From NCBI GenBank assembly GCA_036172245.1, contig JAYWIR010000051.1, forward strand, positions 744,001 to 808,000: DNA of 64,000 bases, read 5' to 3'. How positions within the stretch are numbered: position 1 is the stretch's first letter; each line of letters opens with the position of its first letter. The DNA is from Raillietiella orientalis. Taxonomy: Eukaryota. Under the pieces are notes generated by a model. The model made no database searches, had not been told where the DNA came from, and saw only the letters and a list, made by a program, of their open reading frames with translations. Positions 1-64,000 of this stretch are shown piece after piece. Position numbers and translations under genes: made by a program.

Positions 1-329
1 GGAGACCGCGGAGGCCGCGCCGTTTCCTCCTGAGTGGTTCCCTCTGGTTTCGGAGGAAAAGATCCCGACCCCTCTCTCCCTTCCAGGCGGCACTCTGTTC
101 GGTTGAAACAGAGTCCGCGACGAAGGGGAGGACAGAAGAGCCCTTCCGCGGAGGGAGTAGGACGCTCCTGATGCACGGACTCCCATGCTGAATCGGGGAT
201 TCTCCCTCGGGAGTCAGACGAAGGACACCGGGGGACCCATCGCGGCGTTCGAGAAGCCACAGGAAGAGCGTCCGGATCGAGGAGACCGCGGTGATCGAGG
301 GACGGCGGAGAGGAACAGCAGAGGAGAGG

Positions 330-1620
330 AGAGGGGTCAGGCACCCCTCTGGCAACCACAGGACAGACCGGATGAGCCTCCACCGCCGTAGATGCCACCG
401 AAAAGAGGGGAAAGCGCGTGCCAGCCGGCAAGACTGGACGCTGGCACCTCATCGCCGCTCTCCGAGTCAGAAAGGCCCGCAGAGAGCAGGGAGACAGAGA
501 TAGAGCGCGCGGGAAGCGACATGCACCCCGGGTCAACTGTGGGTGCCACTCTCTCCCTCTTCTCCGCAAATCCCTCCCTTCCTTTCCCATCCAATGGCCT
601 GCGTGCTGAAAAACGACGGCGTGCGCCCGTTGCTGCTGCCGCGCTGGAGTCGAATCGGTAGCGGGGCAGCTCTGGCGGCGCCACGCCAAGACGGCTCCAC
701 TGGACTGCCGCCATCTTGGCATGGCGGTGGCATCCGCGCTCGTCAGGGGTGGCGCTACGGAGCGGACGCGGCAGGGGAGAGGGAGCAAGAGTCCCCGAGG
801 ATCTGCCTCTCCCTTCCCTTCATTCCGCCCTCTACCTGAGCTTGGCTTTCGCGGAGGTTCCCGGCCCTCTCTGCCCGACCACCAGAGACGAATATCCCGG
901 GCACGGCGTGGAGCCGAGGAACGAGCTGCACCCCACTTCCCTTCCGGCGAACCGCCTCTCTTCCCGAGGAACGGGAGCGAGCTGGGTGGAGCGGAAGGTG
1001 GACCCCTTCTGCCACCCTTCCCAGAAGGGAAGCGACGAGGCGAAAGTTTTCAACTAGCAATAATCGCGCCTCAGTCGCCTTCGTCGGCTACGATATTGTC
1101 CGTGCGCAAGGCGAAAGGGAACTCTTGCCCACCCTTCCACTCGGTGGCGAAGCTCACCTTGCTTATCCCGCATCCCTGGCGTCCTTTACCGGACGGTAGG
1201 GAGGACTGAGTACGGAACGGTCTTCGGGGAGGAGAAGAGCTGGGTCAGCTACCTCTGGAGACTCTAGGACAGGACGGATGAGCCACCACTAACGTGGGCA
1301 GCATCATCCTGAAAGGAGACCCGGAGAAAGAGTCGTAGGGAGACTGCACCAGCGCCTGCAGAGAGCCCATCCAGGGAGACCTCACGAGCCCTGGGACTCC
1401 CCTGACCTTCCGGTGCAGGATGACGTTGCCCGGGAATAGGAGGTGGGTTTCCGCGGAGCTCCCGGAGGGCTCGTCCTGCGGTCCCTCACCCAGGGAGAGG
1501 AACGCAGGAGGAGGAGAGAGTAGGGAAGGAAGGAGTGCTCCAGACGGCGCGGCGCATCCGGATTCGTTCCGCGCCTCCGCTCTTGGACGAAAGCCGATCG
1601 TTCGTCGGCGCGCCATCTCC
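330..1620 (-). mobile_element. Decayed non-LTR retrotransposon ORF2 relic (RT + C-terminal Zn-finger)
   Basis: The minus strand at ~1200-1080 reads in one frame LPSGKGRQGCGISKVSF...FALRTDNIVA (cf. GVRQGCPLSP.LF...YADD). Upstream is SLQALVQSPYDS (cf. LD..KAYD). Downstream at ~600-510 is GICGEEGESGTH...GC (cf. CxxC..E...H...C). Frameshifts and stops are present. Confidence 0.55.
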
Positions 1621-4600
1621 TCGCGCCAGGGTCGGCCTTGAAACCTTACGAGACACGTCGGGCAGCTCAGCGCTTGCTCTCCTTCCACGACACTTGCGTG
1701 CGCGCACGTTCACGTTTGCGTACGGTGCGTGAACGCGCGTGTACACATGTACACGGTGCGTGCGCGCACTGGTGCTTGGTGCGTACCGGTTTGATTCCGG
1801 GGAGAACCGGATGATGCAAGCGCGTCTGATCTTCGCTACCGTTAGCCCTTTGGCTTTCGCGGAGCATTCGAGAGAGCCGCTGATACGAAAAGCCGCCGTC
1901 TGCTTTCACCCGTTCCCAGAAGCAGAGCACTTGCCACCGAGGACGCACCATGGCTGCTAGGACCGTCCCTCCTCGCTAGCAGACATCTTGACGCTGGCAG
2001 AGAGAAAGAGACCGCACGTGGAAGAGAGGCTGCCTCGTGCGTGCGGGTCTGACGGGAGCTCCCGGGACGGAGCCGCTTCGATGGCTCTGAAGAGGAACGG
2101 ACTCGAGTCTTCCCTCCTCCTCCTCCTCCTTCCAGTGTGGGAATAAGTCGGAGTCCTGGAAGCTCTCTGGTCTCAGAGGAGCGCAGAGGAGAGCACTGCG
2201 ACCAATTGTCTTCACAAATGCTCATTTTTCATCTTCCTGTTCCCTCCTTCCTTCCTTTCATGTTTTTTATGGGGGGAACGGGGGGAGCACGTGTCGTCAA
2301 TCGCGCGGCTGACAGCGGCGCCCGCTCCCCGACGATGCAGCAGCAATCAGCAACCCTGCAAAACATCAAGACTTCCCTGCGAACAACGCTCTCTGAAAAA
2401 GGTTCGCGATCCGCGCGGACAGGAGCCGTTCGCTTCGCATCCGGAAGAGGTACGCCACAGGAATTCCACTATCGCGAAGGACGAAATAAAGAAACACGCA
2501 CACGAATCCCTGCTCGGAGCAACAGAAAGTGCTCCCTGGATTTCCAAAGTTTCCAAAGGAACAGCCACTCGGACGCGCGAGGAAGACGAGAAAGGAACAC
2601 CGAAGGCGATCGGGCGCAAAAGCTGTCCAGATGAATAACGCGTCTGCGCAGAGCCGTATAAGATGCGGGTCGGCCCCATGCCACCCCTCCGAAGGATCGA
2701 GAGCGTTGCTCGGCAACGGGGAGGCGGAGACGAATGCGGTTTGATTTCACCTTTTCGTGCTCCGTACCTGCCAACGCCATTCTACGGCTGGCTCTGTAGA
2801 AAAGTGTTTCGCTACGAGATGGCGCGGACCGGATATCCGAAGGCGGTAAATCAATTGAAAGGACAGGTCCCACAACGGAAAACAGAATTTACGTGCACAG
2901 AAAGAGAAAAGGGGGCTTGCCTCATAAGCGATTCAGAGGAAGATACCGAGCTGTCTGGATGCAATTCCATGCACTCAAATAGAGCGCCTCCAGTCCGTCT
3001 CTGAAGACAATAACTTGAATGTAAAAGCCAAAAGCAGCAAACAAATTTAGGCACGGCATGGAGTGAAGATAAGAATGCACCGGTTTCCGATGCTGGAAAT
3101 TTCCAGAAGAAAGAATTTCCCCAAAAAAAGCGAGATTAAATCGATGAATGGAAAGTGATTCAGAAGTTGTTTTTGATAAAAGCTGATAAGCACGTCTCTT
3201 CCTCATTTGAACTGAAAGCTCGTTCCTTTGGTGTATGCTGAATGGCTGCGAAAGGGGGCATTTCTGGAACAATACGGGATATTTGAAAGCACTTAAATGA
3301 TCTCTCATTTCCTGTTTGTTCTCCTTCTTTCGCTTTCTATTCTCCGAATGCAAAAAGCTCCAGCAACTTGTCATTAAATCCACAAAAAACAGCCACTGCC
3401 ACCCATCATTCCAGAAGCAGAAATGTTGAGATGCTTGTACAGACAATTACTCGAAAGGCAATAAAGTTGGCTCAGCATTGATGATACAGCAGGTGATACG
3501 AAAATCTCAAAACCATAAATGTATCAGAATAAATCAGTTCTTCAGTGTGTTAATAGGATGCTGCCTTCGAGAATCCAGATGTTTCCAGGCATTCCACGCA
3601 CTTCTTTCCGATAGGAAACAGGATTCCCGTATAACCAGCTATAAACTTGATTTAGGAGTGGTTCCATTAATTCCCCGAAAACACTGGGACGCTGAAATTA
3701 CTTTCTTTTCGCTCCAGCTCTGCATCGACTTCACGTGTTCGAACGAATTCGCGTCATTCATCCTGGATGATCTTCGATGACGTTCTCCAAAAGCTTCCAA
3801 GTGTCCTTCGTCCTCACTTAAAACAAATCACCTAATACCAATAGCAAAACACCGTCTTTCGCAAATCTCTTCGCAAGCTTGCACACGAGACTCTGCTCCA
3901 ACTCATGATAAATAAAAAAAATAAAAAAAAAAGAATCTCCCTCATCACAGCTAGCTTTAAAAGCTTCTTATCCATGGATCTAGAATGCTCATCATGGAAG
4001 CAGTTACAAGCTGCTCTCTTCAGTTCTCTCCGAACCCTTCTCTGTCTGCGATGTGTTTCCGCTTTGGTTTACAAACAACTAAATAAAATTTCAACCCGAA
4101 AGCCACCGGCAAAAAGGAAAGGAAAAAAAAAAAAAAGGCGTGAGGAATTTTTTTGTGTTGTTTTTTCCCCCATACTCATATGAATGCTTTTTCCTCTCCT
4201 CTTCCCCTCTCGGCTTTTCAACGGAGACGTCCAAGCGTAAGCTCGAACATTTCTGGCTGCCACTCGTAAGCCAAGCGGAAAAATTTGAAAATTGCGAGCT
4301 CCGTGGCCCCACGAACGGTTCACGTGAACCGAGGCAAGACTTTCACCTCTGGATTTTCAAACGTTGGGCTCGAATAGGAGCGGAGCCATCCCAGGAGGAC
4401 TCCTACTTTCCAAGGAACAAGAGAGCGTGCACGCAAGAGAGCGTTACCGGCTCCTGGTCAGTCGGGATGCCAATCCCGGAGCAAATTCAATCGAGAGTGG
4501 AAAACTCGTAAAAGTAAAAAACCCAAAAGTTCGTGAGCCAAAAACAAAACACCATCGTTGCGATCACAAACGGCCGATCCAACATCTCCGGAAAGAATAC

Positions 4601-4783
4601 CGTTCCTTCAGGTAACACATCAAGATCAGAAATTGGGCTGCTGGTCATGACAATTACAGTGCTACCAGTTATACGAAACCATGTATTTATTTTAAAAAAA
4701 TAATAATAAATAAAGCAAAGCAGCTCCTTCGATTAGAAAGTGTCAATATAGTGGACGGAATTATCTTATATCAATGCTCCATC

Positions 4784-5476
4784 TCACGGATAAAGAAGAA
4801 CGATGTTGGTAGACTGTGCTTCCGTGATGAGTTGGTACATTGAGTAAGCACACAGCCAGCAATAAATCTATTGCAATCGATCTTAATAAAATACTTTACT
4901 AATGGTTAGGGCTCACCAAATGTGCTGCAATCAACCACTCAACTGCTACAATAAGCACTACCCACAGCTGTGGAAAAAATGCATTAGTCGAAAATCTCAT
5001 AACAATTACCCTTACATATATATAATATGAATAAAGTAACCAAAGAGGATAACAAAGGAAATACATGACCCATCCCAGAGTCATTAAGAGCCATGGTATG
5101 AACAAGCCTCTTAGTTCCTTATTTACTCCAAGAATGAGAAGAAATCCTGTCACGATGTATATAATTGAAAACAATATCAGACCAGCCACTGCACCTGTCA
5201 TGTCTGTGGAAACAATCCTACTTGTAAGGCTACCTGAACAAACTCACTAGAATTACGATCTGCTTCAAAAAGGGGATTGTACAACTGGGCTGTGGTCCCC
5301 CCATCCAGGACATACATTCCGTAGAAAACGGCTAGTAGACTGACAACCTAGTAAAATCTCAAGAAGGCTCACACACTATGTTCTTTTACCATTGTGTAGA
5401 TTGCCACCACTTTGGTTGCTGTACCTAAATTGGTGTACTGGAGCCATGGAGTCCAGAAACTCTTTAGCACAGCCAT
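4784..5476 (-). CDS. pasi1: Pasiflora-1-like tetraspan septate junction protein (5 coding exons)
   Basis: Spliced translation MAVLKSFWTPWLQYTNLGTATKVVAIYTM/VVSLLAVFYGMYVLDGGTTAQLYNPLFEAD.../..RGLFIPWL..YYIY/LWVVLIVAVEWLIAAHL/IYCWLCAYSMYQLITEAQSTNIVLLYP*. It matches the remembered pasiflora-1 motifs GG..AQLY.PLFE.D, RG.L.PWL, YYIYL and IYCWL. Introns are GT-AG. Confidence 0.85.
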
Positions 5477-5602
5477 AGTCAACAAAGTTCAACACTACAA
5501 CGTGCAGATTAGCATGCTGCTGCCAATTCCTAGGTGGTCTATTGATCAGATGATGACCTCCCACCTATTATCTACAAAGAACAGCATGGCTACCAACTGA
5601 GA

Positions 5603-5608
5603 TTTATT
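5603..5608 (-). promoter_or_regulatory. Putative polyadenylation signal of the Btk-like gene
   Basis: AATAAA on the minus strand about 140 nt downstream of the stop at 5749. Confidence 0.6.
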
Positions 5609-5748
5609 GCTGGCTCAGATCTGTCTCAGAATAGTGAACATTTCACAAATGTCTGTAATTCTAAGGCACAGCTGCCACATGCATTAAATGCAAGGCAGGG
5701 AAAGGAGGGAGAGGGGGGGGAAGGGGGAGGGAAGAACGTGTCTTGGTT

Positions 5749-8562
<2,814 letters not shown>

Positions 8563-10549
8563 TACCCATTTTAAAGTGAACAAGTATATACTTGTTCTGA
8601 AAGTAAGGACCTTACGGTTTCACGTACCTTTGTTTACTAAATGTTCTCGAGGCAAGGTAAATAAAAAAAAAAAATACAGTACCAAATTCCATCGGACTGA
8701 AAATAACGGGGGGGAATTGCATCCGACAATACTGTAATTTCAATACGATGGTCGTGTACAATTTTTCCTGCATCACGGCTATTTTGTTTTTATGTTTTTT
8801 TCCCGTAGTTTTTTGTACTGAAGTTTGGAGTACATCGAGCATAAAATCAGAATCATAACCCGCTGAATAATATTAGCACCAAACTGTGCAGTAATACAGA
8901 TCATGAGTACTTATTCATGACTTTTCAAGTATCATTTGCAACCAAAAGAACGAGCTGTTTTGTCTGTTTATGAACTTTTCTTTTTTTTTCCCCCTTTTCC
9001 CTCAAGTCTTCAACTTATGCTATAATGAACTATAGATGATGTGTCTATGAGGATACTTGGTAGATTTGTGATTCATACATACAAATGAACTGTCACTACA
9101 TGGTTTTTTTTCTTTCCTTCTTTATTCTTGGTTCTCGGGATGGAATTTACTCAGTAATAAAGAAGTTTGCTGTTATGACAAACCTCGTGTATCTTGGTCC
9201 TGAGTTTTCTGGCTCTCGCTGACAAACGCACATGCAAGAATTATTTGTGCTTAGGTAAAAAAGCATCTTCCCATAACTGCCATCTTCTCCTTTTCTCGCA
9301 TCTCCTTTTCTTCCTACAGAAGACGTGAGGGCGCCGAAATTTTTATTAATTTGCTTCAAATTTTGTTTTCATTTTCTGATTTAGTTCAGAATTCAAGTTT
9401 ACGAAAGTGATGAGAACAGCTAATGCTGGTGGTGGTCACTCATACTCCATCAGTCGCTGTTTTCGATGCCGCGAAAAGTAAAGATGCATTAACATACAAT
9501 GAAAATTTGAAATCATTGCTTTTTTTCTTTCTTTTTTTTTTTTGGAGAATTTTCATAGGCTTTGGAAAAAGCTCTCGAAACTTTGGAATGACATGGATTC
9601 TTCGGGTCTGGTTCTACTATAAATTTCAGCAGTTTTCATCGATTGAAGTCCTCATGTTTTTTTGTTGTTGTTGTTGTAAACAAAGTTGACACCCATCTAC
9701 ACGCTTCATGAAAGGAACTTTCAAATATTAAAACATAATTTGTCATCTCAAGATTTGAGCATTTATGGCTTGTAGAGCAAAGACTTTTCAAAGTAGGCGT
9801 TCTTATCCCCCCCCCCCCCTCCTCTCCTTTCAACTATTCTGTAAAGGTGGATTAAGTTGTCCTATCCGAGGTTTGAACACTTATAAGTTCAACATGGATT
9901 TATGGATTCACACATGAATTCATAAATGTTTTATGAGAGGACTTCAGATTCCTGCTTCTTTTCGCATTCGAATATATTTGGGAAGCATTTATGGTCAGTT
10001 GTTTTTGTCTTCTATTGATAATCTTGCCTTGTAAGACAACAAAGTCGTGAGATCAGTCAGTTACGGGCGTTTTTTTTTGACTGCACTATGTCCCACAGGA
10101 CTGTTTACAAAGTGTGCTCTGCACCCCTGCGTCCATCTTGCAGTGGCTTAGCGCGGAGTTGGCGTTTTGTTTGTCGCCACGCTCAAGAGGGAACCTCCTC
10201 TTTCAAAGCAAGTGCCAACCTGCTCACAGGCTAAACAGTCATCCCACGGATGCCTTGGGTGTACGCATGTTCCCGCCTTCTCTTACGGGATAGAAAAGTT
10301 TGTTTACAACGTTCGCGTGACGAGGTACGTAAATTGGAAATAAAAAAAAAACCTGAGTATGTAAACGGAAATCTAATTTACATGTTTGGGCAAGAAAGAG
10401 TTTCTTGCCTGGGAAGCATTGCGGTGCAAGGAGCGATCATCAAAAATGGAAGGAGATGGAAACGGAAAGCAGCTTTTGGGGTACGGAAATATGCGGCTGG
10501 AAGCATTCTGAAGCTGAAAGCCTGCAGAATGTCGTGGTCTCAGAGACAA

Positions 10550-12100
10550 GTCGAACGTCCTCAGCGAACGCCGATGCTCTTCTTCTTATGCCTCTCTCTT
10601 CAAAAGAGCATGAGGACCGGTCCGCCTGAGAGAAAGAAAGGGGTGGGCACCTTTGCGAGCAGGGCGAGAGGCATGTCGTTTGGCTACTCGCTCTCGAAGC
10701 AGCTCTCAAAGAGGTTGCGCTCGGAGCAGCCAGTTCGGTTCCTGCGGTGCGCTCCTCGATGGAGTCGGCTCTTGGGACGAGGGAGGTGAGTTCACAGGAG
10801 GCAACCCCTCTCAGAGTAGCGAGACAGTTAGAAGAGGTGGTCCAGGCGTACGTCCTTTGAGAGAAGGAGTGCCAACGGGGGCCCTTCCTACCCTCCCGTG
10901 TCTCCGGCGGCGAGCGGTTAGAAGGCTGGAAGACGGAAGGAAGGAGAGCAGAAGCAGTTTCCAGCAGAGGAGCGTTCCGTCCTCCAGTTTTCTGGATGCT
11001 GGCTGCTACTGCAGCCGGACTCCAGGAAGCCTTCGTGCCCTCACCGTCCCGTGTCCACTTGCCACGACGAAGCAGCACACCGGGGATCGGGAAGGCCAGC
11101 ATGGAACACCAGGTCTTTTCCCCTCTCCCTCCCCTGCCTTCTTCAGCGAACCTCCAAGGTGACCAACTCCCAGGACGTCCTGAGCGTGCCCGCTAGTACC
11201 CGTGACCATCGGCGGCGGCAGAGGAGGAAGAGCAGCAGCAGCACCATCCAGTAGAGGAGCCATGGAGGAAGTGCGTGCGCCCGTAGCGGAAGTCGTCGTC
11301 GTCGTTGTGGTGGTCGCTCGCGGCTCTCGCCACGCGGACGTTCCAGCTGCGGCGCGACCTGCTCGCAGGAAAAGCGCTCCTTTACCGTGCAGAGGTTCCG
11401 CGGACAGCGGAGGCCGCCGCCTCCGTTCCTCCTGCTGCGCGCACCTTCCCCTCCCTTTTGCGGCTTACCGCCTGCCCTCTGCGAGTTGCCGAGGTGCTTC
11501 AGCGATCTGCGTTCGAGAACGTCCGCGGACTGGGAGAGAGTGAACCGCCACCTACCCGTCGCTCCGGAGAGGCGAATTTCTCTGCCCCAGGTCACAGTGT
11601 CTTGCGGACGCTGGCGCGCCCCCGCAGAGGAAGGAGGAGGAGGAGGGTGAGGGGGAAGGAGTCGTTCCCTCTCCGCCAGCTGGATGGCGAGTTCCGGAAC
11701 GCGTCCACCGAGAGAGGGTTCGCGAAGATGCTCCCAACGGAGGGGAGGGAATCGCGCCTCCTTCTGAACGCCAGCTGCTGGTTCCCGGATTCCAAGGCGG
11801 CAGATGCAGGTGATCTCCGGTCGTGGATGAGAGACGACGGAACGCAGTTGTTCCAGGAGAGGCTGCAGCAGCCATGACTTGTCCTTTCCTGCTCCGCATG
11901 GGAGAACGGGGAATGTCCTCTGCCTGCTCTTGGACGCTCCAGTCGCGCGAAGGCCATCGTCCGGATCTGGAGCGAAGCTGCGGCCTCTGAGAACGACGCC
12001 CGAGCCATCTCCGGAAGTCTGAGACTCCTCCCGGATGGAAGCTCCGTCGATCCTCCATGGTGCCTCTCCGGAATAGCTCGAAGCGTCCGCTCCTCGTTGA
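10550..12100 (+). mobile_element. Decayed non-LTR retrotransposon RT relic
   Basis: Degenerate motifs in the expected order: FFLCLSLQKSMRT (cf. LD..KAFD), PLREGVPTGALPTLP (cf. GVPQG..LSP), GKALLYRAEVPRTAEAAASV (cf. K..LY...V.P.LEY...VW) and VLQRSAF. They are spread over several frames. Confidence 0.5.
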
Positions 12101-14599
12101 GCTGCTGGCCGCCAAGTGGGAGAGGCACTGCAGCGCCCGCTCCTCCGTAGCACGCGCGGTTCCTCCGCCGGGGTGGTTCTCACACAGAGCTTCAGGAAGG
12201 CCTCTGGGTCACCTTGACGACGGCCGTACCTTCAGTCCTCGACTCTCCCCGTTGCACCGATACGACACCTGGTGTAACGGGGAGGCTGGAGAGACGACCG
12301 GGATCTCCGTCCGTCCTTTGGGATCCTCTCGTCTGGGGTTCAGAGGATCATCCTCTGGCGACGACTTCTTGCACCACTGACAGCCAGAGAGCAAGCAAGG
12401 TTGAACCGTCTTCCACCCCTTCGCTTCCCGAAAGCAGAGTGGTGGGAAATTAGACCCTAGGAAGCGTGAAGTAGTAGGGGAACATTGAAATTCCCAGGGA
12501 CCGGGGGAGGGGGCGCTGCAGCAACACACAACCACCATAGGAAGGGCTCCTGCTGCAGTCGGTCCTATTTTTCGCAACAGATGTCACTAAGTGCACGGCA
12601 TGGTGTGCGTTCGCTTCGAAGACCGCGTATCTCCTTTCCTACGTGTGGATCTTTGTGTCTTTGCCGCCGAGCGGCGCTGCTTCCGGGCATTTGACCGCTG
12701 CGTAACGGGACTGCGCGTTTACGAAAGCGAACAAGGAAGAGTGTTTTGTGCACTCTTTTGTTCCAGAAGGCGGCACGCTCTGTGGTGGTTTCTGCCTCCC
12801 GTGTTGCGTGCGTGCATGTTGTGGCGTCGCGCGTGGTCTCTTTTGTTCGTGCCCGGGAAAATCCGAGGCAGGTCGTCGTCTGTGCGGTAGCTGGCGCTAT
12901 CAGCAGACCGAAATTACGCATTAAAAAACGCGCCTGCTTGTCGGTAGGGAGGGGTGTGTGTAGAGGCACTCTCTCGTTCTTCCGCCAAGCTGCTGATGCC
13001 CACTGAGGACCCGGAGCTGCCAGCCCAATCTACTCAAATGGGAAAATCAGGCGGAGTTCCGAGTGCGGAACGGGGGAGGGGGAGGAGGGAGAAACACGTG
13101 CGGGACAAACATGGGAAGGAAGCAGGAGGGGGGGGGGGAACTGAAGAAAAGGAAGTTTCGTTGGCATCGCAGATCCTTGGCTTTGTTATTTACCCTTAGG
13201 ACCCACAGGCGCCCGAAGATTGAGAATTCCGGATTGCAACATTCTGATTCTTTCGAAGACTCGTTAACGGTTTTTACTTCCGACTCACAGAGAAAGTTTG
13301 CACCTCCCCATTACCTCTTATATGTATGTATGCATGTGTATATAAGAGGTAGGTATATGTAAATGTATGGGAGACGAAACTTCGTTCATTTTGTGTTTCG
13401 CTTCGCCGTTAGCAGTTTGCACGGTTGCGCTCTTATGCGTTGTCCTTCAAATCGCATCCCATCCTCCCGGACACTGCTGCAAGAATTTGGAACTCGACTC
13501 GCCGCGACAGCGCTGCTGCTAACAGGAGCTCCTCCCGTTGTCCCAGTCTTCACGGTGCTGAGACGTTCCAGGATCGTTTGCAGGGCATCGGTGTTTACTG
13601 CAAGAGCTGCGTGATCGCCAGGGAAGGGAAAACCAAGGAAAGCTCGCTCGTATTTCTCAGAAGTGTCCCGAGAAACTGCTGGGGAGCCTCCCTAACTGGA
13701 CTATTCGCAGCCCGCTCGAGGGGGAAGCCGTTTGGGCTTATTGAAGTGAATATGGTAGGCTGGGCAAAGCATTTTCTTTGTATCAGCTTCACCTTGCCCC
13801 CCGGTAAGCAAGTGGCAAGCTGCGGGGGAAGCGCGTGGCCGCCTCATTCAAAGAGTGGCTTCCGCTGGGCGAGGGGAGCGGCCCCTCGGCCAGCTAGAAT
13901 GGCGGACAAAATGCTCGAAGATGAACGAAAGCGAAAGAAACGATACTCTTCAAAAAAACGCCTTGCGCAACATCGCTTCCAGACGTAAGGTCCTCGTATT
14001 CCTCATGTTTGTACTAAAGGAAGAAGAGGGAACAGTGGTGTTGCTGAGTCACCCGCACACCAGTCAGTAAATGGGTTTCATTTTTTTTCATTCTTGAGAC
14101 AAAGCATCCCATGAAAAACTCTCTGAATTGGAGATTGCACGCAGCCAGCCTCGGGGACCAAACAAGCAGAGGTGTAAAGCAGCACAGGATCGTGCATTCC
14201 TGCAGGTAGCAGTGCCATGGGTGCCTTGGTCACACTGATCAAGTCAGGTTTGCTACTGTAAACGGGAAAAAGCAGCCCCATCCAGGTCCTGAACGTCTTC
14301 TTCTTTCTTCCGTCACGATGAAGGCATCTGAAGTGACGGATCCAGTTGGTCATGAGCAGATTTTTTCTTTTTCAAATGAATATGAAGGCCTCAAGAATCC
14401 CACGGCGGCGAACGGGAGGAGCTGGAAAAGCACAACGAAGTAGAATAGTCCTCCAAGTAGAAACATAAAGATAATCGCTTTATGATGGATGCCAGAGTTA
14501 CAAACAGGAACAAACAGTTCCAATTATGGTTGTTACAAAGCAGTCGAAAGGATTTCCGGTTTGATCGCACCTCACTAAGGACTAGCAGGAGCACTCAAG

Positions 14600-15700
14600 C
14601 TGATCCTTTCAAAGACGCATCTGCGGCGTGTGAGTGATGACTTAAGATGACTTGGATTAGTGGGCGACGAAGATGACTGGTATCTCTTCCGCGGAATGCA
14701 ATACCGAACTGACGAGGAAATGAAGGATTTTTCCTCTTTATAAGCGGATGCCAATTCCTGCCATTTGTTGTTGACTTGGGAAGAGGGAGCGGGAGGGGGG
14801 AGGCGGGACCGCGGTTGCAGGACGTGTCTCCTAAACACATTCGTGCTTCCCCATTCAGTGTGCAAAGTATCTGAAGCAAGAAATCATTGAGACGTTTCCA
14901 AAGAACAACAAGGGAGTCAATGATGATTGAGTCGATGTAATTAGATAATCGACTCCAGGCGGAGCCAGAGTCCAAAGTATCTGCTTTATTTACGTGCTGT
15001 GCCTCGTCAAGGGTCTTCAATTAGAGTACACACGCGAGTTCTGTTTGATGTGACCTTGAGAAGCATTTCGGGAATGCGTTGCACGTGATGGTGGCAACCC
15101 GCATGGTATTTATGGGATGTGTTTCCCAGGTCTTCGGATGTGGTGATGACCTGCTTAAACGAGGCGATGATGACTAAACCATACGCATTTGCTCCAACAA
15201 ATTACTTTCGATCCTCATTCCACTTGTCTGCTATTTCCAGTTGGAAAAATCCGTGGGCATCCTCCATTTCAGTAGTGATGACATCAACGTTGGCAACTGC
15301 GTTCTCTTGCCCAGGAAAGGGAAGATCTGGTCAAAGATGCGTTTTCTGAAGCATCTGTGCGATCTGACCAATTTAGTTGTCATCGTTTATTCGTCCCCGT
15401 TTTGTATACACGAGCTCGTAAACGCCCTTAAACGTACACAATCTTGCTCTGTTCGGTATGCACATGCTGGTCTCGCGAAAACCTATTTCCGGTTCCTGCG
15501 GGCGAAAAGCCCGCGTCTGCCCCATCCGCATCCAACTTAGATTGAAAGTTTATCCTCTTCACGGTGGTGACTCCGAGGGCTTCCGCTAAGCAAACCCGCC
15601 GGGCGTGGTAAGAAGAAACGCAATTTCTAGTCCTCATGGCATGCCGTTGGACGGGATGACTTGAACCTGCATGTTGAGGGTCATCCCTCAGCAGCGAGAC
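14600..15700 (-). mobile_element. Possible decayed CR1-like LINE RT relic
   Basis: The minus strand at ~15390-15290 reads INDDN*IGQIAQMLQKTHL*PDL (cf. FADDTKI...LQ.DL), preceded by TSMCIPNRARL (cf. SGVPQGSVL). Confidence 0.35.
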
Positions 15701-16140
15701 ATCCGGACTGCCTCGAGCTGGAGTAGATCTGACTCCTTGGTCCCGTTACTCGTGATGAATCGAAACAGAATGGGCACTCAAAGCTCCCTAATGCAAAACT
15801 AACGCTGTTGCACATCCAATGCCGAATTCCTGTAAATCTTTATACGAGCTCTCCTATAGCCATCGACCGCTTCAAACTTTGCTGCTGTCATTTCCGTTCT
15901 TCTAAAGCCCTCGTATGATCCTCAAAGCAGTCAGCGACGATCTGATGTAACGGATAGTTTACATCAGCCAGAGATGTATGTAACGAGGAAACGGGAACCA
16001 AAGTCACAAAATTGCGAATGCAAGGATAGGTGTGCACAGAAATAAGTACCTCGGAACATTAATCACGTTTTTCTCAATGACAGACTGCGGCTGACCTTCC
16101 AGCTTGCATTTCACGTCTGCTCGACTCGGATAATCACCGC

Positions 16141-16141
<1 letters not shown>

Positions 16142-16168
<27 letters not shown>
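16142..16168. repeat. (CA)n microsatellite
   Basis: Run of about 13 CA units seen directly. Confidence 0.95.
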
Positions 16169-16171
<3 letters not shown>

Positions 16172-18599
16172 AACAGTGAAGCGGTGCTTTCATCTCCCCC
16201 CTGTATTCTTCTGGAGCTTTTGGTGTCGCGAAAGGCGAGCTGTCGCAACTTCATTTGCTTTCCCGTGCGCGATCGGAACATTTCGGCCAAAAAAAAAAAA
16301 AAAGTCAGCTGAGCCTATCTGCGTATTTTCGCGCTTGTGGCCTCTCTTCTTTCTCGCAGGACGTACCCTTCTGACGGGAGTTGCAGGGAAACGGGGTCTC
16401 TGAGAAAACCCTGCCGCTTTCTCAACTGCTTCCTGAGCTTTTTGCTGCTCCGTCCTCGGCACGATACCCCTTAAACCTCGTATCTTTTTAGCGGACTCCT
16501 GTTTTTGTCCGTGTGCGACCTTGGAAATTCACGACTGCCCATTCTCGCAGTCGATCCTCACTTTGTCCTGGGATCGCCACGCAATTATGCAAATCGTCTT
16601 TCGCAACCGCACCGGTTTCAGCACTTTCCACCAATTTGACCGTCCCTCCGATGGAGTGAGCTGCTCACGAAAGTATTCTGCTCCGTCAGCTCCGGCCAAA
16701 AAAAGCGTCAGCCACGAACGTCCTTCCTGCACGAGCTTTCGTGACTCCTCGGACGCACGGGAGAAGCTGCAGAGACGGGATCGATCCCGGGTCTGCCTCC
16801 CGCCGCCCAATTTCTTTCTCCCTCTCAATCTTGGCCTCCACCGTGGCGTGAAAACTCTTCCGCGGAGCTGCCTGGCGGGTTCGAGCTTGTACTTTTGCTG
16901 CTTTCCCAGGATTCCCTGCTCTGCGTCACTACCTTTCTGTGTTTCCCCCCCGCACTTCATTCCTTCGGGAGCAAGTTTGCATTTTCTTTTCTTCCTCCGT
17001 TCCTCTTCCTTCCGCGGAAATTTGGACTGCAAGTCACTCTTCATATCACTTAATTCGATTCCACGAATTCTCCTTCCTCGAAGTTCTCCTCATGTTGAAA
17101 GGCTCCTTTGTCACATGTCTATGTAAGCGTTCTTTGTAGCATTTTTTTTTCTTTTCTTTTTTTGTGTGTATCTGCGTATTTGCAGTTCTTTCCCCTCTCT
17201 CTCTCTCTCTTTCCTGTTTAATGCTCAGCTGGTAGCTGCAGTTTGATCGCATGGAAATCCAGGATGCCTCTGTGTGGGAGGACGCATCAAGGCGAGAGGA
17301 GGAGCACACTCGGACGTCCATTGCTAAGGTCTGCAGCACGAGGAGTTGAAAAGCCTCAGCAGATGCAACTGCCATTCATTCGTATCACTGTTGCCCGGTT
17401 GCGCCTTCCGTAGCCAGTGCGTGTTGGCCAGAAGCCGCCAGCGCGGAACGGGTGGAAAGCTCGAGATGGACCGTTCTCGGGAAAAGACGTTCCCATAGCG
17501 TTTGATCGTTATCGGGTGACGGCGCGTTGCGAGGGCCGTAGGACCGGGTCAAGCGGAGATGATAAAGGAACTGAAGCAAATCGGAAAAGTTGATGATGGA
17601 GAGTGGTGCTGTATGCTCAGGGAATGAAGATGAAAGTGAAGAATGAGGAAAGTCTGGTTAGAGAGAGGGAAGGATAGAGGATTGCTTAAGATCAAAGGGA
17701 TGGCATGCAACATGCTAAGCAAGGAACGCTATTTTTTCGTTTTTTTTTTTATTTTTATCTTTTTCAATATTCAGTTTCAAAAGTTCAAAAGAAGTGAGAA
17801 AGCAGCAGGTCATACATTCGTGAATTGGACATGTGAGAAAGCCGCGATTCACCGTTCCTGCGAATGCCTATTTATAGACTGGAAACATCCCGGAACAAAG
17901 CGATCGGACTTATCTCAAGCCTCATCCGTTTTCACACTCTGGAGTTCCTCCTCCTTCTTTGGTTTCAGAAACTCCTCGGTCTGAGAGCATTCTTAACCTT
18001 TGAAGTGCGTGTTGACCTCACCAATCATCAACGACCTTCCCTTCTGAGAAAGTAAGAAATCGAAATGGGATCCCGTCCACTTCCTGGAATTCCCTGCTTT
18101 TGACTAGAAAAAAAATAAAATAAAGTAAAAAGAAATGGCCACCTGAGCAAATGCCTCCAGTCTAAAAGTGGTCCATCCATCTCACTGGGCGGTTGATTTT
18201 CTTCAGCACGAGGGGAGAGGGAAACGGTGTTCTGACTTTGAGAATCCTGACATCTGAAAGACCATAAAGAGTATCGCGCAGCCTTCCATTTTGGAACTCT
18301 AGCAGTGGAACTCTTCAGCTGAAGGCGTCAGGTTTCTTAAGCAACTCCGAACGGAATTCGGATGTCCCGTTTCTTCCCCCCAACAAACCACATCAGGGTT
18401 GCCTCTAAGTCCTCCTCCTCTCATCCTCTATTTCTGCTTCCCCCGATCCTCACCTTTGAGCATCCTCCCGCCTTCCGTAGCCAGACAGAGGCGGTGCTCC
18501 CAAAGTCTCGATCCACGAAACCGTCCCCCTCTTCCTCTTCGTGCAGATGCGGATCCCGAGTTCCATTTGTTTTCCTGGCCACGGAAGCGGGGAGATCTT

Positions 18600-20600
18600 T
18601 TGCAAATCGCGAAGGTTGCGGAAATTCAACTCCTGGAAGGGGATGGCGCTCGAGGGCCGACAAGCCCCCGGGCATAGGCGCTCTGGAGACTCTCATTGAA
18701 CCTTCCTGCCTGCCGGCGTTCCGCCTCCGGAGGATGGCAGGTTCCGGCGAGTGGGAGGGCTGCAGCAGCGTGAGCAGGAGGGTTTGGGCGCGAGATCGCC
18801 TGGAGGCACAGATCTTTGGTGGCATCAGCGAACAAACACCACGCTGAGATCCCTGGAAGTCTGACGTGGGGGAAGGTTCAATGCGAACAGCCTTCGGGTA
18901 CGGTTCGATCCATCGAGAATTTGGCACCAGGAAAGAATTTTCTCGAGCGGGCGAGGGGGGAGAAAGAGGAGGAGGAGGAGGAGGGAGGAACCTTCGACAC
19001 GGCGAACTGTTTTTAAAGAGATCCGTGTCCTACCGCTCCTCTTCACCTCTGCCTGCTACATTCCATGAAGTGTCCCTGTACTCCAAGATGCCACCCTCCT
19101 CGCGTAGGCGGATGGACTTCGTTCGTTCTCTGGATCGTAACTCTCCTCTTACCTGTGCATCCTGGGGCCATGCGCGTGTCGAAAGGATTGAAACGCCTCC
19201 GTCGGGAAACCGCGGCAATCAAGGGAGAGTGGAAAGGAGAGGAAGGAAAGGACGTGCCCCTTCCACGATCGGGTTAGGTCCAGGCACGACGGGTCTGCAG
19301 TTCGCGAGACCCTCCCTCGTGCTACCGTCCCCTCGGGCTGCAGCCGCGAGGAGGACCAGGACCTGGCCAGTCGTGCTTCCAGGTTCTCCTTGTGCTGCGC
19401 GTCGCGCAACTCCCTGGAAATGGAGTCCGTTTCCCTCCTCCTTTCCTCTACCACCGCTGCGCCTGCCTCCCTGCCTCGCCACACCTTCCCTTGAAGAACG
19501 AATCCTCCTTGATCTTCTTCGAGGAAATCGGTGCGGAATTCTGAGAAAACCAGTCGTCCAGGGAAAACGCCCTCGCAGGGGGCTCGCTGGAAACGGAGCC
19601 GATTTCTCCGGGATCAGTGTCCCTCTCCTCCAGACCGGAAACTGGAAAGATTTTTCTCTCCTTTCCTCGAGATCTTTTTAAAACCTCCGGATGCGATTCG
19701 TCTCCCGATCGCTGTTGCATTCGCGCGGCGGAGATGGCTGCTTGTCCTCATCTTTCTCTTCCTCTCGTTTGTGGCAAACCGGAAAGGTGGTTGGGGTCGA
19801 GGAAGAGTTGAGATACAGCTCTCCGTGGTAGAGCTGTTTCCCTTGGAGGAGAAAATTTCCCGGAAAAAAAAAAAAAACAGAAGGAGAAGAAGACTCAACA
19901 ATTATAGCAGTCTGGATGGCCTCTCAGTGTTCCACGTCCAACCAAGAAAAGCTGGAGGCACAAAAACAGGCCACGATCCCGCTTCTGTACGTGGCGTATA
20001 GAGAAACTTTCCACGACGCTCTGCCCTTTGCGAGAAGCAAAGGGCAGGGGATGGATCAGACAGAAGGGGCTGGGAGTGGAAGAGAAAGCGAAGAGCCGAA
20101 ACGAAGCAGAACAGAAGGATGGATGGATCTTGAAATCCGGATAAGAAAAGCGGCGGAAGTGGAAGCAGCGGAGTAGTGAGAGAGGGGAGGGAGGGAAATC
20201 GAGAGTCTTGGTGGCAGAAGTTCTAGTGGCCTGATGTGAACGAACCAGACAAACCAACAACAACTCCTCGTCGGATGGTGGAAGCCTCTGTTGTCTCGAC
20301 ACACCTCCTCACTTTTCTGCGCTCTACTCCACTGCCTCCCGACCACGGACCGGAATGGTCCCGCGATTGCCCAGAGTCAGAAGCCTCTTCTGCCCTGCGT
20401 TTGAGCCACGCTCGCCTCCCTTGCCGTTGGCGGCTTTTGACGTGTGCACCGCGCGGATGATTGAGTTCTTTCCCGCCAGCGATGCGCTCGCTCCGAAGGA
20501 ACGAGGAAGACAAAACACCGACTAGCAGTTCACCCACGAGACGCTTTGCCATCTCGGTACGGCCTTTTTCCTGTGGTCCATCGTTCCTTGCCAATCCGAC
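18600..20600 (+). mobile_element. Possible decayed APE-endonuclease/LINE relic
   Basis: GIGALETLIEP (cf. i.lqET.l), SVSYRSS (cf. vYrpP) and SLDRNSPLTCASWG (cf. GDFN.h...WG) occur in APE order within a GC-rich block. Very degenerate. Confidence 0.3.
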
Positions 20601-22799
20601 GTGTCTTGGTCTCACGGAGTCCAGGAGTTTGTAGAGGAATCCTTGCGGCGGTCTCATGCTATTTTGCTCCCACTTTGATATGAACCGTCTTTTCCAAGCA
20701 CGAAAAGCTGCTTCAAACTAAGTTTCCCTCTTCATATCTTGCATTCCGGAAATATTCCACTGCTTTTTTTTTTTCATTTTCGGGAGCTGTCCATGATAGT
20801 TCATCAAAAGTGAAGCACTTTCTGTTCACTTCCGAGTGTGTTTTTATCAGGCCAGTGCTGGTTGGTGCTACGCATCCACCTAATCTTTTATCAGAGCGAT
20901 TCTTGCACCTTGATTAGAAAAAAAAAAAAAGGTATTTAATAACGACAGTGTTTCCAAGAATTTCTTCCACGGTGCCATCGTTGAGACCAATCGGTTCGAA
21001 CCAGACGTCCTCGTGATCGCTGGAAGATTGTTCTGTTGGAAGCACCTTGTCCCATGAGCCGACCGAAAATCGCAGCAAAGTCAGCTGATGAGGAAGATGG
21101 TTGCCTGTATCTGTTCAGAGGAGAGTGACAAAAGAAGGTATATTAGATAAGAAAAATCCAGACAGATGATCGTGGAGAGAATCTGAGGAATCTCATAGAA
21201 CTCTGGAAAAATTGAAAGGGGAAAAAAAAAAGACTGAAGCAAAAAGTAGCAGCGTTTTCTACTTTTGCTCCTCCTGCCGAAGACGAGTCAAAGGTTGCTC
21301 GCTCTGGCAAGTCATTCATTCCAGTTGATGATGGAAACCGAGGGAACAAAGGGCATTTGGTTATCGTGGCTGCAAAAGCGAACGCAAAACGTTTGGGCTG
21401 TGCGTTTTGGGTTGCTCAGCTCTTGTGGTTCCACCGGAGCCACCGGAAGAAAAGATCGAGATGAAGACATCCTACGAAGCGAACTGATGAAGGAGAGATT
21501 GTCCCTCGGCAATGGGAGTGATTATTCCTCGAGCGGTTCCCATCTCAGCGATTCGAGCAGCGGATGAGCGCAAAAGGCAGACCTTGCCATATTTACCTGT
21601 GGCTACCGCACCTGGGCAGGCAGTGAGAGGACGCTATCAGGTCAGGAGATCACGGGAGAGCGCAGGGAGGAGACTCTCCTTCTAATGTTGCTAAGTTACG
21701 CGTAGCACATGTTATTTGCGTATGCAGAATCGCATTCTTGCACTTCACGCGGAACAGTCGTGCCTGCCCGCGGGCTTCGAACGAGCATCGTGTCTGCTGC
21801 ATTACTAGGCAACCTCCCGTCGTCATCTCCGGTGCCTTTGTTCGAACTGCGGACCGACTGGTGCTCTTGATAACCTTGTTCTTCGCTCAGCTCCCACGAC
21901 GGTGGACCGGAAACCGCTGGAGTCTCATTCGAGAACGAAGCGGCGGTACGGTGGCTCTCTTGGAGTTTCCCGCGAGAAACTCTCATCGGAACGTTGCCAG
22001 GAGAGCGGACGGCCTGCCTCAGTTAGGAAACGGTTGGCTGGAAACCTCTGCTCCCCGCAGACATCGTTTCGGCTTCTGGGCATCGGAAATCGCGAAACGG
22101 ACAGCCAGCGACGAGCTAGCGAATTCGTCGGGGGAAAACTAGGGTTTTCTCTTGGAGTCGGATGGTCATCTTGAATCACAGGAACCATCACAGGTCATGA
22201 GTGTCGCAGAACAAGGGCACACTTTGTCGTTCTCCAAAAATCTTGACTGCAGTTGAAACGATGGTCTTGATTATGCCCTGAGGGCGACTTGCCCGACAGG
22301 AGTCCACCACCTTGCTCCTGGGAATGTGGAACCTCATCCTTCGGTGGAGGGGTCTCTTGCTAAAGTAGCTTGAAGCAATGCGAGTAGTGGGAACACAGAG
22401 GGATGCTGGTTGCTGCTGCTCCATTTGCATATTCATCTTGCCACCTTCATCTCTCTCTCTCTGTTCTTGTTCTTGCATCCCGCCGAGTGCTTCCTGTTCG
22501 CTTAGATTACAGGGTGCTTGCCGAAACACCGACACCATCTTCTGCTAACTCCTGGTGTCTTTTTGTGGATCGAACCGCAGTTTCTACTCTTCTGTTTCTG
22601 TGGCACCTATTCGGACCTTCCCTACTCTGCCTGCGGCAGCTTAACGGATTCGCGAGCGTCGGTGCAGCAAAAGGATCGGAACGCAGCCGCCCGGTTTGCC
22701 ATGGGCTGGGAATCTCAGACAGATTTTTCGTTCCTCCTGGCGACCTTCTCGTTCGGCCGTAGGTGAGGACGGGGGGTGTTGCTCACGCAGGTGGGAAAT

Positions 22800-23900
22800 T
22801 TCGCCACTCCGCGCACGGGATCAATCATCGCCCGCGCGCGGTCGTGCATCTTTGCTTCTTTCCCCGAAACACGAGGATTCCCGTGCGCCGGGTCACCTGC
22901 TCTCTGGAGGGGAAGCGCTCCACCGCTCACTCTCCCGGGATGCTGCAAGCGCGACTGCCTGAGCTGCTGAAAACTCCGGTGAATTCTCGGGGCCCCTGCT
23001 TCGCTATGTCGAGCATGGCGGTTCGGTCCACACAAGGCAGGGGTCTCCGACGAAGGGATGCTGAAGAGATGAACTGGACTCCACGAACTGCTACTGCCTT
23101 ACCCTCTTCATTCTTGTCGCCTGACGCCCTTATCCTCAGAAACGATCTTCAGGGGTAGTCTCAAGAAACTGAAACCTCAGAAGGAACATTTTTTAGTCTC
23201 ACGGCTTGGGCTTCACTAAATGGACTGCTTCCCGCAGGACGGGACCAGAACAACGACAGGGTTGCCATTCAATAAAATATTTTTCTTCTCGTAAGCATGT
23301 CCGCCGAGCGCCTTGGCATGCCTCAGATGGAGTTTCCTCGCGCACCACGGTAACAGGATGGACCAAAAATCTTCCTCCTAGGGGAAGCAATCTACGCCGA
23401 AGGGACCGAAGAGCTTATCAACGCCAGGAGGTTTGCAACTGCCGGTCCCTTGGCTGAGCAGGACGCTGGAGAAGACGACTGGTTTGGACGGGTGTCCTTC
23501 AGTTCCCCATTTTTTGTCTGCTTTCCAAACTTGGCGTGAGAGGACTTGGAGTCCTGGAAACAACAAGAAACAAAAAGGCTCACGCAGCAACCACCTTGGC
23601 GAGAACTGCCACCGAGGAAAGCCACCGCCTGCTTCGTTCAAAGTTACGACTACTGGTATGGGAACCGTTTCTTGAAAGGGCGCCGAATCCCTTCCAATCC
23701 CAGATGTTTCAGGAGACTGGAAACCGATCTGCAGATCTGCTTATGCATGCATCACGCAGGATCGTTCCACATTTCCATTCATTCAGGGTTCCCGCGTCTC
23801 CGCCTTGCGTTCGCGAAGGGCTTCTTCGCCTCGCCCGACGTGTGCATCGTGAGAACGTTTCGGTCACTGTCTCTCTACAATCTCCAAACGTCACTTCACT
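22800..23900 (+). mobile_element. Possible decayed non-LTR RT relic
   Basis: LLLSPKHEDSRAPG, LGFTKWTAS (cf. LDF.KAFD) and PPRGSNLRR (cf. GVPQGSVL.P) in the expected order. Confidence 0.35.
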
Positions 23901-25399
23901 CGCTCGCGGTTCGCGTGTGCAAAACCGTGCGAGGGGCTTCCTCCTTTTTGTCCTGAACACGTCACGGTTTCCGACTCTTGAGCAAACAATCCCACTTTTG
24001 TCCAAGGCGACATTTCGCCAGCAGCACGGATTTTTCAATGGCTTTCCCTCTCTCCCTCTCTCTTTCTTTCTCGCCTCCCCCTCCCTGAGTTTTGGTTTCC
24101 TTCAGACACCCCCCCTCCAAGGATGGAGATGGAATTGTGTCATCAAGGCTATGACGATGAGGCACGTGCGTGGGATGCGTGCATGTTTTGCAATTATTTG
24201 GGCCACTCATGCAAATGAATATGTGCACAGTGATGCAGTTGAGGTACATTTTACGTGAACACGTATGTACAAATATTGCATTTAGCTATTGGAATCCGAG
24301 AGCGTGGGTTCTGTCTTAAAATGTGTTACTTTGGCGATGATGAACTCGCAGCTATCGGGTGCTGGTGCCGTCGGCTGAGGAGAAGTAATTTTTCCGTTCT
24401 GCATGAATTTGAGGCCGAAACTTTCCGAGGGAAAGCCTGAGCATTAAATAAAAGCTGAATTCATGGATACCACGCACAACAGAGAGAATCACCCGCCCCG
24501 CTTTCTCTCTTTTCTCGTGTTCTCATCCCCGTGTTTTCACTCGAAAAGAACCAGAGGAAAACAAAATAACGGGCACATTGCTACAAAGAATGTTGCTTCG
24601 TCTGCAGTGCTCCGACACTCCTTGAAAATCTCCTAAGGATCCCATTTCGCTTCAAATTTATGCGTGCATAGGTCGTTTCTTTCCAACAATTTCCGCCCTA
24701 CTTCAGATTTGGATCCCAAGATTGGTTCTTCAGAACAGTAAATTTCGATCCAAAACGGGGGGGAATTCTAAAGAACACACAGAGAGACACCTGCTTTAAA
24801 GCAGATACTGAATGAAATTCCGCAGTAATTTACAAAAAAAAAAAAAAACAGACGGTGATGAGTTCGCAGGAAACTTCGGCGGTTTTTCTTTTTCTTTTCC
24901 GCTAATCATAGAAAACAAACAATCATAACTGCACCCAGAAAACTTAATTGAAAACGCAAATGCTCGCTGGATGGAACCCTTGCCTGATCCTCTACGATGA
25001 GGTTAAAACAAAGGCTTTCCAAAGGGGGGGGGGGAAGAAAGAAAAAATGGAAGCCAACTCTTTGCACGACAGCTGCAGCAGTACTAACGAAAAACAAATG
25101 AAGCCTTTCTTTCAGAGGAGGAAATCGCACTGACAATCTTACGGTGCTAAATAGGAACAGGACTAGGATGAAATTCCCGATAGATCCAGGTTTCGACCTC
25201 GTAAAAATGGTGACTATCATAATCAGTACAGCCCTCCTGAAAAAAGCATGACGTAACGAAAAAACGAATTTTCAAACACAAAAAAAAAACAAATCTCTGC
25301 AAAAAAAAGAAAAAGAAATGAACGCAACTCCGTTATCCCTTTTCCAGACTCCAAGTCATGAAAGTATTTCGTAAAATAATCAGAGGGTAAGTGCAGGGG

Positions 25400-26760
25400 C
25401 GTTAAATGTGGAACTCAAAAATGCATTTGATCAGAAAATCACTTAGAGGAGAGCAGATGGATTGAAGGATCCAAATTATTGATTTCCACATACGTGTGAG
25501 TGCACGCATAACCACTGGGACTACAAACAACGTGGCTTGCTGGCTCCAAACACTTAGGCAGAGTTATCATTTTAGAGGAAATCACAATTCGTTTCAGAGG
25601 AGTGCCTGAGAAGCCAAATATTACTGCGCCATGTTCATGTTTCCTGGTAACGTTGATATCAGAGTTTTCTAAAGTCGGAGCAAACTCAGTAGCTTCTAAG
25701 AGTAGAATAGGCGAGCTGAGAACCAAAGAATATATAGATTAACTGCTTCCAAGTCGACTCTGATTTAAGTCATTTCAGAGGCTTCAGAAATTTGTAATTC
25801 ACTTATCCATAGTTCCGTGGTGTCCAGAGAAAATATTTCTTCTATCTGAGCACTGAATCATAATGCCTCACGGAGTAAGCAGCCAGTATTGCAACTCGCG
25901 GAATGCCAATCGTGGCAACGGGAAAATATCGATATCGGAGCATACACCATTTCCGGAGATAAGTGATACTAACTAATTTTTGACTGATTAATTGCAGAAT
26001 GATTGCGAAACCGAAGTCTATCCCATACGCAGACTAGTCGCCTAGCTAGGACCTTTCACTGCATTTATGGAACCACTCCCATACCCTGTAAATCAGTTGT
26101 GCCAAAAAAAAAAAAAAGTAAAGAAAAGAAAGAAAGGAAGAAAGAAAAAGGAATTACATTCACTAAATTTCGGAGCACGGCTTTTTCAAAGCTAGAAGTG
26201 GCCGACTGATCCATAGAAAGGAAAGCATTAAAGGGTCACATGGTGACGAAAATATAACAACATATCTGTGCCCAGGATTCGGATGCGTATCATACCTGCA
26301 CCATGATGGAGTAAGAGTTCGCTTTTCACAAGCTTCAGGCAGGGTGAAGTTGAAAATCAAACTAAATAGCTTATTTTCACTCAAACATTATTGCAAACTT
26401 AGCTTACTGTTTCATCTCTGAATGAAAGGCAAGAATATTTCCCGAGTTCCAAATAGTCAGCAGATGCAGAGGAAGCAGAAAGTCCCATTCTATGTCATCA
26501 AACATTGGGAGTGAAAGAGGGAAATCACCTATCATATGCGGAGAGTGCCATTTCATCAATACTTTCATAAGAAAGAGTAAATGAGTACTGAAGAAAGAAA
26601 AAAGTAGTCTGTATTCTGAAATTGGGTTGAGATTTTAGGAAAGCACTCTTCAGTTCAAAACAAGCATGCAGATTATATCTGAAACATCTTTTCATTCTAA
26701 CACTGATTTGATGGCGATCAATTCTGATTTCTTTAAGTGGGGTTATTTCCAAAAAGACTC
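25400..26760 (-). mobile_element. Decayed CR1/L2-like LINE RT relic
   Basis: ORF 26163-26384 contains TLPEACEKRTLTPSWCRYDTHPNPGHRYVVIFSS (cf. lP..WK.a.vtPi.K.gd...p.nYRPIsl.S). FFGSQLAYSTL (cf. PQGS.LgP) follows near 25720. Confidence 0.5.
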
Positions 26761-27823
26761 ATACAGAGGCAGTCCACTGCTCGATCGTGCTGAAGTGAAA
26801 TGCTTTTGATGTTTTCAATTGTAATCTAAAACATTAAGATCATTCAGTCGACTAATTAAATTGATATACTTTAAATAGAATCCGTTTCGATGTGCAGAAA
26901 CGCTTACTATGTGATTTGCTTTATTTTCCTTTATGGAATTATTTGCCTAAAAAAAATATCCAAAGCCATGTATTTTAGGAGAAATCCCTCTCTCAGGAAT
27001 TTTCATAATTTTTGCCTAATGATCAGGAAACTAATGAAAAAATGGATTTTTTTTCTATTAAATTTCGCTGTCTTAATTTGCAGTATCTTAAGCTTATAGG
27101 AGCAAGGAGTCATGAGGGGATCATTTCTAAGGAAAGGCATGATCGCTTGCTCATTAATATCAATTCCTAAGCTAGTTATGATGAAATCGTTTCATGTTAC
27201 AAAACGGAAAGGAAAAAAACATTTTTCTTTTCTTTTTCTTTTTTTCCCCTTCCTCCCAACACATTGGTAATACTTTTTCCTGATCAATATAAAAACAATT
27301 ACCCCTACGAGTTGTACATTTAGTTGCGAGTTGCTAGAGTTTATTTTGGATTTGCTAAAAATTTCACCAGTGCACTGGATTCCATCCTTTTGTGTGTGGT
27401 TGATGTCGATAATGGTCTGGGAAAAACATTCCTCCCACAGTACTTTTGCAGAGTACAGTAAACAGTTAGAAATTTAGAGGTGGCGTAATGGATGTGCAGC
27501 GAAAGTACGGTGGAAGTGGCAGTGGCCGTTCTTTCGGTTTGCTGGAAGATGCAGTTGAGTGAATATTCAGTTTACGAAAGGAGATGCGTGCCCGTAGCAC
27601 GAGTTAGTAAAAATAGCAGTTTCAGTTTACATTCCTAAGTTGGCTTGCTATCCTTGGCCCAGCCAGTGTTTTGTGTACGTTTACATGGAAAATTACGACG
27701 GACAGTGGGCTCAGATGCGCGGAAAAAATTTTCAGGAAATCTTAAAGTAACTTCTCGCGAGATGGGATTTCGAGTGGCTGACTATTTGTCGTTTCCTACC
27801 ATGATAAGCAGAACTGATTGACC

Positions 27824-30453
<2,630 letters not shown>

Positions 30454-30611
30454 TTTAATTATATGCATCGACATCTTATTGCTGAGAACATCATTGTTGA
30501 TCATGATCCTGTTATCATATATGGCTCCTGTTATCATTTGCTATTTTGAAGACCTCATTTAGAGATTGGTTGTTATGGCATTTTTCGGCAGGTTTTATTG
30601 GACCAAATGCG

Positions 30612-30617
30612 AATAAA
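30612..30617 (+). promoter_or_regulatory. Putative polyadenylation signal of CaMKI
   Basis: AATAAA about 160 nt after the stop at 30453. Confidence 0.55.
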
Positions 30618-30851
30618 GATAGATCTCTCATGTATGTCAGAACTTGGTTTGCTTTGAATGGTGAAGGTTTTCAAGTTTAAGAAGATTCTTATTCATGTCA
30701 GTTGGCATAAATGTCTACTAGTAATAGCGCAGATATTTAAACAGGCCAAAAGTGATTATTTCTTTGAAAATGTGCATGTTTCTAGTTCATGGTCGTTTTA
30801 AGTGTATTCAGTTTGCTCATTTACTTTTTGATACCGATGCTATCAGTTTAC

Positions 30852-30889
30852 ACAGGTGAGTAGGTTGTATCTACTACCTACTCACCTGT
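30852..30889. repeat. Perfect 14-bp inverted repeat (hairpin, 10-nt loop)
   Basis: acaggtgagtaggt (30852-30865) pairs with acctactcacctgt (30876-30889). Confidence 0.9.
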
Positions 30890-30949
30890 ATTAAAGGTAT
30901 GCCATAAATACCGTTCTTTGCAGCCAATTTTATTGAGAACTTTTGTCGA

Positions 30950-31800
30950 ATGAAGTGATTATTATCTTGACGGACAGTCGAAGGTTTGCTCTGCCCTAGA
31001 GTTCCATTTTAAATTGCGCATCTAATTCCAAGTGTCTCGTCTTGTTAACGTGAAGTTTTATGCCCAAATAAGTGAACATATGTAAAGCCGGAAAAATCCA
31101 GAATCCTCCAGCTTAAGTACGCACACATTTCAGTGCCATGACTTGCAGTCTCTCAATACGAGTTTGCGAGTTTTCCGAAGCTGTATGAAAAGTCTGGTGT
31201 GGACATGCATACCTGCACGTGTGTTTTTTTCCCGAGAGTATCTTAAAGTTCGATTTCACAAAAGTAAACCTGCCATTTAGCCCGAGGGCTGTTTCACCTG
31301 TATTTCTTTGCCTGGATTGACAAAAGTGTGTTCTTTACGCATTTGGTTCCTGAAGGGCAAAATAATATATGGCACTAGCAATGGTGTAGATTGCCAGACG
31401 CTTAAATTTCATTGGGAATATGTGCTGGTTGATTTTGTCGCGTCCTCGGTACATAAGTATAGGAATGCTAAACCGAAAGGCTTTGCTCTGCAGTGGAACC
31501 ATCATTGGGTGGCATACTTGAGGAATGCCCCAAAGAGGGCTAAGCTTCAGTGACCTTGTCCATCGAGAACTTCGTTCTTCTATTTGCACTTTTTCCTGAT
31601 TATCAGCAGGAGAAGAAGGTAAAGATTTCAGTTTTGAACATTTTCACGAAAGGGGGCAGCCATTCGTGTAAGAATATGTGCTTTCAATTACAAATAGGAA
31701 ACGCCTTGAAGCAGTCTAACCTCGGAGTACCGAGAGATGACATTCCGACTCACGTAATCTAAGACCGTCATCTTTCGCTCTTAAAAGAGTCCATTTTATC
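30950..31800 (+). mobile_element. Possible decayed non-LTR RT relic
   Basis: KAGKIQNPP (cf. K.GK....P.sYRP), FPESILKFDF (cf. D..KAFD) and SNLGVPRD (cf. kyLGv.lD) in order. Confidence 0.3.
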
Positions 31801-33449
31801 TACAAGGGCTGAAGAATCGAATACATTGAAAGTCCATACTTTGACGTTTTTCTCCCCGTGTTTTCTTTACTCTTCAGCCCTTTGAATTAAAGCGTAGCGT
31901 CTATTGCAAGTAAGTTACATGGATGAGTATTTTATTTCGTCACTGCACAGAAAAGAAGTAAAGCAATGCTCCCAGTATGTGGTTGTTGCGTAATCAAAGA
32001 AGTAAATAGAACAGAAGCATGAACTTTGTGATCTTTTTTTCTTTTCCATGTTCTAATGCATAGAATTATTGGCATAGTAGTATGCAACATGGTTCACAAT
32101 CTTAGTGGTAGATAGAATGATGCCAAACTTCGTTTTCACTGGATTAAAGTACAGTCCTGCTAAACCTTCTTCAATGTCTTTGAGTCTTTCCATTAAGAAG
32201 TCCAAATGTCGAAATATTTACCATGCTATCCCTGTAATTTGAAATGTGTAAGCAAGAAAATCCAATGCGCACATCTATGTAGATATCTGTTGTGAAACGC
32301 CACTCACAGTTGCTTATCGTAAATGAGTAATCTTCAAGAAATTTATCATCAAGAAATGCCGTTGATGATGGAATCCTTTAATAAGTAATTCTGACAATTT
32401 TCTGTTTACTGCCGCTTTGTAGTTTTTGCAATCTAATTAAGGAATGCCTTCGTCAACTTTTCTTTACGACAGAAAAAAAAGTTCTCCGACAAGCCGGAAA
32501 TTCTCGCGCGCGGAAATGCCAGAGTGTTTCGCACTCGTCCACGTCCTCGTGAACCATCGCTTAAGCCAAGATCCCATGACAACGACCCCTGTTGTGCTGG
32601 CAGAGAGAGGGATGCAGGTTTCGATGCCGCGCCATTTCACTAACGGCACGTGCCACGGCCGTTCTCTCACTCAACTGTTGCTGCCCGCCTCTCATCACTA
32701 CCAAATATCATCTGGAGGAAGTTCAGTGATTTAAGGATCAGTCTCTTGCAGCCAGGAGCGTGCATTTTCCTTTCGGAGTATTACTTCGTCAGAGAGAAAA
32801 AGGATACAGATGCAGTACCCTCCGAGTACGCATTTATGACCAGCTATTCCCGTAAGAATTCCGCCATAGGGCGGTGCAGCAGCGGCAGCAGCGAAGAAAG
32901 AAAGCAAGAAAAGCCGGTGTAGGTGACACGCCGAACTGAAGCAGCACCCCAACATCATATCAGTGAACGCGCGAGGTAGTTCTTTTCATTGGCACGTCAC
33001 GGTGCTGCAGCATACCCGGCAACGATGACGCAGTCCGTCTGGCAGCGAGATGCGGCGCCCGGCTGTTGAATGCGGGTGCAGATCGAACGCCTGCGGAGGG
33101 AGGGAACGCGCGTTCGATCGTTGGATCCATCTCATAGGTGGCGCTTTCCCTCTTCCAGGAACGTCCCCAGATCGACACCTCCCCGATTCCTTCCCCCTCC
33201 CCAAGTAGAGCCACTCCTCTCTCTCCCGTTTCTCGAGTCCAGTTTTCTTTCCCATCCCCACTCCTTCCCGCCACGCGGGGGGAGGGGAGGGGGGATAGCG
33301 ATTTCACCCCTCTCTGTAGCGAACCCAGGCGACGGCGGAAGAACGCATGTGGTTGGGGACAGCCGGCGTCTCTGCTGCCCTCTCAAATGCATCTCGCAGT
33401 CGTACGTCTCACAGGGATCCATCGATTATCCTTTCTCTCCTCTCCTCTC

Positions 33450-34500
33450 TATTCGTTCTCTCTCTTCTCTCCGAGGAAAGGTATGGTGGTGGAGGGGAAG
33501 GACGAACCGCGGAAGATGAGTACGGTGGATTTGCGAACAACTCTCCTCTTCTGCGGAGTCTGCTGTCGAAGTTTCTGTAGGAGCTGACCTGCAGTCGCCG
33601 CGGATACCCCTCGAGGGCGCGCGCACGTTCTCCCTGGAGCTCTAGAAAGGGGAGGAGGAACCTACTGCTTAACTGCGTGGGAGTGTCTTCTCTCGATTGT
33701 CGTCGGAACAACGGACCGGTCTTCGGGCCGAGTTCGCCCGCAAGGCGTCGCCTCTGCCGCTCCCTTCGTCCGAAGGAAATGCCCCGCGGAGGGGGCAAAC
33801 GTTCAGGGTGACCCTTCGGCTCGTCTCCTCGCTCGGGTTGGTTCTCGCGCACCAGCGGCCGCGCTACCATCCTTCCATGCCACTACGCGGCCTAAGGCCA
33901 ACCAACCAGACTCCCAACGCAACGAAATCAGGCAAGCCCTCCCACCAGCAGTTCTCCTGACACGTCCCCTCCCTCTTTCTCCTCCTCCTCTCCCCCTCCC
34001 CTACCTTCTTTCCAGGTCCTTTCCCGGCATGCCTGAGAATAGGCGAGGAATGCGTCCTCGGCTGTTCTCCGGCGTCTAAGGAGTCAGCAGACGGTGCTGT
34101 AGGCCAGCTCTCGACCACAACCGGCAGTAAAAAGAGCTGCTGCGAGTATTCTAACCGACGGGACGGTCAACGTCACTGCTGACCGTCCCATCGGCTGAAG
34201 CTGCACACCACTGCCACGATCGAGCACTTTGAGGAACTCTGGGAGCCATAGGCACAGGCACCGGCGCTTCCAGTCCTCTTGGGCCCAGGCTGAGAACCAA
34301 GAAAAGTTCGTTCCCTGACCCATCCGAGATCCGCTATTCCTTGTTTTTCTTTTTTTGATTCTGAGTGGCTAATTTTCCTGTCGCAGCGGTGAAGCTTCTT
34401 GTCAAAAGGAGCGCTCGGGCTCGCTACCGGCGTTTGTGTACGCACGCTCTCAGGGTTTCCCATGCGAGCGTCTCGTCTCATCTTTGCCTTGGTTGGCTTC
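33450..34500 (+). mobile_element. Possible decayed non-LTR RT relic
   Basis: GKDEPRKMSTVDLRTTLL, GLRAEFARKAS and a frameshifted GMRP/GCSP (cf. GVRQGCPLSP) near 34050. Confidence 0.3.
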
Positions 34501-35429
34501 CTTGGTAAATCGTATACACAACCCTGGTCCCTCAGAGGACGGTGAAAGCAGTTGCGAGGATTCTTGCGGATCGAGAAGAGCAAACTTTTCGGTAATATCG
34601 GACGCCTTTCAGCTCTCATATACCGAGATCAGGATGTGATGCTCCCCGACTTCTGGTTCCTGCTCTGCATCCTTCAGTGTACCAGAATTCATTAATTTTC
34701 GATCCATGAACCATTCGCATCTTACGCATTGGGGCTTCACTCCGCGAGATCATCGCACTCAGATTTTCCTCTGTTTCCCAACGGTTTTACTCCTGGTTCG
34801 GATTTTCATCAGACTTCTTCGACTCTCCGTAACAAGTGTAATAATCCTTTTAACCGACCCGAAAAAATTTTTTTTCCCCTATTCGGATGGTAGGCATGAT
34901 GTGGCACTACACGAAACATGGCCTTCCGCACAATGCGGTAACGATCCCTGAATGACCCGTTTCTTTCCATTTGAATGCACCCGTGCTAAATTTTCCGTAA
35001 AACTTCCGATACAGACGGCATGCGAGGCTGGAGCCTCCAGGCTTCAAGTTTAGGGACTGCTTGCTGTGTCATTCGCAACTGAATTTCGCCAGTCAGTTTT
35101 ATTCATCGAGTCTGCTCGTCAGTAAATAAATGTGCTGTCGGTCTCCGATGAATAAATACATTTCTGATTTGTGTTGCTAACGCAGTTGTGGTTGAAGGTA
35201 TTCATCTTCAACCTCCGAAAGAAAGTAAAAGTTGTACAAGCGAGAAGCATTCGGGTGTCTCCAGTGATTTCTCCAGTTTCCGAGTCGATGGGAAACTTTG
35301 CATCCGTCACGATTGCTATTGAGGTTACGGAGTTTCCAGTTTCGGAATCAGGACATCAACACGCTCATCCAGCCACCCTGGGTGTCTGCTCGGGAAGTTT
35401 CGCACATCGGCTTTCACGCATCCTCCATG

Positions 35430-35465
35430 CTCTCTCTCTCTCACTCTCTCTCGCTCTCTCTCTCT
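35430..35465. repeat. Imperfect (CT)n microsatellite
   Basis: ctctctctctctcactctctctcgctctctctctct seen directly. Confidence 0.9.
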
Positions 35466-36603
35466 GATCTTACGTGATTTCGCCTGGTGCCAATTATAGA
35501 ATTTCACTTCCGTGTTCCATGAAGCAAGAAGCATACTGAACCAGATCAGTGTCAACCTAACGGGCTTTGACCAACACTCACGGAAATACTCAAGTCCAAA
35601 TCAGTCCGTTTTGCGTTGCTCGTAGCCTCTGCCAATTAATAGTAAGGATTAATAATTGAGGAGTCTGTTTTCATACAGAACGAAAAATCGCATCAAAAGT
35701 TGTTCGAATGGTGGCTGCACCCATAAATCCACAAAATGTATTTTTGCTTTGCAGAGAATTCAGAATAATCTTCAACTGTAGATTCCCACAAGGAACCTTT
35801 TTTTGTTTGTTGTTTTTCTCTTTCGAAGAAAAAAAAAAAAAAACCTTAGAGAACGTCTCATTTTCATGGAATTCTGCTGCTTATCCGCCCTAATTTCCCG
35901 TCCTCGTTGCAAAACTTTCGTGACCCTATTATGAAAAGATTGATAGAAACAAATGCATTTCAGCGCCACATTTAATCTGTATCTATATCAAAAAAACTAA
36001 CTAAAGCAACTAATCCATGATTGAAGGAAGTAATCCATCACCCAATAAAACCATTACTAACACTGTAGTTTGCTCTGTGTTTTAGTTAAATTTTAAATAG
36101 CAAACGCTGTAGTTTGTTTCCTAACAACTGTTGACCTTTGATGACAACTGGAAGGTTTTTTTTTTTTTTTTTGCTTTGCTCCTCGATCACATTTCAAGTT
36201 CTTCCACATTTCCTTAACGACGAACGAGATGGTGGAAAGGATTGTATTTTTTTGTTTGGAAATTTTTCATCTGGGAATGAAAGTAATGCGAGAAAAAAAT
36301 ACATTGGTGCAACAAATTCATTCGATGGTGGTGAATATATTATTTATCTCACATTCTGCATCATTACATTACATTGCTGCATCGGAATTTTTGCCGTGCA
36401 GTCCCAGTCATCGGGCCCACAGCCAGTTCATGCACCGTATGCCTGTTCTGCTCTGAATGCACACTGAAGGCTCATGTAGTGCGAGAAGACACCAAATACT
36501 TTTGCAGTTTGGGTTGCGAATTCAGAGTTCAAATGTTCCTCAAAAGTTTTGGGAAGTATTCGAGATCTTTGCAGTGCAGAGGAAGAGCCAACTTTTGTGC
36601 ATT

Positions 36604-39600
36604 ATGAATCATCTGTATCTTTGCCTCGGCACCGTTGTATTCGCGGCAAATTGGTTGGGCTCATTTTCGGATGGTAATTTGATCTCTTTTGCACATTTTT
36701 GTCCCCACAGTGTGACCTCCTGTTCTGTTGAGTGTGATTGTTCCCCGGGAATGCGGATGGCAGCGAGGGATGTGCTCTTGGGCCCAGCTGTGCTTTATTT
36801 ACTTATTTGTGTGTTTGTTTTTATTTTTTTGCGTTGCCGAGCATTTTTCTGGTGATCGGATGCGGTCGCCGGGGTTTCCTGTCTGTGGCCGTGGATGCAC
36901 GTTTCCCGTTCCGCGGCCCGGGTTTCGGATTGCGACGCAGAGCGCGTCTCGCGGCCGGCCTCCCGGTGGAAATCTTGCAATCCGACGGAACCCCGCCGTG
37001 ACTCGCCTGGTCAGGTCGCCCCCTCGTTTCGAAGTGGTGTTTGCAATTCGCACCAACTCCCCGGGGGGCAACCGTGAGCAGGCGGTGCCAGTGGCGGAAG
37101 CGTCCAGGAGATGGTTGACTGCGGCCGCAAGGGCGCCTTTGCCGTTCGGCCGCCAGTTTTCCAATTCACACAACGATGCACGGGTGAACGCGGTTGTGCA
37201 TCGTCACGTCACGTCACGTCACGCTCTTTGTACCGTCAAGCCCGTGATCTTAGTCAGGCCCATTTGCCAAGTTTCGCGCGCCCGCTCGGCCCTACACGCG
37301 CCGGCATCCCTTTACGCGCGCAGGGTGTCTTTATTGTCTCAGAATTATGTTCTGCCATATGAAAAAAGAAAAAAGTAGAGAGAGCATACGAATCGGAAAG
37401 CACTTTAAAGAATGCTTGTTGACATACACGTTTTCCAGGAATGGTATCCATTCGCTACGCCCTCTAAATAATACTACTGAAAGCTCACCCAATTTTTCGT
37501 TTTCCTTTAGATTTGTTAGTTTATACTGTAGCAACAGAATCGACGGATGGCTATAAGCGTTTCATTCGTTCTGCGTTGGAGTATGGAATCTCCGTGCAGG
37601 TGTGCCTTCAGAAATGTTTTTAAAACTTGAAATTTCATTTGATATATTTGAAAGACCCTCGGGATGGGTGAAGAATGGAAGGGTGGCAATGTCAAGAAAC
37701 TGTCTGGGGGCGGTCACAAAGTCAATCTGTTGAAAAAAGCCGTTGCTAGCCTTCCTGAGGTCGAAAATCAGCTGCTTCTGTTCACAGATAGGTAAGAATG
37801 TGCTTGCATACCAGCTTATCGTCCACCTAGTTATGATGTAATCTTCACTGGCACTGCAAATCAGATAGTTAGAGCCTTCAAAAGCTTTAATGCTAGAATA
37901 GTGTTCTCAGCAGAAGCTTTCTGTTGGCCTGATGCAACTCTTGAGAGCAAGTACCCAGAAGTTGCCAAAGGAAAGAGATTCTTGAATTCTGGTGGTAACT
38001 AATTGCAAGTTCTGAAGAAGCCTCTTAGCTTGAATGAGTTTAGGATTTTTAAGTTATGCTGCAGACTTGAAGAAATTATTAGAATGGCGTTCCATTGAAG
38101 ATTCTGATGATGATCAGCTATTTTACACACAGGCATATCTGGATCCTGAGCTACGTCAGAAACTGCAGATGACACTAGATCACACTTCCCTGATTTTTCA
38201 AACCCTGAATGGTGCAAGTGGTAAGAAAGTTAGGATTGTGCATATTTCTTTCATCATATTGTTGCAGCTGATGTTGAGCTGCAATTTCATGGCCAGGAGG
38301 CATACCTCCAAAATGTAGCTTATGCTACAGTGCCACTTCTGATTCATGGCAATGGTCACTCTAAAGGACTTTTGAATACCTTTGGCAATTACCTTGCTAA
38401 TTCCTGGAATCCTGAACAGGGTTGTGTGGCATGCTTAGAAGGGCAGTTTAGTTTGGCTGACCTGCCCCAATTGCCAAGGGTTACACTTGCAGTGTTCATT
38501 GAACAGGATACACCTTTTTTTGAGGAGTTTCTGGAAAAACTAATCGCCCTTGAATATCCAAAAGATCTCATTGATCTTCTGCTGCACAATATGGTTCGTT
38601 GACTTTCTGACAGTTTCTGTAATTATGTGTTTCCAGTCAGCTTACCATGCACAGCATCTACAGGCATTCCTCAGCAGCCATGAGAAAATGTACAAAAGCA
38701 TTTCTTGGCTTCCTGGCAAAGAGTGGCATGCACGTAATGCAGCCTTGTAAGTGACCAGAAGCAGTGTAATCTAAGCTATGTTTGCCATCAGGGATCACTG
38801 TCATAGCACGCATTGTGAATATTACTTTAGCGTGGATGCAACTGCCCATCTGGATGACCCTTACACATTGAGGGCACTAATTGAACAGAATCGAACGGTG
38901 ATAGCTCCGTTACTTATACGCCCGTACTCTGCATGGTCCAATTTTTGGGGTGCCTTGACTCGTGATGGATTTTATTCACGTTCAGCCGATTATATGGATA
39001 TCGTAAATGGTAAACGACGGTAAGATGTTCTTAGTCGAAGTCGATTGCGTAATCCGTGCGGAAGAGGCGACGGTCGACGGCGTATTTGTTATCTGCTACA
39101 CATTCGTACAACCCAGCATCCATCTGCGTTGCCGGATCAATTTCCATCTTGGATCGTATGCGGTCTATTCCTGTTTTCCATTCGTGCACCTACGCTGCGC
39201 TGTGCCGGGACCATCCATTTTTGCTTATCGTCATACCCGAAAAAAGTTGTGAGCGTACAACTCGATGCCGTCTTTGAGCCAGGTTATGTACGGACGGGGA
39301 TCTCCAACTGCGTCGCACAGAAACACGATCTTCCTCCCCAGCACGTATTCCGATTCGAAGTGGGATGCCATGATGATTTTCGCACCCTGCAAAATGATTT
39401 TTTCTTTTTTTTGCCTCCCCCAGGAGGTTCTTTACTTCGCCACGCAGCACGAGGTCGTGCAAGCAGCGGAGCAGAAAGTGGGAGTTTTCGGGGAATCTCT
39501 GGAAATCCCAGACTGGGGGAAGTCGGGTGTTTTATTTTGATAGTGGTGGTTCGCGGCGAGAAAAACACACAAAAAAACAAAAGAACCTCGTGAGGTTTTG

Positions 39601-42600
39601 CGGATTCTCCTCCTCCCCTTTCTTTTCCTCCCTCCTCCCGCTCCCCCCAACTCTCCCTCATTTCTTGGGGTTGGGGCAGGGTCACCCCTCCTCCCATGCC
39701 CCCTTCCCCCCCTCCCACATCCACACCCGAACCACTGTCTTACCCTTGGATTCTGGTAATACTGAGTGCTCTCAGCGTTCAGGATAAGCGTTCCTGGCAT
39801 CTTGCTGAAAGTTTTGCTGCCTCTTCCTCTCATACCCCTCCTCGGAGCTCCCTCAGCTAAAGTTAGGATAAACAGTATGCAGATGCTGGTGGTCTTCATG
39901 TTTCCTCTTGCATTGCAGGCTCTCCTTCCTCATGCGCGCGTTGCACGCGAAGGGTTCGGTCCGCTCGCGGGCTGAAGGGAGACTTAGAAGGACCGGCTGA
40001 TTCATCTTCCCGGAGATATACGGGCGCGCAGATCGAATGTTCTCCGGATTTCGGCGTGCCTGGAGATCCGCGTTCCTCCCGCGATCAAATGCGAAAAACG
40101 AAGCAAAACGAAAAAATCAAGCCGATGCGGTGCGGCAGATGGGAAGGGAGGTGCGAACTGACGGTCCCCGTGGCTGCCCCACTTAATCTCCTGCGTGATT
40201 CCGAAGCCGATCTTGAGGGAGCGAACCACGCAAGACGAAGCCCCGGTGGCGAGACTGACGTTTTTCTCGTGAACAGTGGCACCCCATCCACCCACCCACC
40301 CACCTGCGCGCCATTTTCCGTTGCATGCAGATTCTTTCCCTGGGTTCACCCCGGACAACCTACAGCTTCCTCCGCGTCGAAATGATTTCTCGTTGCGCAG
40401 GTCCCGCCTCACGGTGCGGATCGCACGAAGGGATGGAGAATCGACGCGGCTTTCGCGTGGCCTGGGTGCACTGTGGGTGGGAGAAATGGCGGGGAAGGGG
40501 GAGAGGCAATGACGGCTTGCTTTCGTCTATCTGTAGAGGGGATCGGGCATTTCATGACCGCCGTTGCTCCAGGGAGAGAGCTCTGCTGCTGCACCCGAAA
40601 CAGCAGGTGCTTGTGCAAGACCTCCCTCGCCACTCTGGAGAGGTTCTCCCAAAAATGAGCGAAGAGGGCGATGTCGTTCCCACCATCGTCGCCCCCAGCC
40701 GTCATCGCGCTCTTGCGGCCCGGCGCTTTCTCTGGTGCCCTTCTGTCTGTCTGTCTCCGGATGTTCGCTCAGCGAAGGGGAATTTCGTTCCCGTCCTTCC
40801 TTTGGCGAAGCCTGTGGCCGACGCTACCCGGCCAGGAAGCGCACCCTCTAGCACTTTGCTACCTTGGCGAGGGCCGTAGCACCAGCGGGAGGGATGAAGG
40901 CTTTCCTCTGACGCGGCCGAGTGCCCTTGCGCGCCCTCCGAACGATCGGGTGACTCTCCCGAGACGCGGACGCCCGGATCCTCCCGCTGATTCGATCTTC
41001 TTCCTCGAGTTTGGGGTGGGTTTCGCTTCCGGACCACCGAAGACGCCGCGGATCGTGGGGTAGGACCTGCAACGCGACGCTCCCCGGTTCGGGGAGCGTC
41101 ACATGATACCCGGATGTACCCGTGATACCACGGATGCATGTGTGCGTGCATGACGTAGGGAATGCTGGGATGCAGCGTTATGGTGCTCCTCACGGTCTTG
41201 ATGCGGAGAGGAGCGGAAGGACCCTTCCGGGTGGCATCCAGCCAATCCTTCCAGGTGCCAAGGACGGGTTGCCCTGAGGAACTTTTCGCCAAGCCGCGCG
41301 ACAGCATGTGCGAGTTTGATCCTGAGCTTACAGTACAGTTGCGTTACCTCTCGCGAACTGTACGCGAGTTTTCGAGAAACACTGCATCTTAATGTCAGTC
41401 TAACAGGAGGCTTTTTTCTTCTTCTTTTGAAAACTCGTACCGAAGAGCTTAGGGCGTCGAAGTCCCGGGATCGATCGGGGTGCGGCACCAGGTGTAGCTC
41501 CGAGGCTTCGTTGTCATAAGTGCCTAGTTACTTTAGAGGGAGCTATCTCTGCAAGAAACGAATTTGCCTTGAGGGAGGAGACATCCGGCATGTTTTCTTG
41601 CGGAAGCATGCATGGGTTCTGAGGCTTGGTGTCAGGCTTTGCTTTCACATTCCGGAGTGTCGGAGCATCCGCAACACCCAGCGTACTCTTTGATCTGAGG
41701 TGGCCGTCCCTGGCAGCAAGCGAGAAGCGACCGTCCTCGGAACTTGAAGGCTTCGAAAGCTTCCGACCTGAGGCGACGCCCCACCTGCACGGCAGAGGGG
41801 AACGGTCGCGAACGCGTCGGATGCTCGAATGCAGATTCCGAGGCCGCATCCCTGGAGTCTTTGGTTTCAGCTTCTGTCCCCTCTAGGGGTGTGTGGAACG
41901 TGCCGTTCATGTCGGGCGCCTACCTGATCCGAGGGCATCTGCTGTGGAGCGAGAAGAAGAAGGCTTTCAACTTCATCAGCAACCTCCTGGATGCAGACAT
42001 GGCGTTTTGCCAGAACCTGCGGGACAGCGTAAGCCTCGCCTCGCGGAAGCTTCCTCGACCCCTCCCCGCCGCCTCTTCCCGCGCAACAGGACATCTTCAT
42101 GTACGTGACCAATCTCAGAGTCTTCGGCCACCTCGTCGACCCCGTGGGATTCGAGACGAACCACCTGCACAACGAGTTGTACGAGATCAAGAACCAGTGG
42201 GACTGGGAGCAGCGCTACCTCCATTCCAACTACTCCCAGATCCTGTCGGGCCGTGTGCCGGTTGAGCAGGCAAGTCCCCGCGCGTTTTCCTCTCCCCATC
42301 CGGACCTTGCAGGAGCGCCGCCATCCCCACACCAGCCGTGTCCGGACGTGTTCTGGTTCCCCTTCGTCAGCGAGCGCTTCGCGGCGGAGCTGATCGAGGA
42401 GATGGAGAATTTCGGGAGGTGGTCCGACGGATCGAATCACGTACGGCACTTCCCGGCCCGAGTGGCCTCTGACGAGCAGCCCCTCTTACCTGCGTGTGCT
42501 CTTTTTCCTTTCCCCCCCAGGACACGCGGCTGGAAGGCGGCTACGAGAACGTGCCCACTCGCGACATCCATTTCAAGCAGATCGGGATGGAAAGTCAGTT

Positions 42601-43059
42601 CCTGCACATGCTGAAGCTGTACATACAGCCCGTGCAAGAGAGGGTGTACCAAGGATACTCGAATGACGTAACACGAGCGTGCGCGTTGGACGTCCGTTCC
42701 TCCATCTCCCCTCTCTTGCAGCCTCCCCATGCCGTCATGAACTTCGTGGTCCGCTATCGTCCGGACGAGCAGCCGTCCCTGCGGCCGCATCACGACTCGT
42801 CGACGTACACCATCAACGTGGCCTTGAACCGCGCCCACGTGGACTACGAGGTTGGATGGGGTCCAGGGCGCTCGTTTCGTTCACCCGGCCGTGCATCCTT
42901 CAGGGTGGAGGCTGTCGGTTCATCCGCTACAACTGCAGCGTGGTGGACACCCGCGTGGGCTGGGCGATGATGAGTCCCGGACGTCTGACCCACTACCACG
43001 AGGGGCTGCCGGTCATCAGTGGGACTCGCTACATCATGGTTTCTTTCGTGGATCCCTGA
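36604..43059 (+). CDS. PLOD: Procollagen-lysine,2-oxoglutarate 5-dioxygenase (multifunctional lysyl hydroxylase/glycosyltransferase), ~14 exons
   Basis: Putative signal exon 36604-36673 ([23 protein letters not shown], less certain). Then [110 protein letters not shown] and [20 protein letters not shown]. Large intron at 39020-41886. Confidence 0.96.
40550..41700 (+). mobile_element. Decayed non-LTR RT relic inside the 2.87-kb PLOD intron
   Basis: [10 protein letters not shown]...WCPSVCL (cf. WKea.VVPi.K...YRPISL) and [18 protein letters not shown] (cf. v....S..f.v.tGVPQ). Confidence 0.45.
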
Positions 43060-43064
43060 AGATA

Positions 43065-43070
43065 AATAAA
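43065..43070 (+). promoter_or_regulatory. Putative polyadenylation signal of PLOD
   Basis: AATAAA 5 nt after the PLOD stop codon. Confidence 0.65.
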
Positions 43071-43237
43071 ACGGAAAGAGAAAAAGAAAAGGAAGAGAAA
43101 GGGGGAAGGGGGGGGAAGGGATCCACGGATACCCCGCTTCCGGTTCTTTCGCGGAAGGTGGGAGCTGCGCGCACGCGTACCACCTAGAAGCCCCCCTTCG
43201 TTTTCTCGCTGATTTTTTGGTCAACTCTGGCCCGCAG

Positions 43238-46027
43238 GACGAAGCCGGCGCACCTCCCCAGCCCTCCGTCATTCGGAAGCTGGACGAGGACGTCATCAAC
43301 CGCATCGCTGCCGGGGAAGTGATCCAGCGTCCCGCCAACGCGCTCAAGGAACTGTTAGAAAACAGGTATTCCCTCCTTTACCATTCCCGTCTCGCGCCTC
43401 AGCGCCCTCTCCCCCCCCCCCTCTCTCTCTCCCCCTTCCCTCCTTTCCTCTTATCATCGCCCAGCTTGGACGCGAAGGCCACGAGCGTGCAGATCACGCT
43501 GAAGAACGGAGGGTTGAAGTTCCTATCGGTCCAGGACAATGGCTCTGGCATCCGCGCGGAGGACCTGCCTATCCTGTGCTACCGCTTCACCACCAGCAAA
43601 CTGCGCTCCTTCGATGACTTGACCTCCATCTGCACCTACGGATTTCGGGGAGAAGCCCTCGCCAGCATCAGCCACGTCGCGCACGTCAGCGTGACCAGCA
43701 AGACCACTGACTCCAAGTGTGCCTACCGGTGGGTGTGGGCGGCGTTCCCGGAATGCAGTAGTGGCGTGACCGACCCTTCCTTCGCCTGTTCCAGAGCCTC
43801 TTACTCGAACGGACAGATGCTTGGCGACGCGCAGCCCTGCGCCGCCAACCAAGGGACCCTCATCCAGTACGAGGACCTCTTCTACAACGTGCCCGTGCGT
43901 CGCGCGGCGCTGCGCAGCGCGACGGAGGAACACTCCAGGGCTCTGGACGTAGTGACCCGCTACGCCGTTCACAACGCCTCCGTCAGCTTCGTGTTGAAGA
44001 AGCAGGGCGAGGGTACTGCCGAACTGCGCACCCCCGGCGGCGCCAATTGCGTGCCGCTGGACGGCATCCGCCTCCTCTACGGGACGAGCGTCGCCAGGTA
44101 GGAAGCTCGCGCGCTTGCGCACCGTGACCTCTCCGCCGCTCCTCCCGAACCTCGTCTCGCTGCTTTCTTCCCTCCCAGGGAGCTGCTGGAGGTGAGCCTG
44201 GAAAACGCGGACCTCCGCTACCGCATGGAGGCACTGGTGTCCAACGCCAACTACTCCCTGAAGAAGTTCGTGTTCCTCCTGTTCATCAACAACAGGCTGG
44301 TGGACTCCTCGGGTGAGTCGGACGCGAGGAGGGCGCGTACCCCTCCCCTTCCGGGAGGCAGTTCCCGGACGTGCGCCCCCTCTCGCAGCCCTGCGGAAGG
44401 CCCTCAGCTACACCTACGCCACCTACCTGCCGAAGGGCACTCACCCGTGGATCTACCTGAGCCTGCGCATCGACCCCAGCCACGTAGACGTCAACGTGCA
44501 CCCCACAAAGCACGAGGTGCGCTTCCTCCACGAGGACGCCATCCTGTCCCAGATACAGCACAAGATCGAGGAGCGCCTCCTGGGCGCGAACACCTCGAGG
44601 ACCTTCTACGTGCAGGTGCGGAGGGAGTACGCCTGTTCGCCCCTCACGGCGGGTTGTGGGGCTGCGCGTGTGTGCGTGCAGACCGTGCTGCCCCAGTCGT
44701 CCTCGTCGCAGACGACCCCCTCCTCCCAGCCGTCGCCGCAGACCTGCAGAGTGGCGGCAGCGGCGGAGAAGCCGGGTAGGGAAAAGCCGCCGCGGCCCTA
44801 CGCCCACTCTCTGGTGCGGACGGACAGTAGGGAGCAGAAGCTCGATCGCTTCCTGACCACCGCCGACGCGTCTCTTCCGCCCTTCTTCTCCCCCTCCTTT
44901 CCCGGCGGCGGGAGCTCCGATGACTGCGCAGCGGCGGCAGCAGCAGACGGGGGGGCTGCCTCGCGGCAACGGCCCGATCCCCCGGAGAGGTACGCGCAGG
45001 AGGAGGCGGGGGCGGCGGCCCGGGACATGCGGCGCCTGTTCCAGCGGCGAGCCCCGCCGTCGTGAGATCCGGCTGACCAGCGTCCTGCAGCTGAGGAAGG
45101 AGGTTGAGTCCCTCTGCAGCGGCGACCTCAGGACCGTCTTCCAGGGCCACACGTTTGTCGGGTGCGTGGATCCCCAGCTGTCCCTGGTCCAGCACAACAC
45201 CTTCCTCTACCTGTGCAACACGACGAGGTTGAGGTTGGCGTCCCCCCCCCCCTATTCTCCCCATCTCCCCCTTCTCCCTCTTTCCAGCGAGGAGCTGTTC
45301 TACCAAGTCATCCTGTCCGACTTCGGGAACTTCGGGCTGCTCCGGCTGGACGTGCGTGTCTCCCCCACCCCTCCCCCCGGTGCTCACGCGCCCCCTGCTT
45401 TGCAGCCCCCCGCCTCGCTCTCGGAGCTGGCCAGGTTCGGCCTGGACGACCCGTCTGCTGGCTGGGAGGAGTCCCACGGCTCCAAAGAGGAACTGTCCGC
45501 CTACATCGTCTCGTTTCTCCTGTCGAAGGCCGAGATGCTGGACGACTACTTCTCCCTGCAGATCGACCGGGAGGGCCTGCTGGTCGCCCTGCCGATGCTC
45601 CTCGGTAAGCCAGGGGATCCCCCCCCCGCAAGTCTCTCGGAAGCGTGGGAGACGCAATACGGTCCCGCCTTGCAGAAGACCATGTTCCCAGCTTCGAAGA
45701 TCTCCCATCCTTCGTCCTGAGGCTTTCCACCGAGGTCGACTGGGACTCTGAGAAGGAGTGCTTCCAGTCCCTAGCACGCGAGATTGCCCGCCTCTACTCC
45801 GTGAAGAGCGCCTCCAGCCAGGTGCGTACGTGCGGTCCGGGGAGCTGCATCCCTCCCTCGCACCCCCGCCCTCTGACGCCCTTTTGCAGTGGCAGTGGAT
45901 GACGGAGAACGTGGTGTATCCCCGCCTGAAGCAGGCCTTCCTCCCACCTGCCCTGCTCGCGAAGGACGGCAGCGTCCTGCAGATCGCCAATTTGCACGAC
46001 CTGTACAAAGTTTTCGAGAGGTGCTGA
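43238..46027 (+). CDS. MLH1: DNA mismatch repair protein MLH1 (11 visible exons; initiation codon not found)
   Basis: [86 protein letters not shown] and the diagnostic C-terminus DLYKVFERC*. Ten GT-AG introns were mapped. AATAAA at 46044-46049. Confidence 0.97.
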
Positions 46028-46973
46028 CGTCACTTCTCCGAACAATAAAGCTGAAGGGCCCGCGCCTCCCAGAGGGAGCGCGGCGTCTCCGCCTCCTCTC
46101 TCTGACCCCACGCCTCGAACCGGCGGGCGGCCCCCTGGCCCCGCCGGATGGATGGGGGTCTGCCGGTACCGCCCCTTGCCCGCACGGAATTCCACACGTC
46201 CGGCGAGGGGAATACGAGGAAGTCGGAGGACGACACCGGAAGCCAGAGAGGGGTGGAGGGAAGCGACTACAGTGGCGGCATCGCCAATCGATCCCTTCCG
46301 CCTTGCAACACTCGAGCAGGTAGTATCAGGTCGAGCAGTAGTTCCCAGAACGGAACGGTCCAGGCCGGAATTGTTCCCGCTTTCCCGGAAAAGTCGGTCC
46401 CCCTGCGCTGCCGCTACCTCCGTCGGACGGGCCAGCGCTCGGGGGAAGGTCGCGTCGAAGAAAGAAGGGCGCACTCCATTCGGAAAAGCCTCGTCACTTC
46501 TCCGGAAACCCAAACGAGTGCATCCCGAAGGAGTTTCCACCCGGATTCCGGGTCTCCCGAGTTCGGGGGGGGGGGGGAGGAACACATCGCAACAGCCCGG
46601 GTTGGTTTCCTAAGGGAAGTGCGCTCAAGTCCTCATGGGGTGCATGCGGGCTTGGGCCAGGCGTACGCGCATGCCATCAAGCGTCGCGAGTTCGACTCAC
46701 CCCACCGAGAATCCCAGTTGGGGCGTTCCAATTCTCCCCGCCAGATGACTCTGGGATGGCTCAGGCTTAAGGTGTGCGTTGGTAGGGAGTCCCATGGTAC
46801 GCGATGAAGACGTCTTCCTCCTCGTAGAGGGACGTCTCTATCTTCACAACCTGAGGGGAACCTCGAAGGACTCCTTGGTTCCTAGAAGGACCCCGAATCC
46901 CGGCCACTCAACGGGAGCTTTCGGTTCCACCTGTGACGCACCCGAAGCCTACAGGCCAGCCAGCGCCATCCTG

Positions 46974-47095
46974 CGTTGGGGACTCGAAACTCACGACGCT
47001 CGGTGAAATCCTTCCCCGGGTGGGATTCGAACCCGCAACGCTCGGTGCCACGTGCGGAGATCGCAGCCACGCGGGGGCAAGGTCCTTCCCGGGAA
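46974..47095 (-). repeat. Degenerate tRNA-derived (SINE-like/pseudo-tRNA) fragments, two tandem T-arm/B-box copies
   Basis: The minus strand carries gcgggttcgaatcccacccggg (canonical GGTTCGAATCC B-box/T-arm) and a second decayed copy (gtgagtttcgagtcccc) about 45 nt away. Both share the flank ccgagcgt. No intact D-arm or anticodon arm. Confidence 0.5.
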
Positions 47096-47899
47096 TACAG
47101 AGGGCAGCTCATTTCTGGGTTCCCCCCAAAGAGAAAAATAGAAAATGAACTTCTTCCGAGATCCTTCCTAGGTTGCATGGTGGTCTTTCCAGGATTTTGT
47201 CCTCACCGCTTCACGCGCACCCTGGATGGCAGAAAAAAACATCAGCCGCTCCTGCTTGGGAGTCGACGACAGATAAGTGACGTCAGGGCTCACAGGTAGC
47301 TCGATCGGGCTTCAACAACTGTTGGGTACGTCCTGAAGGTCATCCAAGACGGATGACCTTCAGTGTACTTGAAAGACTCCCCGCAGCGAGAACCGGCCGC
47401 CGGCGAACGTGAAATCTGCGAGAGCGAATGCGGTCAAGCAGTGGCTTGTGCTCAGCAGGAGCGGCATCACGCGGGAGGCCAGTTTCCGCTTCGGAGCAGC
47501 AGTGGCCGGGATCCAGAAAGGGCACGGAAGCGGAAAGCTGCAGGTAGCAAGGGCTCCACGGCGGACCCCGGTGACACCCGGAACATTGCGCGTAGGTCAG
47601 GCGCCTCGAGGCAAGATGGTCATCCCGTGCGGAAGGTTTCCACGACTCCGCAGTGTGCACGTTGCCAGATTCTGCTGCAAGCAGGCGGGTCGGGCCGGAA
47701 GAGGCCTCGCTGCACCACGATCAAGATGGCAACGTGACGGAAGCTCACAGAAATAAGAACGAGGAGAGAAGGAAGGAAAGACGGTGGAAGCCGAGATTTC
47801 GAAATTTTCTCTGGAAAGCCATTTCCACCCCCAACTCCCATCCCAAAAATCCCTCCACCTTCTGGGGTCTTAGCAGAGTCCTTGGGCGTAGCTTCGCTC

Positions 47900-48700
47900 G
47901 GTCAGCCATGTCATGCCCCGTGATGCGATAAGCTTGGCGATCGGCGTGTGATAATCTTCCACCCTTCCACCTCTTCACGGCGATGCAGCAAGGGGCTCAT
48001 GCGTTGGTGAGGACCCACCCACGCATCCCGGGTAGCAGGATCAAAATCTTCTCAAACATCTTCCGAATTGAGCACCGCCGGTCTTCATCACCCGAACAGG
48101 CATTGGTAGCTATGCGTGGAAGCCGAGCCCCCACAGTCGAAACATTCGAGAAGTTTCCATGGGGCCGAAAGCTCATCCGAGAGCAGCCACAGGTATTCGA
48201 TTTGCCTGTGGACGACCTCAGACGTACCGAAAATCGGCGGACGGACCCGATAGGCGCACGCGAAGAAGGAAGGAACTGATAGGCATTGCTGACAAGCACG
48301 GCTGGGCTTTCCTTTTGTGGATTTCCGTTGCATGCGCCCCACTCGCTTTGCTGGGTCAAGCTGCGTCGCGAGGTGAAGTCAAAGAGGCTTGAGAAGGAGG
48401 TCTAGACAGAGGCTCCGACGACGGAGTCCTTTCTAACTCCGGCGTACGGGGGCAACTAACTTGACAGAATTTTATCGGGGGGGAGAGGGGGTGGAAAGGT
48501 GGCACTTTTTCTTCTCTAAAACTTCAAACAGAGGTGCGCCTTACACACCGACAAGACGCGTGCGCTTTGGTGCCTTACCGGAACATGCAGCTGGCATCCT
48601 TGACACGGACTTCCTCTTCCAATCACACATACATGAGGTGACTGGCCTACAACATCCGCAGGTCTCATGCAACATAGACCGACTGATCTGAGGAGAAGAT
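47900..48700 (+). mobile_element. Decayed non-LTR retrotransposon RT relic
   Basis: RTHPRIPGSRIKIFSNIF..SPEQ..RGSRAPT..LPVDDLRR (cf. YRPISL...KIFE..Q.GFR..RST..vD..KAFD), NSGVRG at 48435 and AGILDTDFLFQSHI (cf. LGv.lD..L.f..Hi). Confidence 0.5.
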
Positions 48701-50468
48701 ATCAGCTCTAGTGGGAAAGAAAAGATGGGGAGACAAAGCGGGTTCTATGTGAACAAGAAAACAGAACTCTTACCTCATGGTGGTCACCAAAAGCAAGGAA
48801 CTGCGAGGGAAAAAGCTGCCGGGGTGACCCCATTCTTCCACCTAATGCCTCTGTCAAGAGTGGAATGGTTGGAAAGAGGAAAGAACCGGAACCATCTGGG
48901 AGAGGGAACAAACATCCTCCGCTAAGTGCAGCCATAACATCCAGATGGAAAGGTGCAAAGGTGTGTTTCGCATTTCTTTTCTCATGGAAAAATTCTATCT
49001 GATTCTAATATTACATACTTCGCTCGTTCAGAGCAAGAAGCATGAATTATTAGAAACTTTCGAAGAAATCCGTTATTCGTGAAATGGGGATGTAGCTGCA
49101 AGGGGAGCATGTAACAAAGTCTTCAATGGAAACAGAATCCTATGGCTAGTGTATACTGTAACATCTTCAATAGAGTTAAACAGAGAGACGTTTGTTTTAC
49201 CTGTTTGTTCATGCTAAATAGCATTGTGGAAACGTAACGAGCATCTGGGGTCCGTAGGGTCCCTATCTGATAGCGGAGAACACATGAATGATTTCTAGAA
49301 AAAGCAACTTTTTAAAGTGATTGCATCAGTTTACCCTCTCTGAGTTCTAAAAGTAATGTCACCCAAAAAATGAAACCACGGGAAACTCTCATGATTAAAT
49401 GAGTACGAAATCATCAAGACTATCGGATGCGATCTGATGGCGTGAAAAAAGAGACGTGAATATTTTGTTTGGAGAACACGACACTTGTACCAAAGATGTA
49501 TAACAACTTTAAGGGAATGTAGTTAATTGATATCTTTTGGAAAAAACACACGAAAAAGTAGCGCAGTCAATTTCACTGAACCGCTCATTACATAAAGCAT
49601 CGAATAATCACTAATCTTTGAACTTGGGATCCAATCTATCCTCAAGCAGAGGACTAAGGTCTTGAAGAATCCATCGAATTCATTGTATTTTAACATTCCA
49701 TAGATCCGTTTGTATGAAAGCATTTTGACCCTTTTTTTTTTCTTCTTCAAATTGCTGAGCATTTAGGAAAAAAAATTATCTGACAATTGTAGAATTTGAG
49801 AACCATACCGGTTTCCATTAATCTGGTTTTTATCTGATTTAAGTTCATTTAGATCAGCGGTTATTGAAATTGAAAAGCATTAAAAAGCTCTCTCATAGCT
49901 TTCTAAATCAAATATAGCTTGATCTTCTCTCCTTATTGATAGTCTTGATTTGCTTAGAGTATCGGGAACCTTCAATAACAACAAATTTATGATTGAGGAA
50001 ATGATAACAAAGAAAAAATAGAATGGCATTTGCTGTGCCAGCTTACTTTTCGTTGAATTTTCGTTGAAAAATGAATTCTTTGGGAAAAGATACTTTTAGG
50101 CTTTCGTTCATTGTTCCCGAGCCTGGTCGCTCTGAATCTAATTAATAGAAATTTGTTGCTATTTTTTTAATTTAAGGAGAATGCCTTAAATTTATTTTCA
50201 GCAATGAATCACACTCTTCAAAAAGAGGGAGGGGGAGAGGGAGAGAAAGAAATAAAGAAAAGAAAAAAAAAAAAAACAATTTTACAGCTTAAGCGATGTA
50301 AATTTAGGATTTGCCTGTAGACGCATCCATCCTATCGATTCTCTTTATGTTGTAGGTGGAATGTGTGAGGTTGCTTGTAGTCGAAACTCGTGCTGTTATG
50401 GGTTCGTACAATGATGTGTGTCAATTATAAGATTAAAGAATATAGATACTTTCTTTAAATTTGATGAC

Positions 50469-52232
50469 ATGACGTCACCAAAGTGTCACTCAAGTGTGCT
50501 TAGCCAGAAGCAGCTACTGAAGGAATTTTGTACCATAACAGGTCAGTGTTTTAGAAGTTGTATCGAATGCTGCAAAGTTTTATCTAGTAAAAGTATTTAT
50601 TCTGTGCAGCATTTTTGAAAAGTAACGCTTAAAAAGAACAATTGCTACGATAGCAATGATTTGAGTAGTTGGGCTCCATAATATTATATGATTAAATTTC
50701 ACAGTGTTATTCACAGTTTAAATACTTTACCTGGGTTTTGGAATGTGCATTATATTTTTATTTTTATGTTTATGTGTGTTAGTTTGTAGAATGCAAGCAC
50801 AAAGCACCTTTTTATAATTTTTAGGATCCACAAAAGTGGTAGCAAAGAGCATGTTAGATGCTTGTAATGGAGATCTCAATCTTGCTATTTCCATTCACAT
50901 GGATAACTGTCTTCCAAGTACATCTGTAGATGAGCAAAGTGCTGTTTGGCATGAAGAAACTGATAATGTTCGAGCACCGATACCACCTACACAGGAAGTT
51001 CTTGTTGATGATGACAACTGGAACTTTCCATCAAAACGCAGAAAAGGGCATTTAGTATGTGATAGTTTTCGTGATTTCCATGCTGAAGCAAGTAGGTATG
51101 GATTAAATCTTAGTGCAATCGGTATTAAGGAGTTCCCCAGAAAAACAGGAGGAAATGCTTCAAGGAATGCATAAGCCCACCTCCAAAAAATTGTGCACAC
51201 TTGATGATCTTTTTCGACCACCACTTGATCTTATATTTCCTGGAAGCTTTCAAATGGCACGTGATGCAGGCATAGCAAGGAGTAAGTGGTTGATGGTGAA
51301 CATCCAGAATTCCAAAGAATTCTGCTGCCAGATTTTGAATCGAGATGTTTGGTCCAATGCAACTGTAAAAGCATTGATTAGGGAGCACTTTATTTTTTGG
51401 CAGGTTAGCCACACTGTTCTTTAGAGCTTGATGATTGAATTTCATTGAATTAGGTGTATCATGATAGCACCGAAGGAGACCGTTATGCTTTATTTTATAA
51501 TATAACAAAATGGCCACATGTAGCCATTTTGGATGCACGAACAGGAGAGAGACTAATGATACTGAATAAGGTGGATGCAGTCACTTTTTGTGATGCAGTT
51601 TCTGAGTTTCTTCAAGAACATATTCCTGGGAGCCCTTCTGGGAATGGTCCTATCAAATCTGAGGTGAGACTTGATTTTTTATAGGATGACATGATTGCAT
51701 ATGTAGGTTTCCATAACAAAATGTGATGATGCAGATACAGAGGAAAAGTCTGCATTGCCAGTGCCAGTTTCCATGAATGCTGGTACTTCTCATTTGTCTG
51801 AGAGCTCTGATGAACTGGAGACATTTGGCTCTGACAATGAACAAGATGCTCCCAAAGAAATTGATTCAAGCACTGCATTTAATGAATGGACAGATGCAAC
51901 TCAGAATACAGGTACATACTGTTGGATAAGGAAAAATTGATTCTCTGTAGATTCCAAGACTCAGCTAATCTTGCGATATCCAGATGGCCACAGAGATAAG
52001 CTAATGTTGCCATGCCACACCAAGCTTCAAGTAAGTGGAACATAACTCTTACATGTACATTTTTGCATGCCAGGCCTTAATTGCATATGTACAAGATAAA
52101 GGATACAATAGCCAACAATTTGAACTGGTTGCAAACTTTCCCAGACGCAATCTTAGCAAGCTAGATGTACACCTAACACTTAAAGAGTCTGGATTATATC
52201 CTCAAGAGACTGTGTTTATTCAGAGGTCTTAA
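50469..52232 (+). CDS. UBXN7: UBX domain-containing protein 7 (UBA-UAS-UBX), p97 cofactor
   Basis: UBA-like domain (EFCTITG..AKSMLDACNGDLNLAI); VRAPIPPTQEVL; TLDDLFRPPLDL; UAS (KWLMVNIQNSKEFCCQILNRDVWSN..EHFIFWQVYHDSTEG..PHVAILDARTGE); UBX (LRYPDG..NFPRR..TLKESGLYPQETVFIQ). Confidence 0.95.
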
Positions 52233-52327
52233 TCAGTAAACAACACATGCTGTTGGTTCTCAGCTTGGAAGAGATATAAGAATCACTGCCCTATTTATTG
52301 CAGAAACATGACTGCCATTAAATGTGA

Positions 52328-53914
52328 TTATCTCAAAGGAAAATACATGTGGAAGCTGGGAGGGTACCTGGATCTTGGCAACCTCCAGGGGAAGAGCAAA
52401 CGCATTTCTTCTCTCACATGTTGATGATGGTGCAAGGAATGTCGTTTTCTTCTGAAGATCAGATGCTGCTGATACAAGTTTTGATACAATTGTTTCCAGT
52501 TATGAATTGTTCCTAGCTGTGCACTTTCCCGAGCAAAATCCCGAATCACAAGTCTATTCCACAAACATTCATCCTTATGAATCCACTGGAAATGCCAACT
52601 GGTGGCAGATAGGTGCACTATACTGACAACATCTAGATACAGAATGACCAATAGAGTAATTTCGTGAGGTAAACCAGGTAGTCCTAGAAGAGGTAATCCT
52701 GCACATTCTCTCTGCTTTTGTTTTATAGGAAATGCAATGCAGTTTTTAAAGTTGAGAGACAACAATGACAAATTTTGAAATGAAGATGCTGGTTGCATGC
52801 TTTTTCCTTCTCTCAGGTACATGTTCATCGATGCCGTATATTGGCAATGAATGTGTGATGCTGTTCCTAATAAAATATAGTGAATCACAAAACCACACAA
52901 AATTGTTTAACAAACCATGAATAATTAGCTTATTTCTCATTGGAATGATGTGCAGATAGCATGTGGATTCTGGAAGCCATTCAGTTATATAACTAATGCT
53001 ATAATAATCTGCATGTTTCCACTGGGTTAACACTTCCTGCTTTTGGGGTTGAAAACCACTTTCCAACATCAAACAGTGGCACACAATGACAAGTTTGTCA
53101 CAACTACTTAAGTCACTGGATTGTTGTAGCAGTGTTTCCAGGTGAAAGGGCAACTTCTCACATGTACTTTCATGTACCAGAATAGGTTCTTCTAAACATC
53201 TACAGATACAATCTGGCATACAGTGAAAGCAACATATATGGTTATATATGTAAAGTACCCATTTAAATATGGAAAGCAGATTGTGTGTCTTAATTGAGAT
53301 ACCTGTTCATTATGGATTGTCCCTTTGGTCCAGTGACTGTATTCATTGACTGGATCAACACAATGCTTGATTCATCAGTTTCTGATGGTTTGCGCTCTTC
53401 AGTAGGTTGCACATTCGGTTCACACAATTCATTTATGACCCAGATTAAGTCACCAGATACAAGACCTAAATCTTTAACCACAGCGCAATCAGAAGCCTGT
53501 ATGGGAGTTCTGCCATCAAGACTTATCACCAACTCCGAACTAGATATAAAATTATCCAATCATAAAAATTATTTTGCATTTCTTTGTCAGGGTGCCACTT
53601 TATTACATGGGCTATTGTACTGAAAGGCATCAAATGCTTATCAATCAGACAGTTTCTGAATAAGAACTAGCATTCTCTGAAGCAAAACCGGTATATTCCC
53701 TTTAAGCATCCCCATACGTATCCACCCAAGCATGGTTCATGTGGGCATCAACTCTTTGTAGTAATGCAAGAAAAAAACGTATTTACCTTTGCATGCGCGG
53801 CGAAAGTTTGTTTATCTTTTCCGCTATTGCTGCTTTCAGTTCCAGCAGGGTCGGATTATTTTCCAGCGTCACACTGGCACTTTGCTTGCACGGGAATTTC
53901 ACCCTAAACTTCAT
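52328..53914 (-). CDS. FBXO7: F-box only protein 7 / nutcracker-like (Ubl-FP-F-box-Pro-rich)
   Basis: Ubl-like N-terminus MKFRVK..LKAAI..ISLDG..DLGLVSGDLIWV; FP/PI31-like domain DKLVIVCHCLMLESGF..W..YSISY; F-box GLPGLPHEITLLVILYLDVVSIVHLSATS..LWNRLVIRDF..NWKQLY. Four exons. Confidence 0.85.
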
Positions 53915-55314
53915 TTCGATGCTTCAGCAGATGCACGCAGAATTTTGTTATCCGATCGTAGCGTAGATACGCGCTGTCTTGATTTGTCTTTTGGCTTCAG
54001 CACGGGTGGGCACCCGTGTCAAACCGTGCCTTCCTGAAGGGGACTCGCAGCATTTGGCATCAATCTGCTTCTCCTGCCCACGAAAATTTTTTCAAACCAC
54101 AAACCAAGGCATCAGTGTGGCATCCCCGACTGCTCTCACGACATGCTTGCACTACGGACTCTCGTTTAACGTGGCCCTCGGACAGCAAGCTCCTGAACTA
54201 CGTGGGGCCGGGCAGAAAAACTATCAAAGTGGGCTTACGAGGGAGGAGGGAAAAAAAAGGAAGATTGCCTGGGCAAAGACCCGGGCGTGGTAAAGCGGTA
54301 GCCGCTCTCCCTGCACCACCTGCTCGATCTGGGACGGTGGAGAATCGATAGGCACTTGGCTCAAGAGGCAAAACGGCCTACTCGTTCCCCTACTATTAGT
54401 GAATAGGGCTGCATCGCAACAGGGCGAGGTGTCTGAACGAAACTTTGGGTGCGTCTTCGTCATGACATGGATTTTCAAGTCAACTCGTGCATGCATAATA
54501 ACTCTTAAAGAATAAGTAACTCGTGAACTGGTTCCAACTAAGAAAAGTAATCCTCAGAAATGTGAAATTGAAGTCACATAAAGTGGCTGTCTGCGACTGT
54601 CGTTCCTTACAAACTGCAAAGCAAATTCGATAACATAAACACATAAAATGTGTAAAATAGGAAAATGACGGGAGGGCGGGAAGGGGGATGCAGAGTATTA
54701 ATTTAAATATGTGCAACTAGTAAATTCTAATCTAATACTAGCTTAGGAGGAAATGTAACGATCGCCAAATTTTCCTTACCTTATATATGAGAACGATAAA
54801 AGCTAGACAGGACTATTTTTGTTGATATTGCTAGATCAAAAAAGTCATTAAAGGAATTCGAAAAAAAGAAAAGCACGCGTCCACAACCTTGGAACATGAC
54901 CTTTTAAAAGTTAAGAAGAAAAAAGTACACACACTTTAGGGCATGTAGTTTTTCCCCTTGTTTTGCATCTACTAAGTATTTTCTTTTTCCAATATGTTCC
55001 CTGCTGAAATCTAAAAGTGTGCCGTTCTAGAGATTTTATTTTCGCCTTTATTTTGCTTCCTCGTCACAGAATTTCAATAAAAGCTTCGATAAATTCGCTG
55101 CTTTGAAAAATATTGCTCACAGAAAACTCAGTTGAAGCAACTGAATGAAGCCGAAAAACAGAAACTAGTAAGTGAAAATTTGAAATGAGTGCGAGTACTG
55201 ACAAACTGGTTTTTGTGTCCTAGTTGAAAATATGGACTAGACGGACCCGTCGAAAAGAATAATCTGCAAATTATCAGCAGGTTCCGATATTCGTAACTCG
55301 ATAAATGACTCAAG

Positions 55315-55478
55315 TAACAACATGCAAAAATAATGTATTGTCTTGCGATTAAATGATGTGTGGTAAACTAATACATGTGTATACATACACATCACACTTT
55401 GTTTTTTAACCGTGAAATATATGAGTTTACCACACATCATTTAATCGCAAGACATGACATTATTTTTGCATGTTATTA
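55315..55478. mobile_element. Fold-back / MITE-like element with ~59-bp terminal inverted repeats
   Basis: Arm 55315-55373 matches the reverse complement of 55420-55478 with about 4 mismatches; spacer about 46 nt; TA at both ends. Confidence 0.7.
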
Positions 55479-58311
55479 TACATATATGTATTGTTCTATC
55501 TATTGCTTGTGTGCATGTAAAAAGTTGGAATTATTTAAATATCAGTGAAGCAACCCTGAGCCAGAAACAACAACAACAGGAATCTTCTCAACAATTCGCT
55601 CAATGCACATATAGCAATGACTGAATGCAGATACAAGCAGAACAACCCTAATTCCGACGCTCTAATCAAAATAAATGATTCAACTGGTTTAATTTTGTGC
55701 AAGCCAAAGCATCGTTCAGGGTGTTTGTAAAGTACGGCATATGCACATGAGTGTTAGTGACTGGGAAGTTTGTCTAACAAATGGTTTAGCAGTCTTGATG
55801 CTGGCTTTGAGGACGCACAAATTCGCAAGACAACAAGGAACGATTGTGAAGTCAGAGAGGATTTGGATTCATATTAGAGAATGAGCTCACAAAAATCATT
55901 CTGGCAGTCTCAGTTACGTGCTTAAGGTTAAATCTCAGCCAGACGTCTGGTTTTTCGCTTCGCACCACCATCCATTGGAAAATAGTGGATCTATCCTCAA
56001 GATATAGCACAATTACTTAGATACTCTGCTCAATCATCCCTCTTCAAGATACATCGAAAATTCTGCGTGACTTTCTGCCAGCCGTCCAGACAGCGGGTTC
56101 TCTGAGATTTAAAAAACAAACCTTCGGCTGTTCGTCCCAGTGTGAAAGCTACAAAGGGGTATTTCCTACAGACTACAGACTCTGTTGATCTTACCTCGAG
56201 AATATTACCAGGACAACCAACTCCCCACTCCAAGTCGTAGGACACCTAGAGATCCCTTTCCAGAATCCAGCAGTTCAAGGAGGGAAATCGGTTTTCGACT
56301 CTCGAGATTTCTCCCCCGTTTGCGACTTGTGCTGAGCGCCCTTCACTCTAGAGGTGTCGCCCAACCAGGATGGAACACCGAGGTGACTCATCAGCATACT
56401 CGCAATCTTCCTCGCGAGAAGATGGTTTCCCTCGGAACTTTTTCCCTCCCTCTTAAATGAGGAGAGTCGGCGATCTGGGGTCTTCCCTGTGGAGCCGCCG
56501 ACGTTACTGGACCAAGGGAGTCCGGACTGCCGCAGGTGCGGGGAACGGGAATCCTCCCTCCCGCACCTGCTTGTGGACTGTGTTGCCCTCCGGCCCCTGT
56601 GGTGGGAACATTTTGGGATGGCCCTATGAAACCCCGGTCTCGCAAGGGCTGCTCTGCCGCCAGCCGTAGCCTCAGCAGCTCTTCGCCGTCCCCGCGGCAC
56701 TGCGGCGGCCCGGAACGGACGCGGAAGCAGGAGCGAACGAAAGGGACGCCACCTCCGCTTCCTGCGGACGGCAGCGAGGTGGCTCCACCCGGGTGCTATC
56801 CAGGCGAACTCAGCCGGCATCTTGAAAAGGATGCAGAAGATTCCCTCCAGCAGACTGCGATCCCTTCCCGGCCCTCCAGGGTGTTTTTATTGATTCATTT
56901 TTCATTTTATTTTTCCTTAGTTTTCTCCCCTCCCCACCGCTGTCGAAGGGGCCCTCGCCGGCCTGCGGACTGGCAACCTGGCAGGTCCCTTGTAGAGTCG
57001 AACGTAGTGGGGCTGAGTGTTCCACCCACCACAGGTTGTCCGTTTCTTGTTTTTTCAATCAACGCCTCGGCGCGACCGAGTGGAGACCCTCCTTCCCCCC
57101 CAGGGGGTGGATCTCCTGCAGAGCTGCAGGAGGAAAGAAGACGTTGGACGGCGTGTCCGACCAGCTGACGCTTTTTCCCATTCCCGCTATCTGTCCCAAA
57201 GTATCTGCCCCCCGAGCCGATCCTTCCGAAATCCCCCTTGGCAGAAATCGCGGCGTTCCCGGACTGTCCTGCGGCGGATGAATCGCAGTGCCCTGGCAGG
57301 ACGCTCCCGGCTCACTCAGGTCAGCACCCCTCGGACGGAGTCCTCCCTATCCCGGAGAGGGTGAGGTGAGTGGGGTCGCCATCCTCGCTCACTCCAGGGC
57401 AACAGCCGCTGCGGCGTTGCTTCCTCTGGTCTCCATGCTGCGTATTGTATCTGACGAACGCTGGGGACAACCCTCCACGCGGAGGGCGCAGATGTCGTCT
57501 CTGGAGGCTCCCGCCGGCAGTGGCAGCCGGTCCAATCATCTTCTCTTCCCGTCCGCCTTTACTGCTCTAGGGGTGGGGGATGGGGATGGGGGAGAAACGG
57601 TCCAGTTTGCAAAAGAGGGAGGAGGATAGAGGAGGAGGAGGAGGCCGTAGGTATCTCCCACAGGTCTGCGCAGAAGACGCGGCGGCGACCGCAGCCGGCG
57701 ACTCTTGGTTCCTATCCTTCATTTTTGTTTGCTTGCTGCCCCATCCCCCTTGCCGCCCCGGTTTTTGACAGCATCCCGTCTTACGAGCCAACGTGCCTCT
57801 GTCTTTTCGAGAGCTCTCTATTCCGCGTAAGGAGGAGAGCTTCCTGCTCTGCCTGCCTATTTATTCATTCGATGAGCGGACGTCCCCTGGCGCGTCCGTG
57901 TGGAACTGCCTCTCTCCACCTCAGGCTCGACCCTCAGTCCTGCTCACCGACCGACCCAGCATCCGCGGGGCAGGTGGCTGCATGATGTCAGATTCAGAGC
58001 CCATGAGTGGAGTCTTCTCGGGGATGCTGACCGGCCGGACCTCCTCAAAACGGGGAGGCCTAGAGGGAAGGGGGGGAAGGAACTGTTTGTCACCCGGGTG
58101 CGCCGGGGTGCTTATTCTTAAACTATCCAGGAACAGAGTTCCCGGACAAAGAACACAGAAAAAACGAAGGGAGGGATCCCCGACACGCAGGTCGGTAAAC
58201 CGAAAGCCCGGAACGGGAGGGAGTGGACCGCTAGTACACATATAAAAAATACAAATAAAGATATGGGGAGGGGAGGGGACAGGGGTCTTTGGCTTGGGCC
58301 GTTCCTTTCCT

Positions 58312-61300
58312 TCAGAACCGGCTATGGGTGCCGGAGATCTCGCTCCTAACGTCCTCTAAAAGATGGGCCCACTCGGCAGCCGACACCATGTTCACGCCGG
58401 CTATTCCGGTGGCCTGACGACGAATCGCCAGCTTCTCCAGCTCTCGGTGGGCCTTGTCGATGGCGCGTGTGCAACAGACCGTTGCGTGGACAGCACCTAA
58501 GGATAGACCACCTGGCGTGAAGAAGCGGAGCATCAAATCTTTTGCGGTGTCCCCCTGGTGCTGGAGAGCTGAGGCCAGCCTCCGCCACAGTCCTTGGAGG
58601 ACACCGCATTCTAGGAGCAGGTGGGGGAGCGTCTCCACTTCCTCGCACCGTTTACAGTTCGGGGAGACAATTCCCCCGGAAACACGGTTCGTCCGCTGGT
58701 TGGAGTGAAAACCCCAATGCACCAGCATGAAGGGACTGTGGAACTGTGGTGACTCCGCGTCGCCCGCCCCACTACGCCCGGCTGTCCTGGGCGTCTCGTT
58801 CAGCTTCCGCGTTCTCGAGAGCTGACCAGTGGGCGTTCCATCTGACGCCGGTCGCCAGTGACTCACGGTGGTTGTTCTCGTTCGATCCGCATATCAGCGG
58901 AAAGGAGGAGGTGCCGCTCACTGACACGATGGACAGCGAGTCCGGCATGCAGACTCCCGAAGCTGCTACCTTAACTCGAAGATCCAAGGGCTGCAGCATG
59001 ACCCTGGAAGATAGGTGCTTGAGTTAATTCCTTCTTCCCATCCCTCCTCCTCCTCTTTTCCTCCTCCCCCACTTTCCTGAAGGCTGGAAGAAGGAGGAGG
59101 AAGGGGAGGATCGAGCACTACTGAGGTGTCTCCGACCAGAAGTTCGCGCGGTCCTCTCAGGGTAGGTGGCCGGTAGGCCCACCGCGAACCGCGACAAACT
59201 GCGTGGTGAAAGCGAAGGGGGACGCAGGACTCTACCCTGGGAACGACCTCTGCCTGGCCACGAAGCAGACGAGCACCCGCGATGGCTGCGGAGCTGCAAT
59301 CACCCGTGGGAGGGGCAGAAGTGGAGGTCGAAATGGACGCCGTTTGCCCCTCGCGAGGCAGAGGAGCTTCCCTCCTTGGGGCCACTCTCTGAAGCAGAGC
59401 CCGCAGAAGCAATGGCGTAGGCCGCATGTTTTCCAAAGTGTTGGAATCCCGGGGGAACGAGGGATCCACGAGGGGATGGAGGGTCCCTAAGAAGGCAGGC
59501 GGAGCACATTCGGAAAAAAAGGGCCTGCTCGCGAGTTTCCCGCGTTCCCAGGGAGGACCCTGCGAGAAGTGTGCAGCCTGGAAGGAGCGCCCGTGGTGTG
59601 CCCTCAGCTGGCGCACCTGCAGCTCCCTTGCAGCCGCGAAGCATCAGCGAGGGTCGGCAAAGCGAGTGACGGTGGACCCATGGGAGCTTCACGCCTACAG
59701 CCGGTTCACTCCCGGAATGCCTCGGCGTCCGATCTATGGTCTCCCACCCCAAACCAGAGGTCGGGTCATCAAATTCGAGGCCGATTTTCCCTTCCAGAAA
59801 CAGTCAACGTGTTTGAGGGGGCTCCAGGAAAAGGAAGGAGGACAGTCGCTGAAGTCTGTAAAAAAAAAAACTCTTCTCTCTCGCTGAAGGGGAGAGGGGG
59901 CGATTGCACTGCTGACCGAGCGCCCACGAGCAGATCTTGCGCGGGGAGGATGCGCGGCGGCGTGGGACGGATTGCCCCGGCGCGCACGCGGCCGATCCTC
60001 ACCGGGTACGGAGAAACCCCGCACTTTCCGAAGGTGGAGCGACCTACTCCTCTCCGCCTTCCTCCGTGGGAGATCGGAGGCAGGCCCGAAGGAGGCCAGG
60101 AGAAGAAAGGACCACCGAGAACTGGCTCTCCCCTCTTCCTCTCCTAAAGGGTGCCAGCACCGGCGCGGGCTCTCAGAGACCGCGGGATCAAGGAGGGTGG
60201 CGAAGTTCAGTGCGGGAAGTTTGGGGCCGCTCGCGCGCGTGAACACCAGGAGTTGGATGGATATGCGCTCCCTCGAAGCCACTGGTCCAGATGAAGCAGA
60301 CGGACTAAGTTCTCCACGGCAGCATCGTGAGCACTGCGACGAGGGACTGTCCCGCTGCACTCGGAAAAAGACGCAGGCGGCGCCGTTCTCCTAGACCAAA
60401 CGGACAGGATGCTGGGAACATGTTGGAGCAGGTCGCAGGACGTGGACGGCTGGATCCACCACAGGTGGAGGCCTGCGCTCCTTGGCTCCCCAGCGGATCC
60501 TGCGGATCATGCAAAACCTCATCTTCCTCGGGCTCTTCCCCCCTTCCTGGAAGCGAATCTTCGGTCTCCAATAAAGAAGCGGAAGTGAGGTAAGAGGGGA
60601 GGGAAGCTGCTCCAGGAATGCCAGTCGGACCTCCGCGGAAGAGAACAGGGAGAGCAGGAGAACGAGGACCTTTGCAGGCAGCAGCCCAAGCAGCGAGCTC
60701 CACTCAAACCTACTAGCCGCCGCGACAAGAGGGCGATGGAACCTCCTCCTTCCCCCGTTTCCTTGTCGACAAGAGCCCGGACGACGCTCCCAAGGTCCGC
60801 TCCCGGCCTGCACAGATGCGGCTCGGTCTTCTTCCGGTCAGGAGAGGGCGAAAAGCTACCACTCCCTGCTGCCCCAGTCGACACCTGCACCGCTCCCCCA
60901 ACGTGCTCCTCGCTCGACCCGGGCAGTTTGGAGACTGCCTCCGCCTCCGTTGCAGCTTCAGATGGAGTTGCTGGTCCTCCCTCCAGTTCGAGAGATGCGG
61001 AGGCGGGAGCCAGTCGGATCTGCCGGCGCGCCTCTTGAGCGAGGGCGCGGGAGTATTCGGCGCTTCTCGTGACCTCATGCAGCCAGGCTCGGAGGAACGC
61101 CCGGGGACCCTCCAAGTCCCGGACCGTCCTGCTTGCATGCCGACCTGGAAACCGGCGGAGCGACGCGGTTCCCTGGTGACGGGCGCGCAGGGCGGGACTC
61201 CCGTCAAGAGCCAAAGAGAAGGGCGTCGGCGGGAAGACGCGCTTCCTCCTGCTCTCCTCCGGGGGCATCGCGCTGTGGACCCGTGGACGCCAGAGCAAGC
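58312..61300 (-). mobile_element. Decayed non-LTR (L1/Tx1-like) retrotransposon ORF2
   Basis: Clear zf-RVT motif SPNCKRCEEVETLPHLLLEC..LW in ORF 58312-58866. Upstream, in order: GGPTGIP (cf. PGPDGIP), SRPRPATCSN (cf. wRPIsllN), ALNFATLLD (cf. LDF.KAFD) and RARRGNPS (cf. GVRQGCPLS). Many frameshifts. Confidence 0.75.
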
Positions 61301-62091
61301 TTCTGCCGCTGGCGCCTGAAAGAAATTCTCTCGGTCACACAAGAGGAAGAAACGGAGACGTCTTCCCGGAAAGGGAAGCCGGCGTTAATATGAGAAATAT
61401 ACGAATAAGCAATGAGCATTCAAGAAACCATTCCAGTACTTGACTATTATCAAGTGAAAATGACCGAAGATACTTTCAGTACCATACAATGTACTACTGT
61501 ACTATTTAGGCATCTTACGGATCCACCACTGTCACACTTTTGCCACCGTGCCTGGAAAGCTACCGATAACACTACTCTTTTCTGTGGTTGGGAACCACAC
61601 GAAATAAGATTAGCAACCCCTTCAAGGTGTGCTGCTTGGATGGCTGCGATATACTCCCTATCGTCCTGATTGAGTAACATCTGGAGTACATTAGAGAACA
61701 GGCAAACCTTTTCGTCTCCGGCAGACTTTATGTGGTTTAGATTTAACAGAGGGGAAGAATATTGCGTGCATAGAAACACGCGTGGAAGTTACTTAACGAA
61801 GTGACAGATCAAACATATATCCACATGCCCTTTGACATGTTCGAAAGAATTATTCAAAATAATCACAAGTTATATACCATATGAGTTTGAAATTCAAAGA
61901 AATGATGGCACTAGTGCCAATTTTGTCAAAAAGCCGTAGAAATTTCGATCTTGATCTGACAAAGAAGTCTTCCACAAAATTAGTCAGAAGTATTTCAGCA
62001 TATGAGTTCCAATATTTCAAGGCAGTAACTTGGCCAGCAACTTCCTTGAAAAAACTGCCTTCCTGTAAAATTCTGTTCTACAGCTTACAAC

Positions 62092-63764
62092 TCAAGCTGG
62101 ATCTGTCTCTCTGTCAAACAGCACTATGTCTTTCGTAATCCTTGATCTGCATATTTTTTGTTGTAGCTACTGCAAAGTGTAATAGATACTGGCCTACCCA
62201 ATATGCCACACATCCTGACTGGCTATCTTCAGGCCCACACTCTGCAGATTCTCTTTTGCTGATCCTCTAAGGAACTCATGTGCACTCCTACAGCACTGCC
62301 AATCAATGAGATTCATATCACCTTGGCATTCCAGCTGTCCTTTGCTCTCATCCAAAACACATCTAGGCATCTACAATGAATAAGATCAGCAACTTAGAGA
62401 GCATCTCACCATGCCAGACTCAGATGGATGTGTTCTCTGGATGACTGTTTGACACATTGCTTTCAGTGTCCTCCAAGCATAATTGATGAACTGGTTATCT
62501 GGACTAATCACAGTGTGTGACATGAAATCACTCCATCACTTACCTCAGCTCTATCTGAGAAGGCAATGGATCAAGTAACACAGAAAGCACGTACTGGTCC
62601 TGAAATGGCACAACAAATTGAAGTGATTCCTTGGTTTAAGCATACCAAGAACACAGATGCAAGTACATGGTTGCAGGAAACTGGAATCCAGACTACAAAT
62701 TCCAGCATAGGAATACACAGGTCCAAAATGCCTAAAAGATGCAAAGTGGCAGTCAGGTAAGCTAACATTTTGGAAGGCAAGTGAGCAGACAGATAATTTC
62801 CTTCATTACGAAGATACAAAGCACTGCCAATCACCAAATACCTAAGCTGTTCATGCAGGATCATACACAGTGCTCTACAATCATGTCATTGCTCACCTGT
62901 TCTCCTTTCTCTAGGTATCCTTGACCTACTTCAAAGGAACATAGGAGCTCATTGAAAATAAGCTACAGTAAAGACTGTATAAAGCACTTCTTATCCCATG
63001 AATTTACCTGTTGCTGAGCAGATACTGCCTTTTGAGTCACAGTGAGTAAGTTTAATGATGCATTGTTCACAAGATGATGGAACAAGTAAATGCACATCAG
63101 TTCTGTCCAGCATACACATTCTGGAGCTGTAAAGGCCCTACCACCGATCTGCTTTTCTTTGCCATTATTCTCACCTGTATAAACTGTTAAACGCCCACTG
63201 CAAACATGCAGCAAACTCTTGTACCAGACTGCTTACGGAACTCACTGACCACCTTCATAAAAGATATAATAAACTCTTCAACATTTTCAAAGCTTACTGG
63301 CCCAATGGAAAAACAACAAGCAGTAAATAAGACTCCTCAGAAATGAAACTGGCCACCATCTTTATATTCTTCAATGCTAGTACAACACTACTTCACTTTA
63401 ACATACAAGAAGATGGGATTTTATTACCTGATGGGCTCTTCAGAGCTGATGGCTTTCATGTTTCTATGCAGGGTAAGAAAAATACCTTCAGCTTGAATTA
63501 GGAAGTCAGGTACTGTTGCAGGATAAAGGAATATTGGATCCTTTTGCGTGTTTATTTCACTAAGAGTCCAGTCACCAACAAAAGAAAGCATAAAAGGCCA
63601 GTTCAATTCCTTGTCCACAGATGAGAAAACAGACTTTATTAGCAAGAAAGCTTGGTGGCCAGAATAAATTGATGTGGATGGTTGCTGGTTCAACAAAGAA
63701 TTTGGCCAGCCCAATAAATTTACGTACAGCAAACTCCCCAGTTCACTATACTCCATCCAGTTCC
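62092..63764 (-). CDS. intu: Inturned (CPLANE/PCP effector, tri-longin protein); probably 5'-partial, 3' end uncertain
   Basis: Longin 1: FLYP..LIQAEGIFLTLHRNM..SVVLALKNIKMVASFISEESYLLLVVFP..LQWAFNSLYRAF. Longin 2: RYLVIGSALY..YLSAHLP..EFVVW..FLVCLNQGITSICCAI. Longin 3 remnant: VWHIG. These resemble remembered INTU motifs (RGIFLTL, ILGSSLFY..SHLP, YWVVG). An acceptor precedes the first visible exon. Confidence 0.75.
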
Positions 63765-64000
63765 TAAATTGTATTAATATTAGTGTGAAGAACAGAAAGT
63801 TTTTTTTTTGACTAATTTAAAAATCATGAGTTAAAATCTTGCAAATCAAGCACTCAATTAGCTTTATTAATATGTATCATTGACTGTATTTAGGGACCTG
63901 TATTTAAAGACACAATTTACAACATGGTAGCTTAAAATACAATCCTGGTTTGTGAACGCAAATTCTTCTACACTTTGGCTTGCAGTTACAGTTTAACAAA

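Follow-up and report, generated by a model that had tools for sequence, protein, structure and literature searches.

Cellular genes that are translated solely from near-cognate codons exist, such as those of the EIF4G2/DAP5 type. In flatworms, the donation of an AUG by a spliced leader (SL) is established (Cheng et al., 2006, as cited in PMC9851317). Leader trans-splicing is also known in copepods and amphipods (PMC4664967, PMC7986045), for which operons are not reported as far as the account in PMC7986045 extends, and the 46-nt leader of calanoid copepods given in Table 1 of PMC4664967 lacks ATG and ends in ..AAGAG.

The window analyzed here, a stretch of DNA of 64,000 nucleotides, carries MLH1, a complete conserved mismatch-repair gene located on the same strand as PLOD, whose stop is separated from the MLH1 acceptor by a spacer of 178 nt. 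An intact core mismatch-repair gene without a usable AUG implies either an unusual way of starting or a fresh null allele. The initial annotation offered four options without choosing among them, namely SL trans-splicing of an operon-like transcript with a leader-donated AUG, borrowing of the last PLOD Met codon, non-AUG initiation, and recent start loss or assembly error. Judged from the sequence, these options appear partly supported, and the accompanying statements on the DNA hold except for the description of the acceptor as strong. The reading favored here, at a probability of roughly 0.35, is that the ATG of MLH1 is brought by cis-splicing from an unseen upstream exon.

Results

On the plus strand, to which all features described below belong, the MLH1 gene model covers 43238..46027 and comprises 11 exons, 10 GT-AG introns, and 699 codons, ending with the stop TGA at 46025-46027. 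Its first recognizable coding exon is 43238..43365, for which an alternative phase-0 acceptor is present at 43261|43262. As had been claimed, the gene is otherwise undamaged, with no internal stops and with all MutL/MLH1 motifs (NRIAAGE, ENSLDA, DNGSG, GFRGEAL, HPTKHEV, and the C-terminal FERC). Pfam searches with single-exon ORFs detected HATPase_c_3 (6.1e-11), DNA_mis_repair (1.5e-21), and Mlh1_C (5e-38), and the product is an MLH1 by its GHKL ATPase N-terminal domain, its MutL transducer domain, and its Mlh1 C-terminal domain ending in FERC. The protein assembled from exons only is 55-56% identical to mussel and decapod MLH1, the best matches of the raw query being 51-54%, and 141 of the 156 alignment columns that are invariant across 27 orthologs are kept. 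The N-terminal exons are 78% and 75% identical to those of a bivalve ortholog, a conservation suggesting that the MLH1 exons are translated and that translation begins at a point upstream of V43268.

The last exon of PLOD (42904..43059), delimited by tblastn to PLOD orthologs and a junction search, ends in YIMVSFVDP followed by TGA at 43057-43059, and a reading-frame check found the whole PLOD model open. Only 5 nt past the stop lies AATAAA (43065..43070), the poly(A) signal of PLOD, so that the spacer has the order of stop, poly(A) signal, and acceptor (43237) and the spacing that are looked for in an SL-resolved operon. MLH1 has its own AATAAA at 46044, just 16 nt past its stop, which suggests that very short 3' UTRs are normal in this genome; spacers and 3' UTRs are generally short here, and the PLOD-MLH1 pair is not peculiar in this respect. 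Within the spacer, a cluster of promoter-like motifs was noted at 43137..43177 (CTTCCGG at 43137, TTTCGCG at 43147, CGGAAG at 43152, and GCGCACGCG at 43169). These motifs would be readable as ETS-, E2F-, or NRF1-type sites, and on that reading a local MLH1 promoter is a plausible lead. PLOD also contains an intron of 2867 nt (39020..41886), which separates AT-rich, CpG-depleted exons from the GC-rich exons that follow it. Screening of this intron for a nested gene or exon gave no Pfam matches and no repeats, and GC3 periodicity in it never exceeded 0.23 as compared to 0.27-0.44 in true exons; as host of a nested gene or exon it was rejected on these three counts, and that it houses a distal MLH1 exon is possible but unsupported. 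A GC-rich domain with a GC3 of 0.85-0.87 and eroded Met codons encompasses MLH1 together with the 3' half of PLOD.

The absence of a start codon from MLH1 was confirmed throughout. No ATG occurs in any plus-strand frame across 43039-43538, the plus-strand ATGs near the site being located at 42856, 42967, 42970, 43036, and then at 43539, 43614, 43753, and 43817, and the gap of 503 nt is the third largest among the 76 plus-strand ATGs between 40 and 48 kb. Upstream of 43238 the MLH1 frame is closed, the first stop being TAA at 43067, and from there the ORF is without an initiator AUG until the first in-frame ATG at 43817..43819, which is codon 139 and lies inside the ATPase domain. The MLH1 mRNA is AUG-free in all frames over its entire leader and its first 300 nt. 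Codon-usage log-odds per codon amount to -0.63 at 43125-43157, which is non-coding-like and below 99.9% of CDS windows, to an ambiguous -0.05 at 43238-43267, and to a coding-like +0.49 from 43268 onward. Because codon usage turns coding-like only at about 43238-43268, the exon probably starts at the phase-0 acceptor. In all of 120 orthologs, the index of the N of NRIAAGE is between 13 and 29; it would be 21 with a Met at the junction 43238 and 13 with a Met at 43262, and by this measure a Met at the junction is predicted to give MLH1 an N-terminus of normal length. Decapod MLH1 proteins begin with MEAG.. or MEPG.., as compared to DEAG here.

The weight matrix used to score splice sites was derived from 22 MLH1 and PLOD introns, acceptors being compared by leave-one-out. 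With the exception of the 2867-nt PLOD intron, all modeled introns (21/22) measure 39-99 nt. The sequence cccgcag|GAC at 43237|43238 and the branch-like ctgat at 43209-43213 are present as reported. The acceptor, previously called strong, turned out to be average instead, with a score of 2.6 that only 7 of the 22 true acceptors fall below, and AG sites equal to it occur 11.6 times per kb in GC-rich non-exonic DNA of the same strand. The proposed intron of 80 nt (43158..43237; donor AAG|GTGGGA, ctgat at 43209-43213, acceptor cccgcag|) is of a length typical for this genome and has a donor better than the median, scoring 6.1 and thereby matching or exceeding 14 of the 22 true donors, while decoys number 2.8 per kb; its average acceptor weakens the proposal. 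The nearest upstream ATG is the last PLOD Met codon, which is followed by GT as claimed and forms a candidate shared start and donor (43036..43040, ATG|GTTTCT). This donor at 43039 scores 2.3, with only 3 of the 22 true donors lower and with 84 of 247 decoy GT sites as high or higher, such decoys amounting to 16.8 per kb.

In a quick tree of PLOD sequences with SH-aLRT support, the sequence falls inside the pancrustacean clade (SH-aLRT 99), and trees group the organism with the pancrustaceans. A flatworm origin, suggested by the top-scoring PLOD proteins of Taenia and Fasciola, was rejected, as both are two-copy proteins; their single stretches reach about 100 bits, no better than arthropods. 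The top matches P0001 and P0242 were rejected as relatives, being proteins with duplicated segments. Protein searches and a metagenome scan did not find a close relative, the best metagenome locus among the 80 loci kept reaching 66% over exon 2. An Rfam search returned a U4 snRNA as its sole match and a tRNA search returned none; a leader RNA gene was not seen.

Discussion

In the reading that we favor, the exon starting at 43238 (or at 43262, if the other phase-0 acceptor is used) would be an internal exon, and the initiator Met of MLH1 would be encoded outside the 178-nt spacer, in a small exon that has an ATG at or close to its end and is attached by ordinary cis-splicing. This exon would lie on the same strand, inside the 3' part of PLOD or upstream of it. 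The existence and position of this exon are what we infer from the absent ATG, the phase-0 acceptor, the onset of coding usage, and the normal N-terminal length obtained with a junction Met. That the genome has long introns, such as the 2867-nt intron in PLOD, counts for this reading. The average acceptor with its frequent decoys, the rarity of an interleaving of two genes such as MLH1 and PLOD on one strand, and the prevalence of introns below 100 nt (21/22) count against it. Nearby, only the last PLOD Met codon offers itself as a concrete candidate. The sequence there is as described, and the earlier proposal that MLH1 borrows this codon is weakened by its poor donor at 43039, which would need to outcompete the closer and better donor at 43158, a point that also counts against a cis-spliced exon in general; a distal exon that has escaped notice is no less likely as the source of the Met. 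The region from 30 to 43.2 kb offers 24 ATG..GT candidates that are in frame and whose donor scores 4 or more, which is the chance level (about 1.8 per kb), and none of them is distinguishable from chance. The donor at 43158 together with the promoter-like cluster suggests a local leader exon instead, one that is without an ATG.

Such a local leader exon, ending at 43157 and followed by the 80-nt intron, or else an unspliced leader, might once have contained an ATG that mutated in this haplotype or lineage or was mis-called in the assembly. MLH1 would then be a fresh null allele or be kept by trace near-cognate initiation, and the GC-biased substitution regime of the domain would make the loss of an ATG likelier than elsewhere. 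This explanation, which we hold to be rather unlikely, is favored by the score of donor 43158 (6.1, with decoys at just 2.8 per kb) and the typical 80-nt spacing, and by the fact that a single step separates ATG from AAG (the last codon before that donor), from ACG 43125, and from TTG 43217; AAG| is, however, the consensus end of an exon, so that its nearness to ATG tells little. Erosion of Met codons is evident in MLH1, which has a GC3 of 0.87 and a Met content of 0.7% as compared to 2.0%: among 7 columns with Met in at least half of the 27 orthologs, Met is kept in one and is now CTG in three, and changes at invariant columns mostly raise GC (I to V three times, K to A or Q, H to R). Yet the changes from ATG to AAG and from ATG to TTG are not GC-raising, and ACG 43125, the sole GC-raising candidate, heads a non-coding-like stretch and yields an over-long N-terminus. 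MLH1 is fully intact otherwise, and start-loss alleles, like substitution errors that hit one given codon, are rare a priori.

The same two near-cognate codons could act as stable initiators, ACG in the segment 43125..43157 (ACG..AAG) after removal of 43158-43237, or TTG 43217..43219, the sole near-cognate codon within 100 nt in the unspliced frame, in an unspliced leader. Both are in frame as had been stated, ACG through the donor 43158 to 43238, the leader and the first 300 nt are AUG-free in all frames as such genes require, and a local promoter is plausible if its motifs are read as above. Initiation at either codon nevertheless appears improbable. With T at -3 and G at +4, neither is in a strong context, UUG is a weak initiator, and the codon usage of 43125-43157 is non-coding-like; a start at ACG would place the N of NRIAAGE at index 31, beyond the range of the 120 orthologs, and a start at TTG at index 27, reached in just 2 of them. 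Assistance by downstream structure was rejected, as the fold of 43205-43320 is ordinary (z-score 0.35), with 120 of 200 shuffles folding as well or better. An equally doubtful way to supply the Met is trans-splicing, in which the acceptor at 43237 (or 43261) would receive a leader whose 3' end gives an AUG in phase 0, on a pre-mRNA that is polycistronic for PLOD and MLH1 or that starts at a local promoter with a short outron. A phase-0 acceptor exactly where the Met is expected, the mere 178 nt from PLOD stop to acceptor with a poly(A) signal between them, the trans-splicing of copepods and amphipods (PMC4664967, PMC7986045), and the flatworm precedent (PMC9851317) speak for it. As for an outron, the acceptor is in phase 0, yet a good cis donor (43158, 6.1) sits 80 nt upstream of it. 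The organism is placed among pancrustaceans and not flatworms (SH-aLRT 99), and the calanoid leader, the one crustacean leader examined, has no ATG in Table 1 of PMC4664967, which together make for a low prior for a leader-donated AUG. Neither copepods nor amphipods have reported operons (PMC7986045), the short spacers and 3' UTRs are general here, and 3/3 other genes with readable starts carry their own ATG. That a pancrustacean leader ends in AUG, that MLH1 depends on this donated AUG, and that PLOD-MLH1 is processed in an operon-like manner is a slim prospect, which if true would be the first case outside flatworms of an initiator Met donated by a leader, and the first operon in a crustacean.

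By these estimates, a cis-spliced exon ranks first, followed by start loss or base error and then, side by side, by a leader-donated AUG and a non-AUG start. If the leading reading is true, MLH1 would be interleaved with its same-strand neighbor or would share the Met codon of PLOD; trans-splicing would imply a crustacean spliced leader that donates an AUG. In the case of erosion, the GC-biased process to which MLH1 owes the loss of most of its conserved Met codons would have taken the start codon too, a concrete example of biased substitution harming an essential gene.

Compared with genes of the EIF4G2/DAP5 type, MLH1 shares an AUG-free leader and in-frame ACG and TTG codons upstream of a conserved domain, whereas its candidate codons lack a purine at -3, the extension is non-coding-like, and there is no supporting downstream structure. 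The same-strand pair and the 178-nt spacer resemble the SL-resolved operons of nematodes, tunicates, and flatworms; in contrast to these, the PLOD-MLH1 spacer has promoter-like motifs, the polycistron is putative, and such operons are not reported for leader-bearing crustaceans in the account of PMC7986045. A flatworm SL with a 3'-terminal AUG, as described in PMC9851317, would account for an intact AUG-less ORF that begins at a phase-0 acceptor behind a neighboring gene, whereas the organism here groups with pancrustaceans, the calanoid leader is ATG-less, and a cis donor precedes the acceptor. Genes whose small 5' exon closes with the initiator ATG differ from MLH1 in that here the upstream exon was not found and would have to sit inside or beyond a same-strand neighbor, in a genome with 21 of 22 modeled introns below 100 nt; like these genes, MLH1 has a phase-0 acceptor before the first conserved residues, an ATG-less exon, and a coding signal from the junction onward.

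MLH1 is intact but has no ATG of its own

The window is eukaryotic, and on its plus strand PLOD (procollagen-lysine dioxygenase/glycosyltransferase) ends with the TGA at 43057-43059, followed by an AATAAA at 43065-43070. The first recognisable MLH1 exon (43238-43365, plus strand) is flanked by cccgcag as acceptor (43237) and AACAG/gtattc as donor (43366). The initial annotation had described MLH1 as undamaged except for the lack of a start codon, and this description holds: scripted searches detected no ATG on the plus strand from 43039 to 43538 and a TAA at 43067 that closes the MLH1 frame upstream, and the earliest in-frame ATG is located at 43817, codon 139 of the model. Combining tblastn blocks with a search for splice junctions gave a gene model of 699 codons, uninterrupted by stops, in 11 exons separated by 10 GT-AG introns; it contains the motifs NRIAAGE, ENSLDA, DNGSG, GFRGEAL, HPTKHEV and the C-terminal FERC, and Pfam agrees with its identification. 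In an alignment with 27 orthologs selected out of 120 matches, 141 of the 156 columns invariant across these orthologs are kept, and exons 1 and 2 show 78% and 75% identity to a bivalve ortholog, indicating that the N-terminal exons have been under protein-level constraint and that MLH1 must therefore be translated from upstream of V43268.

Splice signals around the MLH1 start

The 22 introns of the MLH1 and PLOD models (37600-45889; median length about 55 nt) measure 39-99 nt in 21 cases, the single exception having 2867 nt, and their donor sites are loose, with T at +3 in 3 of 22. Weight matrices were derived from these introns, true sites being scored by leave-one-out, and 317 AG and 247 GT sites from 5 kb of GC-rich non-exonic sequence were used as decoys. 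The acceptor at 43237, previously called strong, scored 2.6; as 7 of 22 true sites scored lower and 58 of 317 decoy AGs (11.6 per kb) scored at least as high, it is average only. For the second phase-0 acceptor at 43261 the score was 1.1, reached by 76 of 317 decoys (15.2 per kb). The donor AAG/GTGGGA at 43158 scored 6.1, equal to or above 14 of 22 true sites and matched by 14 of 247 decoy GTs (2.8 per kb), and joined to the acceptor at 43237 it would give an intron of typical length (80 nt). The donor ATG/GTTTCT at 43039 scored 2.3, with 3 of 22 true sites lower and 84 of 247 decoys (16.8 per kb) at or above this level.

Where MLH1 coding begins

Codon-usage log-odds, obtained by comparing MLH1 and 3' PLOD codons with GC-rich non-coding triplets, were -0.63 per codon for 43125-43157, which is typical of non-coding sequence and below 99.9% of true 11-codon windows, -0.05 and so ambiguous for 43238-43267, and +0.49 and coding-like from 43268 on. 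In all 120 orthologs the N of NRIAAGE is located at index 13-29. A Met at junction 43238 or 43262 would place it within this range (index 21 or 13), a start at TTG 43217 at index 27, which is matched by 2 of 120 orthologs, and a start at ACG 43125 at index 31, beyond the range. Decapod MLH1 N-termini read MEAG or MEPG where DEAG is found here. Both near-cognate candidates, ACG 43125 and TTG 43217, have T at -3, and no unusual fold was detected in the leader (z-score 0.35). Taken together, these results speak for a Met located at the splice junction rather than for a long extension with a non-AUG start.

Base composition and other features of the window

A domain at about 39-48.5 kb, with 57-68% GC and a CpG observed/expected ratio near 1, contains MLH1 together with the six 3' PLOD exons; AT-rich, CpG-depleted sequence (0.2-0.4) is found in the seven 5' PLOD exons, the kinase gene and the UBXN7/FBXO7 pair. 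GC3 is 0.39 in the PLOD exons before the long intron, jumps to 0.85 in those after it, and is 0.87 in MLH1. Only one of seven conserved Met columns (Met in at least half of the 27 orthologs) is kept in MLH1, three now being CTG, and Met makes up 0.7% of the protein versus 2.0% in orthologs, whereas G, A, R and P together amount to 26% versus 20%. Most of the 15 substitutions in otherwise invariant columns raise GC. These data show that the MLH1 protein has been pushed by the GC-rich regime.

Within PLOD (37513-43059) composition switches abruptly at the 2867-nt intron (39020-41886), and the short introns have 25-46% GC among the seven 5' exons and 61-70% among the six 3' exons. In the ..CERFTTSKL.. 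motif of MLH1, Tyr replaces an otherwise invariant Glu. Over the window (1-64000, 1-kb bins) CpG observed/expected is bimodal, with 0.07-0.4 in the kinase gene (5-8 kb), at 29-31 kb, in the 5' half of PLOD, in the UBXN7/FBXO7 pair and at 62-64 kb, and about 0.8-1.05 in GC-rich blocks at 1-3, 10-13, 33-34, 39-48 and 56-61 kb, a pattern that looks like mosaic gene-body methylation. In long GC-rich blocks at 10000-24000 and 56000-61000, long ORFs are numerous on either strand, and Pfam gave no match there. A U4 spliceosomal snRNA gene is located at 995-1113 on the minus strand (Rfam RF00015, 59.9 bits, full length). The UBXN7-like gene (50469-52232, plus strand; UBA, UAS/thioredoxin-like and UBX-like segments) and the FBXO7-like gene (52328-53923, minus strand; ubiquitin-like N-terminus, F-box), whose family names come partly from reading of the ORFs, are convergent. 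Self-comparison of the window revealed a single sizeable repeat, a palindromic element at 55315-55478, where 169 nt align to their own reverse complement with 80% identity.

Phylogenetic affinity of PLOD and MLH1

No close relatives were found in protein searches and a metagenome scan. With exon-only proteins, the best identities for PLOD were to barnacle (59.2%), spider (59.5%), and termite and Artemia (58%), and for MLH1 to decapods (56%) and mussels (55%). In a quick IQ-TREE analysis of 51 rows (PLOD from the window and 50 of 120 matches, leaving out most hymenopterans and most other insects as well as fragments, one fusion protein and the flatworm proteins with two copies, and with no myriapod sampled), PLOD fell inside a pancrustacean clade (SH-aLRT 99), on a long branch not resolved within it. 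A FastTree analysis of MLH1 with 42 selected matches (43 rows) agrees with an arthropod position and flagged an odd amino-acid make-up. From these sequences we take the affinity to be pancrustacean, or at least mandibulate. Two flatworm PLODs scored highest in a protein search and had suggested a flatworm affinity, under which an AUG donated by a leader would have been more probable. When compared pairwise, both proved to be two-copy proteins whose single stretches reach about 100 bits, and this affinity was rejected. Four database matches (P0001, P0242, P0122 and P0123) contain internally duplicated segments, being mis-assemblies or tandem gene fusions, and their summed scores, which put them atop the HMMER rankings, could mislead on taxonomy.

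Possible origins of the MLH1 start

The ATG of MLH1 may be brought by a cis-spliced upstream exon, a tentative reading that ranks first, with a probability of roughly 0.35. The local donor at 43158 and a cluster of motifs at 43137-43177, picked after the fact and taken to be promoter-like, speak against it and have been weighed with this in mind. A minor share of this probability falls to the Met codon shared with PLOD (ATG 43036-43038) as the upstream ATG. Start loss, erosion or a base error, together with a local leader exon, ranks second and is doubtful; under the GC-rich regime an initiator ATG could conceivably be lost, but ACG 43125, the sole GC-raising candidate, agrees poorly with codon usage and N-terminal length. 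A stable non-AUG start is unlikely, given the context at -3 and the ordinary leader fold.

It is likewise improbable that a spliced leader donates the AUG. The short PLOD-MLH1 spacer is nothing special, since the AATAAA of MLH1 itself starts 17 nt after its stop and the stops of the UBXN7-like and FBXO7-like genes lie about 95 nt apart. All three other genes with readable starts (Tec-type kinase, UBXN7-like, FBXO7-like) have their own ATG; for the PLOD start there is a candidate signal-peptide exon only. Copepods and amphipods are known to carry out leader trans-splicing (PMC4664967; PMC3282834), and according to PMC7986045 no operons have been reported for these groups. The 46-nt calanoid leader in Table 1 of PMC4664967 contains no ATG. 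A leader-donated AUG would require a leader type not known in crustaceans. In Schistosoma, the leader ends with ATG (PMC7986045), and the flatworm case of a leader-donated AUG is described in PMC9851317, citing Cheng et al. 2006.
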